Assembly: GCA_964498805.1 (NCBI GenBank)
Contig: CAZCJE010000005.1
Coordinates: 25,176 to 89,175, forward strand
Reading direction: 5' to 3'
DNA: 64,000 bases
DNA from: an uncultured Thiothrix sp.
Lineage (GTDB): Bacteria; Pseudomonadota; Gammaproteobacteria; Thiotrichales; Thiotrichaceae
Shown: one piece after another, positions 1 through 64,000 of the stretch
Numbering within the stretch: the first letter of the stretch is position 1
Layout of the letters: each line of letters opens with the position of its first letter
Position numbers and translations under genes: made by a program
Notes under the pieces: model-generated
What the model saw: the letters and a program-made list of their open reading frames with translations, nothing else
Told to the model about the DNA's origin: nothing
Databases searched by the model: none

Positions 1-800
1 TCGACTTCCTGCAATAAAATACCGAATTCATCACCCCCTAAACGCGCCAGCACATCTCTTTTGGCATCAATTTCATTTTTAAGAATTTGGGCAATACGCT
101 TGATAAGTTCATCGCCAGCACTATGCCCCATGGTGTCATTCACCACTTTGAACTGATCCATACCAATCAGGCAAAACGAATGCTTGACGCCGTGCTGACG
201 TACCTGATCAATCGCTACTTTTAGGCGCACTTCAAAACCTTTGCGATTTAAAAGTGAGGTGTGTGGATCATGCAGTTCCAGATATTCAAGACGCACTTGC
301 AAAGCTTGCAATTCAGTCTGATCACGCAATAGCAACAGATAATAAAACTGGTTGGAATTATCTACATACTGTACTGGCTGCACAGTATAGTTAACAGGTA
401 ATTCGTTTAGATGAGGGGTATTCAATAAAGCCCTTTGCACACTAGAACGATCACTGCTTTTAGCTTTATCCAGCCAAGGCAATGGATTTTGCATCACTGT
501 ATCTAGCAGGGAGAATAAATCGGTATAAGGCCTACCGCGTGCTGTGCGCATTTTATATTTGAGAATCTTTTCAGCGGTAGGATTGATAAAATCAATCCTA
601 CCTTGACTATCCACCAAAACAGCAGCTTCCTGAACATCAGCCAAGGCAGAAACCAACATATTCTGTTGTACTAACCGTAACTGTTGCTGGGATTTTTGCT
701 TAAAATAGTAGAAAAATACCGCTAAAGCCGTCAGCAATGCGCCTGCTAACAGACTAATCTGTTCTGTGGTAGAAAACGCATGATCAAGAAGATTCACCAC
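1..800 (-). CDS. Membrane-anchored PAS + GGDEF diguanylate cyclase-type protein, truncated at the left window edge (absent from the ORF track)
   Basis: Manual minus-strand translation from GTG at 800: TM segment (ISLLAGALLTALAVFFYYF), PAS-like VLVDSQGRIDFINPTAEKIL, then DQFKVVNDTMGHSAGDELI and VLARLGGDEFGILL. No stop before base 1. Start could be 800 or 803. Confidence 0.88.
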   Translation of the reverse strand, partial: MVNLLDHAFSTTEQISLLAGALLTALAVFFYYFKQKSQQQLRLVQQNMLVSALADVQEAAVLVDSQGRIDFINPTAEKILKYKMRTARGRPYTDLFSLLDTVMQNPLPWLDKAKSSDRSSVQRALLNTPHLNELPVNYTVQPVQYVDNSNQFYYLLLLRDQTELQALQVRLEYLELHDPHTSLLNRKGFEVRLKVAIDQVRQHGVKHSFCLIGMDQFKVVNDTMGHSAGDELIKRIAQILKNEIDAKRDVLARLGGDEFGILLQEV

Positions 801-938
801 CAAAGCCTCGGACACCTTTTATATTTATTAGATAAGCTGTCAAGTTACGGTGTGCATAATAGGGCATCGTTACCATTACTGTATAGTTTTAACGAGTAAC
901 GGTTAGGATACAGGGTCTAACTGAGGGTCATGCACAAG

Positions 939-971
939 AAATCAACTCTGCTTGATTAGCAGAGTTGATTT
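939..971 (-). terminator. Probable intrinsic terminator of the rpsP-rimM-trmD-rplS operon
   Basis: Perfect 13-bp inverted repeat AAATCAACTCTGC-N7-GCAGAGTTGATTT about 80 nt downstream of the rplS stop, followed by TTTCTT on the minus strand. Confidence 0.65.
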
Positions 972-1049
972 ATAGACTTACTCACGATGTGCTTAAACCA
1001 ACTATCCAACCAAGAGGGAGCTGGCTTAGCAAACGTGAAAGAAAAAAGC

Positions 1050-1394
1050 TTATACTTTTTCCTTGATACGAGCCGCTTTACCCGTGCGGCCACGCAGATA
1101 GTACAGCTTGGCACGACGGACATCACCGCTACGTTTAACTTCAATACTAGCGATGCTGTTGCTGTAAGTCTGGAACACACGCTCCACACCTTCGCCGTAA
1201 GAGATTTTGCGAACAGTGAAAGCAGAATGCAAACCACGATTACGCTTGGCAATAACTACCCCTTCGTAAGCCTGTTGGCGTTCTTTGTCACCTTCTTTAA
1301 CACGTACCTGAACTACAACAGTATCCCCTGGGTTAAAGTTAGGGATAGTTTTGGCCATCTGCTCTTGTTCAAGCTGTTGAATAATCGCGTTCAT
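1050..1394 (-). CDS. rplS: 50S ribosomal protein L19
   Basis: [30 protein letters not shown]...[20 protein letters not shown]; operon position. Confidence 0.98.
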
Positions 1395-1405
1395 ACATAA
1401 TTCCT

Positions 1406-2161
1406 CTACTGAAGCGGGTCGCTTCTTTCAAACTCGTTTATATACTCGTTGAGCAACACACGTTCGCTCTTGGTCAGTTGCCGGTTTTGCAACAGCTCGG
1501 GCCTGCGCTGCCATGTTCTGCCTAAAGCCTGCTTTTTACGCCAGCGGGCAATTTCCGCATGATTACCACTTTTAAGAACCGGTGGAATGCTTAATTCTTC
1601 CAACTCTTCGGGCCGTGTATAATGCGGACAATCCAATAATCCTTCATAAAAGGAGTCTTGGGCTGCAGACTCATGATGGCCAAGGGCTCCCGGTTGCTGG
1701 CGGGTAATGGCATCTATCAGTACCATGGCACCTAATTCGCCGCCACTTAAGACGTAATCACCAATGGAGCACTCTAAATCAACTTCCAATTCGATGACAC
1801 GCTCATCAATGCCTTCATAGCGACCGCACAACAGGATTAACTCGCTCTCTACAGCCAGCTGCTTGACCAATGGCTGATTGAGTGGTTTACCTTGTGGACT
1901 CAGATAGATGACTTTACCGGTATTAACTTGCCGCACAGAACGGATAGCTTTTAACAAGCAATCGGCTTTCATTACCATGCCTGGTCCACCGCCATAAGGC
2001 CGGTCATCGACTGTCCGATGGACATCTGTGGCATAATCACGTGGATTCCAGCAATGCAGAGAAATCAGTCCCCGTTCTGCTGCTCTACCCGTGATACCAC
2101 TTTCAATGACAGCACCCACGAGTTCAGGGAACAGGGTCACGACATCAAAACGCAGGCTCAT
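1406..2161 (-). CDS. trmD: tRNA (guanine-N1)-methyltransferase
   Basis: [48 protein letters not shown] motifs. Confidence 0.98.
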
Positions 2162-2163
2162 GG

Positions 2164-2670
2164 CTAAAAATCAGGATCCCAGTTGACGATAATCTGCCCA
2201 TTAGCTAGATCAACGCTAACAATTACATCGTCCATAATCCAAGGTATTAGGCGTTCACGCTCACCCTGCACCACCATCACATCATTAGAACCGGTTTCAA
2301 ACAAAGACTGTACCCGTCCACACCGGAATCCTAGAGTCGTGATGACTTCCATTTCCAGCAAATCAGCCCAGTAGTACTCATTCTGACGCAAAGGCTTCAA
2401 CTGGTGATGTTCAATGGCAATAGTAGCACCGACTAATGCTTGTGCCTGATCACGGTCATCAACACCGTCGAGCTGGGCAATAATGGCTTTACCCTGCACT
2501 TGACCATTTTTAACCGTATAAGTTTTCCATTGACCGCCAACTTGCAGCCACCACGGGCTATAACCCAGAATACTGTCACGTTGCTCGGTATGGGAAAAAA
2601 CCTTGACCCAGCCTTTCACTCCAAATACACCAGAAATTTTTCCCAATGTAAGTAGATTGGGCTGGGACAT
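2164..2670 (-). CDS. rimM: Ribosome maturation factor RimM
   Basis: [38 protein letters not shown]; between rpsP and trmD. Confidence 0.97.
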
Positions 2671-2674
2671 ATCT

Positions 2675-2929
2675 TTAGACCGCTGCAGTTTCAGCCGTTT
2701 CTTTCAACAGCTTGGCAACGCGATCAGTAGGCTGAGCGCCGCAGCCAATCCAGTAGGCAACGCGGTCTTGCTCAACGTGCAAACGTACTTCCTGACCACG
2801 AGCTACCGGGTTGAAGTAACCAATACGTTCAATATATCCACTATCACGTGGTTTACGCTTATCACTGACAACAATGTGATAAAAGGGGCGTTTTTTCGCA
2901 CCACCTCTAGCCAAACGGATATTAACCAT
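2675..2929 (-). CDS. rpsP: 30S ribosomal protein S16
   Basis: [41 protein letters not shown]. Confidence 0.98.
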
Positions 2930-2993
2930 TGCACAACCTTAAAATAATTTAGTTAACTTGGAGCAAAGTCACCAGCCCCAAAATAAACGCGCA

Positions 2994-3021
2994 ATTCTAC
3001 GTTAATTTCAGAAAAAGTGAA
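2994..3021 (-). promoter_or_regulatory. Candidate sigma70 promoter for the rpsP operon
   Basis: Minus strand TTCACT-N16-TAGAAT about 65 nt upstream of rpsP and just downstream of the terminator at 3046-3071. Consensus match only. Confidence 0.35.
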
Positions 3022-3045
3022 GTACTGATTAACCTGCTCGTCAAG

Positions 3046-3071
3046 AAAAAGACCTCCATTTTGGAGGTCTT
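3046..3071 (-). terminator. Intrinsic terminator downstream of the DUF1287 gene
   Basis: AAGACCTCCA-N3-TGGAGGTCTT stem followed by a T-run on the minus strand. Confidence 0.75.
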
Positions 3072-3119
3072 ACTGTCTTTAATGCGTTCGTTGCCCAAAT
3101 ATTAAGTTAACAAACCCAA

Positions 3120-3836
3120 CTAGTTGCTTCTAGAGGATAAGCCACCAGGCATATATCGGTAGTGCCCCGTGATAGGCATGGTAAACAGAACATCTTCCAG
3201 TTTTTCACCCTCTCCGATATTGTGCACAATCAAATGACGGTTAGGATCAACTGCTGATATGCGGTTTACCACTATACCGATATGCTCCTGATCTCCACCT
3301 AGACTCCATGTGACCAAATCGCCTGGACGATAATCACTTGGGTTATTAGTCACTGGCAGACGAGCCCCATGACGGGTAAAAAATGCTTTTAAGTTATGGA
3401 CCCGACGATGATCAATATTTGGGTCTGGTGCATCCAGTCCCCATTTCGCCAGATGCGGGTACGCATAAAAATTGTTAGCCATGTCTTCATGCACTAGACG
3501 CTGCAGATCTATGCCTAACTTACGGTAAGACCGAATAACCGTATCCGTACAAACCCCTATATTCGCAGGGACATCGCCATTGGGATATCCTATAGGCACA
3601 TAGCGACCATCATAGGTTACGCGATGGCGTAATCTATCCAAGGCGGCATAAGACAAACGATCAGGAACTGCTAAAGTCGTGCGTGCAGTACCGGAACGTT
3701 TCATAGGAGAAGATACGGCTTGCTCAGAAGATTTTTGCGTGGAACAGCCGGTGACCCCCAAAGCCAGAACACCCACAACCAAACCTGCTGACATACTCCA
3801 TTTAGCCATCACTGGCCTATTGAAAACACTACTCAT
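3120..3836 (-). CDS. DUF1287 (YijF-like) family lipoprotein, NlpC/P60-like Cys-His protein
   Basis: VTYDGRYVPIGYPNGDVPANIGVCTDTVIRSYR, DLQRLVHEDM, IDHRRVHNL, PGDLVTW, HIGIV, IVHNIG; lipobox-like VTGC. Start moved to 3836 (AGGAG upstream); the ORF track starts at 3869. Confidence 0.85.
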   Translation of the reverse strand: MSSVFNRPVMAKWSMSAGLVVGVLALGVTGCSTQKSSEQAVSSPMKRSGTARTTLAVPDRLSYAALDRLRHRVTYDGRYVPIGYPNGDVPANIGVCTDTVIRSYRKLGIDLQRLVHEDMANNFYAYPHLAKWGLDAPDPNIDHRRVHNLKAFFTRHGARLPVTNNPSDYRPGDLVTWSLGGDQEHIGIVVNRISAVDPNRHLIVHNIGEGEKLEDVLFTMPITGHYRYMPGGLSSRSN

Positions 3837-3904
3837 TGACCCGCTCCTGTTGCTACAACAGAACATCAATCACACTATTTACCTTTTTAATTAAGGCTTA
3901 TAAT

Positions 3905-3948
3905 AAAAAATTAAAATAATCGAGGCTGCCCAGAGGGTACAGCCCCGA
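3905..3948 (-). terminator. Probable intrinsic terminator downstream of the 415-aa exported protein
   Basis: TCGGGGCTG...CAGCCTCGA stem then TTATTTTAATTTTTT on the minus strand. Confidence 0.55.
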
Positions 3949-3962
3949 AAGAGTACCTACGC

Positions 3963-5210
3963 TTAATAAGTAGGGCAATCAGAGACGAACGGTTGCTTGA
4001 TAATTCCCCAACGATGAGCCAGTGGAGCATGCGGGTCTGATACTAAAGAACCAGCTTCTACATTTTGGCGCAATTCACGTAAAGACATATAGTAGTTAGG
4101 CTGCCCATCATCTACCAATGTCATTTGCACCTGACAGAAATCATTGAGGAATTTCATTTCTTGTGGCGGTGGTTCATCATTAGAGAATACGGCTTTAGCC
4201 CAACGTGCCGGTTGTGAACGTGGATCAAAGCGACCTACACGGTCCAAATGACGGCGAATGGAATCAAAGAACAAGTGTAAGCGTTTGTCGCGACCTGGGG
4301 TTGAGTGATCATTGTATTCTTTAGCGTTCATACAATGACGACCTTCATTGCGAATTTTTTGCAGATACCATAAAGCATCATACACGTACACACTGCGGTC
4401 ATTAGCGTACATACATAAGGCTAATAACAAACGTTGAGTTTTTTCATCCGGGCTTTCTACCCGTTTACCCAATTTTTTGGAAATAACATCAGTAAACGCC
4501 ACATAGTCTAATTGCACACCAGCAGCTACTTGGAACTGTTCTTCACTATAGCCTGGCTGTTGATTAGCAGGCTTCATAACATTTTGAGGTTGCTTGAAAC
4601 GTCTGTAGCCATCACCGAAACGTTTATCTTCTGGTACATAAAATGGGAAAGAAGGGGTACGTAACAAATAACGAGCCTGTTTAGGCGTGGTTGAGGCCAT
4701 AACCTCAGCAATACCAGTGTCGGTTACGTTTACAATCTGATAGGAATGCACACCCGGAGCCACATAAATATCACCCGGCTTAATGTCATTCAGCGCAATC
4801 GGGTAAGTATCATTACGTAAAGACTCACTACTGGTCATATCAGCAACATAATTCATGAACTGACGGACACGTTGTGGAGGTGAAAGGTTATCCCAAGTGG
4901 ACATAGAATTGCTGATAATTTTACCAGCTTTGTCACGATTATTGATAACAAAAGGTAAGCGGTTTTCGAAGGAGAAAACAAGGCGCATGGCATAAACTGC
5001 ATCGGCACAATCGTTTTCAAATTCGTAGTAAATAGGTTTGGAAGGATCCATGAAAATATCATCTTTCCAGTTAGTCCGTACCCAATCGCGGTAGCGTCCT
5101 TCCCAAACATCATCCCAAACATTCTCGTTAGGCCATACTTCTGCTGATGCAGTCATGGGGAGAATCACCATGCTCAACAGAAATAGCACCGAGGCAATCA
5201 ACTTTTTCAT
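3963..5210 (-). CDS. Exported hypothetical protein, putative papain/NlpC-P60-like cysteine hydrolase
   Basis: Sec signal peptide (MKKLIASVLFLLSMVILPMTASA). ENDCADAVY and IKPGDIYVAPGVHSYQIV resemble the Cys and PGD...His elements of NlpC/P60-like folds. The function is inference. Confidence 0.6.
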   Translation of the reverse strand: MKKLIASVLFLLSMVILPMTASAEVWPNENVWDDVWEGRYRDWVRTNWKDDIFMDPSKPIYYEFENDCADAVYAMRLVFSFENRLPFVINNRDKAGKIISNSMSTWDNLSPPQRVRQFMNYVADMTSSESLRNDTYPIALNDIKPGDIYVAPGVHSYQIVNVTDTGIAEVMASTTPKQARYLLRTPSFPFYVPEDKRFGDGYRRFKQPQNVMKPANQQPGYSEEQFQVAAGVQLDYVAFTDVISKKLGKRVESPDEKTQRLLLALCMYANDRSVYVYDALWYLQKIRNEGRHCMNAKEYNDHSTPGRDKRLHLFFDSIRRHLDRVGRFDPRSQPARWAKAVFSNDEPPPQEMKFLNDFCQVQMTLVDDGQPNYYMSLRELRQNVEAGSLVSDPHAPLAHRWGIIKQPFVSDCPTY

Positions 5211-5363
5211 GAAACTTGCACTTGATGTAGTTAAATTACTAGAAGAATATCTACTGGTAGCGAACTTGCCACCTACTGTGACTTCAGACCCGCCCTAGTC
5301 CGACACTCTGTCCATAAGTTTTCAAAGTCACCTAGAGTAGATTGCCTTATCGATAATTTCAAT

Positions 5364-5393
5364 AAAAAAAGCCCAGTCATGAATGATCTGGGC
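5364..5393 (-). terminator. Intrinsic terminator of lipoprotein A
   Basis: GCCCAGATCAT-TC-ATGACTGGGC then TTTTTTT on the minus strand. Confidence 0.8.
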
Positions 5394-5458
5394 ATAGATT
5401 CAATTTTTGAGAAAACTACCGTTTAAGTTTAACAGCATGAATTCTTATCAAAACTTGA

Positions 5459-5860
5459 TTATTTCTGCTGATATTGTTGCATTAACTGCTGAGATTTTTT
5501 ATCCATGCTCACAGGACCTTTATATTTGCCTTTGGCTTTGACCTGTGGAACAGCCGGACCTTTACCCTGACCGCCGCCGACATGAGGTACGCCACCTTTG
5601 CAACCATAAGCATGTTTATGGTTAGGATCTTTAGTTGGGTGGGTGTGGGTTACAGAGTTGGTGCAACCAGGAATAGCAGGATGTGAATGAGAGCCAGCGA
5701 CAGCATTAGTGCTAGGCGCTTTAGTATCAGTGGTTTTGGTTTCTGGCGCAGCTGTTTGTTGTTGGCTAGCACCTGCAGTTTGTTGCATTTGCTGACAGCC
5801 TGTTGCCAATAAACCAGCCACCAGCAGAGCTGCCAGTGTGAGTGGGGTTTTGATTTTCAT
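5459..5860 (-). CDS. Small lipoprotein, paralog A (His/Cys-rich linker, conserved VKAKGKYKGPV tail)
   Basis: Lipobox LLATGC after a signal peptide (MKIKTPLTLAALLVAG), Q-rich segment, HSHP...C...HTHP...HKH...C, tail VPQVKAKGKYKGPVSMDKKSQQLMQQYQQK. Start set at 5860 by analogy with the paralogs. Confidence 0.85.
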   Translation of the reverse strand: MKIKTPLTLAALLVAGLLATGCQQMQQTAGASQQQTAAPETKTTDTKAPSTNAVAGSHSHPAIPGCTNSVTHTHPTKDPNHKHAYGCKGGVPHVGGGQGKGPAVPQVKAKGKYKGPVSMDKKSQQLMQQYQQK

Positions 5861-6052
5861 CGTCTTGATCTCTTTCATTTGTTGTTTAAGGGAAGCATTC
5901 ACAAGGGTAGCTAAACAAACGTTTTTGAACGTCTTTTTACAGATCCCCTAATAAACTCAGTTAAGAATATACACAAAAAGCGGATCGATGTAACCAGTAT
6001 TAATCAAGAAGTCAAGATACTTTTATAAAACAAGATTGTTCTTTCTATCCAT

Positions 6053-6086
6053 AAAAAAACCCCTATCTAATTAAGATAAGGGTTTT
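6053..6086 (-). terminator. Intrinsic terminator of lipoprotein B
   Basis: AAAACCCTTATCT...AGATAGGGGTTTTTTT hairpin plus T-run on the minus strand. Confidence 0.75.
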
Positions 6087-6103
6087 GCCATGATCAAATC
6101 AGA

Positions 6104-6445
6104 TTAGCGCTGATATTGCTGCATTACATCTTTAGATGACTGATCAATCTCGACCGGGCCTTTATAGTTGCCTTTGGCTTTAACCGGTGGAATTTTCACT
6201 GGCGGTGGTGGAGGTGGACGTTTAACAGGCGGACGAGCTACTGGTGGTGGCGCAGGTGGCTGTGGAGTAACAGGAGCCGGTACTACAGGCTTAGGCTGTT
6301 CGCAAGGTGGACAAGCTTGCTGTTGAGAAGTTTGTTGACTGCCAGTCACTTGCTGGCTGCCTGCTGACTGTTGTTGACTACAACCTGCTGTGGACAAGCC
6401 GATACATATTAACGTTCCAAGTATCAGTTTGGACTTTAATTCCAT
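6104..6445 (-). CDS. Small lipoprotein, paralog B (Pro-rich linker, conserved tail)
   Basis: Lipobox STAGC, SQQQ segment, CPPC and a poly-Pro linker, tail IPPVKAKGNYKGPVEIDQSSKDVMQQYQR. Start 6445 has GAGG upstream. Confidence 0.85.
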   Translation of the reverse strand: MELKSKLILGTLICIGLSTAGCSQQQSAGSQQVTGSQQTSQQQACPPCEQPKPVVPAPVTPQPPAPPPVARPPVKRPPPPPPVKIPPVKAKGNYKGPVEIDQSSKDVMQQYQR

Positions 6446-6591
6446 GGCATTAGCCTCGTTCATTGTCTTAAAGATTAGGAATATAGTTAAGTGCAGCCAA
6501 AGATTACTCGTCTCTTAGGGCTCACCCCTAAATATTTAGTACAAAATCTTCATAAAAACCGATTAGCGGGCTAGATTCGTTCTACTAGGTC

Positions 6592-6624
6592 AAAAAAAAG
6601 CCCTTAGCATAAGCTTAAGGGCTT
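6592..6624 (-). terminator. Intrinsic terminator of lipoprotein C
   Basis: AAGCCCTTAAG...CTAAGGGCTTTTTTTT on the minus strand. Confidence 0.8.
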
Positions 6625-6668
6625 GTTTGATTAATAAGCCCTCATTCAAAAGGGCTTGTCAATCAGAA

Positions 6669-6965
6669 TTAGCGCTGATAACGCTGCAGAGTTGCTTTGG
6701 AAGCTGGGTCCATAGTAACTGGGCCTTTGTATTTACCTTTGGCTTTAACCTGAGGTACTTGAGGCGCTGGTGCTACTGGACGACGTGGAGCTGGAGCTGG
6801 AGCAACTGGAGCTGGAGCAACTGGAGCTGGATTAGCAGCTGGAGTTTCAGCTACTTGCTGACCAGTAGTCTGCTGGCTACCAGCAGCTTGTTGTTGGCTA
6901 CAACCAGTGGCCAGCAAACCTGCCAGCAACAAGCTGGCTACAGCGAATTGAGATTTCATTTTCAT
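6669..6965 (-). CDS. Small lipoprotein, paralog C (Pro/Ala linker, conserved tail)
   Basis: Lipobox LLATGC, SQQQAAGSQQ, PAPVAPAPVAPAPAP, tail VPQVKAKGKYKGPVTMDPASKATLQRYQR. Confidence 0.87.
   Translation of the reverse strand: MKMKSQFAVASLLLAGLLATGCSQQQAAGSQQTTGQQVAETPAANPAPVAPAPVAPAPAPRRPVAPAPQVPQVKAKGKYKGPVTMDPASKATLQRYQR
6786..6830. repeat. Coding tandem repeat, 15-nt unit TGGAGCTGGAGCAAC (about 2.6 copies plus 6-nt subunits)
   Basis: Read directly at 6792-6806, 6807-6821 and partially 6822-6830; encodes the VAPAP repeats of lipoprotein C. Confidence 0.85.
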
Positions 6966-7191
6966 AGTTCAAACTCTCTCACGATTTAAGGAAAGGGAAT
7001 ACTTATCAGGACGGGCTGACACGGCCTAGATATTAAAATAAACTATATCCAGAAGTCGGCAAAATGCCCCACTCAGCCTTCTTCATAAATTTTCTGGACG
7101 TGCGCATCATACAACTAGATAAATCCACAGGCAAACGCCTCTCATCTTAAAAATGAAAGGTCGGCTAATTTTTCAGTAAAAAATACGTACA

Positions 7192-8574
7192 CTACCCTGG
7201 AAATCCACCCATCGGAGGAAAGCCACCACCCGGCGGAAGTTTACCTTTCAAATTACCCATCAGCTTACGTAAACCGCCCTTACTGAATTGCTTCATGGCC
7301 TTACTCATTTGCAGGTGTTGTTTTAACAAACGGTTGACATCCTGCACTTGTAGGCCACAACCGGCCGCAATACGCCGTTTGCGTGAAGCCTTAATAATGT
7401 CCGGATTACGTCTTTCTTCTAAGGTCATAGAATTGATAATGGCAATCATGCGCCGAATTTCTTTATCATTCGCTTGATCCTTAATATTCGCTGGCAAATT
7501 ACCTGCGCCTGGTAATTTATCCAATAAACCGGCAATCCCCCCCATTTTGAGCATTTGCTGCATTTGATCGCGCAAATCTTCAAAATCAAACCCTTTGCCC
7601 TTGTTGAGCTTCTTAGCCAGCTGTTGAGCTTTTTTATGGTCAACCTTGCGCTGAGCCTCTTCAATCAGACTGAGAACATCACCCATGCCTAAGATACGCG
7701 AAGCCATACGATCTGGATGGAACGGTTCCAGCGCATCCAGTTTTTCGCCAACACCAATGAATTTGATAGGCTTACCGGTGATATGCCGCACTGACAATGC
7801 CGCCCCACCACGCGCATCACCATCGGCTTTGGTTAAAACCACACCCGTCAACGGTAAAGCATCGCCAAAAGCCTTTGCGGTATTAGCTGCATCTTGCCCA
7901 GTCATGCTATCGACAACGAACAAGGTTTCGATTGGCTTCACCGCTGCATGAATAGCCTGAATTTCGGCCATCATCTCAGCATCAACGTGTAAGCGACCTG
8001 CCGTATCGATAATCAACACATCGATATATTTGCGTTTAGCCTGATCTACTGCTGCTTTGGCAATATCAACTGGCTTTTGCGAGGTTTCACTTGCAAAGAA
8101 AATCGCCTCAGTTTGCCCCGCAATAGTTTCCAACTGCTTAATAGCTGCTGGACGATAAATGTCACAACTGGCAACCATCACGGTTTTATTCTGACGTTCT
8201 TTCAGAAAACGGGTCAGTTTACCAACCGTGGTGGTTTTCCCCGCCCCTTGCAAACCGGCCATCAGAATCACAGCGGGGGGTTGTGCATTCAAAGCTAGAC
8301 TTTCATTAGCCTGCCCCATGATCTGCACAAGTTCGTCATTGACCACCTTGATCAGCGCCTGACCTGGACTTAAGCTTTCCAGAACTTCCTGGCCAACTGC
8401 CCGTTCACGTACCCGGTTGGTGAATTCCCTGACAACAGGCAAGGCTACATCAGCTTCTAGTAAAGCCATGCGCACATCACGCAAAGTATCCTTAATATTG
8501 TCATCAGTCAGACGTGCCTGACCACGCAGTTTTTTTACCGTCTGGGATAGACGTTCACTTAAATTCTCAAACAT
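7192..8574 (-). CDS. ffh: Signal recognition particle protein Ffh
   Basis: MFENLSERL start (8574), GLQGAGKTTT, DTAGR, TKADGDARGGAALS, Met-rich M domain. Confidence 0.98.
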   Translation of the reverse strand: MFENLSERLSQTVKKLRGQARLTDDNIKDTLRDVRMALLEADVALPVVREFTNRVRERAVGQEVLESLSPGQALIKVVNDELVQIMGQANESLALNAQPPAVILMAGLQGAGKTTTVGKLTRFLKERQNKTVMVASCDIYRPAAIKQLETIAGQTEAIFFASETSQKPVDIAKAAVDQAKRKYIDVLIIDTAGRLHVDAEMMAEIQAIHAAVKPIETLFVVDSMTGQDAANTAKAFGDALPLTGVVLTKADGDARGGAALSVRHITGKPIKFIGVGEKLDALEPFHPDRMASRILGMGDVLSLIEEAQRKVDHKKAQQLAKKLNKGKGFDFEDLRDQMQQMLKMGGIAGLLDKLPGAGNLPANIKDQANDKEIRRMIAIINSMTLEERRNPDIIKASRKRRIAAGCGLQVQDVNRLLKQHLQMSKAMKQFSKGGLRKLMGNLKGKLPPGGGFPPMGGFPG

Positions 8575-8695
8575 GCTTGACTTCTTTCTAGTCCAATTCG
8601 AGCACAAGTTGCTATGATAGCATTAAAGTAAAAACGAATGCGTTCCCGTAAAGGGGCAGTTTAACCACCTGAGTATCAACACGAACGCTGCTTCA

Positions 8696-9505
8696 ATGAC
8701 AATAATGATTAATCTGCTTGCTGTATTGGCATGGCTGGCCACTTGGTTATTAATTGGCCGACGCTTGCGCGAGCGCTTGCAGGGGAAAGTCTCCTTGCAC
8801 AGACACTTACTGATTGCCTTATGGTTGTTTGCTATTGCTCTGCATGGCGCAACCATTGTCGATCATTTAAACAGCTCAGTGGGCATCTTTATTAATTTTG
8901 CCTTAGCCTGTTCGGTTGTTATGTGGCTATGCAGTGCTTTGTTATTTATTACCATGCTCAATCGGCCATTGGAAACTTTAGGGTTATTCGTAGTACCGTT
9001 TACCTTAATAGCCATGTTGCTACCCTTGCTAGATACCAGTCAAACCTCCGCCATTAATCTGAGCACTGGTTTGGGTGTACATATCTTTACATCCTTACTG
9101 GCTTATAGCATATTGACTCTAGCAAGCTTACAAGCATTGTTACTGGCATGGCAAAACCAGCATTTGCATAATCATAATCCTGGTGGCCTGATTCGAACCC
9201 TGCCGCCGTTGCTGGATATGGAAGCTCTCCTGTTCAAACTGATTCTATTAGGTATCATTTTGTTATCATTGGGCTTACTGAGTGGTGGACTGTATGTTGA
9301 TAATTTATTCAGCCAACATTTGGTGCACAAAACTATTCTTTCCATTGTAGCTTGGTTTGTATTCGTAACGCTGTTAATTGGCCATTGGCGCTATGGTTGG
9401 CGTGGACGCATTGCCATCCGCTGGACTCTTAGCGGCTTTTTCATTTTGATGCTAGCCTTTTTTGGCAGCAAGTTTGTGTTGGAATTCCTAGTAAAACCTT
9501 CTTAA
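8696..9505 (+). CDS. Cytochrome c assembly (CcsA/YpjD-like) inner membrane protein
   Basis: Eight hydrophobic segments, LGVHIFTSLLAYS, HKTILS, GHWRYGWRGR; divergent from ffh as for ypjD. Confidence 0.85.
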   Translation: MTIMINLLAVLAWLATWLLIGRRLRERLQGKVSLHRHLLIALWLFAIALHGATIVDHLNSSVGIFINFALACSVVMWLCSALLFITMLNRPLETLGLFVVPFTLIAMLLPLLDTSQTSAINLSTGLGVHIFTSLLAYSILTLASLQALLLAWQNQHLHNHNPGGLIRTLPPLLDMEALLFKLILLGIILLSLGLLSGGLYVDNLFSQHLVHKTILSIVAWFVFVTLLIGHWRYGWRGRIAIRWTLSGFFILMLAFFGSKFVLEFLVKPS

Positions 9506-9521
9506 CTCCGATAATGACACT

Positions 9522-10883
9522 ATGAGCAAAACCAGATTGCAGTACTACTGTACTGCGTGCGGTAGTTTGCACTCCAAATGGAGTGGGCAATGTAGTGATT
9601 GCGGTGCTTGGAATACGCTCGAAGAAAGCATTAGTGTGCCTGCGAGCAAGGCTCCGGCCACACGCTCAGGTAGTTATGCGGGTGAAGCGATTGCCATTCG
9701 CTCCTTGCATGAAGTGAGCCTAAGTGAAGACCCGCGTATTCCTACCGATCAACCTGAACTGGATCGCGTCCTCGGTGGTGGTCTGGTAGCCGGTTCCGTG
9801 GTACTGATAGGCGGCGACCCAGGAATTGGTAAATCGACTATTCTGTTACAGACCCTGACGGAACTCACTAATCTGAATAGTCTTTACGTGACCGGTGAAG
9901 AATCATTACAACAAGTCGGCCTGCGGGCTAAACGTTTGGGATTACCCACTGACCGATTGCGTTTGCTGACAGAAACGTGTGTGGAAAATATCCTGACCCT
10001 AAGTGCTCAGGAAAAGCCTCACATTATGGTGATTGACTCCATTCAAACTATTTTCACTGAAACATTGCAGTCAGCGCCTGGTTCAGTCAGCCAAATACGT
10101 GAATCAGCAGCCAAATTGGTGCGTTTTGCCAAGCAAACGCAGACCGTCTTATTTATTGTTGGTCATGTTACCAAAGAGGGAACCCTAGCAGGACCTAGGG
10201 TGTTAGAGCATATGGTTGATACGGTGCTCTATTTTGAAGGTGACCCTGGTGGCCGTTATCGTATTTTACGCGCAGTAAAAAACCGTTTTGGCGCAGTGAA
10301 TGAGCTTGGCGTGTTTGCCATGACTGAACAAGGACTGAAGGGAGTCAGTAATCCCTCGGCAATTTTTCTCTCTCGACATGATGAACCCGTGTCAGGAAGT
10401 GTTATCATGGTAACACGTGAAGGAACCCGACCCTTAATGGTGGAAGTCCAAGCGCTGGTAGACCAAAGCCATGGTAGTGTGCCGCGTCGGGTTACGTTAG
10501 GGCTGGAACAGAATCGTTTGGCTATGTTGCTAGCGGTCATGCACCGGCACGGTGGAATTTCAATGTTTGACCAAGATGTATTCATAAATGTGGTCGGTGG
10601 TGTTAAGATTTCAGAAACCGCCGCTGATTTACCATTATTACTGGCGGCACTATCCAGTTTTCGCAATCATCCTTTACCTGCTGATCTGGTGGTTTTTGGT
10701 GAGGTTGGGCTAGCAGGCGAGATTCGCCCGGTACCAAACGGAGAGGAAAGGCTGCGGGAAGCTGCCAAACATGGTTTTCGGCAAGCCATTGTACCCAAAG
10801 GCAACAAACCCCGGCAGCCAATCGAAGGCATGAAGGTGGTTGCTGTGACGAGATTGGAAAAAGCCATTGAAATGATGATGTAG
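9522..10883 (+). CDS. radA: DNA repair protein RadA/Sms
   Basis: CTACG...WSGQCSDCGAWN zinc finger, GGDPGIGKST, KNRFG, Lon-like C-terminal domain. Confidence 0.98.
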   Translation: MSKTRLQYYCTACGSLHSKWSGQCSDCGAWNTLEESISVPASKAPATRSGSYAGEAIAIRSLHEVSLSEDPRIPTDQPELDRVLGGGLVAGSVVLIGGDPGIGKSTILLQTLTELTNLNSLYVTGEESLQQVGLRAKRLGLPTDRLRLLTETCVENILTLSAQEKPHIMVIDSIQTIFTETLQSAPGSVSQIRESAAKLVRFAKQTQTVLFIVGHVTKEGTLAGPRVLEHMVDTVLYFEGDPGGRYRILRAVKNRFGAVNELGVFAMTEQGLKGVSNPSAIFLSRHDEPVSGSVIMVTREGTRPLMVEVQALVDQSHGSVPRRVTLGLEQNRLAMLLAVMHRHGGISMFDQDVFINVVGGVKISETAADLPLLLAALSSFRNHPLPADLVVFGEVGLAGEIRPVPNGEERLREAAKHGFRQAIVPKGNKPRQPIEGMKVVAVTRLEKAIEMMM

Positions 10884-11083
10884 AACTACCACATTTGCCG
10901 TAACGTTGTTGACTCCAAGCAACAGATATAATAATTTTATTAATCAGTTCGGGTCGCAATTTTACGTAACAAATACGGGTTTCCGGGTGGCGTTGAGGGT
11001 TCATAATTGCTGGCATTCCCTCTCCAGTTTGAAAGAATTTTTATTAATTACTCTCACCCATAATACGACGGGGAGTATGTGTC

Positions 11084-12703
11084 TTGTCTTTCTCAGAATT
11101 AGGTTTAAATCCAGATTTCGCAGCGAAAATTCAGGCTGCGGGTTACGAGAATCCGACTGAACTGCAAAAGCAGTTAATTCCTTTAATGACAGCTGCTAAA
11201 AGTGTCATTGTCTGGACACAATCGGCTTCTGGTAAAACCGGGGCGTTTTTGATACCTGCGATTAATTATATTCTTAGCAATCCGCTGGAAGATCATCGGC
11301 ATGCACGCATTTTGATTTTGACATCTCGGCGTGATCGTGTTAACCAAATTAACTATACCATCAAACGCTTATTAGGCGATGATCAGCAGTTGCGTTCAGG
11401 TTTTATCGTCAGTGGCCGACCTTATCAACCGCAAATGCGTTTATTACGGCGTCCTCTGGATTTGATGATTGCTACCCCTGGGCGTTTAAATGACTTGGTT
11501 GACAATAACAAGGCTGATTTTTCCAAATTGGAAATGCTGATTATTGATGACCTTAGCGCCATTTATCATAAAGGTTTACATGGGCTGGTTAATAAAATTT
11601 TAAGTGAGCGTACAACGCCTTGCCCGACGATTACTTTTGTTCGTCAGGAAGAAGAAATCGCCACTTATGCGCGCGCTATTTTCGCCGGTGCTCAGGAATT
11701 GGAAGTGGAAGATGATCGCAATCCACTATTGCAAATTCCACAGGTTGTGCATTTAGCCGATGATTACACGCATAAAATTGCCTTAATGGATCATTTACTA
11801 GATGAGTTTTCCGGTGAACCAACCAGCATTTTCACTACTAATACCAAAACGGCAAAAGCATTAGCAGAAAGCCTTGCTAATCATGGTCATAGTGCTGAAG
11901 TCTTTACAGATCTGTCAGAAGAAGAACGCACTGATCGTAGTACTTGTCCGATTCTGATTTATGCTGACCAAGATGGTTTGAAACCGGTCATGCAACCGGA
12001 AGAACATGTCATTAACTTCGAATTGCCAATCAAGGTAGAAGATTACGAAGCGCGTTTGCAAGGTATTCAAGCGGATACTCGTGAAGAAGCCGTCATTATT
12101 ATTGTTCTGCCACGCGAGCGCGAAAATCTCAAACGTGTGGAAGATTTCCTTGGCGATTCCATTGAACAATGTACCCTGCCCGGCTTAGCCCCGTTACATC
12201 ACACCTCCGGTTTTACTTTATCGGTGCGCTCACCGCGTAATAAAGGTGAACAAGGTCAACAGCGCAAAGGTGGTAATAATCAGGGCCAGAACAAGGGTCG
12301 GCATGGTGGCCAGACCGGACGCAATGCTAACCCTGGTAATAGTGCCAATAGCTCGCAATCACGTAACAATGGTCACCGTGGCCATAGTGGTGGGCAGCAA
12401 CACTCCCAAGCACCCGCTCAAGGTCAGCATCGTCAGGATGACAAATCAACAGATGCACAACGGCAGCAGCGCAAAGGCCCTTATGGACGCCTCAATGGGG
12501 GTGCGCAACGCAAACGCAGTGATGGCGGCAATTACAGTTCACCCTCAAGTAATATGTCACGACGTGATACGGGTGGTTCTTATGAAATCGGTAGCTGGGA
12601 AAAGCAGCAGGATTACTCCAGTGCTCCCGCCGCAGATAAAGGTCAAGGTGACAAAAAAGTTGTTATCCGTTACAAAGAAAAGCGTCGTATTTTGAGCAAA
12701 TAA
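11084..12703 (+). CDS. DEAD-box (RhlE-like) helicase homolog with degenerate motifs II, III, V, VI and a long low-complexity tail
   Basis: FSELGL, Q-motif PTELQ, SGKTGAF and ATPGRL are retained; DEAD is replaced by DDLS and HRIGRTGR by EARLQGIQ. TTG start. Confidence 0.8.
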   Translation: MSFSELGLNPDFAAKIQAAGYENPTELQKQLIPLMTAAKSVIVWTQSASGKTGAFLIPAINYILSNPLEDHRHARILILTSRRDRVNQINYTIKRLLGDDQQLRSGFIVSGRPYQPQMRLLRRPLDLMIATPGRLNDLVDNNKADFSKLEMLIIDDLSAIYHKGLHGLVNKILSERTTPCPTITFVRQEEEIATYARAIFAGAQELEVEDDRNPLLQIPQVVHLADDYTHKIALMDHLLDEFSGEPTSIFTTNTKTAKALAESLANHGHSAEVFTDLSEEERTDRSTCPILIYADQDGLKPVMQPEEHVINFELPIKVEDYEARLQGIQADTREEAVIIIVLPRERENLKRVEDFLGDSIEQCTLPGLAPLHHTSGFTLSVRSPRNKGEQGQQRKGGNNQGQNKGRHGGQTGRNANPGNSANSSQSRNNGHRGHSGGQQHSQAPAQGQHRQDDKSTDAQRQQRKGPYGRLNGGAQRKRSDGGNYSSPSSNMSRRDTGGSYEIGSWEKQQDYSSAPAADKGQGDKKVVIRYKEKRRILSK

Positions 12704-12712
12704 AGTCACTGC

Positions 12713-12916
12713 ATGACCACTAACGCAGAAGTCCTCCACCAGAAATTGGCCATACTCCTTCAAGAGCATCGGGAACTAGACCAAACTATCGAAGTGTTGC
12801 GCCAGCAATCAGATTATGATCAGTTTCAGGTCACACGTCTGAAAAAGCGCAAATTGCTGTTGAAAGATATGATTACGCGCTTACGCAGCCAATTAATCCC
12901 GGATTTAAACGCCTGA
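12713..12916 (+). CDS. DUF465 (YdcH-like) small coiled-coil protein
   Basis: EHRELDQTI...RLKKRKLLLKDMI signature. Confidence 0.85.
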   Translation: MTTNAEVLHQKLAILLQEHRELDQTIEVLRQQSDYDQFQVTRLKKRKLLLKDMITRLRSQLIPDLNA

Positions 12917-12918
12917 TT

Positions 12919-13872
12919 TCAAGGCGTTTGCCATAATCCCCGTATAGCAGCAATACCTCTTCCCCCATAATGCCGGGCTAGAGGTAGCGCTGCTTTTTGC
13001 ATGCCACCTAAGGCATACACCGGAAAATTGACGGTTGCAGTCAAACCTTGAAACTGCTCCCAGCCCAACCCAGGCGCACCCGGATGAGATAAAGTCGGTT
13101 TTACCGGCGACAACAGTGCGAAATTCACACCAAGCTGTGTAGCCTTGTGTAAATCTTCACAACTATGACAGGCCGCTGATAGCCATTTACCTGTCCCTAA
13201 CATCGGTTTAACGCTTGATATTTGTAATTGGGTGCTGGTCAAATGCAAGCCATCTGCCTGTTCCAACCAACATGGCGGGGAATTGAGGATAACTTTGCCA
13301 CCTAGCTGATGCGTCAAGGAAATGACTTCTCTAGCCAGCTGGATATAAGCACTGCCTGACAAGGATTTAGCCCGCAATTGCACTAAACGTACGCCGCTGA
13401 GCAAAGTCTTTTCCAGTTGTGACAAAAATTCGGTAGTGTTATCAGGCTCGGGAGTGATGAGATAGTAATCCGGTAATTGGGCAGCAGTAATAATCGGATA
13501 GTTGGCCGGTGGAAATTCCAACTCATTTAATTGCATGGGCGTAAACCAACCAACCGGCTGTCCTTCCTTACCGTGGGTGTGCCCTGCAAAAGCTGTAACT
13601 TCCCATACATCCAGCAGTACCGCTCGTTCCGGGTAAACATGCCTTACTTTTATCAGCGGTTGAGCTTGTAAACCTTGAATACCCAACTCTTCGTGCAATT
13701 CTCGCTCAAGTGCTTGTAATGGGGTCTCATCGGCTTCAACCTTGCCACCGGGAAATTCCCATTTACCACCTTGATGCTTATGTGCAGGCCGCTGAGCCAG
13801 CAGGATATCCCCACTGGCTTTGCGAATCACGGCTGCGACTACATGCAGATAATTAACTGCGGTATTCAGCAT
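12919..13872 (-). CDS. mutT: Nudix hydrolase (MutT-like) fused to a thiamine-phosphate-synthase-like (TMP-TENI) domain
   Basis: Nudix box GGKVEADETPLQALERELHEELG; LVQLRAK, SAACHS, SPVKPTLSHP, YALGG. Start moved to 13872. Confidence 0.85.
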   Translation of the reverse strand: MLNTAVNYLHVVAAVIRKASGDILLAQRPAHKHQGGKWEFPGGKVEADETPLQALERELHEELGIQGLQAQPLIKVRHVYPERAVLLDVWEVTAFAGHTHGKEGQPVGWFTPMQLNELEFPPANYPIITAAQLPDYYLITPEPDNTTEFLSQLEKTLLSGVRLVQLRAKSLSGSAYIQLAREVISLTHQLGGKVILNSPPCWLEQADGLHLTSTQLQISSVKPMLGTGKWLSAACHSCEDLHKATQLGVNFALLSPVKPTLSHPGAPGLGWEQFQGLTATVNFPVYALGGMQKAALPLARHYGGRGIAAIRGLWQTP

Positions 13873-15061
13873 TGATTTTGACGTAATCGTAGGAAAAATC
13901 GCATGTCCAAGTCGTAGCAGCGGCCTCACCACGGCCTAAATCAATACGAATGGTGATTTCGTCCTGCTGCATTTCCTGCTGACCAAGCTCTTCATGGTAA
14001 CTTTCCGCCGGTTCACCCTTTTCAATCAATAAGGTTTTACCCAACCAGATGGTCACCAAACTCACATCCAATGCTTCAATCTGGCTACGACCTACTGCCG
14101 CTAGAATACGACCCCAGTTTGGGTCACTAGCAAACAGCGCAGTTTTAACCAGCGGCGAAAGGGCTACGGTATTACCTACAATGCGAGCTTCTTGACGCGT
14201 AGCCGCACCTTGCACTTCAACACTGATGAATTTGGTAGCACCTTCACCATCACGCACGATCGCTTGCGCCAGATACAGACACACTTCCTGTAAAGCTTGC
14301 TGGAAAATAGCTAAAGCCTCACCCCCGACATACACTCCGGAACTGCCAGTAGCCATTACCACTAAGGAGTCATTGGTAGAAGTATCGCCATCCACCGTAA
14401 TGCAGTTAAAGGTTTCTTCCACTACTTCAGATAAAACCTTTTGCAGCAGATCAGGCTCAATCAAAGCATCGGTAGCCACATAGGCCAACATAGTCGCCAT
14501 ATTGGGATGGATCATGCCCGCCCCTTTGGCAATCCCGGTCAGGGTGACGATCTCACCAAAGATTTCTACCTGCTTACTGATCGCTTTAGCGACCGTATCA
14601 GTGGTCATAATGGTGTGAGCAGCTTCTTGCCAACCATTGGTATCCAGTCTGGCAAACGCTTCTGGCAAAGCAGCGGTGATTTTTTCCACAGGCAATTGCA
14701 TACCAATCACACCGGTGGAAAACGGTAACACCTGCTCAGCCCAGCATTCACCACGTTCGGCAACTTGTTCACAACATTCGCGCGCGGCCAGCATGCCCGG
14801 CTCACCTGTACCGGCATTAGCATTACCTGCATTGATCAACAGGTAACGCGGGCTGGATTTCTGTAAATGGTGACGACAAAGATGCACAGGTGCGGCACAA
14901 AACGCATTGCGGGTAAATACTGCTGCGGTTTGACTACCGGGTTCCAGTTCTATCAAGAGTAGATCATTACGATTTTTGTAACGAATACCAGCATTGACGG
15001 AAGCCAGTCGTACCCCTGCGACTGGTAACAAATTAGTAGGTGCCTGGAGATTGACGGCCAT
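13853..15061 (-). CDS. argJ: Bifunctional ornithine acetyltransferase / N-acetylglutamate synthase
   Basis: AKGAGMIHPNMATML, DGDTSTNDS, RDGEGATK, DPNWGRI, INAEYRS. Confidence 0.97.
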   Translation of the reverse strand: MAVNLQAPTNLLPVAGVRLASVNAGIRYKNRNDLLLIELEPGSQTAAVFTRNAFCAAPVHLCRHHLQKSSPRYLLINAGNANAGTGEPGMLAARECCEQVAERGECWAEQVLPFSTGVIGMQLPVEKITAALPEAFARLDTNGWQEAAHTIMTTDTVAKAISKQVEIFGEIVTLTGIAKGAGMIHPNMATMLAYVATDALIEPDLLQKVLSEVVEETFNCITVDGDTSTNDSLVVMATGSSGVYVGGEALAIFQQALQEVCLYLAQAIVRDGEGATKFISVEVQGAATRQEARIVGNTVALSPLVKTALFASDPNWGRILAAVGRSQIEALDVSLVTIWLGKTLLIEKGEPAESYHEELGQQEMQQDEITIRIDLGRGEAAATTWTCDFSYDYVKINAEYRS

Positions 15062-15089
15062 ATTATTACTCCTAGGTTGATAGCGCTTA

Positions 15090-17789
15090 TTAACTCAATC
15101 TACCGTGGCATTGTTTATATTTTTTGCCTGAGCCGCAAGGACAAGGGTCATTACGACCTACTTTGGCCCCTTCACGTTGATAAGTCTCATCGGCTGTCGC
15201 TTCAACCGCATCTTCAGGATCAGTCAGCGCACTATTGGCTTGCGGATGGCTGTATTCCATGTCTTGTGGCGGATGTTCTTCCAGTGTCTCCATTGTTTTT
15301 TGCGGTTCAGCTAACTGAATGCGCATCAAGAAGGCAATCACATCGTGTTTAATACGCTCAAGCAATTGCTCAAACATTTCAAACGCTTCACGCTTATATT
15401 CCTGTTTAGGATTTTTCTGTGCATAACCGCGTAAGCCTACGCTTTGACGCAGATAATCCATCGCAGCAAGGTGGTCTTTCCACTCAGTATCCAGCACATG
15501 CAACATAACATCGCGTTCTAAACGACGCATGTTAGGGGCAGCAATCAAGTTTTCTTTTTGCTGCAGGGCTGCTGCTACTTGTTCCTGTACACGATCCCGC
15601 AGATTTTCTTCATACAGGTTTTTCTCAGTAGATAACCACTGCTTAATAGGTAGATCCAAACCAAAATCGACATATAGCTGCTTGTACAGCCCATCCACAT
15701 TCCATTGTTCTTCCATACTACCCTGTGGAATATGCGCAGCAAACAGATTATCCACCACGTCTTCACGGATATTGGCAATCATGTCGCCGATATCATCCGC
15801 TTCCAACAAGTCATTGCGCTGGGCATAAATAACTTTACGCTGGTCATTGGCGACGTCATCGTATTCGAGCAAATGCTTACGAATGTCGTAGTTATGGGCT
15901 TCAACCTTACGTTGGGCATTTTCAATGGATTTAGAAACCAGACCGGCTTCAATGGCTTGTCCACGCTCCATACCCAGACGCTGCATCATGCTCTTAACGC
16001 GATCTGAGGCGAAAATACGCATGAGGTTATCTTCCAAAGACAGGAAGAAACGCGAAGAACCGGGGTCACCTTGACGGCCGGAACGACCACGCAGCTGGTT
16101 ATCAATACGGCGCGATTCATGCCGCTCTGTACCCAGAATATGCAAACCGCCAGATTGGACCACTGCATCATGGCGTTTCTGCCACAAAGCCCGGATTTTG
16201 GCAATAGCTTCAGGATCAGGATTAGGCAATTGGCGAATTTCTTCTTCCAAACTACCACCGAGCACAATGTCAGTACCACGACCGGCCATATTGGTCGCAA
16301 TTGTTACCGCACCGGGGCGACCTGCATTGGCAACAATATGCGCTTCGCGTTCGTGCTGCTTGGCATTGAGAACTTCATGCGGAATACGCAAAGCTTTAAG
16401 CTTTTCCGAGACCAATTCAGAGGTTTCAATCGAAGCAGTACCAACCAATACCGGGCGACCTTTAGCCACCTGCTCTTGGATTTCCTTGATAATAGCCTCG
16501 TATTTTTCCTCAGCAGTCAGGTAAACCAAGTCATTGGAATCAATACGAATCATTGGACGGTGAGTCGGAATAACCACCACTTCCAAACCATAAATCTGCT
16601 GTAATTCAAACGCTTCCGTGTCTGCTGTACCCGTCATACCGGACAGTTTGTTATACAAACGGAAGTAATTCTGGAAGGTAATCGAAGCCAGTGTCTGGTT
16701 TTCAGCCTGAATTTCTACTTCTTCCTTAGCCTCAATCGCCTGATGCAAACCTTCAGACCAGCGACGCCCTGGCATGGTACGCCCGGTGAATTCGTCGACA
16801 ATAATGATTTTGCCATCACGCACAATGTAATCCACATTGCGCTGGTACAGAGCGTGTGCCCGCAATGCCGCATTGAGGTGATGCAAAATACTAATGCTAA
16901 CCGTGTCATACAAACCCTGACCTTCAGGCAGAATACCGGCTTGTATTAATAACTGCTCAACCCGCTCCTGACCGTCTTCAGTCAAAAATACCTGACGTGC
17001 CTTTTCATCAACAGAATAATCACCGGGGCCGTCTTCCTGCTGTTGGCGAGTTAAGGTCGGGATAAGCTTATCGATAGAGATATAAAGCTGAGAGGCATCG
17101 TGACTTGGGCCAGAAATAATCAGCGGTGTTCTGGCCTCGTCAATCAGGATAGAGTCCACCTCGTCAACAATGGCGTAATTTAGAACACGCTGCACGCGCT
17201 CTTCTTTACGAAACGCCATATTGTCACGCAGGTAGTCAAAACCGAATTCGTTATTGGTACCGTAGGTAATATCCGCTGCATAGGCTTCGCGGCGTTGGTC
17301 TTGGTTCAAACCGTTGATAATGACGCCGGTAGTTAAACCTAAGAAACTATATAGCTTAGACATCTGACCGGCGTCACGTTGCGCTAGATAGTCATTGACG
17401 GTAATGACATGCATACCTTTACCGGGTAATGCATTCAGATAAGCTGCCAGCGTTGCCACCAAAGTCTTACCTTCACCGGTTTTCATTTCGGCGATTTTGC
17501 CATCATGCAACACCATACCGCCGATCAGCTGCACATCATAATGACGCAAACCGAGTACCCGCTGGCTTGCTTCGCGTACGACAGCGAAAGCTTCTGGCAA
17601 TAGGCTATCGAGTGTTTCACCCTTTTGCAGGCGGTCGCGGAATTCGGTAGTTTTAGCAGCCAACTGGGCATCCGATAAAGCCCGACACTGTTCTTCCAGA
17701 CTATTGATTTTTTTTACTATTTTGGAATAAGACTTGACCAGGCGGTCATTACGGCTGCCAAAAAGCTTTTTGGCGACAGAACCCAGCAT
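15090..17789 (-). CDS. secA: Preprotein translocase ATPase SecA
   Basis: [48 protein letters not shown] motif [19 protein letters not shown]. Start at 17789. Confidence 0.99.
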
Positions 17790-17933
17790 ATATTTTCTCT
17801 CTTGTGTCCTTGTCCAAAGAAAAAGTCCGGCTGTAGCACATTTTCGCCACACCGGACAGCACTTTTTTCATTATACCTTGATTAACTGGCTATACAGTGA
17901 ATTTTCCGACACTGCACCATTACCATTATGTCA

Positions 17934-18887
17934 TTATTCCTGATAGCCGAGATATGTGCGCGGGTCTTGTTGTTCACCGTTTTTAAGCACTTCCAAATGC
18001 AAATGAGGGCCCGTCGAACGGCCTGTATTGCCCATTAACGCTACCAAATCGCCTTTTTTCACCACTTGTCCTTCCTTGACTTTAGGGACGCTCAAGTGAC
18101 CATAACGGCTGACTAAACCATCACCATGATCGACTTCTACGGCAATACCATAGCCCGACTTTTCACCGGCATACGATACTACGCCACCAGCTACTGCATA
18201 AATTTCCGTACCAATAGGACCGGCAAAATCCAATCCCTTATGCATTTTTAAATGACCATTAAAAGGGTCATGCCGAATACCAAATTCGGAAGAAATATAA
18301 CCACTTTTAACCGGACGAGCGGAAGGAACTATTTCCTCTTGTAAAGTCAGACCTTCAAGAATTTGCTCCAAAGTGGCCAGCATACCTTTTTGACGGTCAA
18401 CATCATTTTCAGCCCGCTGGAAGGCTGTAAGTAGTTCATCAGAGGGATTTTTAGGCTGCCCGGTGACCGCTTCGGCTAGCCCCCCACGGGCAGGCTTACT
18501 ATCCAGTGAAAACTCTTGTGGGTCTAGCTTAGCTTTATTGGCGACACGTTTAGCCAAGGCATTCAAACGGGTGATTTCTGCTTCCATCGTTCCTAGACGC
18601 GTCGACAGGGTATCAACATCTACGGTATAGTTGGCGTAGGTTTTTTTGATCTGGTCGACGGTGGTAATTTGTCGTTCCAAAGCGGTAAGAATTTTACTGG
18701 CTTCTTGCTGAGACAAGGCAGTGGTTTGTGGTGTGCGATCCAGACGATATAAACCCAGCATCTGGTTAACAGATAACCCCACCAATAGTAATGCCACCAA
18801 TCCAGCAGGAATAATCAGATGTTTCCATGGATGCAAGTTAAATGAAGCACGGCGCGAACCATCATCACTAAGACAAATTACCTTCAT
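17934..18887 (-). CDS. M23 family metallopeptidase with N-terminal coiled coil
   Basis: HKGLDF, YGHL, STGPHLHLEV zinc motifs; usual position upstream of secA. Confidence 0.92.
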   Translation of the reverse strand: MKVICLSDDGSRRASFNLHPWKHLIIPAGLVALLLVGLSVNQMLGLYRLDRTPQTTALSQQEASKILTALERQITTVDQIKKTYANYTVDVDTLSTRLGTMEAEITRLNALAKRVANKAKLDPQEFSLDSKPARGGLAEAVTGQPKNPSDELLTAFQRAENDVDRQKGMLATLEQILEGLTLQEEIVPSARPVKSGYISSEFGIRHDPFNGHLKMHKGLDFAGPIGTEIYAVAGGVVSYAGEKSGYGIAVEVDHGDGLVSRYGHLSVPKVKEGQVVKKGDLVALMGNTGRSTGPHLHLEVLKNGEQQDPRTYLGYQE

Positions 18888-18976
18888 AGGTGTTAATCCT
18901 TGAGCTTCCTTACTAGCGTAAAAAACAAATCCATACTGATAATAGTTGTTCTAGAACCAGTGGAGGCAGAAAAACC

Positions 18977-19402
18977 ATGAAAAAAATGAATGTTTTCATT
19001 AAGCCAGATATTCTTGAAAGGCTGGAGCAACTGGATAAATTAACTGTATTGGTGAATCAATTTTTTCCAATCTCAATAGAAAACAGGCTTTGGCCTGTCT
19101 TAAAGAATCATCGCTTGACACTTTTGACAGATGATCCTTATCTGGCTACACAAGCTCGCTTTCAACAAAACACACTCTGTAAATATTTAAGCAAAAACTT
19201 GAACACTCCTATTCGCGGCATGGATATTAAAGTGATTAGTTTACCGCTGGCAAGCTTTGAGCAAAAAAAGGACAGTTTTAAACTATCAGCGAATGCTGCC
19301 AATATTGTCGGCAGCATTGCCCAAAGTATTCATGATGATGAATTAAGAGAAACCGTTTTACGTCTTTCTAAAATTGCCGGGCCTTCCAACCAAGGCTATT
19401 AA
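18977..19402 (+). CDS. DUF721 / DciA-like protein
   Basis: Size and opposite-strand position between lpxC and the M23 gene; [18 protein letters not shown] resembles the family; sequence divergent. Confidence 0.6.
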
Positions 19403-20316
19403 ATCCCGCCAAATGCATAATTATCAATGAAAATTACCTGATCTTTTTGTTTTTCTTCCAGGCTTACCATTTCCCATGCATCACGCTGTTTTAAAAGCTC
19501 ACGTACCAATAAATTATTAATCGCATGCCCTGCTTTATAACCATAGAAAGCCCCAATAATACCGTGACCTAATGTATATAAATCACCGACTGCATCTAAA
19601 ATTTTATGACGTATAAATTCATCGGTATAACGTAAGCCATCAGGATTTAAAACCCGATATTCATCCAAGACAATAGCGTTTTCCAAACTACCGCCTAAGC
19701 CCAGATTACGTGACCGCATCATTTCCACATCACGCATAAAACCAAAGGTACGGGCACGTGCAATTTCACTTGCATAAGCTTGCCGTGAAAAATCAATTTC
19801 CAGTTTTTGTTTAGTCGCATTAACCGCTGGATGATTGAAATCAATTTCAAAGGTGGCTTTGAAACCTTCATAAGGCGATAAACGTGCCCAGCCATCACCT
19901 TTTTTAGCTTCAATAGTACGTTTGATACGGATAAAACGTTTAGGTGCTCTCAGTTCTTCAATACCTGTTGATAACAGCAAATACAGGAATGGTGCTGAAC
20001 TACCATCCATAATGGGAATTTCTGCTGCATCAAGGTCTACATACAAATTATCAATACCCAGACCTGCTAATGCAGACAATAAATGTTCGACCGTTGCAAC
20101 TTTCATCTCTCCCTCAACCAACGCTGTGCATAGCATGGTTTCTCCCACTCGCTCAGGGTGCAGTTCCAGTAGGGATGGAGGATTCATATCAACACGACGA
20201 AAGACAATGCCAGTATTAGCCGGAGCAGGACGCAAAGTCATAGAGACCTTTTTACCCGAATGCAGGCCAATGCCTACAGTAGAAACTGTTTTTTTCAGTG
20301 TACGTTGCCTTAACAA
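19399..20316 (-). CDS. lpxC: UDP-3-O-acyl-N-acetylglucosamine deacetylase
   Basis: [40 protein letters not shown]. Confidence 0.98.
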
Positions 20317-20542
20317 GGTATGCTCCCTTTTTGTGGCTGTGTTATTTTTATAGAATACTCAGATTCTAGATCATTCTTTTTAAATCTGAATAACTGTAGC
20401 CCAAAAACGAAAAATCACCCGACTGTTAACTGACAAACAGCTATACAGGTGATGCCCCATTATTGTTTTCCCCTGTGGTCAAAGCAAAAAGTCTTTAACC
20501 ACATGATGGGTTTTTCATTTAACTTGCCTTAGGCAATAAACT

Positions 20543-21757
20543 CTAGTCCGCCTGTTTGCGCAAAAACGCTGGAATATCCAGATTACCGTCAGCACCGCTG
20601 CGACTGTAAGCTGGAATATCCAATACATTATTGGCATAACGGTTACTACCACCAGCGGGAACCTTTGGCGTTTGCTCAAGCTGTACAGGCTGTAACTGGC
20701 GTACACGTTCACGCTCACGCGCAGCTTTAGAAGGTTGAGGTGGAGGCGGTGGTTCTACAGCTTTCAAGGCTGGACGTGCGCCACCCATACCAAGTTCTTC
20801 CAGACCCGTTGCAACCAAAGTAACACGGATTTCATCACGCATATCCGGGTCAATAACCGTACCGACTACTACGGTCGCTTCATTGGAAGCAAACTGACGA
20901 ATGACCTCACCGACTTCTTCAAACTCATGGATACCCATATCCAGACCGGCGGTAATATTAACCAGAATACCTTTGGCACCGTCCAGACAAATATCTTCCA
21001 GCAATGGACTGGAAATGGCTGCCTGTGCGGCTTTAGCGGCGCGGTCTTCACCTTGCGCTCGGCCTGTGCCCATCATGGCTACACCCATATCAGACATAAC
21101 CGTACGCACGTCAGCAAAGTCCACATTGATCAGACCTTGACGGGTAATCAATTCAGCAATACCTTGTACTGCATTTAATAAGACATTGTTAGCTGCCTTG
21201 AACGCATCCAGTAACGATACATTTTTACCCAATGAAGTCAGTAGTTTCTGGTTGGGAATGGTAATCAGAGAGTCGACATGCTTACTTAACTCATTGATAC
21301 CATTATCAGCAGCCAGCATACGTTTAGGCCCTTCAAACGGGAAAGGCTTAGTCACGACAGCAACCGTCAAAATGCCCATATCGCGGGCAATTTCTGCCAC
21401 TACTGGAGCTGCACCCGTACCCGTACCACCACCCATACCGGCTGTGATGAATAGCATGTCAGTACCACTGACTAATTCTTTAATACGTTCACGGTCTTCC
21501 AAAGCAGCTTCCCGGCCAATTTCAGGGTTAGCACCTGCTCCGAGGCCTTTTGTCAGTGAGCTACCGAGTTGCAGAATGGTTTTAACTCCCTTAACTCCTA
21601 GGCCTTGCAGGGCCTGAGCATCTGTATTGGCACAGATATACTCAACCCCCTCAATACCAGACTCCAGCATATTCTTGACTGCATTACCACCGCCACCACC
21701 TACACCGATGACTTTTATTACAGCGCCTTTGGCTGCACTGTCCATTAATTCAAACAT
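20543..21757 (-). CDS. ftsZ: Cell division protein FtsZ
   Basis: [29 protein letters not shown], terminal [12 protein letters not shown]. Start MFELMD at 21757 with GGAG upstream. Confidence 0.99.
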
Positions 21758-21774
21758 GCCCGTCTCTCCAACTG

Positions 21775-23022
21775 TCAAAAATTACCGTTAAACCAAGATT
21801 TCAGGCGTTCCCACCACCCTTCAGGCACCACACTCTGGGAAGTAGTATAATAAGTACGCCTAGTCCCGTAAGCTTGCTGTGCAAGTCCGTACATCAACAA
21901 GCCTACTCCAGTAGAATGGATCGGGTTTTCAACCTCTCCACGCATACCCCCCATATTGCGGGGCATACCGATACGAACCGGCATGTGGAAAACTTCTTCG
22001 GCCAACTCGCGAACTCCACGCATTTTCGAAGAGCCGCCCGTCAGTACAATACCTGCACCAATTCTTTCCTCATAGCCACTACGCCGCAGCTCTTCTAGAA
22101 CCAGTAAAAATAGTTCCTCATAGCGTGGTTCAATCACTGATGCTAGCGTCTGTGCCGATAGACTGCGTGGTTCACGCTCGCCTACTCCAGGCACTTCGAT
22201 CAATTCATCTTCATCAATCAGTTGGCGCAATGCTCGGCCATACTTGATTTTGATTTCTTCCGCGCTTTGAGTCGGTGTCCTGACTGCGACTGCTATATCA
22301 TTAGTAACCTGATCACCCGCAATGGGAATCACTGCGGTGTGATGAATGGAACCATTGATGAAAATGGCAATATCACTGGTGCCACCACCAATATCAACCA
22401 GACAGACACCCAGTTCTTTTTCATCTTCTTCCAAAACAGCATAGCTTGACGCTACTTGTTCCAGAATAATATCTTCAACATGCAAACCACAACGTTCCAC
22501 ACATTTAACCAGGTTCTGGGCAGCACTGTGAGCCGCGGTTACCAAGTGAACCCTAGCCTCTAAACGAACCCCGGACATGCCGATAGGCTCGCGGATACCT
22601 TCTTGCTGGTCAATCACGTATTCTTGGGGTAATACGTGTAGAATGCGTTGGTCGGCAGGAATAGCCACTGCGCGTGCAGCATCCATTACTCGTTCGACAT
22701 CACCTTCGGTGACTTCCTTATCTTTTATGGCAACAATACCATGAGAATTCAAACTGCGAACATGGCTTCCTGCAATTCCCACATATACTGTACGTATTTG
22801 TGTGCCTGCCATCAATTCGGCTTCTTCAACGGCACGCTGAATAGACTGGATAGTTGACTCAATATTGACTACCACACCCTTTTTCATGCCGCGGGAGGGA
22901 TAAGAGCCAAGGCCAATGATTTCCAGACGTCCGTTATCGGTCACTTCACCTACCAAAGCCACTACTTTGGAAGTTCCCAGATCCAGCGCAACAATCACAT
23001 TATGCTCTATTTTCTTTGACAT
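21775..23022 (-). CDS. ftsA: Cell division protein FtsA
   Basis: [25 protein letters not shown]-terminal amphipathic WWERLKSWF. Confidence 0.98.
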
Positions 23023-23023
23023 C

Positions 23024-23839
23024 TTAACTCCTGCGGCTCATGCTTATCATCTCCAAGGAGCTAACCGGCGCTTGCTTCCATTCGATAGCAAAACCATTGG
23101 TGTAACGCAGATCAATTCGGCGAATTTTCCCCAACTGATTAGCCAGTTCCTTCTGGAATCCCACCTTGAACCGCTGTATGCGACGCTCCTGATCATCATT
23201 TCCTACCAAGACTTCGGGGCCATCCTTGATCTTGATTCTCCAGGTGCCACTTTCATCCTCAGTCAATTCTGCTATTTCCAATGGCATGCCTTTTAACCAC
23301 TGACGTACTTGCAGATAACGTTCACCCATTTCCCTGCCTTTATCTTCAGGACTATACAATAAAGGCAAGATACCTCGCATGGATGGCAAATTAGCTGCAA
23401 ACAATTCGCCATACTGATTCATAAGGCGATCACTTCCCCAAAATGCTACCGGGCGTTGTTCTTCGACATTCACAATTAACTGGTCAGGCCACGCTTTACG
23501 CAGACTCACCGCACGTACCCACGGCTGGAGTTCTAATTCAGTCTCCAGGGCATCTACATTCAGCAGATACAGGTTGGTCTGGGTATATTTATCAATGATA
23601 TTACGTAATTCTATATCTTTGATATATTCTAATTTACCTTGAATATCAATCTGACTGATGGGCATGTTTTCTGGATTATTTAGCACAGCGCGTGTACCTA
23701 GACTGGCACCTATTATCACCAATAATGAGGCTAGCAAGGTCGCCAGTCTTATCATAGCCGGTGACAAAACGGGCACCTGAAAGCCCAGAGGCTCGGAGCG
23801 TCTGGGCTTAGCAGGTACACGTCGCTGTGCGGTAGCCAT
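23024..23839 (-). CDS. ftsQ: Cell division protein FtsQ
   Basis: Single TM, POTRA (LQPWVRAVSLRKAWPDQL), IDLRYTNGFAIEW. Confidence 0.95.
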   Translation of the reverse strand: MATAQRRVPAKPRRSEPLGFQVPVLSPAMIRLATLLASLLVIIGASLGTRAVLNNPENMPISQIDIQGKLEYIKDIELRNIIDKYTQTNLYLLNVDALETELELQPWVRAVSLRKAWPDQLIVNVEEQRPVAFWGSDRLMNQYGELFAANLPSMRGILPLLYSPEDKGREMGERYLQVRQWLKGMPLEIAELTEDESGTWRIKIKDGPEVLVGNDDQERRIQRFKVGFQKELANQLGKIRRIDLRYTNGFAIEWKQAPVSSLEMISMSRRS

Positions 23840-24750
23840 TATAACGTTGTCTCCAGAATACGTACTACTAGCGCCTGAAAGTCTATACCAACGGCTTTTG
23901 CTGCCATTGGCACCAAACTATGATCCGTCATGCCGGGGTTGGTATTGACCTCAATCAACCAAACTTTGCCCTGATGGTCGCGCATCATATCCACACGCCC
24001 CCAACCACGCCCACCAACCGCAGCAAACGCTTGGCGTGCTAATACCTGCATGGCTTGCTCTTCTTCAGCCGTCAAACCACAGGGACAGTGATAACGGGTA
24101 TCATCAGAGATATACTTGGCTTCGTAATCGTACAACTCACCGGGGACTTCAATGCGAATCAGGGGCAAAGACTCGCCTGCAACCATGCCAGCGGTGTATT
24201 CACCTCCGACAATCCATTGTTCGGCAATGACGGTCGGGCTACAGCTAGCGGCTTTGGCATAGGCTTCAGGCAAATCTTCAGCCTTTTTCACTTTGCTTAG
24301 ACCAATACTAGAACCTTCAGTTGCAGGCTTGATAATTAATGGCAATCCTAATTCATCGACAATTGCCGCAAAATCGGTTTCTGCGGTTAAAACCCGATAA
24401 GCAGGTGTCGGCAAGCCTGCACCTATCCAGACTCGCTTGGTCATGAGTTTATTCATGCTGATAGCCGATGCCATCACACCACAACCTGTATAAGGCAGAC
24501 CGAGAATTTCTAAGGCACCTTGCAATACACCATCTTCACCCCCGGCACCATGCAGAATATTGAAGATACGGTCAAATTGACCTTGTTGCAGGGTTTGCAG
24601 GATATAACGATCCACATCAATACCATGCGCATCAACACCACTGGCTTGTAACGCTTGTAAAACGGCCTGACCGCTTTTTAAAGATACAGGCCTTTCCGCC
24701 GACCAGCCCCCGTACAATACTGCGACCTTGCCGAAACGATTCATTGTCAT
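23839..24750 (-). CDS. ddl: D-alanine--D-alanine ligase
   Basis: [44 protein letters not shown]. Confidence 0.97.
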
Positions 24751-26180
24751 GCGCTTGCTTCCCCCTTGATTGCTAAAGCTTCTGGCAGGCTTGCTGCTAG
24801 TGCGCCCACACTACCAGCCCCTTGAGTCAGGATAACATCGCCATCTTGTAAGATATGTTTTAGTACACCTGGCACATCTTCTACGTCAGTGACGAAAATT
24901 GGGTCAACTTTGCCGCGAATTCGGATAGCCCGAGCTAATGTTCTACCATCTGCCCCGGGAATTGGTTTTTCACTGGCTGCATAAACATCCAGCAATACCA
25001 GCACATCGGTTTCAGACAATACCTGTGTAAAATCTTCAAACAGGTCACGGGTACGACTATAACGATGAGGCTGGAAAATCAGCACCAAACGCCGTTCAGG
25101 CCATGCATTACGCACTGCTTTAAGGGTAGCCAACATTTCACGCGGATGATGACCATAATCATCCACCAATGAAGCTATACCCTTGCCAAAGTCAATATCG
25201 CCATACATCTGGAAGCGACGGCCGACGCCATCGAATTTTTTTAGCCCTACAAGTATAGCGGCATCGGATACATCCAGCTCCTTGGCAATGGCAATAGCAG
25301 CCAATGCATTCAGTACGTTATGCCGCCCTGGTAAATTCAATACCACTTCTAGCCGACAATCGGTACGTGTGCATTCGACTGTAAAAAACGTTTGGGTACC
25401 GACAAAACGTACATTAGTGGCACGTACATCCGCGTCGCAATCAATCCCATAAGTAATCGATGGCCGATTGACCTCAGGTAAGATTTCACGCACGTGTTCA
25501 TCATCCACACACAACACCGCTAAACCATAAAACGGCAAATGATGCAGAAACTCCACAAACGTCTGTTTTAGCTTGGCAAAGTCGCCCCCATAGGTATCCA
25601 TATGGTCGGCATCGATATTGGTCACCACGGCGATCATAGGCTGTAAAAACAGGAAAGATGCATCACTCTCGTCCGCTTCTGCCACTAGATACTCACCAGT
25701 ACCCAGTTTGGAGTTGCTGGCCGAGCTATTCAATTTGCCGCCAATCACATAGGTAGGATCCAAGCCGCCTTCCACCAACAAACTGGTGGTTAAACTAGTG
25801 GTAGTGGTTTTACCGTGGGTACCAGCAACCGCAATACCGTGACGAAAGCGCATTAATTCAGCCAACATTTCAGCGCGGCGTACAATGGGGATGCGTTGCT
25901 CACGCGCAAGAATTATTTCCGGATTGGTATTATCAATGGCGGTTGAAACCACCACCACATCCGCGCCTTCGACATGTTCTGCCGCATGGCCTTTGAATAC
26001 TTTAACCCCAAGGGATTGCAAACGCCGCGTCATGGTATTTTCGGCCAGGTCCGAACCGGACACTGAATAGCCCAGATTGGCAACCACTTCCGCAATACCG
26101 CCCATACCAGCACCCCCAATACCAATAAAGTGCAGGCGGTTAATACGTTTGCGTGCCAGTTGGTCACTCCCTATCTTCAT
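24747..26180 (-). CDS. murC: UDP-N-acetylmuramate--L-alanine ligase
   Basis: [42 protein letters not shown]. Confidence 0.98.
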
Positions 26181-27304
26181 TATTGCTTTCCTGTCTTATT
26201 TTGAAATTCATAGCCAGCATAAGCTGCACAAATGGCAGCGACTTGAGCGGTAGCATAAGGTTTGGCTAATTGTCGGGCAGCCACACTCATTTGCCGTAAT
26301 TTTTCTCGATTACCTAGTAAGTCATCCAACAAACTCGCCAGCTTTTCCGGCGTAAGATCAGACTGCTGGATTAATAAAGCAGCCCCATTCTCTGCCAGAT
26401 AATTGCCATTAGCAGTTTGGTGGTCATCTACCGCATACGGGAATGGCACCAAAATCGCCGCCACCCCAGCGGCTGCCAGTTCTGCCACTGTCAAAGCACC
26501 AGAACGGCAAATCACTAAATCTGCCCACGCATAAGCTTCAGCCATATCTTCAATAAAAGGCATAACCTCGGCTTCAACCCCGGTATTAGCATAGTGCTGA
26601 CGCGCATCCTCAAGGTGTTTAACCCCTGCCTGATGACGTACCATAGGACGCTTATCAGGTATCAGTTGTGCCAACGCTTGCGGTACCATCTGATTCAAGG
26701 CCTGCGCACCCAAACTGCCACCGATTACTAAAACATGCACAGGCTCATCATCACGATCCGCTAACCGTTCCAGCGGATTAGGCAAACTGGCTATATCCAC
26801 CCGTACCGGGTTGCCAGTGGCCATGACTTTTTGGCTAGCGGGGAAAGTGCCGGGAAAGCCTTCCAAAATACGCCGACTCACCCGACTCAGCAGTTTGTTA
26901 GTCAGCCCGGCTACGGCATTTTGTTCATGAATGACTACCGGTTTGCCCATTAAGGCAGCGACAAAACCACCGGGCCCTGCCACAAACCCGCCCATCCCCA
27001 GTACTGCGGCCGGTTGGTAGGTACGCATAATGCCAATAGACTGCATTAGCGCTTTGACGAGATTAATAGGGGCCATTAGTAAAGTTTTCCAGCCCTTACC
27101 ACGCACACCATTCACGTCTAGCCACGCCATTTCAATGCCCGCCTCAGGAATCACTCGCGCTTCCAGTCCTTTGCGAGTACCCATCCACACCACAGGAATA
27201 TTTTGTGCCATCAAAGCACGCGCTACTGCTAATCCGGGGTAGACATGCCCACCGGTACCGCCTGCGGTAATCAGAATGGGACGTTGTTTTGTATTATTTG
27301 TCAC
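26180..27304 (-). CDS. murG: Lipid II GlcNAc transferase
   Basis: [42 protein letters not shown]. Confidence 0.98.
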
Positions 27305-28559
27305 GGGTCGTTTTCCTTACTGTTTGGGCTTTGCGGACGGTGACTCGAGCCGTCGCTAACTTGTTTTTATCACTAGTCCCGCTATTGGGAATACGTGTTT
27401 CCCGATAGACCCGCATGACCAATGCGATTGCCATCAGGGTAATCATCAAACTACTACCCCCGTAACTAATCAGAGGTAATGTCAAGCCTTTAGGCGGTAG
27501 CAGCGCAAGATTGACCCCAATATGCATGATCACCTGCAACCCAACCCAAAAACCAACCCCATAGGCGACATAAGCACCAAAATGCTGGCCATTTTTATCC
27601 GCATGAAAGCCAATGATGAAAGCTCGGCGCACCAACCAGCCGAATAACACCAATACCACTACCATACCGACAAAACCGAATTCCTCAGCTAATACTGAAA
27701 AAATAAAGTCATTATGGGCTTCAGGTAGATAAAGTAGCTTTTGCATACCACCACCTAGACCAGCACCAAACCAGCCACCATCACCAATCGCCATTTGGGC
27801 ATTGACGGTTTGGTAACCTACAAAGCTGCCATCGTCACCAATCGCCCAAGGGTCCCAATACGCCAATAAACGCCTACCACGATAGCCAATAAAAGCTAAA
27901 GGCGTCAGGATTATAGCTGCCCCACCCAATAATATTCCTAAACGTTTCAGGGGAACGCCGCCCAAAAACAACAAGGCCATACCGGTAATGCATATCACCA
28001 TGGTGGAACCAAAGTCAGGCTCCAACATTAACAAAAACCCAGTCATACCCATGACGAGCAAGGGAATGGCTAAAGGCTTGTAAGAGGGTGAAGTCGCCAG
28101 ATGTTTGCCATGGCGAATTAAATAGCCCGACAAATAAAGCAGCATGATCAACTTGGAAATTTCCGAAATCTGTAACCGCGTGAAACCGATATTTAACCAA
28201 CGACGGCTACCATTTACTTCCACACCAATGCCCGGAATCAACACCAAAATTAATAACACCCAGATAATGGGTAACAGTTTGACGCCTAGGTTTTGCCAGA
28301 AATCAATGCGAATTTGATAGATGATAAAAGAAAATAACAGGCCAAGTCCCAAAAAAATAAACTGGCGCTGCAAATAATAATAGGGATTTTGATATTCTTT
28401 CTCGGCCACCCAGAAAGAGGCCGAGGCTAACATGACAATGCCGATACCCAGCAATGCCATTAAGGTAATGACTAATTCATAATCAATGTAATGACGCCAC
28501 GTTTTAGGCTCAACCGTTTTTGCACTAGTCGTCACCATCTGCGCAGCGTTTGAAATCAT
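27294..28559 (-). CDS. ftsW: Peptidoglycan polymerase FtsW (SEDS)
   Basis: GSRRW, EPDFG, YLPEAHNDFIF, LPLISYGGSSL. Confidence 0.97.
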   Translation of the reverse strand: MISNAAQMVTTSAKTVEPKTWRHYIDYELVITLMALLGIGIVMLASASFWVAEKEYQNPYYYLQRQFIFLGLGLLFSFIIYQIRIDFWQNLGVKLLPIIWVLLILVLIPGIGVEVNGSRRWLNIGFTRLQISEISKLIMLLYLSGYLIRHGKHLATSPSYKPLAIPLLVMGMTGFLLMLEPDFGSTMVICITGMALLFLGGVPLKRLGILLGGAAIILTPLAFIGYRGRRLLAYWDPWAIGDDGSFVGYQTVNAQMAIGDGGWFGAGLGGGMQKLLYLPEAHNDFIFSVLAEEFGFVGMVVVLVLFGWLVRRAFIIGFHADKNGQHFGAYVAYGVGFWVGLQVIMHIGVNLALLPPKGLTLPLISYGGSSLMITLMAIALVMRVYRETRIPNSGTSDKNKLATARVTVRKAQTVRKTTRDK

Positions 28560-29905
28560 GGTAGGCCTCTTACAGCATCACTAAAGACATCACCACGATG
28601 GGCATAGCCTTTAAACATGTCAAAACTCGCACAAGCAGGCGACAGCAATACATTATCACCCGCACGGGCGAGTTCAGCCGCAACTTGTACCGCTTCGGTC
28701 ATATCACGCGCCATTACATAGGGTGCAACCCCTTCGATCACAGCCGCAATTTTGTGGCGATCTTCGCCAATTAACACCAAAGCACGCGCTTTTTCAGCTG
28801 CTACCGCACGTAAAGGGGCGAAATCCGCGCCTTTACCTTGACCACCGGCAATCAAGACGGTTTTACCCGGCAAGCCAGCCAAAGCAGCTAAAGTGGCACC
28901 AACATTAGTGCCTTTGGAATCGTTGTACCAGTTCACACCAGAACGTTCCCGCACCCACTGCGTACGATGTGGCAAGCCGGTAAATTCGCGTAATGCCGCC
29001 AGCATTCCTTCCATAGGAATACCCGCTGCTTCGCCTAAAGCAAGCGCTGCCAAGGCATTGGCAATATTGTGTTCACCGGGCAATTTCATTTCATCGACGG
29101 CCAGCAATAGTTCATCGCCTTTTGCCAACCAACGTTTGCCAGCGCGCGCGCATACGCCATACTGCCCTGCAGGTGGATTATCCAGCCCAAAGCTGACACT
29201 ATCCTGGTAATCAACCACTTGCAGCATATCCATCACCAGCGCATCCTGACGATTCACCACTGCACACTGACAGTTTTGGTAAATCACCTGTTTAGCAGCA
29301 GCATAATCCGCATAGCTGTCATAGCGGTCCATATGATCTTCACTGACATTCAGCACCACGGCAGCAACAGCTTGCAAAGATTGGGTGGTTTCCAACTGGA
29401 AACTGGACAGTTCCATCACATAGACATCCGGGACGGGCTGCTCGAGCATATCCAATGCCGCATAACCCAAATTACCCCCAGCATAAGACGTCCAACCGGC
29501 TTTGCGTGCCATCAAATCCACCAAAGTGGTCACACTGCTTTTGCCATTGGAGCCAGTAATCGCGATTACCGGCGCTTTGGCAGCACGCACAAACAACTCG
29601 ACATCACCCATAATGTGCGCCCCACGTTCAGCCGCTGCCCGAATCTGCGGGGTTGCCACCGCAATACCGGGGCTTACGACCAAAGTCTGTGCCTGCGCAA
29701 ACCAATCTTCAGCCTTGGCAAAAGCGCCAAACGCATAAGGAACCTGTGGGAAACGGCTGACCAGTTCGTCTTTTCCGGGTGGATTTTCACGGCTATCCAC
29801 CACGGCAAAGGCAATACCTTGGGCCTGCAAATAACGGGCAATGGATAAACCGGTTTGACCCAAACCCACTACCAAGGTATCCCAGTTGTTGTGCTGTGCT
29901 GTCAT
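28556..29905 (-). CDS. murD: UDP-N-acetylmuramoyl-L-alanine--D-glutamate ligase
   Basis: GLGQTG, TGSNGKSSVT, ELSSFQL, DHMDRY, NDSKGTN, LSPACASFD. Confidence 0.98.
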   Translation of the reverse strand: MTAQHNNWDTLVVGLGQTGLSIARYLQAQGIAFAVVDSRENPPGKDELVSRFPQVPYAFGAFAKAEDWFAQAQTLVVSPGIAVATPQIRAAAERGAHIMGDVELFVRAAKAPVIAITGSNGKSSVTTLVDLMARKAGWTSYAGGNLGYAALDMLEQPVPDVYVMELSSFQLETTQSLQAVAAVVLNVSEDHMDRYDSYADYAAAKQVIYQNCQCAVVNRQDALVMDMLQVVDYQDSVSFGLDNPPAGQYGVCARAGKRWLAKGDELLLAVDEMKLPGEHNIANALAALALGEAAGIPMEGMLAALREFTGLPHRTQWVRERSGVNWYNDSKGTNVGATLAALAGLPGKTVLIAGGQGKGADFAPLRAVAAEKARALVLIGEDRHKIAAVIEGVAPYVMARDMTEAVQVAAELARAGDNVLLSPACASFDMFKGYAHRGDVFSDAVRGLP

Positions 29906-29918
29906 GCTGTCCTGTTCC

Positions 29919-30998
29919 TTAGCGAATTTTCAAAGTAGCCAAACCGATCATGACCAGAATAACGGTAATGATCCAGAAACGAACAATAACGCGCGGCTCC
30001 GGCCAGCCTTTTTTCTCATAGTGGTGATGCAAGGGTGCCATGCGGAAAATGCGTTTACCGCCAGTCGCCTTGAAATACCCCACCTGCATAATCACCGACA
30101 ACGTTTCCAACACAAACACGCCACCCATAATAGCCAGCACGATTTCCTGACGTACCACTACCGCGACAATACCCAAAGCGGCACCGAGAGCTAATGCACC
30201 AACATCCCCCATAAAGACTTGAGCGGGATAGGTGTTAAACCACAAGAAGCCTAAACCTGCGCCAAAAATAGCCGCACAGAACACCATCACTTCACCCGCC
30301 CCCGGAATGCGTGGAATCCCCAAATACTGGGAAATAGTGGCATGACCACTCACATAGGCAAAAATAGCCAGGCCACCGGCAACCATAATGGTTGGCATAA
30401 TCGCTAAGCCATCTAAACCATCGGTCAGATTCACCGCATTACTCGAACCAACAATGACCAAATAAACCCACGGGATAAAGAACCAACCCATTTGCCAATG
30501 TACATCTTTTAAGAACGGCACAAATAAGGTGGTTTCAGTTGGTGTATTGGTAAAGAACAGATAAAACGCGGCGACAAAACCAATTACCGTCAAACCAGCG
30601 TATTTTTGCTTGGCGGTTAAACCCAGATTACGGCGTTTTTTCAGCTTGATGTAATCATCCAGACCACCTACCAAACCAAAACCAAGCGTGACACCGAGTA
30701 CTACCCACACATAACGATTACGCAAATCCGCCCATAACAACGTGGAAACGGCAATCGCTAGAATAATCATGACCCCGCCCATCGTCGGCGTGCCCGCTTT
30801 CATTTGGTGTTGGGGGCCATCTTCTCGAATATATTGACCGATTTTTAAACGGGTTAAGGCCCGAATCATGCTCGGCCCTGTCCACAAGGCAATAAATAGC
30901 GCCGTTAGTAATCCCAAAATCGCCCGTAAGGTCAAATACTGGAATACATTGAAGCCGCGATAAAATTCACCCAAAAATTCAAACAACCATAACAACAT
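29919..30998 (-). CDS. mraY: Phospho-N-acetylmuramoyl-pentapeptide transferase
   Basis: [36 protein letters not shown]. Confidence 0.98.
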
Positions 30999-32344
30999 TA
31001 TGCAGCCTCCTTGGCAGTACTAACCGTTAATGCCTCTACTACCCGTTCCATACGGGAAGAACGTGATCCTTTTACCAATACATTGGTGTCTGGCTGCAAA
31101 TCCTGTTGCAGTGCCACCAGCAAGGCATCCAGCTCCTGAAAGGCTTTGCCACCTTGGCCAAACTGCTGACTGGCACTAGCACTCAACTGACCTAATGTAT
31201 AAAAGCCGTCAATACCTGCTTGTGCGGCCTTTTCACCGATAAAAGCATGCAGTTCCCTGCCTGTTTCACCCAATTCACCCATATCGCCCAATACCATTAT
31301 TTTTTTACCATTTAATTCTGCCAAAACCTCAACAGCAGCAGCCGTTGATGTCGGATTGGCGTTATACGTATCATCAATCACCATACCACCGTGCTTACCA
31401 ACACGTGGACACAAACGCCCTTTGACAGGCTGCAGGGATTCCAACCCTTGAGCAACACTCGACAATGGAACACCCAAAGCCAACGCTGCTGCGGTTGCAG
31501 CTAGTGCATTGCGCTGGTTATGCCGCCCGAGCAGCTTTAGATTAATGACCTGTGTCTGCCCATACGCGGTCACACAGAACTGATTAGCTGCATTCATAGA
31601 GCCTTGTACATCCGCTGTCTGTGCAAGACCAAAACTCAATAGCCGACGCTCTGTATTTAGGCTACGCCAATAATCAGCATAGGTATCATCGGCATTAATA
31701 ACCGCGACACCTTCATCAGTAAGCCCCGCAAAAATTTCACCTTTAGCACGTGCAACCCCTGCAATATCTCCAAACCCTTCCAAATGCGCCGCACCAGCAT
31801 TATTTAAAACAGCAACGTTTGGGCGGGCAATAGCCGTTAGATACGCAATTTCACCAAAATGGTTCGCCCCCATTTCAATGACAGCAAATTTATGTTCCGG
31901 ACGTAACCGCAACAAAGTCAATGGCATACCCAGGTCATTGTTTAGATTGCCCAATGTAGCCAATGTTGACCCGTGCAAGGACAAAATAGCGGTAAGCATT
32001 TCTTTCAGCGTGGTTTTACCATTGCTGCCGGTCAAACCAATCACAGGACAGGTAAACTGCTGACGCCATGCTGCTGCTAAACGTCCTAATGCCAGTCGTA
32101 CATCATCAACAACTACTTGAGCAATCGGCGCATCCAACAACCGGGTTACCAGGACGGCACTGGCTTTCCCTGCAACTTGTGGCACAAACTCATGCGCGTC
32201 AAAACGTTCACCTTTCAGGGCCAAAAACAAATCGCCGCTTTGCACGAGTCTGGAATCACGCTCTACCCGTTCAATAGCAATATCCTCGCCATGCAAGCTA
32301 CCATTGGTCATACGGGCAATATCAGAAAGCCTTAACCAACTCAT
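30998..32344 (-). CDS. murF: UDP-MurNAc-tripeptide--D-Ala-D-Ala ligase
   Basis: [43 protein letters not shown]. Confidence 0.97.
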
Positions 32345-33834
32345 GCCACTAACTCCTGTAATACTTGTACAGCTTGCACACGGTCATCAAAAGGCAGGGT
32401 ATGAGTCGCCAGAATCTGCACCGTTTCGTGACCTTTCCCGGCAATCAGTACCGTATCACCGGCCTGTGCCTGAGCAATGGCCAGACGAATGGCTTTGCGA
32501 CGATCATGTTCAAAAGTCACGTTCTGGCTGGAATGAAAACCCTGCATGATGTCCTCAAAAATCTGCTGTGGATGTTCAGAGCGCGGATTATCATCCGTTA
32601 CGATAACCACGTCAGCTTCTGATTCTGCCGTCTGTGCCATTAATGGCCGCTTACCCCTGTCACGGTCGCCGCCACAGCCAAACACGCAAATTAAGCGACC
32701 TTGGGTATGTACGCGCACCGCTTTCAACACTTGGGCAAGCGCACCGGGGGTATGAGCATAATCCACCACTATCAGCTTGCCGTCATCGCCGTTAGCCGTA
32801 ACGCGTTCCATACGGCCCGGTACTACCCAAACCTGTTGTAAGCGTTGCAAAGCATCCTGCAACTCCAAACCCTTAGCCAGTAACACACCTAAGGCTGCCA
32901 ATAGGTTATGCAAATTAAATTGGCCTAACACGGGGGCTTGTAACAACCCTTGGCCTTGAGACGTTAAAACCGTTGCGCGTATGCCGGTATGATCAAATAC
33001 CGCATCAGTTGCTACCAAAGTGCCAGCAGGATAATGGTCTGCATTACCCACACCATAACCCATGACTTGTACAGAACTTTCCTGTAAGTCTTGGGCAAGC
33101 TGCCGCCCAAACGCATCATCCAGATTCAAGACAACCGTCTTTAAACCTGGCCAGAAAAATAAACGCCGTTTAGCCGCTGCATACGCTTCAACCGTACCGT
33201 GGTAATCCAAATGATCACGAGTCAGATTAGTCAAAACTGCCACATCAAAACTCACCTCATTAACCCGTCCTTGATCTAGGGCGTGCGAGGATACCTCCAT
33301 CGCTACTGTCTGAAAATCTTGTGATTTTAATTCGTGCAATAAATGATGGACGCTCCACGCATCCGGTGTAGTATGGGTTGCTGGTTGCAATTGACCGGGC
33401 AAACCAATCCCTAACGTACCAATAACCGCCGCTTGATGATTATGCGCATTTAAGGCTTCAGCAATGAAATGAGTAACAGAGGTTTTGCCATCCGTTCCAG
33501 TCACTCCCACCATAAATAACCTATCAGCAGGAGCAGCATAAAAACGCTTGGCCAGTAAACCCAGTTTTTCACGCAAACCCGGCACCGGAATCATTGGCAC
33601 GGCTAATGATGGAATCTGTAGACTCGCTACAGGTTCAAACACAATCGCAACGGCCCCGGCTTGTACGGCAGCTTCAGCATAGGCCAAACCGTGTTGACGG
33701 GTACCCTGCAAAGCCACAAAAGCCATACCGGGTTGGACACGACGGTTATCCAGCGTCATACCGTTAACCGCAATAGCAGGGACATCCTCAACCATGCCTG
33801 CCAATAATAGGGGTAATAACCCTTGTTGTTTCAT
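32341..33834 (-). CDS. murE: UDP-MurNAc-dipeptide--diaminopimelate ligase
   Basis: VTGTDGKTS, MEVSSH, NLTRDHLDYH, DYAHTP, DNPR, GKGHE. Confidence 0.97.
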   Translation of the reverse strand: MKQQGLLPLLLAGMVEDVPAIAVNGMTLDNRRVQPGMAFVALQGTRQHGLAYAEAAVQAGAVAIVFEPVASLQIPSLAVPMIPVPGLREKLGLLAKRFYAAPADRLFMVGVTGTDGKTSVTHFIAEALNAHNHQAAVIGTLGIGLPGQLQPATHTTPDAWSVHHLLHELKSQDFQTVAMEVSSHALDQGRVNEVSFDVAVLTNLTRDHLDYHGTVEAYAAAKRRLFFWPGLKTVVLNLDDAFGRQLAQDLQESSVQVMGYGVGNADHYPAGTLVATDAVFDHTGIRATVLTSQGQGLLQAPVLGQFNLHNLLAALGVLLAKGLELQDALQRLQQVWVVPGRMERVTANGDDGKLIVVDYAHTPGALAQVLKAVRVHTQGRLICVFGCGGDRDRGKRPLMAQTAESEADVVIVTDDNPRSEHPQQIFEDIMQGFHSSQNVTFEHDRRKAIRLAIAQAQAGDTVLIAGKGHETVQILATHTLPFDDRVQAVQVLQELVA

Positions 33835-35702
33835 GTGGCTCCTCCGGGAGACGCATTCTCATTATTCTGTTGTTTTACCGCATCGACAGCTTTAGGTTCA
33901 GGTAGGTTATCCGGTGGCAAATCTAACAAACGCAGCGCTTCTGCCATCACTTTAGAAAAGACCGGAGCGGCTGCCCGTCCACCACTGTCATCAATTTTAG
34001 GCTCATCAATTTGCACCGCTACCACCAAACGTGGTTGGCTAGCCGGTGCTACCCCAATAAAACTGGTCAAGTAACGATCATTACGGTAGGCGTTATTAAT
34101 GAATTTATAAGCAGTACCGGTTTTACCTGCGACCCGATAGCCTTCAATCATGGCTTTTTCGCCAGTACCACCTTTTTGTACCACTGCCTCCATCATGCGT
34201 ACCACCGCGCGCGCATTTTCCGCAGCCATCACCTGTTGCCCTACCACTGGCCTATCCAACTTATAAATAGTCGCTGGCATGAGTGTGCCATTAGCCGCAA
34301 AGGCGCTATAAGCATGGGTTAATTGCAATAGGCTTGAGGAAAGACCGTAACCATACCCGTGGGAGGCGCGATCTACTTGACCCCATTCTGTGTAATTGGT
34401 CAGCTGTCCGGGAGTTTCAGCGGTAAAACCTGCATCCGGTACACGCCCAAAGCCCACCCGATTGAGGAACATCCATTGGTCACGCGCATCCATTAGCAAA
34501 GCCACCCGACTAGCGCCGACGTTACTGGATTTAGCTAATAAAGTAGGCAAACTGATAGAACCATAATCCTGCGGGTCTTTGACCATGTATTTGCCAAAAT
34601 TGATTTTGCCCGGTGAAGTATTGATTTCAATATCCGGACCAATCACCCGCGCTTCTAAAGCAGCCGCAATAGTCAGCGGTTTAAGGGTAGAACCCGGTTC
34701 TGATTTGTCGGTAACCGCGCGATTGCGATACACCGACGGGTCGAGTTCCTTGCGATTATTAGGATTGAAGGAAGGCACATTGGCCATAGCCAGAATTTCA
34801 CCCGTATGGGCATCCATGACCACTACAGAACCCGCTTTAGCATCCAGCTCATACACACGGGTTTTTAACTCTTTGTAAGCCAGATACTGGATACGTCGGT
34901 CAATACTGAGCTGAATATCCTGACCTTTTTGCATCTCTTCCAGATGCACCACATTTTCAACCAACTTACCATTTGCGTCACGCAACACGCGGGCTTTGCC
35001 ATTTTTGCCTGCCAGTAAATCATTGCGTGCCTTTTCAATACCCTCAATACCCACACCATCGATATTAGTCATGCCTACCACATGCCCAGCGGTTTCGGCT
35101 AAAGGGTAATAGCGACGGTATTCACGGGTAGAAGCCACACCGGGCAAATCCAGATTGAGGATTTCCTTAGCCGTTTCCAGCGATAATTGTCGACCTAGAT
35201 AAAAAAATTGCTTATCGCTGGCCTTTTGCAACTTTTCGGTTAGCTCGCCTTCTTTGTATTCCAGTTCTTTTTCAATATGGCGTAAACCTGCTTCTAAACG
35301 GGCAAGCTTATCAGCAGCAATTTCACGCTCACCGCGTGATTTAGCGGCCTCCTCTGATACCTTGGTTTCCGTGCCTTTAGGTTCAGCAACAATCTGTGCG
35401 GCCTGATGACGCAAATCTTCACGCGCTTTCAGTAGATCCTGTGGGTTACACCACAACGATTCCACCGGTGAACTAATAGCCATCGGATCACCATTGCGAT
35501 CCAAGATCATGCCCCGATAGGCTGGTACATTGACAACCCGCATCTGGCGCTTATCGGCACGCTGTTGTAACCATTCCTGCTGAAAAATTTCCAACCACAT
35601 GGCGCGTAATAGCAAAATGCCAATAACCACCAACAACGCCATCATCAGGAAAAGCCGTCGACCCTGAAAAACAGGCGATGATTTACGCTGCCGACGTTTC
35701 AC
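33831..35702 (-). CDS. ftsI: Penicillin-binding protein 3 (FtsI) with an insertion in the non-catalytic module
   Basis: RGMILDRNG, EPGSTLK (SxxK), KSSNVG (SxN), GKTGTA (KTG). Confidence 0.97.
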   Translation of the reverse strand: MKRRQRKSSPVFQGRRLFLMMALLVVIGILLLRAMWLEIFQQEWLQQRADKRQMRVVNVPAYRGMILDRNGDPMAISSPVESLWCNPQDLLKAREDLRHQAAQIVAEPKGTETKVSEEAAKSRGEREIAADKLARLEAGLRHIEKELEYKEGELTEKLQKASDKQFFYLGRQLSLETAKEILNLDLPGVASTREYRRYYPLAETAGHVVGMTNIDGVGIEGIEKARNDLLAGKNGKARVLRDANGKLVENVVHLEEMQKGQDIQLSIDRRIQYLAYKELKTRVYELDAKAGSVVVMDAHTGEILAMANVPSFNPNNRKELDPSVYRNRAVTDKSEPGSTLKPLTIAAALEARVIGPDIEINTSPGKINFGKYMVKDPQDYGSISLPTLLAKSSNVGASRVALLMDARDQWMFLNRVGFGRVPDAGFTAETPGQLTNYTEWGQVDRASHGYGYGLSSSLLQLTHAYSAFAANGTLMPATIYKLDRPVVGQQVMAAENARAVVRMMEAVVQKGGTGEKAMIEGYRVAGKTGTAYKFINNAYRNDRYLTSFIGVAPASQPRLVVAVQIDEPKIDDSGGRAAAPVFSKVMAEALRLLDLPPDNLPEPKAVDAVKQQNNENASPGGAT

Positions 35703-35971
35703 TCGCGAATTACCTTAATATTGTCAGCGGACGGTTTTTGCATTTTCAACTCCTGTTTGGCTTTCGTTTCCACCCATACCTGATTCAGGCGGGCACTTTG
35801 TTCAAGTTTTAAACGACTCCAGTCGGCGCTGCGCTCATCTCGTTCTTTTTCTAACTCTTGGATTTCAGCAAACAGCTGCCGAGCATAATGGCGGTTATTC
35901 ACAACCAATAAGGCCAGACCAATGACCAGTGTATACAAAGCCAGCAGCGACAATAACTGCAAGCGATTCAC
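35699..35971 (-). CDS. ftsL: Cell division protein FtsL
   Basis: TM plus coiled coil, WSRLKLEQS; position between rsmH and ftsI. Confidence 0.9.
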   Translation of the reverse strand: MNRLQLLSLLALYTLVIGLALLVVNNRHYARQLFAEIQELEKERDERSADWSRLKLEQSARLNQVWVETKAKQELKMQKPSADNIKVIRE

Positions 35972-36906
35972 GTCACACGCTCCGCGATACGCATAATGGC
36001 ACTGCGTGCGCGTACATTCACCGCTACCTCCTCTTCACTAGGCCTAATAGCCTTGCCGACCAAACGTATGGCAGGCTGCTGATCCGTAGGCATAATCGGT
36101 AAACCTTTAGGTAAGCGCGGTGGGGTAGAAACTTCGCGGAGGAAATGTTTGACTATCCGGTCTTCCAGCGAATGGAAACTGATCACGACTAAACGACCAC
36201 CCGGAGCCAGCAATTCCACTGCTTGCCGCAAACACGCTTCAACATCGTCCAGCTCTTGATTGACTTTGATGCGGATAGCTTGAAAACTGCGTGTTGCCGG
36301 ATGTTTACCCGGTTCACGTTTGCGGATAACAGAGCTAATTAGCTCAGCCAGTTGCAGAGTAGTGGTTAAAGGATTAAGCAGGCGGGTTTCGACAATTTTG
36401 CGGGCAATCTGCCTAGAAAAGCGTTCTTCACCAAAACGCCATAGCACATCCGCAATATCAGTTTCGCTAGCGTGAGACAACCATTGCGCAGCACTTTCGC
36501 CGCGTGAAGCGTCCATACGCATATCCAGTGGACCCTCGCGCATGAAACTGAAACCGCGTTCGGCATCATCTAGCTGTGGGGAAGAAACCCCTAGATCAAG
36601 CAATAAACCGTCGATTTTGCCAGCAATACCGGCTGCTTGCAGCGCCTGTGGAAACTCTCGACAGGAACCGTGCCAAGCAAATACTCGGGGGTCAGCCGCT
36701 TGCAGCTGACGAGCATGATGGATGGCTACGGTGTCCTTATCCATGACAACCAGCCGCCCATTCTGGTCCAATTGCTGTAAAATACATCTGGAATGACCGC
36801 CACGACCATAGGTTCCATCGATGTAAACCCCCGATGCTTTGATATCCAAAGCTGCTACTGCTTCATGCAGCAGTACTGTTTCGTGTTTCCACACACTGTC
36901 CGCCAT
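35968..36906 (-). CDS. rsmH: 16S rRNA m4C1402 methyltransferase
   Basis: HETVLL, DGTYGRGGHS, DLGVSSPQLD, PLDMRMD, SFHSLEDRIVK. Confidence 0.98.
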   Translation of the reverse strand: MADSVWKHETVLLHEAVAALDIKASGVYIDGTYGRGGHSRCILQQLDQNGRLVVMDKDTVAIHHARQLQAADPRVFAWHGSCREFPQALQAAGIAGKIDGLLLDLGVSSPQLDDAERGFSFMREGPLDMRMDASRGESAAQWLSHASETDIADVLWRFGEERFSRQIARKIVETRLLNPLTTTLQLAELISSVIRKREPGKHPATRSFQAIRIKVNQELDDVEACLRQAVELLAPGGRLVVISFHSLEDRIVKHFLREVSTPPRLPKGLPIMPTDQQPAIRLVGKAIRPSEEEVAVNVRARSAIMRIAERVT

Positions 36907-37361
36907 TACAGGGAAACCTGCGTTAAAATATCATTGGATGAGTTGGCTTCCTGTGCTTCCTGCAGCCACGCCTTGCACGCACTTTCCCACGTAGCGGTAT
37001 CCCACAGCTCAAACTTATTGCCTTGCCCTACTAACACGGCTTGTTTTTGCAAACCGGCATACTCGCGTAAAGGACTTGGAAGAAGAAATCTACCTTGCCG
37101 ATCCAGAGTCAGTTCTGATGCATAACCCAAAATAAGACGTTGTCTGTTACGTACAAGGCGATTCATAGTGGGTAATGATAATAAACTGATTTCGACGCTA
37201 TCCCACCCGTTCATGGGATAAATCAGCAAGCATTTATCAGTAGGATCAATTGTGAGAATAACTTGACTATTCGATAATTCATTTAGCACATCCCGATACT
37301 TAACTGGCATGGCCAACCGACTTTTGGAGTCTATCGAGAGATAAGAAACGCCTCGAAACAT
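36906..37361 (-). CDS. mraZ: Transcriptional regulator MraZ
   Basis: IDSKSRLAMP and LDRQGRFLLP (paired DxxxR motifs); first gene of the dcw cluster. Confidence 0.96.
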   Translation of the reverse strand: MFRGVSYLSIDSKSRLAMPVKYRDVLNELSNSQVILTIDPTDKCLLIYPMNGWDSVEISLLSLPTMNRLVRNRQRLILGYASELTLDRQGRFLLPSPLREYAGLQKQAVLVGQGNKFELWDTATWESACKAWLQEAQEANSSNDILTQVSL

Positions 37362-37391
37362 GTCTGTTTTTCCACATGCCTATGGGATAGT

Positions 37392-37419
37392 TACCATTTT
37401 CCCCTACTTTCCTCCACTT
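37392..37419 (-). promoter_or_regulatory. Probable MraZ operator (three TGGNN-type boxes at 10-bp spacing)
   Basis: Minus strand AAG-TGGAG-GAAAG-TAGGG-GAAAA-TGGTA, 30-60 nt upstream of mraZ; matches the known arrangement of MraZ direct repeats. Confidence 0.65.
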
Positions 37420-37625
37420 ATCAGAAAATATAGGCAGACAAACTCATACTGTCAATAAAATTAAGGAAATTTTACATTAAATACTCAATGATCTGCTTTA
37501 AACAAATAAAGAATAAAGTTGGTTAGTATTAAAAATACAGGGCTACAGGTTTCTATACAGGCTTTTTAATAATTTATTTAAAAGAATTTGCCTGTAATAT
37601 TTTTAAACAAATTCTATAAATAAAT

Positions 37626-37973
<348 letters not shown>

Positions 37974-37998
37974 GGGTGCGCACAATAACAGATTCTGT

Positions 37999-38184
37999 CT
38001 ATGGTTGCACGTTAGCACTTACAGTAGATTTTTGAGGCGCTTGCTGTGCCGCTATTGGCCAATACTGGTATAGCTGGCGTGGGAATAATTCTGGATAATG
38101 GTAGGCGGCATAGCCCAGAATAAGGGTAGCAACAGCAAAGGCCAGTAAAATATCGGTTACACGGTTTACTATCCAGTTGAACAT
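37999..38184 (-). CDS. Small single-pass membrane protein, hypothetical
   Basis: ATG with GAGG upstream, one TM segment (ILLAFAVATLILGYAAY), fills the gap between usp and rnpB. Confidence 0.55.
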   Translation of the reverse strand: MFNWIVNRVTDILLAFAVATLILGYAAYHYPELFPRQLYQYWPIAAQQAPQKSTVSANVQP

Positions 38185-38251
38185 GCCTATGCCTCGACGG
38201 ATTAAAATTATAAAGTATACATACTGATCCCTAGATTGACAGGAGACTTCA

Positions 38252-38701
38252 GTGATGAAACGTTATCAACATATTATGGCCTCGGTAGACTTTTCAGAGC
38301 TTGCCCCCTCCATCGTTGAGCATGCCAAAGAAATGGCTGCCATCTCCAATGCACGCTTGAGCTTATTACATGTGGTACAAGATGTGCCCCTAATGGGCGA
38401 ACCGTTTGGCGAACCGAGCGTATTAGTCATGAGCGAAGAAGTTGAACAACAAGCCATTGATAATGCCCGTCAGCAAATGCAACTGCTGGTGAAACGTCTT
38501 GAACTCCCCGATACAGTTCATCAGTGGATTGAACCCGGCTTTGCCACCGATACTATTTTAACCATGGCAGAAGCCAATCACGTTGACCTGATTATTGTCG
38601 GCCATAGTGGCAGAAAGGGATTCTTAGGCTTTTTAGGTTCCACCGCCAATGCAGTTGTTAAAGGGGCGAATTGCGATGTGCTTGTGGTGCGAGCGCATTA
38701 G
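38252..38701 (+). CDS. Universal stress protein (UspA family)
   Basis: YQHIMASVDFS, LLHVV, DLIIVGHSGR...GFLGSTANAVV...CDVLVVR; AGGAG RBS. Confidence 0.93.
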   Translation: MMKRYQHIMASVDFSELAPSIVEHAKEMAAISNARLSLLHVVQDVPLMGEPFGEPSVLVMSEEVEQQAIDNARQQMQLLVKRLELPDTVHQWIEPGFATDTILTMAEANHVDLIIVGHSGRKGFLGFLGSTANAVVKGANCDVLVVRAH

Positions 38702-38861
38702 CCTTTATTAAGCCACCTTTGGTTAAAATAGGTTTAACTTGCCTAGGGGTGCTATTTAGGTAGACAAGGGCCCACCAGATGCATGATGGGCTGAATAATT
38801 CTGGGCGAGTTTCACGGGTTATACCCGAGTGTGAGCGAATCTGTTACAGTGCGAGCTCTAA

Positions 38862-40867
<2,006 letters not shown>

Positions 40868-40879
40868 TCTGGTTTAATG

Positions 40880-40906
40880 ATGAGAGCTGTGAATAGCAGC
40901 TCTCAT
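40880..40906 (+). terminator. Hairpin downstream of thiC, probable terminator
   Basis: ATGAGAGCTG-N7-CAGCTCTCAT then TTAT. Confidence 0.6.
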
Positions 40907-41343
40907 TTATAAACTTTCAAGGTTTATAAATCCAGAGGAATTTAAGCCCAGACTTATTTCATTAAACTTACAAAAATATAAGAATATTAAGCCTAATAAT
41001 GCTCAAATTTATACACTAATTTAATTATTTTTTATTTAGCCTAAAATAAATATGCCCCTGGAACAGGGGAACCAGAGGCAAAAAACTGAACGACCTCTCA
41101 ACCAAGTCAACAAGATAAGGAGATTCAGTACAGTTAATATAATACTAATAAAGCCAAGTACCAATTATGTTTTTTTCTCTAAGGAATTTATAAAATTAAT
41201 TGCCAATAGAACTAACCTTCTATCTTGTCAAACCCACTCAATTTTCTACTCCCCGCCCCCTAGCAAGAAACCAATCTAACCTAATAAAAGCCTATGATCT
41301 TGTAGGCTGTGGTTAAGAAGAACTTTTACTCATTACGAAACAT

Positions 41344-41368
41344 AAAAAAAGGCCCAACAAAGAGCCCT
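41344..41368 (-). terminator. Probable terminator downstream of the DegP-like gene
   Basis: Minus strand GGGCTC-TTTGTT-GGGCCT-TTTTTT with G-U pairs. Confidence 0.5.
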
Positions 41369-41395
41369 AAGTGAATGAGATTAAGGATAGAGAAA

Positions 41396-42529
41396 CTATT
41401 TTAGCAAATCGAGCGTTACTTCTAATTCCAATTCTTCTTTGCCATCGCGTAATAATTTAATACGTACTTTGCTACCTAACGAATAATTATCCAGCACTTC
41501 GGTTAAATCACTAATAGTTTTGATGGGTTTATCATCAATTGCCTGAACAATATCCCCTAGTACAAGCTCATCATTATCCGTCAATTGGGTGCCACGAATC
41601 CCTGCACGCGCTGCTGGACTATCCGGAGCGACATTCAGCACCAATACACCGGTAGTATCCAACTTATCGGTAATTTTCTGGCTAACCCCGTCATTCATCG
41701 TAATACCCAACGCCGGACGGGTATAACGACCCTCTTTGATCAAACGCGGCACTACCCGATTAACCGTATCCACCGGAATGGCAAAACCAATCCCTGCAGA
41801 AGCACCAGAAGGGCTATAAATCGCCACATTTACCCCAATCAAGCGCCCAGCACTATCCAATAAAGGGCCACCGGAGTTACCGGGGTTAATAGCCGCATCG
41901 GTTTGAATCAGGCCATTCATACTGCTATTAGAACCGCCATCTTCATCTTCCAAGCTACGTCCTAGGGCAGAAATAATCCCTGAGGTCAGGGTATGATCCA
42001 AACCAAATGGATTGCCAATCGCAAATACCTTCTGCCCTACTTGCAAATTATTGCTAGCACCCACCTGTACCGGCGGCAAAGCATCCTTAGCATCTTTTAA
42101 TTTCAAAACCGCCAGATCATGCTCAGGGCTTGTCCCGACGACTACCGCATCCAACACGCGTTGATCAGACAAACGTACTTTGGCCGTTTTATGCCCCTCT
42201 ACCACGTGATTATTGGTAACAATATAACCCGTTTTATCCCAAACAAAACCACTGCCTGTACCGCTAGGCACTTCGCGGACATCCCGTGTCCAAACATTTA
42301 ATACCCGTTCGACAGTGGTGATATACACCACGGAAGGACTGTTCTGCTCAAACACGTTAATGGTATTTTGTTCATCAGCAGCCAAATCGCCCCTTGCCTG
42401 CACCATACGAGGTTGGACAGCAGCACTTGGGGGTAAAAACCATGGAGTCCATACCGGTTGAGCTACCCACACTAATAAAATGCCCAGCAATAGCCATAAG
42501 AATAGGTTTATATTTCGGTTGCCAGTCAT
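41396..42529 (-). CDS. HtrA/DegP-family trypsin-like serine protease with one PDZ domain
   Basis: N-terminal TM, VTNNHVV, HDLAVL, QTDAAINPGNSGGPL, C-terminal PDZ. Confidence 0.93.
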   Translation of the reverse strand: MTGNRNINLFLWLLLGILLVWVAQPVWTPWFLPPSAAVQPRMVQARGDLAADEQNTINVFEQNSPSVVYITTVERVLNVWTRDVREVPSGTGSGFVWDKTGYIVTNNHVVEGHKTAKVRLSDQRVLDAVVVGTSPEHDLAVLKLKDAKDALPPVQVGASNNLQVGQKVFAIGNPFGLDHTLTSGIISALGRSLEDEDGGSNSSMNGLIQTDAAINPGNSGGPLLDSAGRLIGVNVAIYSPSGASAGIGFAIPVDTVNRVVPRLIKEGRYTRPALGITMNDGVSQKITDKLDTTGVLVLNVAPDSPAARAGIRGTQLTDNDELVLGDIVQAIDDKPIKTISDLTEVLDNYSLGSKVRIKLLRDGKEELELEVTLDLLK

Positions 42530-42532
42530 GCC

Positions 42533-43486
42533 TTACTCCGCCAAATCCAAGGTAAACAGGGTTAGCTTAGTATTGAGAAAACTACTGTTTCCATCATCAC
42601 TAACCATTAAATACTGGTTGCCTTTAATATGGGTGAGGCCTTCATAGTTATCAATAAACAAATAGCTGGATGATACATACAAATCTTGCGCCTGACAGAC
42701 ACCAGCAGGGGCACATTGCTGGAAATCCACATAACGCAAAGCCAATACAAACGGATTCATGAGGCCCGACCAAGACCGTTCAATCATGAGCATATTGCCA
42801 TTGGGCAAAGCTTCTAGCGCACTAATCCCACTATTAACAGCCGGGTAAGCTAAAAATGACCAACGCTGACCTTTGGTGGAATATAGGGTGTGTACATTAA
42901 GGGGATAGTTTTTCAGGGATCTTTCCGGAGCCGTAACAAAGCCATAACGTGGATGATAGGTTACGGATTCCAGAGAAGTATTACCACTGCGATAGGCATG
43001 CTGATTCTGTAATTCTTTGGGTAACTGAATATTCATAAGGGCATGGCCTTGTGGCGTGAAACGAATCAAGCGTGGCACCCCCTCAAAAGCAATAACCAGT
43101 TGGGTATCACCATGTTTGCCATTAGTTGCATTCAATACCGTTAAACCCTCAGAATCACGCCGAGTCTTTTTAATCGGCTCTCCCGCCATATCGGTTAACA
43201 TAGCCGCGTAGACCGGTTCGACCGTTTCCAGATGATTACCATCCAGTATCAAACGAAAATGAAACAGATGACCTTTATCGGTGATGGCATACAACAGGTT
43301 TTCATCAGCATCCCAAGCCAGTCCCGATAATTCATGCAAGGGAATACCATTCACTGTTTGCGGAGCAAGAATCAACGAACTGCAAATTGCAAGACGCGGC
43401 CCGTGCTCTTGCGCCCCCGCTAAGGACGGCAAAAAGCACAGAACCGCGCTCAATAGGGTTGTCATGACAACCCGCGTCATACGCAA
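42533..43486 (-). CDS. Exported esterase-like/phytase-like beta-propeller protein
   Basis: Signal peptide, ELSGLAW, YAITDKG, DSEGL, NTSLESVT, DNYEGLT, LMVSDDG. Confidence 0.75.
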   Translation of the reverse strand: MRMTRVVMTTLLSAVLCFLPSLAGAQEHGPRLAICSSLILAPQTVNGIPLHELSGLAWDADENLLYAITDKGHLFHFRLILDGNHLETVEPVYAAMLTDMAGEPIKKTRRDSEGLTVLNATNGKHGDTQLVIAFEGVPRLIRFTPQGHALMNIQLPKELQNQHAYRSGNTSLESVTYHPRYGFVTAPERSLKNYPLNVHTLYSTKGQRWSFLAYPAVNSGISALEALPNGNMLMIERSWSGLMNPFVLALRYVDFQQCAPAGVCQAQDLYVSSSYLFIDNYEGLTHIKGNQYLMVSDDGNSSFLNTKLTLFTLDLAE

Positions 43487-43500
43487 ACAACCCGCATGAC

Positions 43501-44304
43501 TTACTTCAAAGCATTGGCGGAAGATGGCTGAGTTTCAGCTTCTGCCTCTTTACGCTCATCGTCATAAATCTGGTGCAGATGCACGGTTTCGGCATTATTT
43601 GTCTTTTTGCGCATACGCAGATTGAGCATTTCCACACCAAACGAGAATGCCATCGCAAAGTACAAATACCCTTTAGGAATTTCTTCACCCATGCCTTCAG
43701 CTACCAGTGCACCACCTACCATCACCAAGAAAGCCAGTGCTAGCATTTTCACAGTAGGGTGTTCTTCCACAAAATCACCAATAGGCTTAGCAGCAAACAT
43801 CATGACACTAATAGCAATCACAATCGCAGCAATCATAACCAGTACATGATCCGCCAGCCCTACCGCCGTAATCACGGAATCCAGAGAAAAAACAATGTCA
43901 ATGACAGCAATTTGTGCAATCACCAAGGGTAATGACTGGGCAATATGGGCAGGGCCATGAGTCTCATCACCACCTTCTAAACTGCCATGAATTTCCATAA
44001 CCGCTTTATAAATTAGGAATAAACCACCACCGAGCAGTACTAAATCACGTCCGGAAACATCATGTCCGGCGATACTGAACCAAGGCTCAACCAAACGTGC
44101 TAGCCAAGCGACTGACACCAACAGGAGAATACGGGTACCCATAGCCGCCAATAAACCAAAGCGACGTGCAAACTCTTGTTTTTCTTTAGGGACTTTACCT
44201 ACCAACAGCGTCAAAAATATAATATTGTCTATGCCCAAAACAATCTCGAGTACCGTCAAGGTCACTAACGAACTCCAGATATTAATATCCCACAACCATT
44301 CCAT
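43501..44304 (-). CDS. TerC family integral membrane protein
   Basis: LEIVLGIDNIIF, DIVFSLDSVITAVG, IPKGYLYFAMAFS. Start MEWLWD at 44304. Confidence 0.93.
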   Translation of the reverse strand: MEWLWDINIWSSLVTLTVLEIVLGIDNIIFLTLLVGKVPKEKQEFARRFGLLAAMGTRILLLVSVAWLARLVEPWFSIAGHDVSGRDLVLLGGGLFLIYKAVMEIHGSLEGGDETHGPAHIAQSLPLVIAQIAVIDIVFSLDSVITAVGLADHVLVMIAAIVIAISVMMFAAKPIGDFVEEHPTVKMLALAFLVMVGGALVAEGMGEEIPKGYLYFAMAFSFGVEMLNLRMRKKTNNAETVHLHQIYDDERKEAEAETQPSSANALK

Positions 44305-44535
44305 ACACTTTCTTCTACTCGTTAACAAATGGACGCAAGTCTAATACAACTCATCAATTTTGCTCTAGTAAACCCTGATAATTCCTGTGAAGCCTTGACA
44401 ACCTCTTGATCTGCCCAACACCACCGTTAATACCTCAAATAAATACAATTACACAATAAAGGCCGGAATTTCTTCCTATAATCATTTTTGGCACAGGCCT
44501 AAATACAAATCACAGTTTAATAAAGGAGTTCAATT

Positions 44536-44808
44536 ATGGGTGCTGATATTGTCCAACTTATTGTCATGCTAGCTATTGGTGCAGCAGCTGGCTGGCTTGC
44601 TGGTATCATTATGAAAGGAGCAGGCTTTGGTCTGGTCGGTAATATCATCGTGGGGATCGTCGGTGCTATTATCGGTACATTTGTTGGCGGACTGCTTTCT
44701 CCAGCTTTGGGTATTCATCTAGGCGGCTTGTTAGGCACCTTTATATGGGCTGTCATTGGTGCAGTTATCCTATTATTCATTATCAGCTTGATAAAACGAG
44801 CACCCTGA
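44536..44808 (+). CDS. GlsB/YeaQ/YmgE family (transglycosylase-associated) stress membrane protein
   Basis: IGAAAGWLAG...GFGLVGNIIVGIVGAIIG...AVIGAVILLFII; AAGGAG RBS. Confidence 0.9.
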   Translation: MGADIVQLIVMLAIGAAAGWLAGIIMKGAGFGLVGNIIVGIVGAIIGTFVGGLLSPALGIHLGGLLGTFIWAVIGAVILLFIISLIKRAP

Positions 44809-44843
44809 AGCCACTCCTTCCCGCTCGTTGACACTGCAAAGAT

Positions 44844-44870
44844 AAGCGCGGCTTTATAGCCGCGCTTTTT
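44844..44870. terminator. Bidirectional terminator between the convergent GlsB-family gene and wzc
   Basis: AAGCGCGGCT-TTAT-AGCCGCGCTT followed by TTT; abuts the wzc stop codon. Confidence 0.8.
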
Positions 44871-46854
44871 ATGTTTCCAAATCGTGCAACACACAAAAGT
44901 TGCTATTAGGCAGACGTTCCAGTTGAGTTACCAACCGTTCCAAATCGGTTATTAAGGTTTGCCGTTTCAGCACATTGACCAAAATCATATCGCTGATATC
45001 CAAATCCGGAATCACTTCCGGGTGCATTTTGACATCACTAGATAAAATGAAAACTAGATCATAACTGCCTAAAAGACCATTAATTAATTGAGGAAAATGG
45101 TTGGCACGATTAAACACCGAAAATACTTCATCGGCCTTGAGCAGAGAAATTGACAGATTTTTTTGATTGGTCTGATTAACGGCAATAGGGCTAACTGACT
45201 CACCAATGAAAAAACTATCGGCCTCATTCAGTTTAAACAGCTTTTTAACCGCAGCATGGTCTTCATCCAAAGCCAACAGAACCACTTTTAATTCCCGTTG
45301 CAGGAAAAAAGCCAGCAAGTTATGCATAAACGCCACATGACGCTTGTCTTCACCTAATGCCAACAAGCTCAGGACTTTCAGACTGTCGCGTACTCGCCCA
45401 GCCTGTAAGGAAACCAGCGTGTTGCGTGAAGGCAGAAAGCGGGTTTCACCAGGGCTAGCTTTGATTAACATACGTTGGTCAAGCTTTTCCAACAGAGCCG
45501 ATTTCTGTCCGGGTAATAGGGTTTGAATGTCCTCGCGAATCTTCACGGTTTTATCACGGAAATCCAAAATACCCGCCACACTAATCCCCATGAGTAACGC
45601 AATCACTCCCCCCATACTCAGATTCACCAAATAATTGGGGGAATAAGCCAGCTGTGGTATTGAAGCCTGTTCAAGCGTGGCAATATTATTAGCATTGATG
45701 CCATTAGCGGCATCAATCTCTTTCAAACGGGTTAGCAAACTGTCATACAAAGCCTTTTCCACATCCAAATCACGCCGCAATTCATTGTAAGTGGTCATAT
45801 TGGCAACATAGGTCTGGTATTTCTTGCTGGATTTCTCCATCAATTTCTTGATTTCAGCTTCCTGCTTTTTGCTGGCTTCATAAGAAAGCTGTAGATTTTG
45901 CTGGAACTTAGCCGTTTCTTGCGCCAATTTGCTTTCAGTTTCACTAATCTGCTGACGCAATTGCAGCATGGCAGGGTAATCAGGTTTGTAGATTTCGAGT
46001 TTTTTCTGATAATCCGCCTGCAATTCGGCCAAACGGGATTTCAGCGTTTGCATGAATTGATTGGTGAGCACTCCATTAGTGCTACTCACCGCACTGTTAG
46101 AGGATTTTTGTAACTCGGTTTCGGCCACAATGCGGTCTTTTTCCGCCTGAATCACTTCTTGATCTAGCTTGACCATATTTTCAATATAAGGATTGGTGTC
46201 ATCCTTGGTCACAACCATGTCACGCGAGGCGGTAAAGCGTTGTAAACTGGCTTCCGTTTTTTGCAAAGAAGCCCTAACATCATTGATTTTACCGATAATT
46301 TTTTCTTTAGCCTGTTTAATATTGCCTTCATAATCATCAATGCTAAAGCGGCGGTATTCCTCTACAAAGGTATTAGCCACTTGTGCCGCTAGCGTTTTAT
46401 CCGGACAGGAAAAACTCACATACACAATCTGCGAATTATCCACGGGTAACACTTGCAACTGATTTTGGAAGGTTTTCATGAGTTCCGCTTGCAGTTTGAG
46501 CGGGTCTACGGTGTCAGGCTGTTGCGCACCTAGGCCTAAACGCGCGAGCACACTTTGGCGAGTAATCTGCGCTTGCGTTAGTTTCAGCTTGTCAATAACA
46601 CGCTCGGCAAGCAATTCGCTGCCGAGGATTTCATATTGTGTCTTATAAAAAGCGCTTTCATTGAGCTTAAACGCTTCACCCGTGGTCGGGTATTTCAGAA
46701 AATCCGTCGCCTCTGGTGCTAATCGAAACGATGCCGTTGCCTTATACATAGGCGCAGTCATAAAGGTAATGCCTGCTACCACCGCAAAGATCAGTAACGT
46801 TATCAGCAAGATCAACCACTTGCGATAAGCTATGGTAACGAATAATCTGTACAT
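44869..46854 (-). CDS. Wzc/GumC-type polysaccharide co-polymerase with degenerate kinase domain
   Basis: TM, PMYKATASF, YKTQYEILGS, long coiled coil (PDYP), LYDSLLTRLKE, SPN + second TM; C-terminal domain lacks intact Walker motifs. Confidence 0.85.
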   Translation of the reverse strand: MYRLFVTIAYRKWLILLITLLIFAVVAGITFMTAPMYKATASFRLAPEATDFLKYPTTGEAFKLNESAFYKTQYEILGSELLAERVIDKLKLTQAQITRQSVLARLGLGAQQPDTVDPLKLQAELMKTFQNQLQVLPVDNSQIVYVSFSCPDKTLAAQVANTFVEEYRRFSIDDYEGNIKQAKEKIIGKINDVRASLQKTEASLQRFTASRDMVVTKDDTNPYIENMVKLDQEVIQAEKDRIVAETELQKSSNSAVSSTNGVLTNQFMQTLKSRLAELQADYQKKLEIYKPDYPAMLQLRQQISETESKLAQETAKFQQNLQLSYEASKKQEAEIKKLMEKSSKKYQTYVANMTTYNELRRDLDVEKALYDSLLTRLKEIDAANGINANNIATLEQASIPQLAYSPNYLVNLSMGGVIALLMGISVAGILDFRDKTVKIREDIQTLLPGQKSALLEKLDQRMLIKASPGETRFLPSRNTLVSLQAGRVRDSLKVLSLLALGEDKRHVAFMHNLLAFFLQRELKVVLLALDEDHAAVKKLFKLNEADSFFIGESVSPIAVNQTNQKNLSISLLKADEVFSVFNRANHFPQLINGLLGSYDLVFILSSDVKMHPEVIPDLDISDMILVNVLKRQTLITDLERLVTQLERLPNSNFCVLHDLET

Positions 46855-46899
46855 AATTGTTTAAAGCCCTGAAAAACCGTTAGTACACAGCAGTCGCCT

Positions 46900-48438
46900 T
46901 TATGGGGTCAATGCCAAAGGTCTGCGCATTTTGACCTCATTACAGGCAACCGCATTGGTTAATAGTTCCTTGCGATAAATCTGCCATGCAGGCACCGGCG
47001 CATTAGCGGCATTGAAATTCCATTGCTGCATCACTTGAGTCAAACGTTGTAGCAATTGGGCAGCGGATGCACTGTTTTTCAACGCAGGATTGGCTGCACA
47101 GCTTTTAACTTTGGCCAGTAGCTGCATGTCATCCAAGCCCTGATGGAACATTTCCATGCGCAAAGACGCTAAAATTTGATTGCTAGCCGGGTCCCAATAG
47201 AACAAGGTTCCACGCTCTTCATTGCCAGTTTCACCGATAGATTGAATAAAAGAACCGTTATCCCAATCGGATACTGACCAAAAATGATAACCCTCGATAC
47301 CAAAGTAACCCATGAGCCAGCCTAGGCTGCGGATACGTTGTGGATTACCCTGAATATCATGAAAACGGTTAGCGTATAGATAAATGCGGTCACGTTGCTG
47401 TTTAGCCGTTTTCACCGCATTTTCACTCAAGGCATTGATATTGACTGTCCAGATATCCGCAATATCACCTAAGGCAGCGGCGGGTTCTTCGGTCAATTCC
47501 AAGGCAATGCCCGGCGCACATTGGCGGACACTGCTGTAACTATAAGCCACCTCTGGATAATTTATCGGCAATGGCTCATCCCATAACTTATACACAAAGT
47601 TATTGCCTAGCTTGCTACGGTTTCTCAGTTTGCTAGCAAGCGTATTGATGTAATTGCATTCCTCATTCAACCATTGCGCCCGGGTCAAACCTGCACTGAC
47701 TAATGTGTCAGACAAGGTGCTATTACGCGAAAATTGTGCACGAGATGACAAACGAACCGTCTGGAAATTATCCAAAACATATTGTTCTAACGGGCTTAAA
47801 GCGTCACTTTTCAGATATTGCTTGGGCAGAATCACCGAATTGAAGTCATAGGCACGCATCTTCTGTAACAAGGATTGCACTATTGCATCCGGAATATCGG
47901 TACGCTTGAATAACAAATTGCCTTGTAAAGTAATGTTAGGTTTATCCAAAGTCAGTGGATAGACGGTCACTTTTAGTTCACCGCGATAGCTAACAACACG
48001 ATTTTCCAGCACCTGTACTATCCAGCGATAAGTACCTGCGGGAGTACCGGCGGGGATAGAGGCTTTAATCAGTAATTGGTTGGTATTGCTTTGAATACTG
48101 GTGGTGGCATTGTTAGCCAGCGGTTGCAAAGCATCCATCGCCCCGCTAGTCGCTGTCCCCTGGATGACTTGATAAGTCTGTAAACTAATATTGGAAACAC
48201 TTTGCGCAACCCAATTAATCTGGGCATTTTTGCCTTCCATTGCGTCTAAACGCAATAACAAGGATTCAGACGCATTGCTAGCGGTTTCCAACTCGACACT
48301 AGGTGCTAACGTAGCCCACGTACTGGATTCTGGCACAAAGCGTTTGACCACACCGGCTTGTGCTAACTGGGTACAACCGAGTAATGAACACAAACCGACT
48401 GTACCAACCCAACGCCGCCAGTTTTTATTTATTAACAT
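46900..48438 (-). CDS. Exported DUF4091-containing protein, GH123-like putative glycoside hydrolase
   Basis: Signal peptide; GTPAGTYRW, YKLWDEP, DIWTV, ASLRMEMFHQGLDDMQLL resembles the DUF4091 C-terminal signature. Confidence 0.65.
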   Translation of the reverse strand: MLINKNWRRWVGTVGLCSLLGCTQLAQAGVVKRFVPESSTWATLAPSVELETASNASESLLLRLDAMEGKNAQINWVAQSVSNISLQTYQVIQGTATSGAMDALQPLANNATTSIQSNTNQLLIKASIPAGTPAGTYRWIVQVLENRVVSYRGELKVTVYPLTLDKPNITLQGNLLFKRTDIPDAIVQSLLQKMRAYDFNSVILPKQYLKSDALSPLEQYVLDNFQTVRLSSRAQFSRNSTLSDTLVSAGLTRAQWLNEECNYINTLASKLRNRSKLGNNFVYKLWDEPLPINYPEVAYSYSSVRQCAPGIALELTEEPAAALGDIADIWTVNINALSENAVKTAKQQRDRIYLYANRFHDIQGNPQRIRSLGWLMGYFGIEGYHFWSVSDWDNGSFIQSIGETGNEERGTLFYWDPASNQILASLRMEMFHQGLDDMQLLAKVKSCAANPALKNSASAAQLLQRLTQVMQQWNFNAANAPVPAWQIYRKELLTNAVACNEVKMRRPLALTP

Positions 48439-48452
48439 GATAAATGCTTCCC

Positions 48453-49748
48453 CTAAGAATGTACCGGTACGGCTTTAGCCCTATAAAGCCGACTTACGTG
48501 CCCCAGCACGACCGTATTTTGAATAATGAGTACCAGACAAGTAGCCAGCGCACTGCCCACTAATCCTCCTATAGCGGTTAAGGCTACGGTAGCGACCAAT
48601 GCAAACAGCCCTGTCAGAAAGGTAATATTCCGCAGTAACTTTTCCTGCCCAACCATAATCAGCAATTGTGCAATCGGCCCAGTCACCGCATTCACCAGAT
48701 AACCTAGCGATAAAATCACCAAGATATACCAGAACTGACTGAAACCTTTACCAAAAATCGCCATTAACCATGAAGAGCATAGCACCATTAAGATAAAAGC
48801 GGGTAATGCATACCCTGTAGAAACTTTAATGGTATGCACCAGTACAGGCCAAATTTGCTCGTATTCGCCACGCTTGTGTAAGGCAGCAAAACGCGGCGAT
48901 ACCACCTTATTAATGGCCTGTAAGATTAATCCTAATGAAGCGGCGGTACGGTGTGCAGTGGCCAGTACCGCTACATCGCCTGCGGATAACCACATACCGG
49001 TGACAATTTGTCCTGCCCAACGAATGGTTTGATCCGTCAGCATAATCAGCACTAAAGCCGTTGTACCCGACCATAACTGTTCACGAGTAACCGTTAGTGG
49101 CAACTCTTGATCAATTTGGCGGCCGGACTGGTAAAGGCTATACACCAAACGCAAAGCAACTAGCATGGTGGCAATATTACCCGCCACAAAAATCCACGCC
49201 CCTTGCGAGGCAAACTGCAATTGACCTTGCCACCACCACACACTACCGGCTAATAAAGAAAACAGCGGCAATAACAGGTTTAGCACTACCACCGTCGCTA
49301 ATGGCTTATTCAAACCTTCCAACATATTGCCGCAAGTCATGGAAATCGTCATAGGCACAATAGCCAGCGCCATAATGCGCAAAATAGGCACTAATTCCGG
49401 CTGCTGGAAAAACCAATGCGCCACAGGGTTTGCCAGCAAAGCCAAACCTAGCGCGCCCACACTTGAAGCGGCTGTTACCGCGAGCAAGGCACGGCTAATA
49501 ATAGTGCCGCGTAAATAACCCTCCTGCGGTTGATCATGCGCACCTAGCAATCGCACCACAATACGGTACAACCCCAAAGAACCTAAACCGGATAAAATAG
49601 AAGTGGCTGCAAAACCCAGAAAAAATAGTCCTACTTCATGTTTGCCTAACTGCCGCGACAAAAACACAAAAAATAGGAATAACACGCCTGCCGAGGCTAA
49701 GCGCAGAATCAAAACCATCGATACCGATTTAAACAGGTTTTTGCTCAT
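48453..49748 (-). CDS. Wzx/MOP-family polysaccharide flippase
   Basis: About 12 TM segments; PRFAALHKRG, IFGKGF, LLIMVGQEK typical of Polysacc_synt flippases. Confidence 0.85.
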   Translation of the reverse strand: MSKNLFKSVSMVLILRLASAGVLFLFFVFLSRQLGKHEVGLFFLGFAATSILSGLGSLGLYRIVVRLLGAHDQPQEGYLRGTIISRALLAVTAASSVGALGLALLANPVAHWFFQQPELVPILRIMALAIVPMTISMTCGNMLEGLNKPLATVVVLNLLLPLFSLLAGSVWWWQGQLQFASQGAWIFVAGNIATMLVALRLVYSLYQSGRQIDQELPLTVTREQLWSGTTALVLIMLTDQTIRWAGQIVTGMWLSAGDVAVLATAHRTAASLGLILQAINKVVSPRFAALHKRGEYEQIWPVLVHTIKVSTGYALPAFILMVLCSSWLMAIFGKGFSQFWYILVILSLGYLVNAVTGPIAQLLIMVGQEKLLRNITFLTGLFALVATVALTAIGGLVGSALATCLVLIIQNTVVLGHVSRLYRAKAVPVHS

Positions 49749-49749
49749 G

Positions 49750-50616
49750 TTAGAGCACCTGATAGCCGTAATGAGCTAATCTTTCCGCAGCTACGGCATT
49801 GATCTTGGCAATATCTTCACCACTCAAACGCTTGAGGCTAGACGCATTCATATTCTGAATGGTCGAATTATAACCTGTTACTGAAAGAGTCTGTTGTTGA
49901 ATATCTTTAAGTGGCTCGGCGGAAATACCAATAAAATCGCACACTTGTGCCAATATTTTATCTGGGCTCTCCACCAGTTCTTCATACTGAATCACCAATA
50001 AGCGTTGTAACTTATCCGCATGTGCTTGTAGATATTGATCACTTTCCACCCATTGTTGCGCACACAATTCAATCGGGTAACGCTCAGTGGTGATCGCGGT
50101 ATTAGCCTTACTTACCGGCGATTTACGCCGAATCCCTTCCGAAACGGTATAACCATTACGCACAATGTAGATGAAATAAGCAGGCTGGAAATATTTCTCG
50201 AGAAAACTGACCCGCGCCACATTGGAAATCGACTTTTCCAAAAACACCGGCTTACGTTTGTCATACCAAAAGCCCCAACTGCGCTGGATGCGCTTAGCAA
50301 TAGCCGCATCGGTTTGGGCAGTTTGTTCCAATTGTGGCAAACACTTATGCCACATACGTACCCAACCGCATGCTTCCGGAGTCTGCATACCATCGGTAAG
50401 AAACGCGCCTTCGGTAGGCAATGAAGCGACATCAGGATGACGCGACAGCACTGTACTCAACAAAGTCGTGCCAGAATTGTAGCATCCCAGCACAAACACC
50501 CACTTTTGCGGGGCAGCCTGCGGCCCTAACAAAGCTGTTATCTGCTTACCCATGGAGCTTCTACCCAACCAGGCTTTTACTTTTTTCCACGATTTTATAT
50601 TAGCCACGGTACGCAC
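49750..50616 (-). CDS. PAPS-dependent sulfotransferase (ST2)
   Basis: 5'-PSB VFVLGCYNSGTTLL, FLEKS, 3'-PB FIYIVRNG, IQYEELVESP. Start uncertain. Confidence 0.88.
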   Translation of the reverse strand: MRTVANIKSWKKVKAWLGRSSMGKQITALLGPQAAPQKWVFVLGCYNSGTTLLSTVLSRHPDVASLPTEGAFLTDGMQTPEACGWVRMWHKCLPQLEQTAQTDAAIAKRIQRSWGFWYDKRKPVFLEKSISNVARVSFLEKYFQPAYFIYIVRNGYTVSEGIRRKSPVSKANTAITTERYPIELCAQQWVESDQYLQAHADKLQRLLVIQYEELVESPDKILAQVCDFIGISAEPLKDIQQQTLSVTGYNSTIQNMNASSLKRLSGEDIAKINAVAAERLAHYGYQVL

Positions 50617-51520
50617 TCCAATAATCCTGTTGGGTTAAATTATGCAATTGGCCTTTTTTTATATAACCAGATGCGTATTTTAAAATCTCACGGAATAGCC
50701 AAGCCTGATCCAAACCATCAATCATGTTATGTGGATGCATCCATAAATGAGCCACCTGTTTATGTTCTACCGCATGATCAATAATAGCCTGCCAACGTTT
50801 TAAAATCATAAAATTGGGCGGTAAACGATATTGGCGACGGAATGCCATTAAACTACCACCGGGAATTTTTAAAGGTGAAGCGGCTTTAGGGTGAGGTTGG
50901 GAAACAGTGCCTTCAATATATTTTAAAGCCTCAGCAGCCCAACGCGGCTTCATATCAAAATACAACGGCATATCCCGATAAGCCTGAATACCCGCTTCAG
51001 CCAATAAATCCGTGTAACCCACACGATTACGTGGAAACACCATGGTTTTAATATCCAGCCCTTGCCAAGTTGCCCAAGCATTAATGCCTGCTAGCTCTTT
51101 TTCAATAGCGTCCCGAGAAGTTAGGGATTCTTGAAAAGGTAAATGGGTAAAACCGTGTGTGGCAATTTCATGTTGTTGGTGTTCTCGAACACGGGCAAAA
51201 ATATCCGGTGCGAACCAGCCTTCAGTATTATTTTCTTGCTCTACTTGACGTTTAAAATGATCTAACCAATTTTTACCCGCAAATAAACGTTCAGAGAACC
51301 ATATTTTTTGGCGTAAATAATCTTGTTCACTTAAGGTAAAAGCTGCCACAAATGCAAAAGTAGCCTTAAGATTATAATCGGCTAAGGTTCGTAAAATACT
51401 ATCATAAGCCTTATGCAGGTTCTGATGTGTTAATACCTGATCATGAGAAGGCCCGATACGATCAGCAAATCCCCATTTGCCTTCACAATCCAGCGATATA
51501 ATAAAACATGCCTTTTGCAT
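50600..51520 (-). CDS. Polysaccharide deacetylase (CE4/NodB-like)
   Basis: IISLDCEGKWG, ATFAFVA, HEIATHGFTH, MVFPRN, HLWMHPHN. Confidence 0.85.
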   Translation of the reverse strand: MQKACFIISLDCEGKWGFADRIGPSHDQVLTHQNLHKAYDSILRTLADYNLKATFAFVAAFTLSEQDYLRQKIWFSERLFAGKNWLDHFKRQVEQENNTEGWFAPDIFARVREHQQHEIATHGFTHLPFQESLTSRDAIEKELAGINAWATWQGLDIKTMVFPRNRVGYTDLLAEAGIQAYRDMPLYFDMKPRWAAEALKYIEGTVSQPHPKAASPLKIPGGSLMAFRRQYRLPPNFMILKRWQAIIDHAVEHKQVAHLWMHPHNMIDGLDQAWLFREILKYASGYIKKGQLHNLTQQDYWSAYRG

Positions 51521-51545
51521 AAATCCCTTAGCCCTTAAATAACTA

Positions 51546-52817
51546 TTACGATTTCATTTTAATCGTCAAATGCCATGCGCCATACAATGCTATTCCCAAA
51601 TAGATAGCTATATACTCATTATAAAAACCACGGTAAAGGTTTTGTTCTACAAAAACACTCAACCATGCAGCTACTAGCCATAGCAAATACCGCTCAGCAA
51701 ACGAGTTTTTACTGGCTTTGCGTAATGCCACCCCAATCAGCCACAGAAAAAAGCCATAAACAAATAACAATACTAATAAACCCACAATACCATTAGCTGT
51801 CAACTGATCCAGAAACAGATTATGGATAATATGAATTTTGCCAATTTCATTTTCAATAAAAACTATACCATGACCCTGACCTAAAATAAAACTAGAAGTA
51901 CTCGCAGCTAATGCTTGTTGCGCACCTAGTAAACGTCCTGAGGCACTTTGAGCTTGAATACCCTCCCCGACAAACCCAGCAAAAATCGCTTCCCCTACTG
52001 GTGAAAAAAACAGTATCCCTGCCATTAAGGTCATAGCTAATAAATGAAAGGCAATATATTTACTACGATTAATATAGTAAGCTATCAGAAAAGCCCAGCC
52101 AGCAAATAATCCTAACCAACCACTACGGGATTGCATGATTAAAATGCCAACCACTAATAAAAAAATAAATAATAAACGCCAACGTTTATGCAGCCATTCA
52201 CTCAATAAACCTGGAATTAACAACATGGTTAGAGAAGGTATTAACAGTGTACCCAATTTACCATCACTTAATGGCACACCTGTTGCTTTTCGAATAGGAA
52301 TACGAATACCAAATAAACGTCTACCCATTTCAGAATGAATACCTGTTGAAACCAGCCCAAAACCTTCTAGTATAATTAATATAGATACCACAACTGCACT
52401 GAATAAAATAGCTAGCATTACCCATTTAATGCCATGCTGCGGGTTATTTTGTAAATAACTGACGACTAAGAGTGTTACTATTAGCGTTGTTACACGAGCA
52501 AACACATATTTAAATTCGACCAAAGATTCAAAGCGCATACCATTGATCAAATCAAATACAATTAATAGAAAAAAACATACAATAACGGTATTTATATTAA
52601 TATCCAGTTGTAGATCAATTTTACGAGTAGCAATCTGTAATACTAAAAAACCAAATAAAAAAATAACACTCAATGGTGCTAAAAAGCCTAGCACTGTTTT
52701 GGGTAAAGGAAAAAACGGCACAATGAACAGAAAAAATAGCACACTGATGTCAAAAACAGTGAATGTTGGTTTTTCTTGCCCAAGTGCCAACGCTTGCATA
52801 TTAAAAAGGTAATTCAA
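51546..52817 (-). CDS. Wzy polymerase / O-antigen-ligase-family (Wzy_C) membrane protein
   Basis: About 11-12 TM segments, MQSRSG, LGQGHG, HNLFLDQLTANGIVG. Confidence 0.8.
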   Translation of the reverse strand: MNYLFNMQALALGQEKPTFTVFDISVLFFLFIVPFFPLPKTVLGFLAPLSVIFLFGFLVLQIATRKIDLQLDININTVIVCFFLLIVFDLINGMRFESLVEFKYVFARVTTLIVTLLVVSYLQNNPQHGIKWVMLAILFSAVVVSILIILEGFGLVSTGIHSEMGRRLFGIRIPIRKATGVPLSDGKLGTLLIPSLTMLLIPGLLSEWLHKRWRLLFIFLLVVGILIMQSRSGWLGLFAGWAFLIAYYINRSKYIAFHLLAMTLMAGILFFSPVGEAIFAGFVGEGIQAQSASGRLLGAQQALAASTSSFILGQGHGIVFIENEIGKIHIIHNLFLDQLTANGIVGLLVLLFVYGFFLWLIGVALRKASKNSFAERYLLWLVAAWLSVFVEQNLYRGFYNEYIAIYLGIALYGAWHLTIKMKS

Positions 52818-53715
52818 AATGAATAGGCCCGCTAAAATCCTTAAGTATCTGACAGATAGTTGGTAATTCGTGGTTATTCAGAATACCTTCCCAAAAAAAC
52901 ACGCTTGTCTGCTGACGGTAAGTTTCCATATCTGTGCCACCATGTAAAGTTCTATGCGTCGTCATAGAAGGGGTAAACAGATACGATGGGTGCAAGTTAC
53001 GCCCTGAATATCCTAAAAATTCCAATAACTTATGCGTTTCAGCAAAAGGTTCGGCATACAGCTTTTCATAATTTAGCAAATAAACATCCTTAGCTTCCAA
53101 CTCATCTTTGAGCAATTCATGGGTAACTGCCCACATTAAAGCAGCTTTCTCGAGAGGAGTAGCAACTTTATTTAACCAATGCTGCTTAGCCTGAATACAG
53201 GAGGATTTATACTTTTTATTATAAAACGTTTCTGTTAAAAATTTTTGATAATGAAGATCAAAACCAAACTCAAGCCAAAAACGTGTGCGTTTCTTAATGG
53301 AAGCTAGAACTGCTAGCGGATGGCGAATTGTGAACACTAAACGATAACGCTTACTTTGACGCAGTTCAGCTAGCATCAAATTCAGGCGAATTTCCTTATA
53401 GCCAATAATCTGACATTCTTTCCATAGCTCCGCTTCAAAACCCGGATCAGTATGATCTAAATCGCGTGGCAAATGATTGCGTAACAGCCAGCGATCTGGG
53501 TTATTACCTGCTAATATCCAATCACTATAATTAATGGCTTGATCTAGTAAGGCAGGATTTCCTGATGCATACAGAAAATCCTCGGCATTCACTAAAACAG
53601 CTGGATGAAAAGGCTCAAACAGGATTAACCCACCAAGACTTTTGGAGATAATATCAGAAACCCATGTCGTACCTGAGCGTCCGAAACCCATAATAATAAT
53701 TGGCGGATTATTCAT
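52801..53715 (-). CDS. PAPS-dependent sulfotransferase (ST1)
   Basis: IIIMGFGRSGTTWV, ILFEPF, YKEIR, FTIRHPLAVLAS, LNYEKLYAEP. Confidence 0.9.
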   Translation of the reverse strand: MNNPPIIIMGFGRSGTTWVSDIISKSLGGLILFEPFHPAVLVNAEDFLYASGNPALLDQAINYSDWILAGNNPDRWLLRNHLPRDLDHTDPGFEAELWKECQIIGYKEIRLNLMLAELRQSKRYRLVFTIRHPLAVLASIKKRTRFWLEFGFDLHYQKFLTETFYNKKYKSSCIQAKQHWLNKVATPLEKAALMWAVTHELLKDELEAKDVYLLNYEKLYAEPFAETHKLLEFLGYSGRNLHPSYLFTPSMTTHRTLHGGTDMETYRQQTSVFFWEGILNNHELPTICQILKDFSGPIHFELPF

Positions 53716-53739
53716 GTTTTTAGCCCCCTTAACAATGAT

Positions 53740-54396
53740 TTATTCGTTACCGGATTTTCCGGTTGTAATTAGACGCCAGCCAGTCAAAGCAATAACATTA
53801 ATATATTTCCAGAAACCAAATTTTTGGAAATATTGCAAGTCATAAGGTACTTTTTTTAATTGATCTTCGATAGTAGAACCATAAGGTGCATACAGTTGTG
53901 CCATACCAGTTAAACCAGGTTTAGCCATAAAACGATAATTATAACGAAAATCCAGTTCAATCAAAGGTTCGGCCAAATGTGCCCGAATAGGCCGAGGGCC
54001 TACAATCGCCATATCACCTTTTAAAATATTCCACAATTGTGGTAACTCATCTAAGTGCAATTGACGTAAAACGCGTCCAACACGAGTAACTCGTGGATCA
54101 TCTTTTTGTGCCCACTGAGGTCTCCCTTTTTCTGCATCCACATACATACTTCTAAATTTGATCAGAGTGAATTCTTGTTTACCCAAACCCAAACGCTTTT
54201 GCGTAAACAAGACATTGCCTTTATCTTCAAACCAAATAAGCAACGCTACAATAATAAATAGAGGTGAAGTCACCACCAAACCTATCGCAGCCAAAACAAT
54301 ATCCAGCAAACGCATTGATAAAGTGGCATTTGGAACAGACCCGCTGTGAACTGGCAAATTAGCCAGATAATCTTGCTCAATAAAAACACGTTCCAT
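53740..54396 (-). CDS. Initiating (priming) phosphoglycosyl transferase, Bac_transf family
   Basis: RLLDIVLA, FTQKRLG, KFRSM, DDPRVTRVGRVLR..LDELPQLWNILKGDMAIVGPRP, KPGLTGMAQ. Confidence 0.93.
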   Translation of the reverse strand: MERVFIEQDYLANLPVHSGSVPNATLSMRLLDIVLAAIGLVVTSPLFIIVALLIWFEDKGNVLFTQKRLGLGKQEFTLIKFRSMYVDAEKGRPQWAQKDDPRVTRVGRVLRQLHLDELPQLWNILKGDMAIVGPRPIRAHLAEPLIELDFRYNYRFMAKPGLTGMAQLYAPYGSTIEDQLKKVPYDLQYFQKFGFWKYINVIALTGWRLITTGKSGNE

Positions 54397-54407
54397 CAGA
54401 CTTCCCC

Positions 54408-55592
54408 TCAGTTTAGTGTGCGATAAAGATTCATCTTACGTTCCAGCATCGTTTTTAATTGATGCTCGGCACGAAGACGCTCGACAATTTCAGGCAGATA
54501 AATGTCCCGGGTATACCCCATACGTAAAATCCCAGCTGCCTTATTAACAAAACCCTGAATATCTCCCTGTTTAACGGTAAATTGTTCAAATTGAGAGCCA
54601 AACAATTCCTTTAAGCCTGCAACCTCATAGGCCATAACAGGGATTTTTAATAACATGGATTCAATGACGATATTAGAAAGCCCTTCATAACTAGACGTCA
54701 TAATCACAAGATCGGAGGCTTCCATCACATCATAAACATTGTTATAAAAGCCTGAGAAATGTACATAAGCTTCAAGCCCTAATTGCCTGACCATCGTTTT
54801 TAAACGTTGTTCATAATCAAGTTCTTTTTCAATAAGGGCTTTACCGACAAAAGACAAATGCACATCCAATCCTTGCGCACGCAATTGATGCAAGATTTCA
54901 ATAGCATGTTCATGTTGTTTACCCGGTACAATACGGGCTATATAAGTCATTAAATAGTGTGGTGATTGGCCGGAACACAATTCTTGACGTAATTTTTCCC
55001 GCTCACTATCGCTAATAGGCTTACGATTCAATAAATTATCCGGTTTACCGGTTCTGATAATCACACTATTATCTTCATGGCAAACACCGGCTTGGATATA
55101 TTCTTGTTTAAGTTCCTCACCAATAAAGACAAATTTATCGGTTACTCTACCGGTTAAACGCTCTAAATTACGATAAACCAGCCGAGGTGTAGCCGGTAAA
55201 TGTTGTGGAAACGTAGGCCCGTGAATAGTATGTAAAATATGGGGTGTTTTATTGATTTTACTTGCTGCTAATCGGCCTAATACACCTGCTTTTGCTTGAT
55301 GAGTATGTACAATATCTGGTTTTAATTGCTGCAAAACTTTTTTACAGGCTTGATAAGCTTTTAAATCATTTGCCGGTGATACATGTTTATGCAAACCAGG
55401 AATAATAATGGTTTCTACACCTTCAATCGGAGGTGCATCATTATCCGCGCCAATAATCAATGAAGTTTGAAAACCTTGGGCAACACACTCTTTTAATATA
55501 GCGGTGGTGCGGCGTGTAATACTAGCGCGCTGCTGAAAAGTGGTCAGAATGTGGCAAATGTGCTTCATTGATAAATTTCCAATATAGGCCAA
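54408..55592 (-). CDS. GT4 family glycosyltransferase
   Basis: PDIVHTHQAKAGVLGRLA, HTIHG, ARIVPGKQH, SSYEGLSNIVIESM (Ex7E). Confidence 0.9.
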   Translation of the reverse strand: MAYIGNLSMKHICHILTTFQQRASITRRTTAILKECVAQGFQTSLIIGADNDAPPIEGVETIIIPGLHKHVSPANDLKAYQACKKVLQQLKPDIVHTHQAKAGVLGRLAASKINKTPHILHTIHGPTFPQHLPATPRLVYRNLERLTGRVTDKFVFIGEELKQEYIQAGVCHEDNSVIIRTGKPDNLLNRKPISDSEREKLRQELCSGQSPHYLMTYIARIVPGKQHEHAIEILHQLRAQGLDVHLSFVGKALIEKELDYEQRLKTMVRQLGLEAYVHFSGFYNNVYDVMEASDLVIMTSSYEGLSNIVIESMLLKIPVMAYEVAGLKELFGSQFEQFTVKQGDIQGFVNKAAGILRMGYTRDIYLPEIVERLRAEHQLKTMLERKMNLYRTLN

Positions 55593-55724
55593 TTAATGGT
55601 ACTTTATGGAAACTTATGCACTTAGTCTGTGATTAACTTCACACTTAATTCAAGGTGAAGTTATTTAGGCAAATAGATTAAAAAACAATCAATGGTATTA
55701 AGCTAACGATTTAAGACCGTAAGC

Positions 55725-57389
55725 TTAATTGTTTTTAATAAACCCTAATTGGGTTAGTTTTTGTAAAATGTGTTGCGCACAATCATCCGGTGTTAAGGCC
55801 GTGGTATCGAGCACCATTTCCGGATTAACGGGAACTTCATAGGGGTCATCAATACCCGTGAAACCCTTTACCAACCCCGCGCGGGCTTTAGCATACAAGC
55901 CTTTACGGTCACGCCGTTCGCATTCACTTAACGGTGTAGCCACGTGAATTTCCACAAACCCACCCACTGCACTGATAGTTTCACGCACTTCGCGACGAAT
56001 AGCAGCATACGGTGCAATCGGTGCACAAATAGCAATACCGCCATTTTTGGTAATTTCACTGGCAACATAACCAATGCGGCGGATATTCAGATCACGATGT
56101 TCCTTGGAAAAAGACAACTCACTAGATAAGTTTTTGCGTACCACATCACCATCTAGCAAGGTAACAGGCCGTCCACCCATTTCTAATAACTTAATGCGTA
56201 AGGCATTAGCGACCGTGGATTTGCCCGCACCTGATAAACCGGTAAAAAATATGGTCAAGCCTTGTAAATGGCGTGGTGGGTAAGTTTTCTTCAGTTCGGC
56301 CATGACTTGCGGATAGGCAAACCACTCCGGTACCGGCAAATCTTCATGCAAATAACGCTGGAATTCGCCCGCAGATAAGGCTAAAGCCGCTTCAGAAGTG
56401 CTAATTTCATTTACTGGTCGATAGGCTTGCAGAGCAGGTACGTACTGCATAGCAGCGGGTGTGACAATGCTTATACCGATTTCCTCGGCATATTCGTTAA
56501 CCAGTAATGGTGCAGCAGCCGGGTGGTAGAAAGATTCAGCCCCTTCTTCAGTAACCGGACTGCCTAAACTTTCCTGTACAATGAAATGGGTACAGGCATA
56601 ATTTTTGCGGATGAGGGCATACCATAAGGCTTCGCGTGGCCCCGCCAAACGTACCGCCAGCGGTAATAGGCTGAGCATTACGCTACTTAGCGCATAGGTA
56701 GGCAAAATCTGCTCATAACAGCGCACACGGGTAAAGTGATCAATAGAGCGGCCTACACCACCTAACCCTACCACCGGCTGGATAAGTAATGGAGTTTGTA
56801 AACTTTCCGCCGCCTGCGCTGTTAGCGCTTGTTCGGCCCGATGCATCACTTCCCGCGTGTGGTATCCGAGTACTTGTTGCCAGCCTAATTGTTCAAAGCG
56901 CGCCTTTAACTCAGCAGGCGTGTGCCGGTATTGGCGATAATCATAATGCAGCGGCAACTCAACTTTTTCCAACTTACCGCCCAAATAAACCTTGCCGGTA
57001 CGGTGCAAGAGATAATCCACACCAGGATGATTAGGGTCAGTAGTACCAAATACCGCTTGCGCTTCGGCTTTTTTATCCGCTATCCAACAATCTTCAATGA
57101 GCATGAATGCTAACAACACGCCTTCACTATCACGTAAGGCAATGGTTTGGCCAATATTGAGGTTATCGGCAAACGTTTCGCTTACATCCAGCGTAATCGG
57201 CATAGGCCATAATTGACCATCGGCCAAGCGCATGGAATGTAAAACACGGTCATAATCGGTTTGTTTAAGAAACCCTTGCAAGGGTTTGAAAGCGCCAGTC
57301 AACAACATTTCCACGTCGCATACCTGACGATCGGTAAGATCCCAAGATGCCATTTGCTTGACTAGTGATGAAACAGCCTTGTTATACAT
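55725..57389 (-). CDS. cysC: Sat-CysC fusion: intact adenylyl-sulfate kinase with degenerate ATP-sulfurylase domain
   Basis: Kinase: FFTGLSGAGKST, LLDGDVVR, RDRKGLY, FTGIDDPYE. The sulfurylase scaffold is present (WPMPITL, DHFTRVRCY, AGPREA, RKNYACTHFIV) but the catalytic motifs are altered. Confidence 0.9.
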   Translation of the reverse strand: MYNKAVSSLVKQMASWDLTDRQVCDVEMLLTGAFKPLQGFLKQTDYDRVLHSMRLADGQLWPMPITLDVSETFADNLNIGQTIALRDSEGVLLAFMLIEDCWIADKKAEAQAVFGTTDPNHPGVDYLLHRTGKVYLGGKLEKVELPLHYDYRQYRHTPAELKARFEQLGWQQVLGYHTREVMHRAEQALTAQAAESLQTPLLIQPVVGLGGVGRSIDHFTRVRCYEQILPTYALSSVMLSLLPLAVRLAGPREALWYALIRKNYACTHFIVQESLGSPVTEEGAESFYHPAAAPLLVNEYAEEIGISIVTPAAMQYVPALQAYRPVNEISTSEAALALSAGEFQRYLHEDLPVPEWFAYPQVMAELKKTYPPRHLQGLTIFFTGLSGAGKSTVANALRIKLLEMGGRPVTLLDGDVVRKNLSSELSFSKEHRDLNIRRIGYVASEITKNGGIAICAPIAPYAAIRREVRETISAVGGFVEIHVATPLSECERRDRKGLYAKARAGLVKGFTGIDDPYEVPVNPEMVLDTTALTPDDCAQHILQKLTQLGFIKNN

Positions 57390-57496
57390 CGATTTTATTC
57401 CTTATTGTGAGCCCGCAATGCCAAGTCAGCCCCCTTACTGCAGGCAAACACCGGATACCTTGTAGCAGTATCCAGTGTGCCTCAAGACTGCCCTGT

Positions 57497-58894
57497 TTAA
57501 TCTTCGTTCAAGGCATGGTTAACCATGTTATTCACAGGTTTCATCAGGTAAGTCAGGAAGGTACGTTCACCGGTTTTGATAGCCACTTCTGCGGGCATAC
57601 CCTGCACCAGTTCCAGTTTGTGCTTGGCCAAGTCGGCGATTCCTTCTGGCTTGATTTTGATGCGTGCCTTATAGAATTGAGCACCGTTGTTGGGATTGGA
57701 GAAAGTATCAGCAGAAACTTGAATCACCTCCCCTGGTGTTACCTTCATGAAGGATGAGGAATTAAAGGCAGGGAAACGGATATCAGCCTCTAAACCCGCA
57801 TGAACCTTATCGATATCGCTAATATTGACTTGTGCCTCAACTTCAAAACCATCGATTTTCGGTACAATTTCCATAATTTTGCCACCCGGAGGAACAACGC
57901 CACCTTTGGTGTGATATTCCATACCGATCACGGTACCGTTTTCAGGAGCCACAATCGTGGTACGAGATAAACGGTCGGTGACCGCATTCAGACGATTTTT
58001 CAGATCAGCAATATTCAAACGGACCTGTGCAAGTCTGTCAGCCATTTCTTTCTTACGGTTATTGTTTTGCAATACCAATTGCTGCTCGGCTTCACCCATT
58101 TGCACTTTAAGACTGGATTTGGCGGTTTCCAACTCAGCAATATCACTATTGACCGACAGCACACCACGTTCCATTTGATTCAACTCTTGATTACCAATCA
58201 ATTTACGATTAAACAAATCCTGCAGGTTCTGGTGATCCTTAGCGTAAGCATTAGCCAGATTACGTTGACTTTGAATTTGTTTATCCGTGCCAGCCATTTG
58301 TTCTTTCAATTGTTGGATGCGCTGTTTTAACACGCCGGTTTCTGCACTCACCGCGGCCATTTCCACTTTAAACTGCTGACGTTCATCTGCCAGAATTTCA
58401 GCCGCACGCTCTTTAGCTTGCGTCGGATTAATGAGTTCTGCCGGGAAGTTAACGGTGGATTTGCCTTCTAATTGCGCATTCAAACGCGCTTCCAAACCCA
58501 AATAGCCTAACAATTGTTCATATACCATGCCCTTATCGGTTTGCGCTTCAGTCGGGTTAATGACCATCAGCTTTTGCCCTTTTTCGACATGATCACCATC
58601 ATCGACAAAAATGTCTTGAACCACGCCGCCTTCACGGTGCTGGATGATCTGCTTTTTCATCTGCACTTCAATACGACCGGTGGCCATAGCATGACTGCCT
58701 AACGGAGCAACCCCCGCCCACACCGCAAAAATACCAAAGACAACGACCAGTACAATTAAACCTAAGCGCTGGTAAGCAACATCCTCTGTTTGCAGGGGAA
58801 TGACATTATCCGATTTAGCCGGAGCCGGTAGACCAGCGGCAGCCGTGGCAGTAGCGGGAACTTTTGCCGTTTCAATTTTTGCCAGTTGTGCCAT
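57497..58894 (-). CDS. Type I secretion membrane fusion protein (HlyD/AprE/PrtE family)
   Basis: TM, IIQHREGGVV, coiled coil, IVAPENGTV, GGVVPPGGKIMEIVP, GMPAEVAIKTGERTFLTYL. Start 58894 has AGGAGGT. Confidence 0.95.
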   Translation of the reverse strand: MAQLAKIETAKVPATATAAAGLPAPAKSDNVIPLQTEDVAYQRLGLIVLVVVFGIFAVWAGVAPLGSHAMATGRIEVQMKKQIIQHREGGVVQDIFVDDGDHVEKGQKLMVINPTEAQTDKGMVYEQLLGYLGLEARLNAQLEGKSTVNFPAELINPTQAKERAAEILADERQQFKVEMAAVSAETGVLKQRIQQLKEQMAGTDKQIQSQRNLANAYAKDHQNLQDLFNRKLIGNQELNQMERGVLSVNSDIAELETAKSSLKVQMGEAEQQLVLQNNNRKKEMADRLAQVRLNIADLKNRLNAVTDRLSRTTIVAPENGTVIGMEYHTKGGVVPPGGKIMEIVPKIDGFEVEAQVNISDIDKVHAGLEADIRFPAFNSSSFMKVTPGEVIQVSADTFSNPNNGAQFYKARIKIKPEGIADLAKHKLELVQGMPAEVAIKTGERTFLTYLMKPVNNMVNHALNED

Positions 58895-58895
58895 C

Positions 58896-60620
58896 TTACT
58901 TACCTCCTGTACTGGCATCACGTGCGGGTAATTGACTGGTTTTGGCAGCTAACTGCGCCATCACTTGCTGACGATCACCAAATAAGGTGACGGCACCAGC
59001 AACCAGTACCAAAATTTTGTCAACTTGACTCAAAACACCAGGGCGGTGAGAAATAATGACTACCGTCGTGCCTTTTTCGCGCAAAATTTGTAAGGCTTTG
59101 AACAAGGCCAATTCACCAGCTTCATCCAGATTGGAATTAGGTTCATCCAGGACAATCAAGCTAGGGTTGTCATACATAGCGCGTGCCAAGCCAATGCGTT
59201 GACGCTGACCACCAGAAAGAACCCCGCCACTTGGGCCAATCACAGTGTCATAAGCATTAGGCAATTGCAGAATCAATTCATGCACACCAGCCATTTGCGC
59301 CGCCGCCAGGACTTTTTCGGCATCGACTTTATTGAAACGAGCAATATTTTCCGCCACGGTACCATCAAATAATTCAACATCTTGTGGCAAATAGCCAATG
59401 AAGCGCCCTAAAGCATCGCGATCCCAATGGCGGATATCCGCACCATCTAAGCGCACTTCACCAGCTGCTTGTGGCCACAAACCCAATAAAGCCCGTACTA
59501 AGGAAGATTTACCAGCACCACTTGGGCCGACTACTGCCAAAGATTCGCCTGCTTTCAGGCCAAAGGTAATATTGCGCAATACAGCCTCTTTGCCACCCGG
59601 TGGCACCACAGTCAGGTGATGTAAGCCCAAATGACCTTGTGGGGTAGGCAGTTCCATGCGTTGAATATCAGCAGGATACGCTTGCAACATAATATTGAGG
59701 CGTTCCCAAGATTGGCGAGCAGCAGCAAATTGTTTCCACGCACCGACCAATTGATCCAACGGTGACAAGGCACGCCCTAACAAGACAGAACCGGCAATCA
59801 TCATGCCGCCACTCAATTCCATATTAATAACCAAATAAGCCCCCAACCCCAGAATCAGCGATTGGTTGAGCATACGGAAACTTTTTGACAGGGTAGCCAA
59901 TGCACTCGAACGATCATTGCCCAAACCTTGCCACAACAAGGCTTCATTATGGGATTGCTGCCAACGTCTGAAGATACCGCGTTTCACGCCTAAAGCGGTG
60001 GCAACTTCGGCATTGCGCATACTGCGTTCGAGTAACAAACTGGCTTGGGCAGATTTGCCATGGGCTGTTTTTAATATACTGGAGGTAGATTTATCCACCC
60101 ACAAAGCCAACAGGAACGTCATAATGCCTGCGCCGACCCCAAACCAGCCGTACCAGGGATGGAACATGAACATGACAGCAAGGTAAAACGGGAACCACGG
60201 CGCATCAAAAAAGGCAAATACACCCGTACCCGAGATAAAGTTGCGAATGGTATTAAGATCATTCATCGGTTGCAGGGAAGCATTGCGCGGATTATGCAGC
60301 GCGTGGCGGAACATCATATCCACCAATCGCGATTGCATAGCAACATCCATACGGGTACTGATACGGGCTAGAATACGCGTTCGCGCAAACTCCAGTATTG
60401 CCATGACCGCAAACATGGTGACCGTAATCAGCGTTAACATTAATAAAGTGCTTTCACTACGCCCTGCGACTACGCGGTCATACACCTGCAACATGTAAAT
60501 CGTTGGGGTAAGGAATAACATATTGATAAAAAAGCTGAACAGGCCGACATAGAAGAATGACTTCTTAGACAGCATCAGCAGCTTTTTCAATTCAGATGGT
60601 GCGGCTTGATTTGGACCCAT
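58896..60620 (-). CDS. Type I secretion ABC permease/ATPase (PrtD/AprD/RsaD family)
   Basis: YMLQVYDRV, FFDAPW, GPSGAGKSSL, LSGGQRQRIGLAR, LDEPNSNLD; no C39 domain. Confidence 0.96.
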   Translation of the reverse strand: MGPNQAAPSELKKLLMLSKKSFFYVGLFSFFINMLFLTPTIYMLQVYDRVVAGRSESTLLMLTLITVTMFAVMAILEFARTRILARISTRMDVAMQSRLVDMMFRHALHNPRNASLQPMNDLNTIRNFISGTGVFAFFDAPWFPFYLAVMFMFHPWYGWFGVGAGIMTFLLALWVDKSTSSILKTAHGKSAQASLLLERSMRNAEVATALGVKRGIFRRWQQSHNEALLWQGLGNDRSSALATLSKSFRMLNQSLILGLGAYLVINMELSGGMMIAGSVLLGRALSPLDQLVGAWKQFAAARQSWERLNIMLQAYPADIQRMELPTPQGHLGLHHLTVVPPGGKEAVLRNITFGLKAGESLAVVGPSGAGKSSLVRALLGLWPQAAGEVRLDGADIRHWDRDALGRFIGYLPQDVELFDGTVAENIARFNKVDAEKVLAAAQMAGVHELILQLPNAYDTVIGPSGGVLSGGQRQRIGLARAMYDNPSLIVLDEPNSNLDEAGELALFKALQILREKGTTVVIISHRPGVLSQVDKILVLVAGAVTLFGDRQQVMAQLAAKTSQLPARDASTGGK

Positions 60621-60656
60621 GTGGCGTGAACCCTGGCTAGTGAAAAATAATTATGC

Positions 60657-60684
60657 AATGGTTGAGAACAGCCCCTCAACCATT
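60657..60684 (-). terminator. Stem-loop between the surface-protein gene and the T1SS genes
   Basis: Perfect 10-bp inverted repeat AATGGTTGAG-N8-CTCAACCATT; no immediate T-run, so the role is uncertain. Confidence 0.45.
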
Positions 60685-60801
60685 CGCTGTAACTTATCAC
60701 GTCCATAAATAGGCTTATGTGACAACGGTCACGCCAAATGTTTATTTAATAAACGCTTTTATATAAAAATTTTATTGATTAAAAATCATTCAATTTATAA
60801 T

Positions 60802-63800
60802 TCAACGTAAATCAATATCCCAGCGCGTCACAATGATTTCATGTGCCCCATCCGAATCACCCGATAAATTGACCACTCCAGAGTCCTCTTGCATCCGTAA
60901 GAGTAGGTCATAATCCGCATTGAAATTATTGGCTTCGATTCCGGCATTATTCACGTAGGCATCAATCGCCAAATAAGTGCTGCCACCGTAATAAAATTGT
61001 ACCGCCATAGAGGTGTAATCGGCTTTACCATCCCCCGCCATACCGGCATCCACCAATAACGCGGTAATATCGTACTGCTTGTAGGCTCGATCAAGTGCAA
61101 GATTGGCAGCATCCCACAAGCTCATCGCTTCCGGGTCTGGGTCATTAAAACGACTAAACAGGACATCGTAGGACTGACCACTGGTACGGGTCACGCCAGT
61201 TTGAGTGGCAATATCCAATACCTCTAACGGTGCACCAGCATACAGATCGGCGGATAATCCATCCGCATACCAATCCAGATAAATCACATCATGGGTAGTA
61301 TCAGCGGCTACCGCGCCAACTTCATTCAAAGCTCGCTGGTAAGAATAAAAATCAGCGATAGTATCCACCGTATCTTCGCTTATACCCGAGTCCCCAGCCG
61401 TAAAAAAAAATTTATCCTGGCCATCACTACTTCCCGGCATGCCTAAAGTGCCACCGCGCATCACATCTACACCGCGACCGGCAAAAAATAAATCATTACC
61501 GGCATCACCTTGCAAGGTATCATTACCTGCACCACCGGCTAGCCAATCATTACCGCCACCACCTGATAAAATATCGTCACCCTCGCCACCGGATAACAGA
61601 TCTTGTCCTTCACCGCCGCTCAAGGAATCATGCATACCGCCGCCGAATAGCACATCATCGCCTTGACCTGAGGTAATAATATCGTCGCCATCACCGCCAT
61701 AAGCCACCGCACCTTTGCCGGTGAAATCGGTTGGTAATGTACTGAGAGTCGGTAATTGTTTGAGAACTACCTCGCCTTGATTATTGTCACCCAGATCAAT
61801 CCGATCATTGCCTTCACCACCAACTACACATTCATTAGCACTACTTGTACCCATGAATTGGTCATTACCCTTGCCTAGATTAATGGCAAACCCAACTTGG
61901 CCGCCCTGAATCGCATCATCCCCTGCTGAACCTTGCAGAATATCCCCCGCGACTATTTGCAACGTGTCATTGGTCAAATCCTGTCCACGATAAATATCAT
62001 CGTAACGATCCAAAATCTCGACCGTCACCTGACCTAATTGCGCAGATTTAATCTGGCTAAAGTTATAATTACCGGATTCAGCCAATAACAACAGATTGCC
62101 TTGGGACATACCCAAATCGGTAAAGTTGCCGTCCCAAGCCGTCGACAAATCCAAGGTAAAGGTACCGATATTATCAATCCCACCTATGGAAGACATAGCG
62201 ACACCACGCAAATCCAACCCCATCTCAGCGGTTTCTTTGCTCGCATCCAATAAGGTTTTGGTAGCAGATAACTCATTACCGAATAAAAACTCTACACCGT
62301 GATGTAAATTGTTGTTATCCAACTTGAGTACACGCACATTTTCCACATCCAAGCGTTCTATATCGCTAATGGTTAGGCTGGTCAGATCATCATCGCCCAT
62401 TAGATCATGCACAATACTCAGATAATCGCTGCTACTCTCTGAACCCTTGATGCTACGGGTAAACGTCAGCTGGTTTTCCACTTGGCCTAAAATTAAGGAA
62501 TCAGCCTGGTTATAGACAAAGTTGCGGAAGTTGTAATCGCCATCATTTAATTTACTTAGATTCAGGCTACCGCCTTCAATTTCCAAGGTCGACTGACCAA
62601 ATCCACCCGCGGCAAAAACAGTTTGGATCGTTGCTGCATTAGACAAGGTATCGACCAACTTTTGATTGACCTGTAAGGTGGTTTCCACCGCTGTTAATTG
62701 CTGTAGTCGATCAAAACCGGTTAAACCAAAGGCACTGAGATTAAAAGTATCGCCAGCATTAGCCGCTAACTCGAGAGTAGTGGAACGACCTTTAGCCCCT
62801 AATAAATACTCAACACTTTGCAAAGTTTGGGCATTAACTCGGATTTTGCCGCCTTCAACTCGATTTTCCAGCCCTTCAATACTTTCGAGTACCACATTAC
62901 TCACATCCAGCAAACTACCATTGCCCGCATAAACAATCAGATCATCAGCCGGACGCCCTTTGGTATCATAGGATTCAGTGCCACGAATAATCTGGAAGGT
63001 ATCCAAAGCCAAACCGGTATCACCGACCTTGATAGTGGTAGCGGCGGTTTTGTCTTCGGCGCTATAGCCCACCTGCAAAACTTCTATATCCGATATCGTA
63101 TCGTTAGTGACATTCATCAGGTTAAGCGTGGTACTGCTAGTAATTTCTAAGGTATCCATGCCCTGCCCACCATTAATACCTAGCGCATTTTGCACATCCT
63201 GCATGTTTTCAAACAAAATGCGATCATCGCCAAGGCTGCCATCAACACTATCTTTGCGCCCGCCACCGGCTACCAAAATATTGTTTTCCGCATTGCCTAC
63301 CAGTACATCGGCCTGAGCGGTACCGCGTAGATGTTCAACATTGTACAAATACATGCCCGCACTAACCGACACAAACCCGGTGGAAAGATCAGCCTTAATG
63401 CCGGTCGTTAACTTACTGAAATCAACAGTATCTTCACCATAGCCACCATCAATCGTCGCTGTGAGAAGTTTTTTGACCACGAATACATCATCGCCACTTG
63501 TGCCGGTTACATCAAAACGCTGTTTGGCATCGTTTAAAGTAATGTAGTTGCCCGGATTGACATTGGCTGGAATCTTGCCATCAATCCAGTCTTTACACAG
63601 TTGCACGGATTCACTGCTTAAACCACAGCGATCCAACACCTGCCAAGCATTGGGTGAACCATCGCCGTGAGCCACATAATACAAACCGATCTCGGCTTTG
63701 TTATTCAGTAATAAAGCATCATCGCCTTGGGCACCGTTTAACATCGCCACCGCCAGTTCTGCAGACGTGAAATGCGCCAATTCCGTTACCCAGTAGGCTA

Positions 63801-64000
63801 ACCCTTCTGCATCTGGGTCACGGTTAAAGACATTACGGTAAATAGCCGTCACATAAGCAGTCGGTTCCAGATTGCCATATAAGGCTTGTGCTTCAGGTTG
63901 CTCGGCAAAACTGCTGGCAATGGCATTCAAGGTCAGATTACTGTTTAACCAGTACTGGAAACCGCTTGCATCCGGTGCGCGGTCAAAAAAAGCTACATAC
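60802..64000 (-). CDS. Large DUF4214/SapA-like, RTX-repeat type I-secreted surface (S-layer-like) protein; 5' end lies beyond the window
   Basis: The frame stays open to 63999 (YVAFFDRAPDASGFQYWLNSNLT precedes the ORF-track start). YVTAIYRNVFNRDPDAEGLAYW and NNKAEIGLYY are DUF4214-type. About 10 GGxGxDxL nonapeptides; adjacent T1SS. Confidence 0.88.
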   Translation of the reverse strand, partial: YVAFFDRAPDASGFQYWLNSNLTLNAIASSFAEQPEAQALYGNLEPTAYVTAIYRNVFNRDPDAEGLAYWVTELAHFTSAELAVAMLNGAQGDDALLLNNKAEIGLYYVAHGDGSPNAWQVLDRCGLSSESVQLCKDWIDGKIPANVNPGNYITLNDAKQRFDVTGTSGDDVFVVKKLLTATIDGGYGEDTVDFSKLTTGIKADLSTGFVSVSAGMYLYNVEHLRGTAQADVLVGNAENNILVAGGGRKDSVDGSLGDDRILFENMQDVQNALGINGGQGMDTLEITSSTTLNLMNVTNDTISDIEVLQVGYSAEDKTAATTIKVGDTGLALDTFQIIRGTESYDTKGRPADDLIVYAGNGSLLDVSNVVLESIEGLENRVEGGKIRVNAQTLQSVEYLLGAKGRSTTLELAANAGDTFNLSAFGLTGFDRLQQLTAVETTLQVNQKLVDTLSNAATIQTVFAAGGFGQSTLEIEGGSLNLSKLNDGDYNFRNFVYNQADSLILGQVENQLTFTRSIKGSESSSDYLSIVHDLMGDDDLTSLTISDIERLDVENVRVLKLDNNNLHHGVEFLFGNELSATKTLLDASKETAEMGLDLRGVAMSSIGGIDNIGTFTLDLSTAWDGNFTDLGMSQGNLLLLAESGNYNFSQIKSAQLGQVTVEILDRYDDIYRGQDLTNDTLQIVAGDILQGSAGDDAIQGGQVGFAINLGKGNDQFMGTSSANECVVGGEGNDRIDLGDNNQGEVVLKQLPTLSTLPTDFTGKGAVAYGGDGDDIITSGQGDDVLFGGGMHDSLSGGEGQDLLSGGEGDDILSGGGGNDWLAGGAGNDTLQGDAGNDLFFAGRGVDVMRGGTLGMPGSSDGQDKFFFTAGDSGISEDTVDTIADFYSYQRALNEVGAVAADTTHDVIYLDWYADGLSADLYAGAPLEVLDIATQTGVTRTSGQSYDVLFSRFNDPDPEAMSLWDAANLALDRAYKQYDITALLVDAGMAGDGKADYTSMAVQFYYGGSTYLAIDAYVNNAGIEANNFNADYDLLLRMQEDSGVVNLSGDSDGAHEIIVTRWDIDLR
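61420..61830 (-). repeat. RTX calcium-binding nonapeptide repeat block
   Basis: GGEGNDRID, GGDGDDIIT, GQGDDVLFG, GEGQDLLSG, GEGDDILSG, GGGNDWLAG, GAGNDTLQG, DAGNDLFFA, GRGVDVMRG. Confidence 0.9.

Follow-up and report, generated by a model that had tools for sequence, protein, structure and literature searches.

The fusion gene and its genomic surroundings

The stretch of DNA analyzed here (64 kb, the window) carries a gene for a 554-aa protein in which a PUA-like domain, an ATP-sulfurylase-like domain and an APS-kinase domain are fused (Table 1), and which is preceded by an AAGGA ribosome-binding site 9 nt 5' of its ATG. Pfam assigns PUA_2 to residues 10-143 (1.1e-45), ATP-sulfurylase to residues 153-368 (1.1e-50) and APS_kinase to residues 376-528 (4e-59). 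Furthermore, the protein scores 816 bits with the NCBIfam equivalog model NF004040 (cut-off 669), and its kinase domain reaches 195.8 bits with TIGR00455 (cut-off 138.7). The public name of this protein and of its Thiothrix orthologs is [quoted passage not shown], T. litoralis WP_210221845.1 and Ca. T. phosphatis WP_324694732.1 being among its bearers.

The gene belongs to a co-oriented block (48453-57389) that, according to Pfam, comprises the PAPS-supply gene, a GT4 glycosyltransferase, a priming transferase, two sulfotransferases and proteins of the Wzy and Wzx type. The two sulfotransferases that the earlier note had placed near the fusion gene are indeed there, both matching Sulfotransfer_3 and Sulfotransfer_1. 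Upstream lie two genes for type I secretion (T1SS) and one for a very large protein with RTX-like repeats, the syntenic counterpart of which in a related locus (L086) matches DUF4214 and HemolysinCabind.

Table 1. Positions in the window of the fusion gene, its domains and motifs, and the surrounding genes.
Feature	Position	Strand	Basis
PUA / ATP-sulfurylase-like / APS-kinase fusion, whole gene, 554 aa	55725-57389	-	ORF + Pfam
PUA-like N-terminal domain, residues 1-150, complete, 52/53 family-conserved positions	56940-57389	-	
ATP-sulfurylase-like domain, residues 151-370, fold retained, 75/124 conserved positions	56280-56939	-	
APS-kinase domain, residues 371-554, 106/108 conserved positions, 70% identity to T. 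denitrificans kinase domain	55728-56279	-	
HTRE in place of QTRN, residues 177-180	56850-56861	-	alignment
HRAE in place of HRAH (HxxH motif), residues 183-186	56832-56843	-	alignment
GGVGRS in place of TKPGD loop, residues 210-215, one residue longer	56745-56762	-	alignment
WYA in place of WHA, residues 256-258	56616-56624	-	alignment
QESLGS in place of GRDHAG, residues 272-277	56559-56576	-	alignment
LSAG in place of ISGT, residues 338-341	56367-56378	-	alignment
Kinase P-loop GLSGAGKST, residues 384-392	56214-56240	-	alignment
Kinase LDGD motif, residues 412-415	56145-56156	-	alignment
GT4 glycosyltransferase, next gene downstream	54408-55592	-	Pfam
Priming sugar transferase (Bac_transf)	53740-54396	-	Pfam
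Sulfotransferase 1 (Sulfotransfer_3/_1), GFGRSGTT 5'-phosphosulfate-binding loop	52801-53715	-	Pfam
Wzy-type polymerase / O-antigen-ligase-like membrane protein	51546-52817	-	Pfam
Polysaccharide-deacetylase-like protein	50600-51520	-	Pfam
Sulfotransferase 2 (Sulfotransfer_3/_1)	49750-50616	-	Pfam
Wzx-type flippase (Polysacc_synt)	48453-49748	-	Pfam
GH123_cat-like protein, weak match, near end of co-oriented island	46900-48438	-	
Wzz/GNVR chain-length protein, weak matches, end of co-oriented island	44869-46854	-	
T1SS membrane-fusion protein, upstream	57497-58921	-	
T1SS ABC exporter, upstream	58896-60620	-	
Protein >1000 aa, RTX-like GGxGxD repeats visible in translation, upstream	60802-63999	-	

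The gene order of the island, T1SS genes included, is conserved in two relatives (L086 and L092, 65-66% identity), and in two further loci (L089 and L093) a sulfotransferase directly adjoins the fusion gene. On the strand of the fusion gene, a simple scan detected no terminator-like site in the intervals that separate it from the upstream membrane-fusion gene and from the GT4 gene, and the fusion gene is probably co-transcribed with the Wzx/Wzy-type polysaccharide locus. Among the eight loci with members of the degenerate clade described below, five have a sulfotransferase within 10 kb and three have none within this distance; for intact fusions the number is 2 of 80 among the matches listed, a comparison that is biased, as the search was seeded with degenerate loci. 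Since, moreover, the nearest intact relative of the fusion gene likewise sits in a polysaccharide locus, we do not claim that the association with glycan genes is specific to the degenerate form.

Motif loss in the sulfurylase-like domain and the intact kinase

In an alignment with 120 close homologs, all six sulfurylase motifs are substituted in the manner that the earlier note had read from the sequence (Table 1), and its statement that the APS-kinase half is intact holds as well, with P-loop and LDGD motif in place and the lid KGLYAKARAG also present. When conserved positions are defined as columns conserved to at least 95% in 102 motif-intact homologs, the protein retains 98% of them in each of the PUA and kinase domains, but 60% in the sulfurylase domain (counts in Table 1). 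Within the latter domain, the changes are enriched at the motifs, where 9 of 26 positions are kept versus 66 of 98 other conserved positions (Fisher p=0.003), and together with the domain-specific counts this argues that the motif loss is not due to chance. As the residues lost are those binding ATP and sulfate, the N-terminal half consisting of the PUA and sulfurylase-like domains is probably non-catalytic. Thr178, Arg179, His183 and the GPREA loop survive, and therefore the sulfurylase-like domain may still bind a nucleotide or sulfate to some extent. The C-terminal domain is predicted to act as an adenylyl-sulfate kinase, which would convert APS and ATP to PAPS and ADP.

The sulfurylase domain of degenerate fusions also evolves faster than that of intact ones. 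In pairs matched for kinase divergence (70-85% identity), sulfurylase identity is 74% between intact but only 51% between degenerate proteins, whereas the PUA domain is unaffected (59% and 57%, respectively); accelerated evolution is thus specific to the sulfurylase domain. This bears on the possibility, implied by the NCBIfam annotation, that the protein has remained a bifunctional PAPS synthase, adenylylating sulfate with non-canonical residues. Its score well above the NF004040 cut-off and the retention of Thr178, Arg179 and His183 would fit such an enzyme. However, besides the domain-specific acceleration, replacements affect Asn in QTRN, the latter His in HxxH, both Lys and Asp in TKPGD, and the entire GRDHAG block, and a protein of Thiobacillus denitrificans with a similar motif score (10/26 versus 9/26) is described, in the title of its publication, as having APS-kinase activity only. 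We therefore consider residual bifunctionality highly improbable, and as all six active-site motifs are substituted, the protein should not be filed as a functional bifunctional member of the NF004040 type, although its HMM score passes.

Despite the motif loss, the overall structure appears to be preserved. An AlphaFold2 monomer model has a mean pLDDT of 91, and its N-terminal half superposes on the yeast ATP sulfurylase 1r6x with 1.7 A and a TM score of 0.91; the lowest confidence within the sulfurylase-like domain falls on the GGVGRS block (pLDDT 72). Over the whole length, a single 1-residue indel separates the protein from the intact enzyme of Thiolinea (Thiothrix) eikelboomii. The gene is full-length in 15 of 15 strain variants, and the pooled polymorphisms of these variants give small counts of synonymous and non-synonymous changes (10/4 in the PUA, 8/4 in the sulfurylase-like and 4/0 in the kinase domain), corresponding to pN/pS values of 0.11, 0.15 and 0, respectively. 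The sulfurylase-like domain is thus still folded, as judged from the model, and under purifying selection, as far as the small polymorphism counts go. Moreover, a metatranscriptome (X25) contains contigs that match, at about 99% identity, the fusion gene, the transferase genes downstream of it and the T1SS genes, these being assembled contigs that may include carried-over DNA.

That the gene is a decaying remnant without function could be suspected because the window lineage has lost more active-site residues than its clade relatives. This is barely credible in view of an open reading frame that is intact in the window as well as in 15 variants, pN/pS values of 0 to 0.15 across the three domains, an almost invariant kinase domain, conserved synteny and presence in the metatranscriptome; a pseudogene is contradicted by the full-length frames, the pN/pS values and the metatranscriptome.

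Known counterparts and origin of the degenerate fusion

The earlier note had compared the protein to a fusion of T. denitrificans, and this likeness is borne out by a match to Tbd_0210 (UniProt Q3SM86; PDB 3cr8, "hexameric APS kinase from T. denitrificans") with E=9.5e-137 and by comparable motif loss. According to the title of the study by Gay, Segel & Fisher (2009), Tbd_0210 has APS-kinase activity only. Like the window protein it has lost the catalytic motifs (QARQ/HRAQ), is annotated as bifunctional and comes from a sulfur oxidizer, T. denitrificans being a chemolithotroph with a separate dissimilatory ATP sulfurylase. The two proteins share 70% identity in the kinase, 40% in the PUA and 29% in the sulfurylase-like domain. 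In contrast to the window protein, Tbd_0210 lacks about 26 residues of the PUA region and has a far more diverged dead half, and it is the window gene that is embedded in an operon of sulfotransferase and glycan genes. A second counterpart is the APSK of Entamoeba histolytica (EHI_179080; PDB 23vk/23vl), which likewise combines a non-functional sulfurylase-like domain with a catalytic kinase domain. There, APS is provided by a separate sulfurylase and the dead domain enhances kinase activity (Mi-ichi, 2019; Hatanaka, 2026, preprint). Unlike the window protein, the Entamoeba enzyme is eukaryotic, mitosomal and dimeric, and its inactivation involved a missing substrate-binding loop as well as a shorter linker, whereas the window protein shows substitutions only and no deletions. 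In the literature, the sulfurylase-like domains from T. denitrificans and Entamoeba are called non-catalytic, and it is proposed that they stabilize the hexamer or raise the activity of the kinase. By analogy to both, the dead half of the window protein would most likely serve as an oligomerization scaffold or as an activity-enhancing partner of the kinase domain.

Two further types of enzyme are close counterparts. The Sat-CysC of Aquifex aeolicus (PDB 2gks) can be aligned over the full length (E=1.7e-145) and shares the three-domain architecture, the length and the intact kinase, but it keeps QTRN, HxxH, TKPGD and GRDHAG, all four of which are missing in the window protein, and is bifunctional according to its PDB title. 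The best PDB match (E=3e-157) is to the ATP sulfurylases of Penicillium chrysogenum and yeast (1i2d, 1m8p, 1g8f), which have the same fold (Foldseek E=6.6e-66). The Penicillium-type fusion is also of the Sat-CysC type with one pseudo-enzyme half; however, it is the mirror image, with a dead kinase-like half (P-loop GYMNSGKD) that forms an allosteric site for PAPS, and an active sulfurylase half. As the window protein displays the reverse pattern, with lost sulfurylase motifs and an intact P-loop, it is not a fungal-type ATP sulfurylase with a regulatory kinase-like domain.

Alternatively, the sulfurylase-like domain could be a ligand-sensing or allosteric module, which would regulate the kinase upon binding of, for example, APS, PAPS or a nucleotide, in mirror image of the fungal ATP sulfurylase. 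Such a role would agree with the preserved pocket architecture without any deletion, with purifying selection on the domain and with the modulation of kinase activity by the dead domain of Entamoeba APSK. Furthermore, most members of the degenerate clade have retained, or convergently acquired, particular residues at former active-site positions, namely His at Q177 (88%), H257 (100%), H275 (81%), A276 (94%) and Ser at 277 (69%). Nevertheless, H257, H275 and A276, retained in the rest of the clade, are lost in the window lineage, and therefore any conserved pocket function has eroded there; the His of the WHA motif is retained in all other members of the degenerate clade, and only the window lineage has WYA. 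The remaining former motif positions vary widely among clade members, as expected under relaxed constraint, and a ligand has been shown for no such domain. An allosteric module is thus unlikely, and a scaffold or activity-enhancing partner is preferred.

Given the T. denitrificans precedent, the phenomenon as such is already known; this kind of enzyme has characterized examples in Tbd_0210 and Entamoeba APSK and is common among relatives. Among the 133 nearest representatives of 50%-identity clusters, 86, or about two thirds, have degenerate sulfurylase motifs, and therefore metabolic reconstructions that take such proteins for sulfate activation are probably wrong at large scale. A contig search with the fusion protein returned at least 80 loci; those listed are all motif-intact, with neither a degenerate relative nor the genome of the window itself among the matches listed. 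In a tree of close relatives calculated with IQ-TREE with the sulfurylase columns left out, the window protein falls into a 37-row clade (SH-aLRT 100) together with intact Thiolinea-type enzymes, while the T. denitrificans protein lies outside this clade on a long branch, with uncertain placement. By sequence, the window protein is thus part of a Thiothrix clade that branches from within the intact bifunctional enzymes, apart from Tbd_0210. Orthology with Tbd_0210, in the sense of one shared degenerate clade, is not recovered on this tree, in which the placement of Tbd_0210 is uncertain, and since T. denitrificans falls outside the supported clade, the loss in the window lineage is probably independent of and younger than that in T. 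denitrificans. A single origin of all degenerate fusions is contradicted, as a kinase-only tree of 134 representatives requires 13 state changes, three of them forced by well-supported branches, and the close-relative tree requires four, two of them forced. The ancestor would have been an intact bifunctional Sat-CysC that was already located within a glycan locus, and in which the sulfurylase half, having become redundant, degenerated through point substitutions. The protein hence offers a clean and young case of a pseudo-enzyme, with point substitutions only, an intact fold in the model, continuing purifying selection and, for comparison, a sister lineage whose enzymes are intact. New are both its placement in a Thiothrix clade apart from Tbd_0210 and the conserved island of T1SS, sulfotransferase and Wzy-type glycan genes.

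APS supply and the putative sulfated glycan

As the fusion gene is co-oriented and probably co-transcribed with a polysaccharide locus encoding two sulfotransferases, supplying PAPS for glycan sulfation is its most plausible role. Comparative evidence, i.e., the precedents of motif loss, the 70% identity of the kinase domain, the co-oriented operon and the synteny, lends support to the earlier proposal that the protein makes PAPS for the two sulfotransferases. A comparable arrangement is found in the capsular polysaccharide cluster of Vibrio sp. KMM 8419 (cysNDC and sulfotransferases), where PAPS-supply genes and sulfotransferases also lie inside a polysaccharide locus, which the authors of that study proposed as a hallmark of sulfated glycan synthesis. 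However, loci of the Vibrio type encode the complete route from sulfate to PAPS (CysDN and CysC), whereas the window locus would provide the second step only and depend on external APS. [quoted passage not shown]

Since neither the protein nor its locus would be able to make APS, the cell must provide it by other means. Within the 64-kb window neither sat nor aprAB nor cysDN is present, and tblastn with an intact sulfurylase domain revealed no second sulfurylase copy in the fetched loci and the window. According to published genome surveys, every Thiothrix species carries sat and aprAB, the genes sat, aprB and aprA lying side by side, and the same authors reported Thiolinea and Thiofilum to be devoid of sat and aprAB. 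The Thiolinea fusion is motif-intact, and those of T. litoralis and Ca. T. phosphatis are degenerate. Within the Thiotrichaceae, the degenerate state thus follows the presence of sat-aprAB reported in the literature, which in effect amounts to one evolutionary event, and the contrast between Thiothrix (sat-aprAB reported, fusion degenerate) and Thiolinea (none reported, fusion intact) is a further new aspect. Intact fusions were, among the matches listed, also found in MAGs labelled Chromatiaceae and Woeseiaceae. Genomes with aprAB and sat are known in both families, and the occurrence of intact fusions there means that a dissimilatory APS pool is at most permissive for decay.

Alternatively, APS could originate from an assimilatory route via CysDN, a second intact Sat or a Sat-CysC paralog, so that surface sulfation would not be tied to energy metabolism. 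The very wide distribution of degenerate fusions (86 of 133 representatives) and the use of a separate ATP sulfurylase by Entamoeba would be in line with this. On the other hand, the correlation with reported sat-aprAB within the Thiotrichaceae speaks against it, a reversible dissimilatory Sat would itself yield APS from sulfate, and cysDN was not seen within the 64-kb window. An assimilatory source is therefore rather unlikely, and in a sulfur oxidizer of the Thiothrix type the dissimilatory AprAB/Sat pool of sulfite oxidation is the likely source of APS, as judged from genus-level literature. APS from this pool would be phosphorylated by the kinase to PAPS, which the two PAPS-type sulfotransferases would use to build a sulfated glycan. 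Taken as a whole, we hold with good confidence that the protein is a two-domain APS kinase with a non-catalytic sulfurylase half, which decayed from an intact Sat-CysC and provides PAPS for glycan sulfation from external APS.

Judging from the locus, a filamentous bulking organism of wastewater would carry a sulfated glycan on its surface, which suggests a direct tie of cell-surface chemistry to dissimilatory sulfur oxidation. More tentatively, it is possible that APS made by AprAB is diverted directly by the kinase into sulfation of a surface or sheath glycan, which is laid down together with the RTX/DUF4214 protein exported by the T1SS, and that Sat-CysC decays repeatedly wherever an independent cytoplasmic APS pool is given. 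If so, the motif state of fusions annotated as "bifunctional" would predict the sulfur routing of a genome, and Thiothrix would be indicated as a producer of the sulfated polymers in wastewater sludge. The host itself is a Thiothrix-like sulfur bacterium of wastewater, filamentous bulking organisms of this kind being frequent in wastewater plants. Its FtsA is 90-92% identical to that of named Thiothrix species, slightly outside the range of 92-100% common to the named species.

Sulfurylase motifs in the Sat-CysC fusion and its homologs

The 554-aa Sat-CysC fusion is encoded by a single ORF (see table) and scores 816 bits against the NCBIfam equivalog NF004040, named [quoted passage not shown] (cut-off 669). 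Its top solved relative is the ATP sulfurylase of Penicillium (1i2d, E=3e-157), which aligns end to end, as do the bifunctional enzyme of Aquifex (2gks, E=1.7e-145) and the "hexameric APS kinase" of Thiobacillus denitrificans (3cr8, E=9.5e-137). The earlier note had claimed six substituted sulfurylase motifs beside an intact kinase domain, and both claims are borne out by an alignment with 120 close homologs. The motifs read HTRE, HRAE, GGVGRS, WYA, QESLGS, and LSAG instead of QTRN, HRAH, TKPGD, WHA, GRDHAG, and ISGT, respectively; QTRN, HRAH, and GRDHAG are present in 102 of the 120 homologs, and the other three in nearly all of those 102. In the kinase, neither the P-loop GLSGAGKST nor LDGD is altered. 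Among columns that are at least 95% conserved in the 102 motif-intact homologs, the fusion keeps 52/53 in the PUA, 106/108 in the kinase, and 75/124 in the sulfurylase domain. Within the latter, 9 of the 26 motif positions are retained versus 66 of the 98 others (Fisher p=0.003), and by this comparison the motif loss is not due to chance. The sole indel against the full-length intact enzyme of T. eikelboomii is one 1-residue insertion; to judge from the alignment, the sulfurylase half has decayed by substitution only.

Positions of the fusion gene, its domains and the loci compared (L086, L092, and L093 are homolog loci)
Feature	Position	Strand	Remark
Single 554-aa ORF	55725-57389	minus	ATG start; AAGGA ribosome-binding site 9 nt upstream
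PUA_2	residues 10-143 of the fusion	minus	Pfam
ATP-sulfurylase	residues 153-368 of the fusion	minus	Pfam
APS_kinase	residues 376-528 of the fusion	minus	Pfam
Type I secretion genes and >1000-aa protein	window 57497-63999; L086 1743-8331; L092 1067-4176	minus in window	syntenic
Extra island genes	L086 8381-9931, 11669-14936; L092 4234-5775, 7516-10788		without window counterpart
Neighborhood of the degenerate APS kinase P0061	L093 2622-8656

That the protein is still bifunctional, as the family model and public names would have it, is unlikely with all six motifs replaced: NF004040 scores the motif-dead protein well over its cut-off, and the degenerate Thiothrix orthologs P0304, P0306, and P0082 carry the same "bifunctional" name, which by their motifs is a systematic over-annotation. 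The scale of this mis-annotation is a useful by-product of the analysis. Degenerate motifs occur in 18 of the best 120 homologs. In an IQ-TREE tree computed without the sulfurylase columns, 16 of these 18, including the window protein, form one clade (SH-aLRT 84), with T. litoralis and Ca. T. phosphatis as named members. It is sister to the T. eikelboomii-type and Thiolinea MAG fusions, which are motif-intact, within a clade of support 100. The partly degenerate P0021 and P0086 branch apart, and the T. denitrificans protein lies outside the support-100 clade on a long branch. With HMMER, 1.84 billion cluster representatives were searched exhaustively, and motifs were scored in the 133 proteins of 400-700 aa among the best 150 hits. 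The motif scores are bimodal: 40 representatives are intact and 86 keep at most 13 of the 26 positions (77 of them with intact kinase motifs), a two-thirds share that is inflated by the degenerate query and by fast-evolving sequences yielding more 50% clusters. State changes on a kinase-only tree number 13, at least three of them forced by well-supported branches (33 with shuffled labels). These figures indicate that sulfurylase decay is common in Sat-CysC fusions and probably arose several times. The opposite pseudo-enzyme was also found among these hits: P0259, P0266, and P0275 keep the sulfurylase motifs with a destroyed kinase P-loop and DGD, like the fungal ATP sulfurylase.

Fold and selection of the degenerate half

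In an AlphaFold2 model from a 40-sequence alignment (mean pLDDT 91), the replaced TKPGD loop is the only weak block of the sulfurylase-like domain (pLDDT 72). The modeled N-terminal half superimposes on truncated yeast ATP sulfurylase 1r6x with 1.7 A and TM 0.91, and the full chain matches 1i2d, 2gks, and 3cr8. A pseudogene is unlikely, as the strain polymorphism of the gene, though counts are few, argues clearly against neutral decay. All 15 natural variants with at least 98% identity are 554 aa long, and their residues vary at 7 sites of the PUA domain, 12 of the sulfurylase-like domain, and a single site of the kinase domain. Strain differences from five metagenome or metatranscriptome assemblies comprise 10/4, 8/4, and 4/0 synonymous/non-synonymous codons, respectively, i.e., a pN/pS of about 0.11, 0.15, and 0 on small codon counts. 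At matched kinase divergence, the sulfurylase domains are 74% identical in intact and 51% in degenerate pairs, with the PUA the same in both, which points to a constraint on the degenerate core that is loosened, not abolished. As modeled, the dead half remains a folded domain under selection. Over window positions 56954-57063, coding for PUA, three metagenomes hold pairs of alternative 110-base contigs, one with 0-2 differences from the window and the other with 8; therefore two strains or alleles coexist in the same plants.

At several former active-site positions, the degenerate homologs conserve a different residue (His for Gln177, Ser at 277). It is possible that the old pocket is now a regulatory ligand-binding site; however, the window lineage lacks H257, G265, H275, and A276 (nt 56562-56621), which 81-100% of the other 16 degenerate homologs retain. 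A pocket function may survive in some members of the clade and have been given up by the window lineage.

The glycan and secretion island

The fusion gene is the fourth in a co-oriented minus-strand run, after genes for a >1000-aa protein, a T1SS ABC exporter, and a membrane-fusion protein. It is followed by a GT4, a Bac_transf priming transferase, sulfotransferase 1, a Wzy-like and a deacetylase-like protein, sulfotransferase 2, a Wzx flippase, a protein with a weak GH123_cat match, and a Wzz/GNVR protein. The translation of sulfotransferase 1 contains the 5'-phosphosulfate loop GxxRSGTT and the 3'-phosphate motif RHPLAVLAS. Elsewhere, the 64-kb window carries housekeeping genes (dcw cluster, secA, ffh, rimM-trmD, and others) and no sat, aprAB, or cysDN. 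The exporter pair directly upstream keeps its order in two relatives (65-66% protein identity). In the window and in L086 it is preceded by the >1000-aa protein, which has RTX-like GGxGxD repeats in the window and matches DUF4214 and HemolysinCabind in L086. This conserved adjoining of secretion and glycan genes suggests that a secreted surface-layer-type protein is made along with the glycan.

The island recurs around the homologs P0004 and P0003, 65-66% identical to the window protein. There, the T1SS genes are followed by a methyltransferase gene, the gene for the degenerate kinase, three genes of epimerase/dehydratase type, and GT4; next come the priming transferase, a sulfotransferase, Wzy, a deacetylase-like gene, and two sulfotransferases. 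The extras in L086 and L092 are the ~515-aa methyltransferase (MethyTransf_Reg), the epimerase/dehydratase genes around the kinase gene, and the third sulfotransferase; they are absent from the window, and the lineages probably make different glycans. Directly downstream of the T. litoralis-type gene, a sulfotransferase is encoded on the opposite strand, and the homolog P0061 adjoins Sulfotransfer_2 and Sulfotransfer_3 genes. Around the latter (L093), the 565-aa Sulfotransfer_3 protein and the Sulfotransfer_2 protein are accompanied by AMP-binding, PP-binding, radical SAM, and Rv2949c-like proteins, and the cluster looks as if it makes a sulfated lipid or small molecule and not a glycan. No sulfotransferase lies within 10 kb at three other degenerate-clade loci. 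L091 (1844-5441), likewise without a sulfotransferase near its degenerate-clade gene, has a sulfatase and a radical-SAM/SPASM protein, a possible sulfatase maturase, 2-4 kb away. In L088 (9004-9699), a DHH-family phosphoesterase, encoded just upstream of a degenerate-clade gene and on the opposite strand, is a candidate phosphatase of pAp, which arises as a by-product of sulfotransfer. The nearest intact relative, from the MAG labeled Thiothrix sp. Bin_56_1 that groups with Thiolinea, likewise lies in a polysaccharide locus (Wzy, UDP-sugar dehydrogenase, aminotransferase, flippase). Supplying PAPS to modify glycans therefore looks like the ancestral role of this family, the change in Thiothrix being the loss of the first step.

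The sludge metatranscriptome X25 contains 85% of the sampled words of the fusion gene. Its contigs, ~99% identical to the window, cover this gene, the GT4, priming transferase, sulfotransferase, and upstream T1SS genes, and one joins the start of the fusion gene to the 3' end of the membrane-fusion gene. A simple scan of the flanking gaps found nothing resembling a terminator on the strand of the fusion gene. This supports expression, although X25 consists of assembled contigs in which carried-over DNA is possible. Of the locus's sampled words, 84-97% occur in about twenty metagenomes from wastewater and one from aquaculture, drawn from many studies. The window FtsA clusters at ≥90% identity with T. 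nivea, T. fructosivorans, T. caldifontis, T. winogradskyi, and others; as it is 90-92% identical to named Thiothrix, which share 92-100% among themselves, the organism is by this marker a Thiothrix or a lineage just beyond the named species.

Probable source and use of APS

Published comparative genomics reports sat and aprAB in all Thiothrix species, in two wastewater species as adjacent aprA, aprB, and sat separate from the fusion gene, whereas Thiolinea disciformis, T. eikelboomii, and Thiofilum flexile lack sat and aprAB but have other dissimilatory sulfur genes. This distribution matches the motif states, the Thiothrix fusions being degenerate and those of Thiolinea intact, and fits the earlier proposal of a kinase fed by the Apr/Sat route, which predicts a degenerate fusion in a genome with sat-aprAB. 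The match is one phylogenetic contrast and not universal, as the matches listed include intact fusions in MAGs labeled Chromatiaceae and Woeseiaceae, families with Apr-bearing members.

We consider it quite probable that the fusion is a kinase-only enzyme making PAPS from cytoplasmic APS. AprAB (from sulfite and AMP) and the reversible Sat would create an APS pool, from which the fusion would draw and phosphorylate APS and so provide the operon's two sulfotransferases with PAPS, a testable link from sulfur oxidation to sulfation at the surface of a filament that is common in wastewater. By analogy, the sulfurylase-like half probably persists as oligomer builder or kinase stimulator: in T. denitrificans this domain has been proposed to build the oligomer, and in Entamoeba deletion and mutation showed that the dead domain stimulates the kinase. 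Since APS kinases with a dead sulfurylase have been reported from T. denitrificans (2009) and E. histolytica (2019, 2026), the phenomenon is not of a new kind. Unlike those enzymes, the Thiothrix fusion is far less diverged, was inactivated without deletions, probably derived independently, and is encoded in an island for a predicted sulfated glycan, to which type I secretion genes are coupled.
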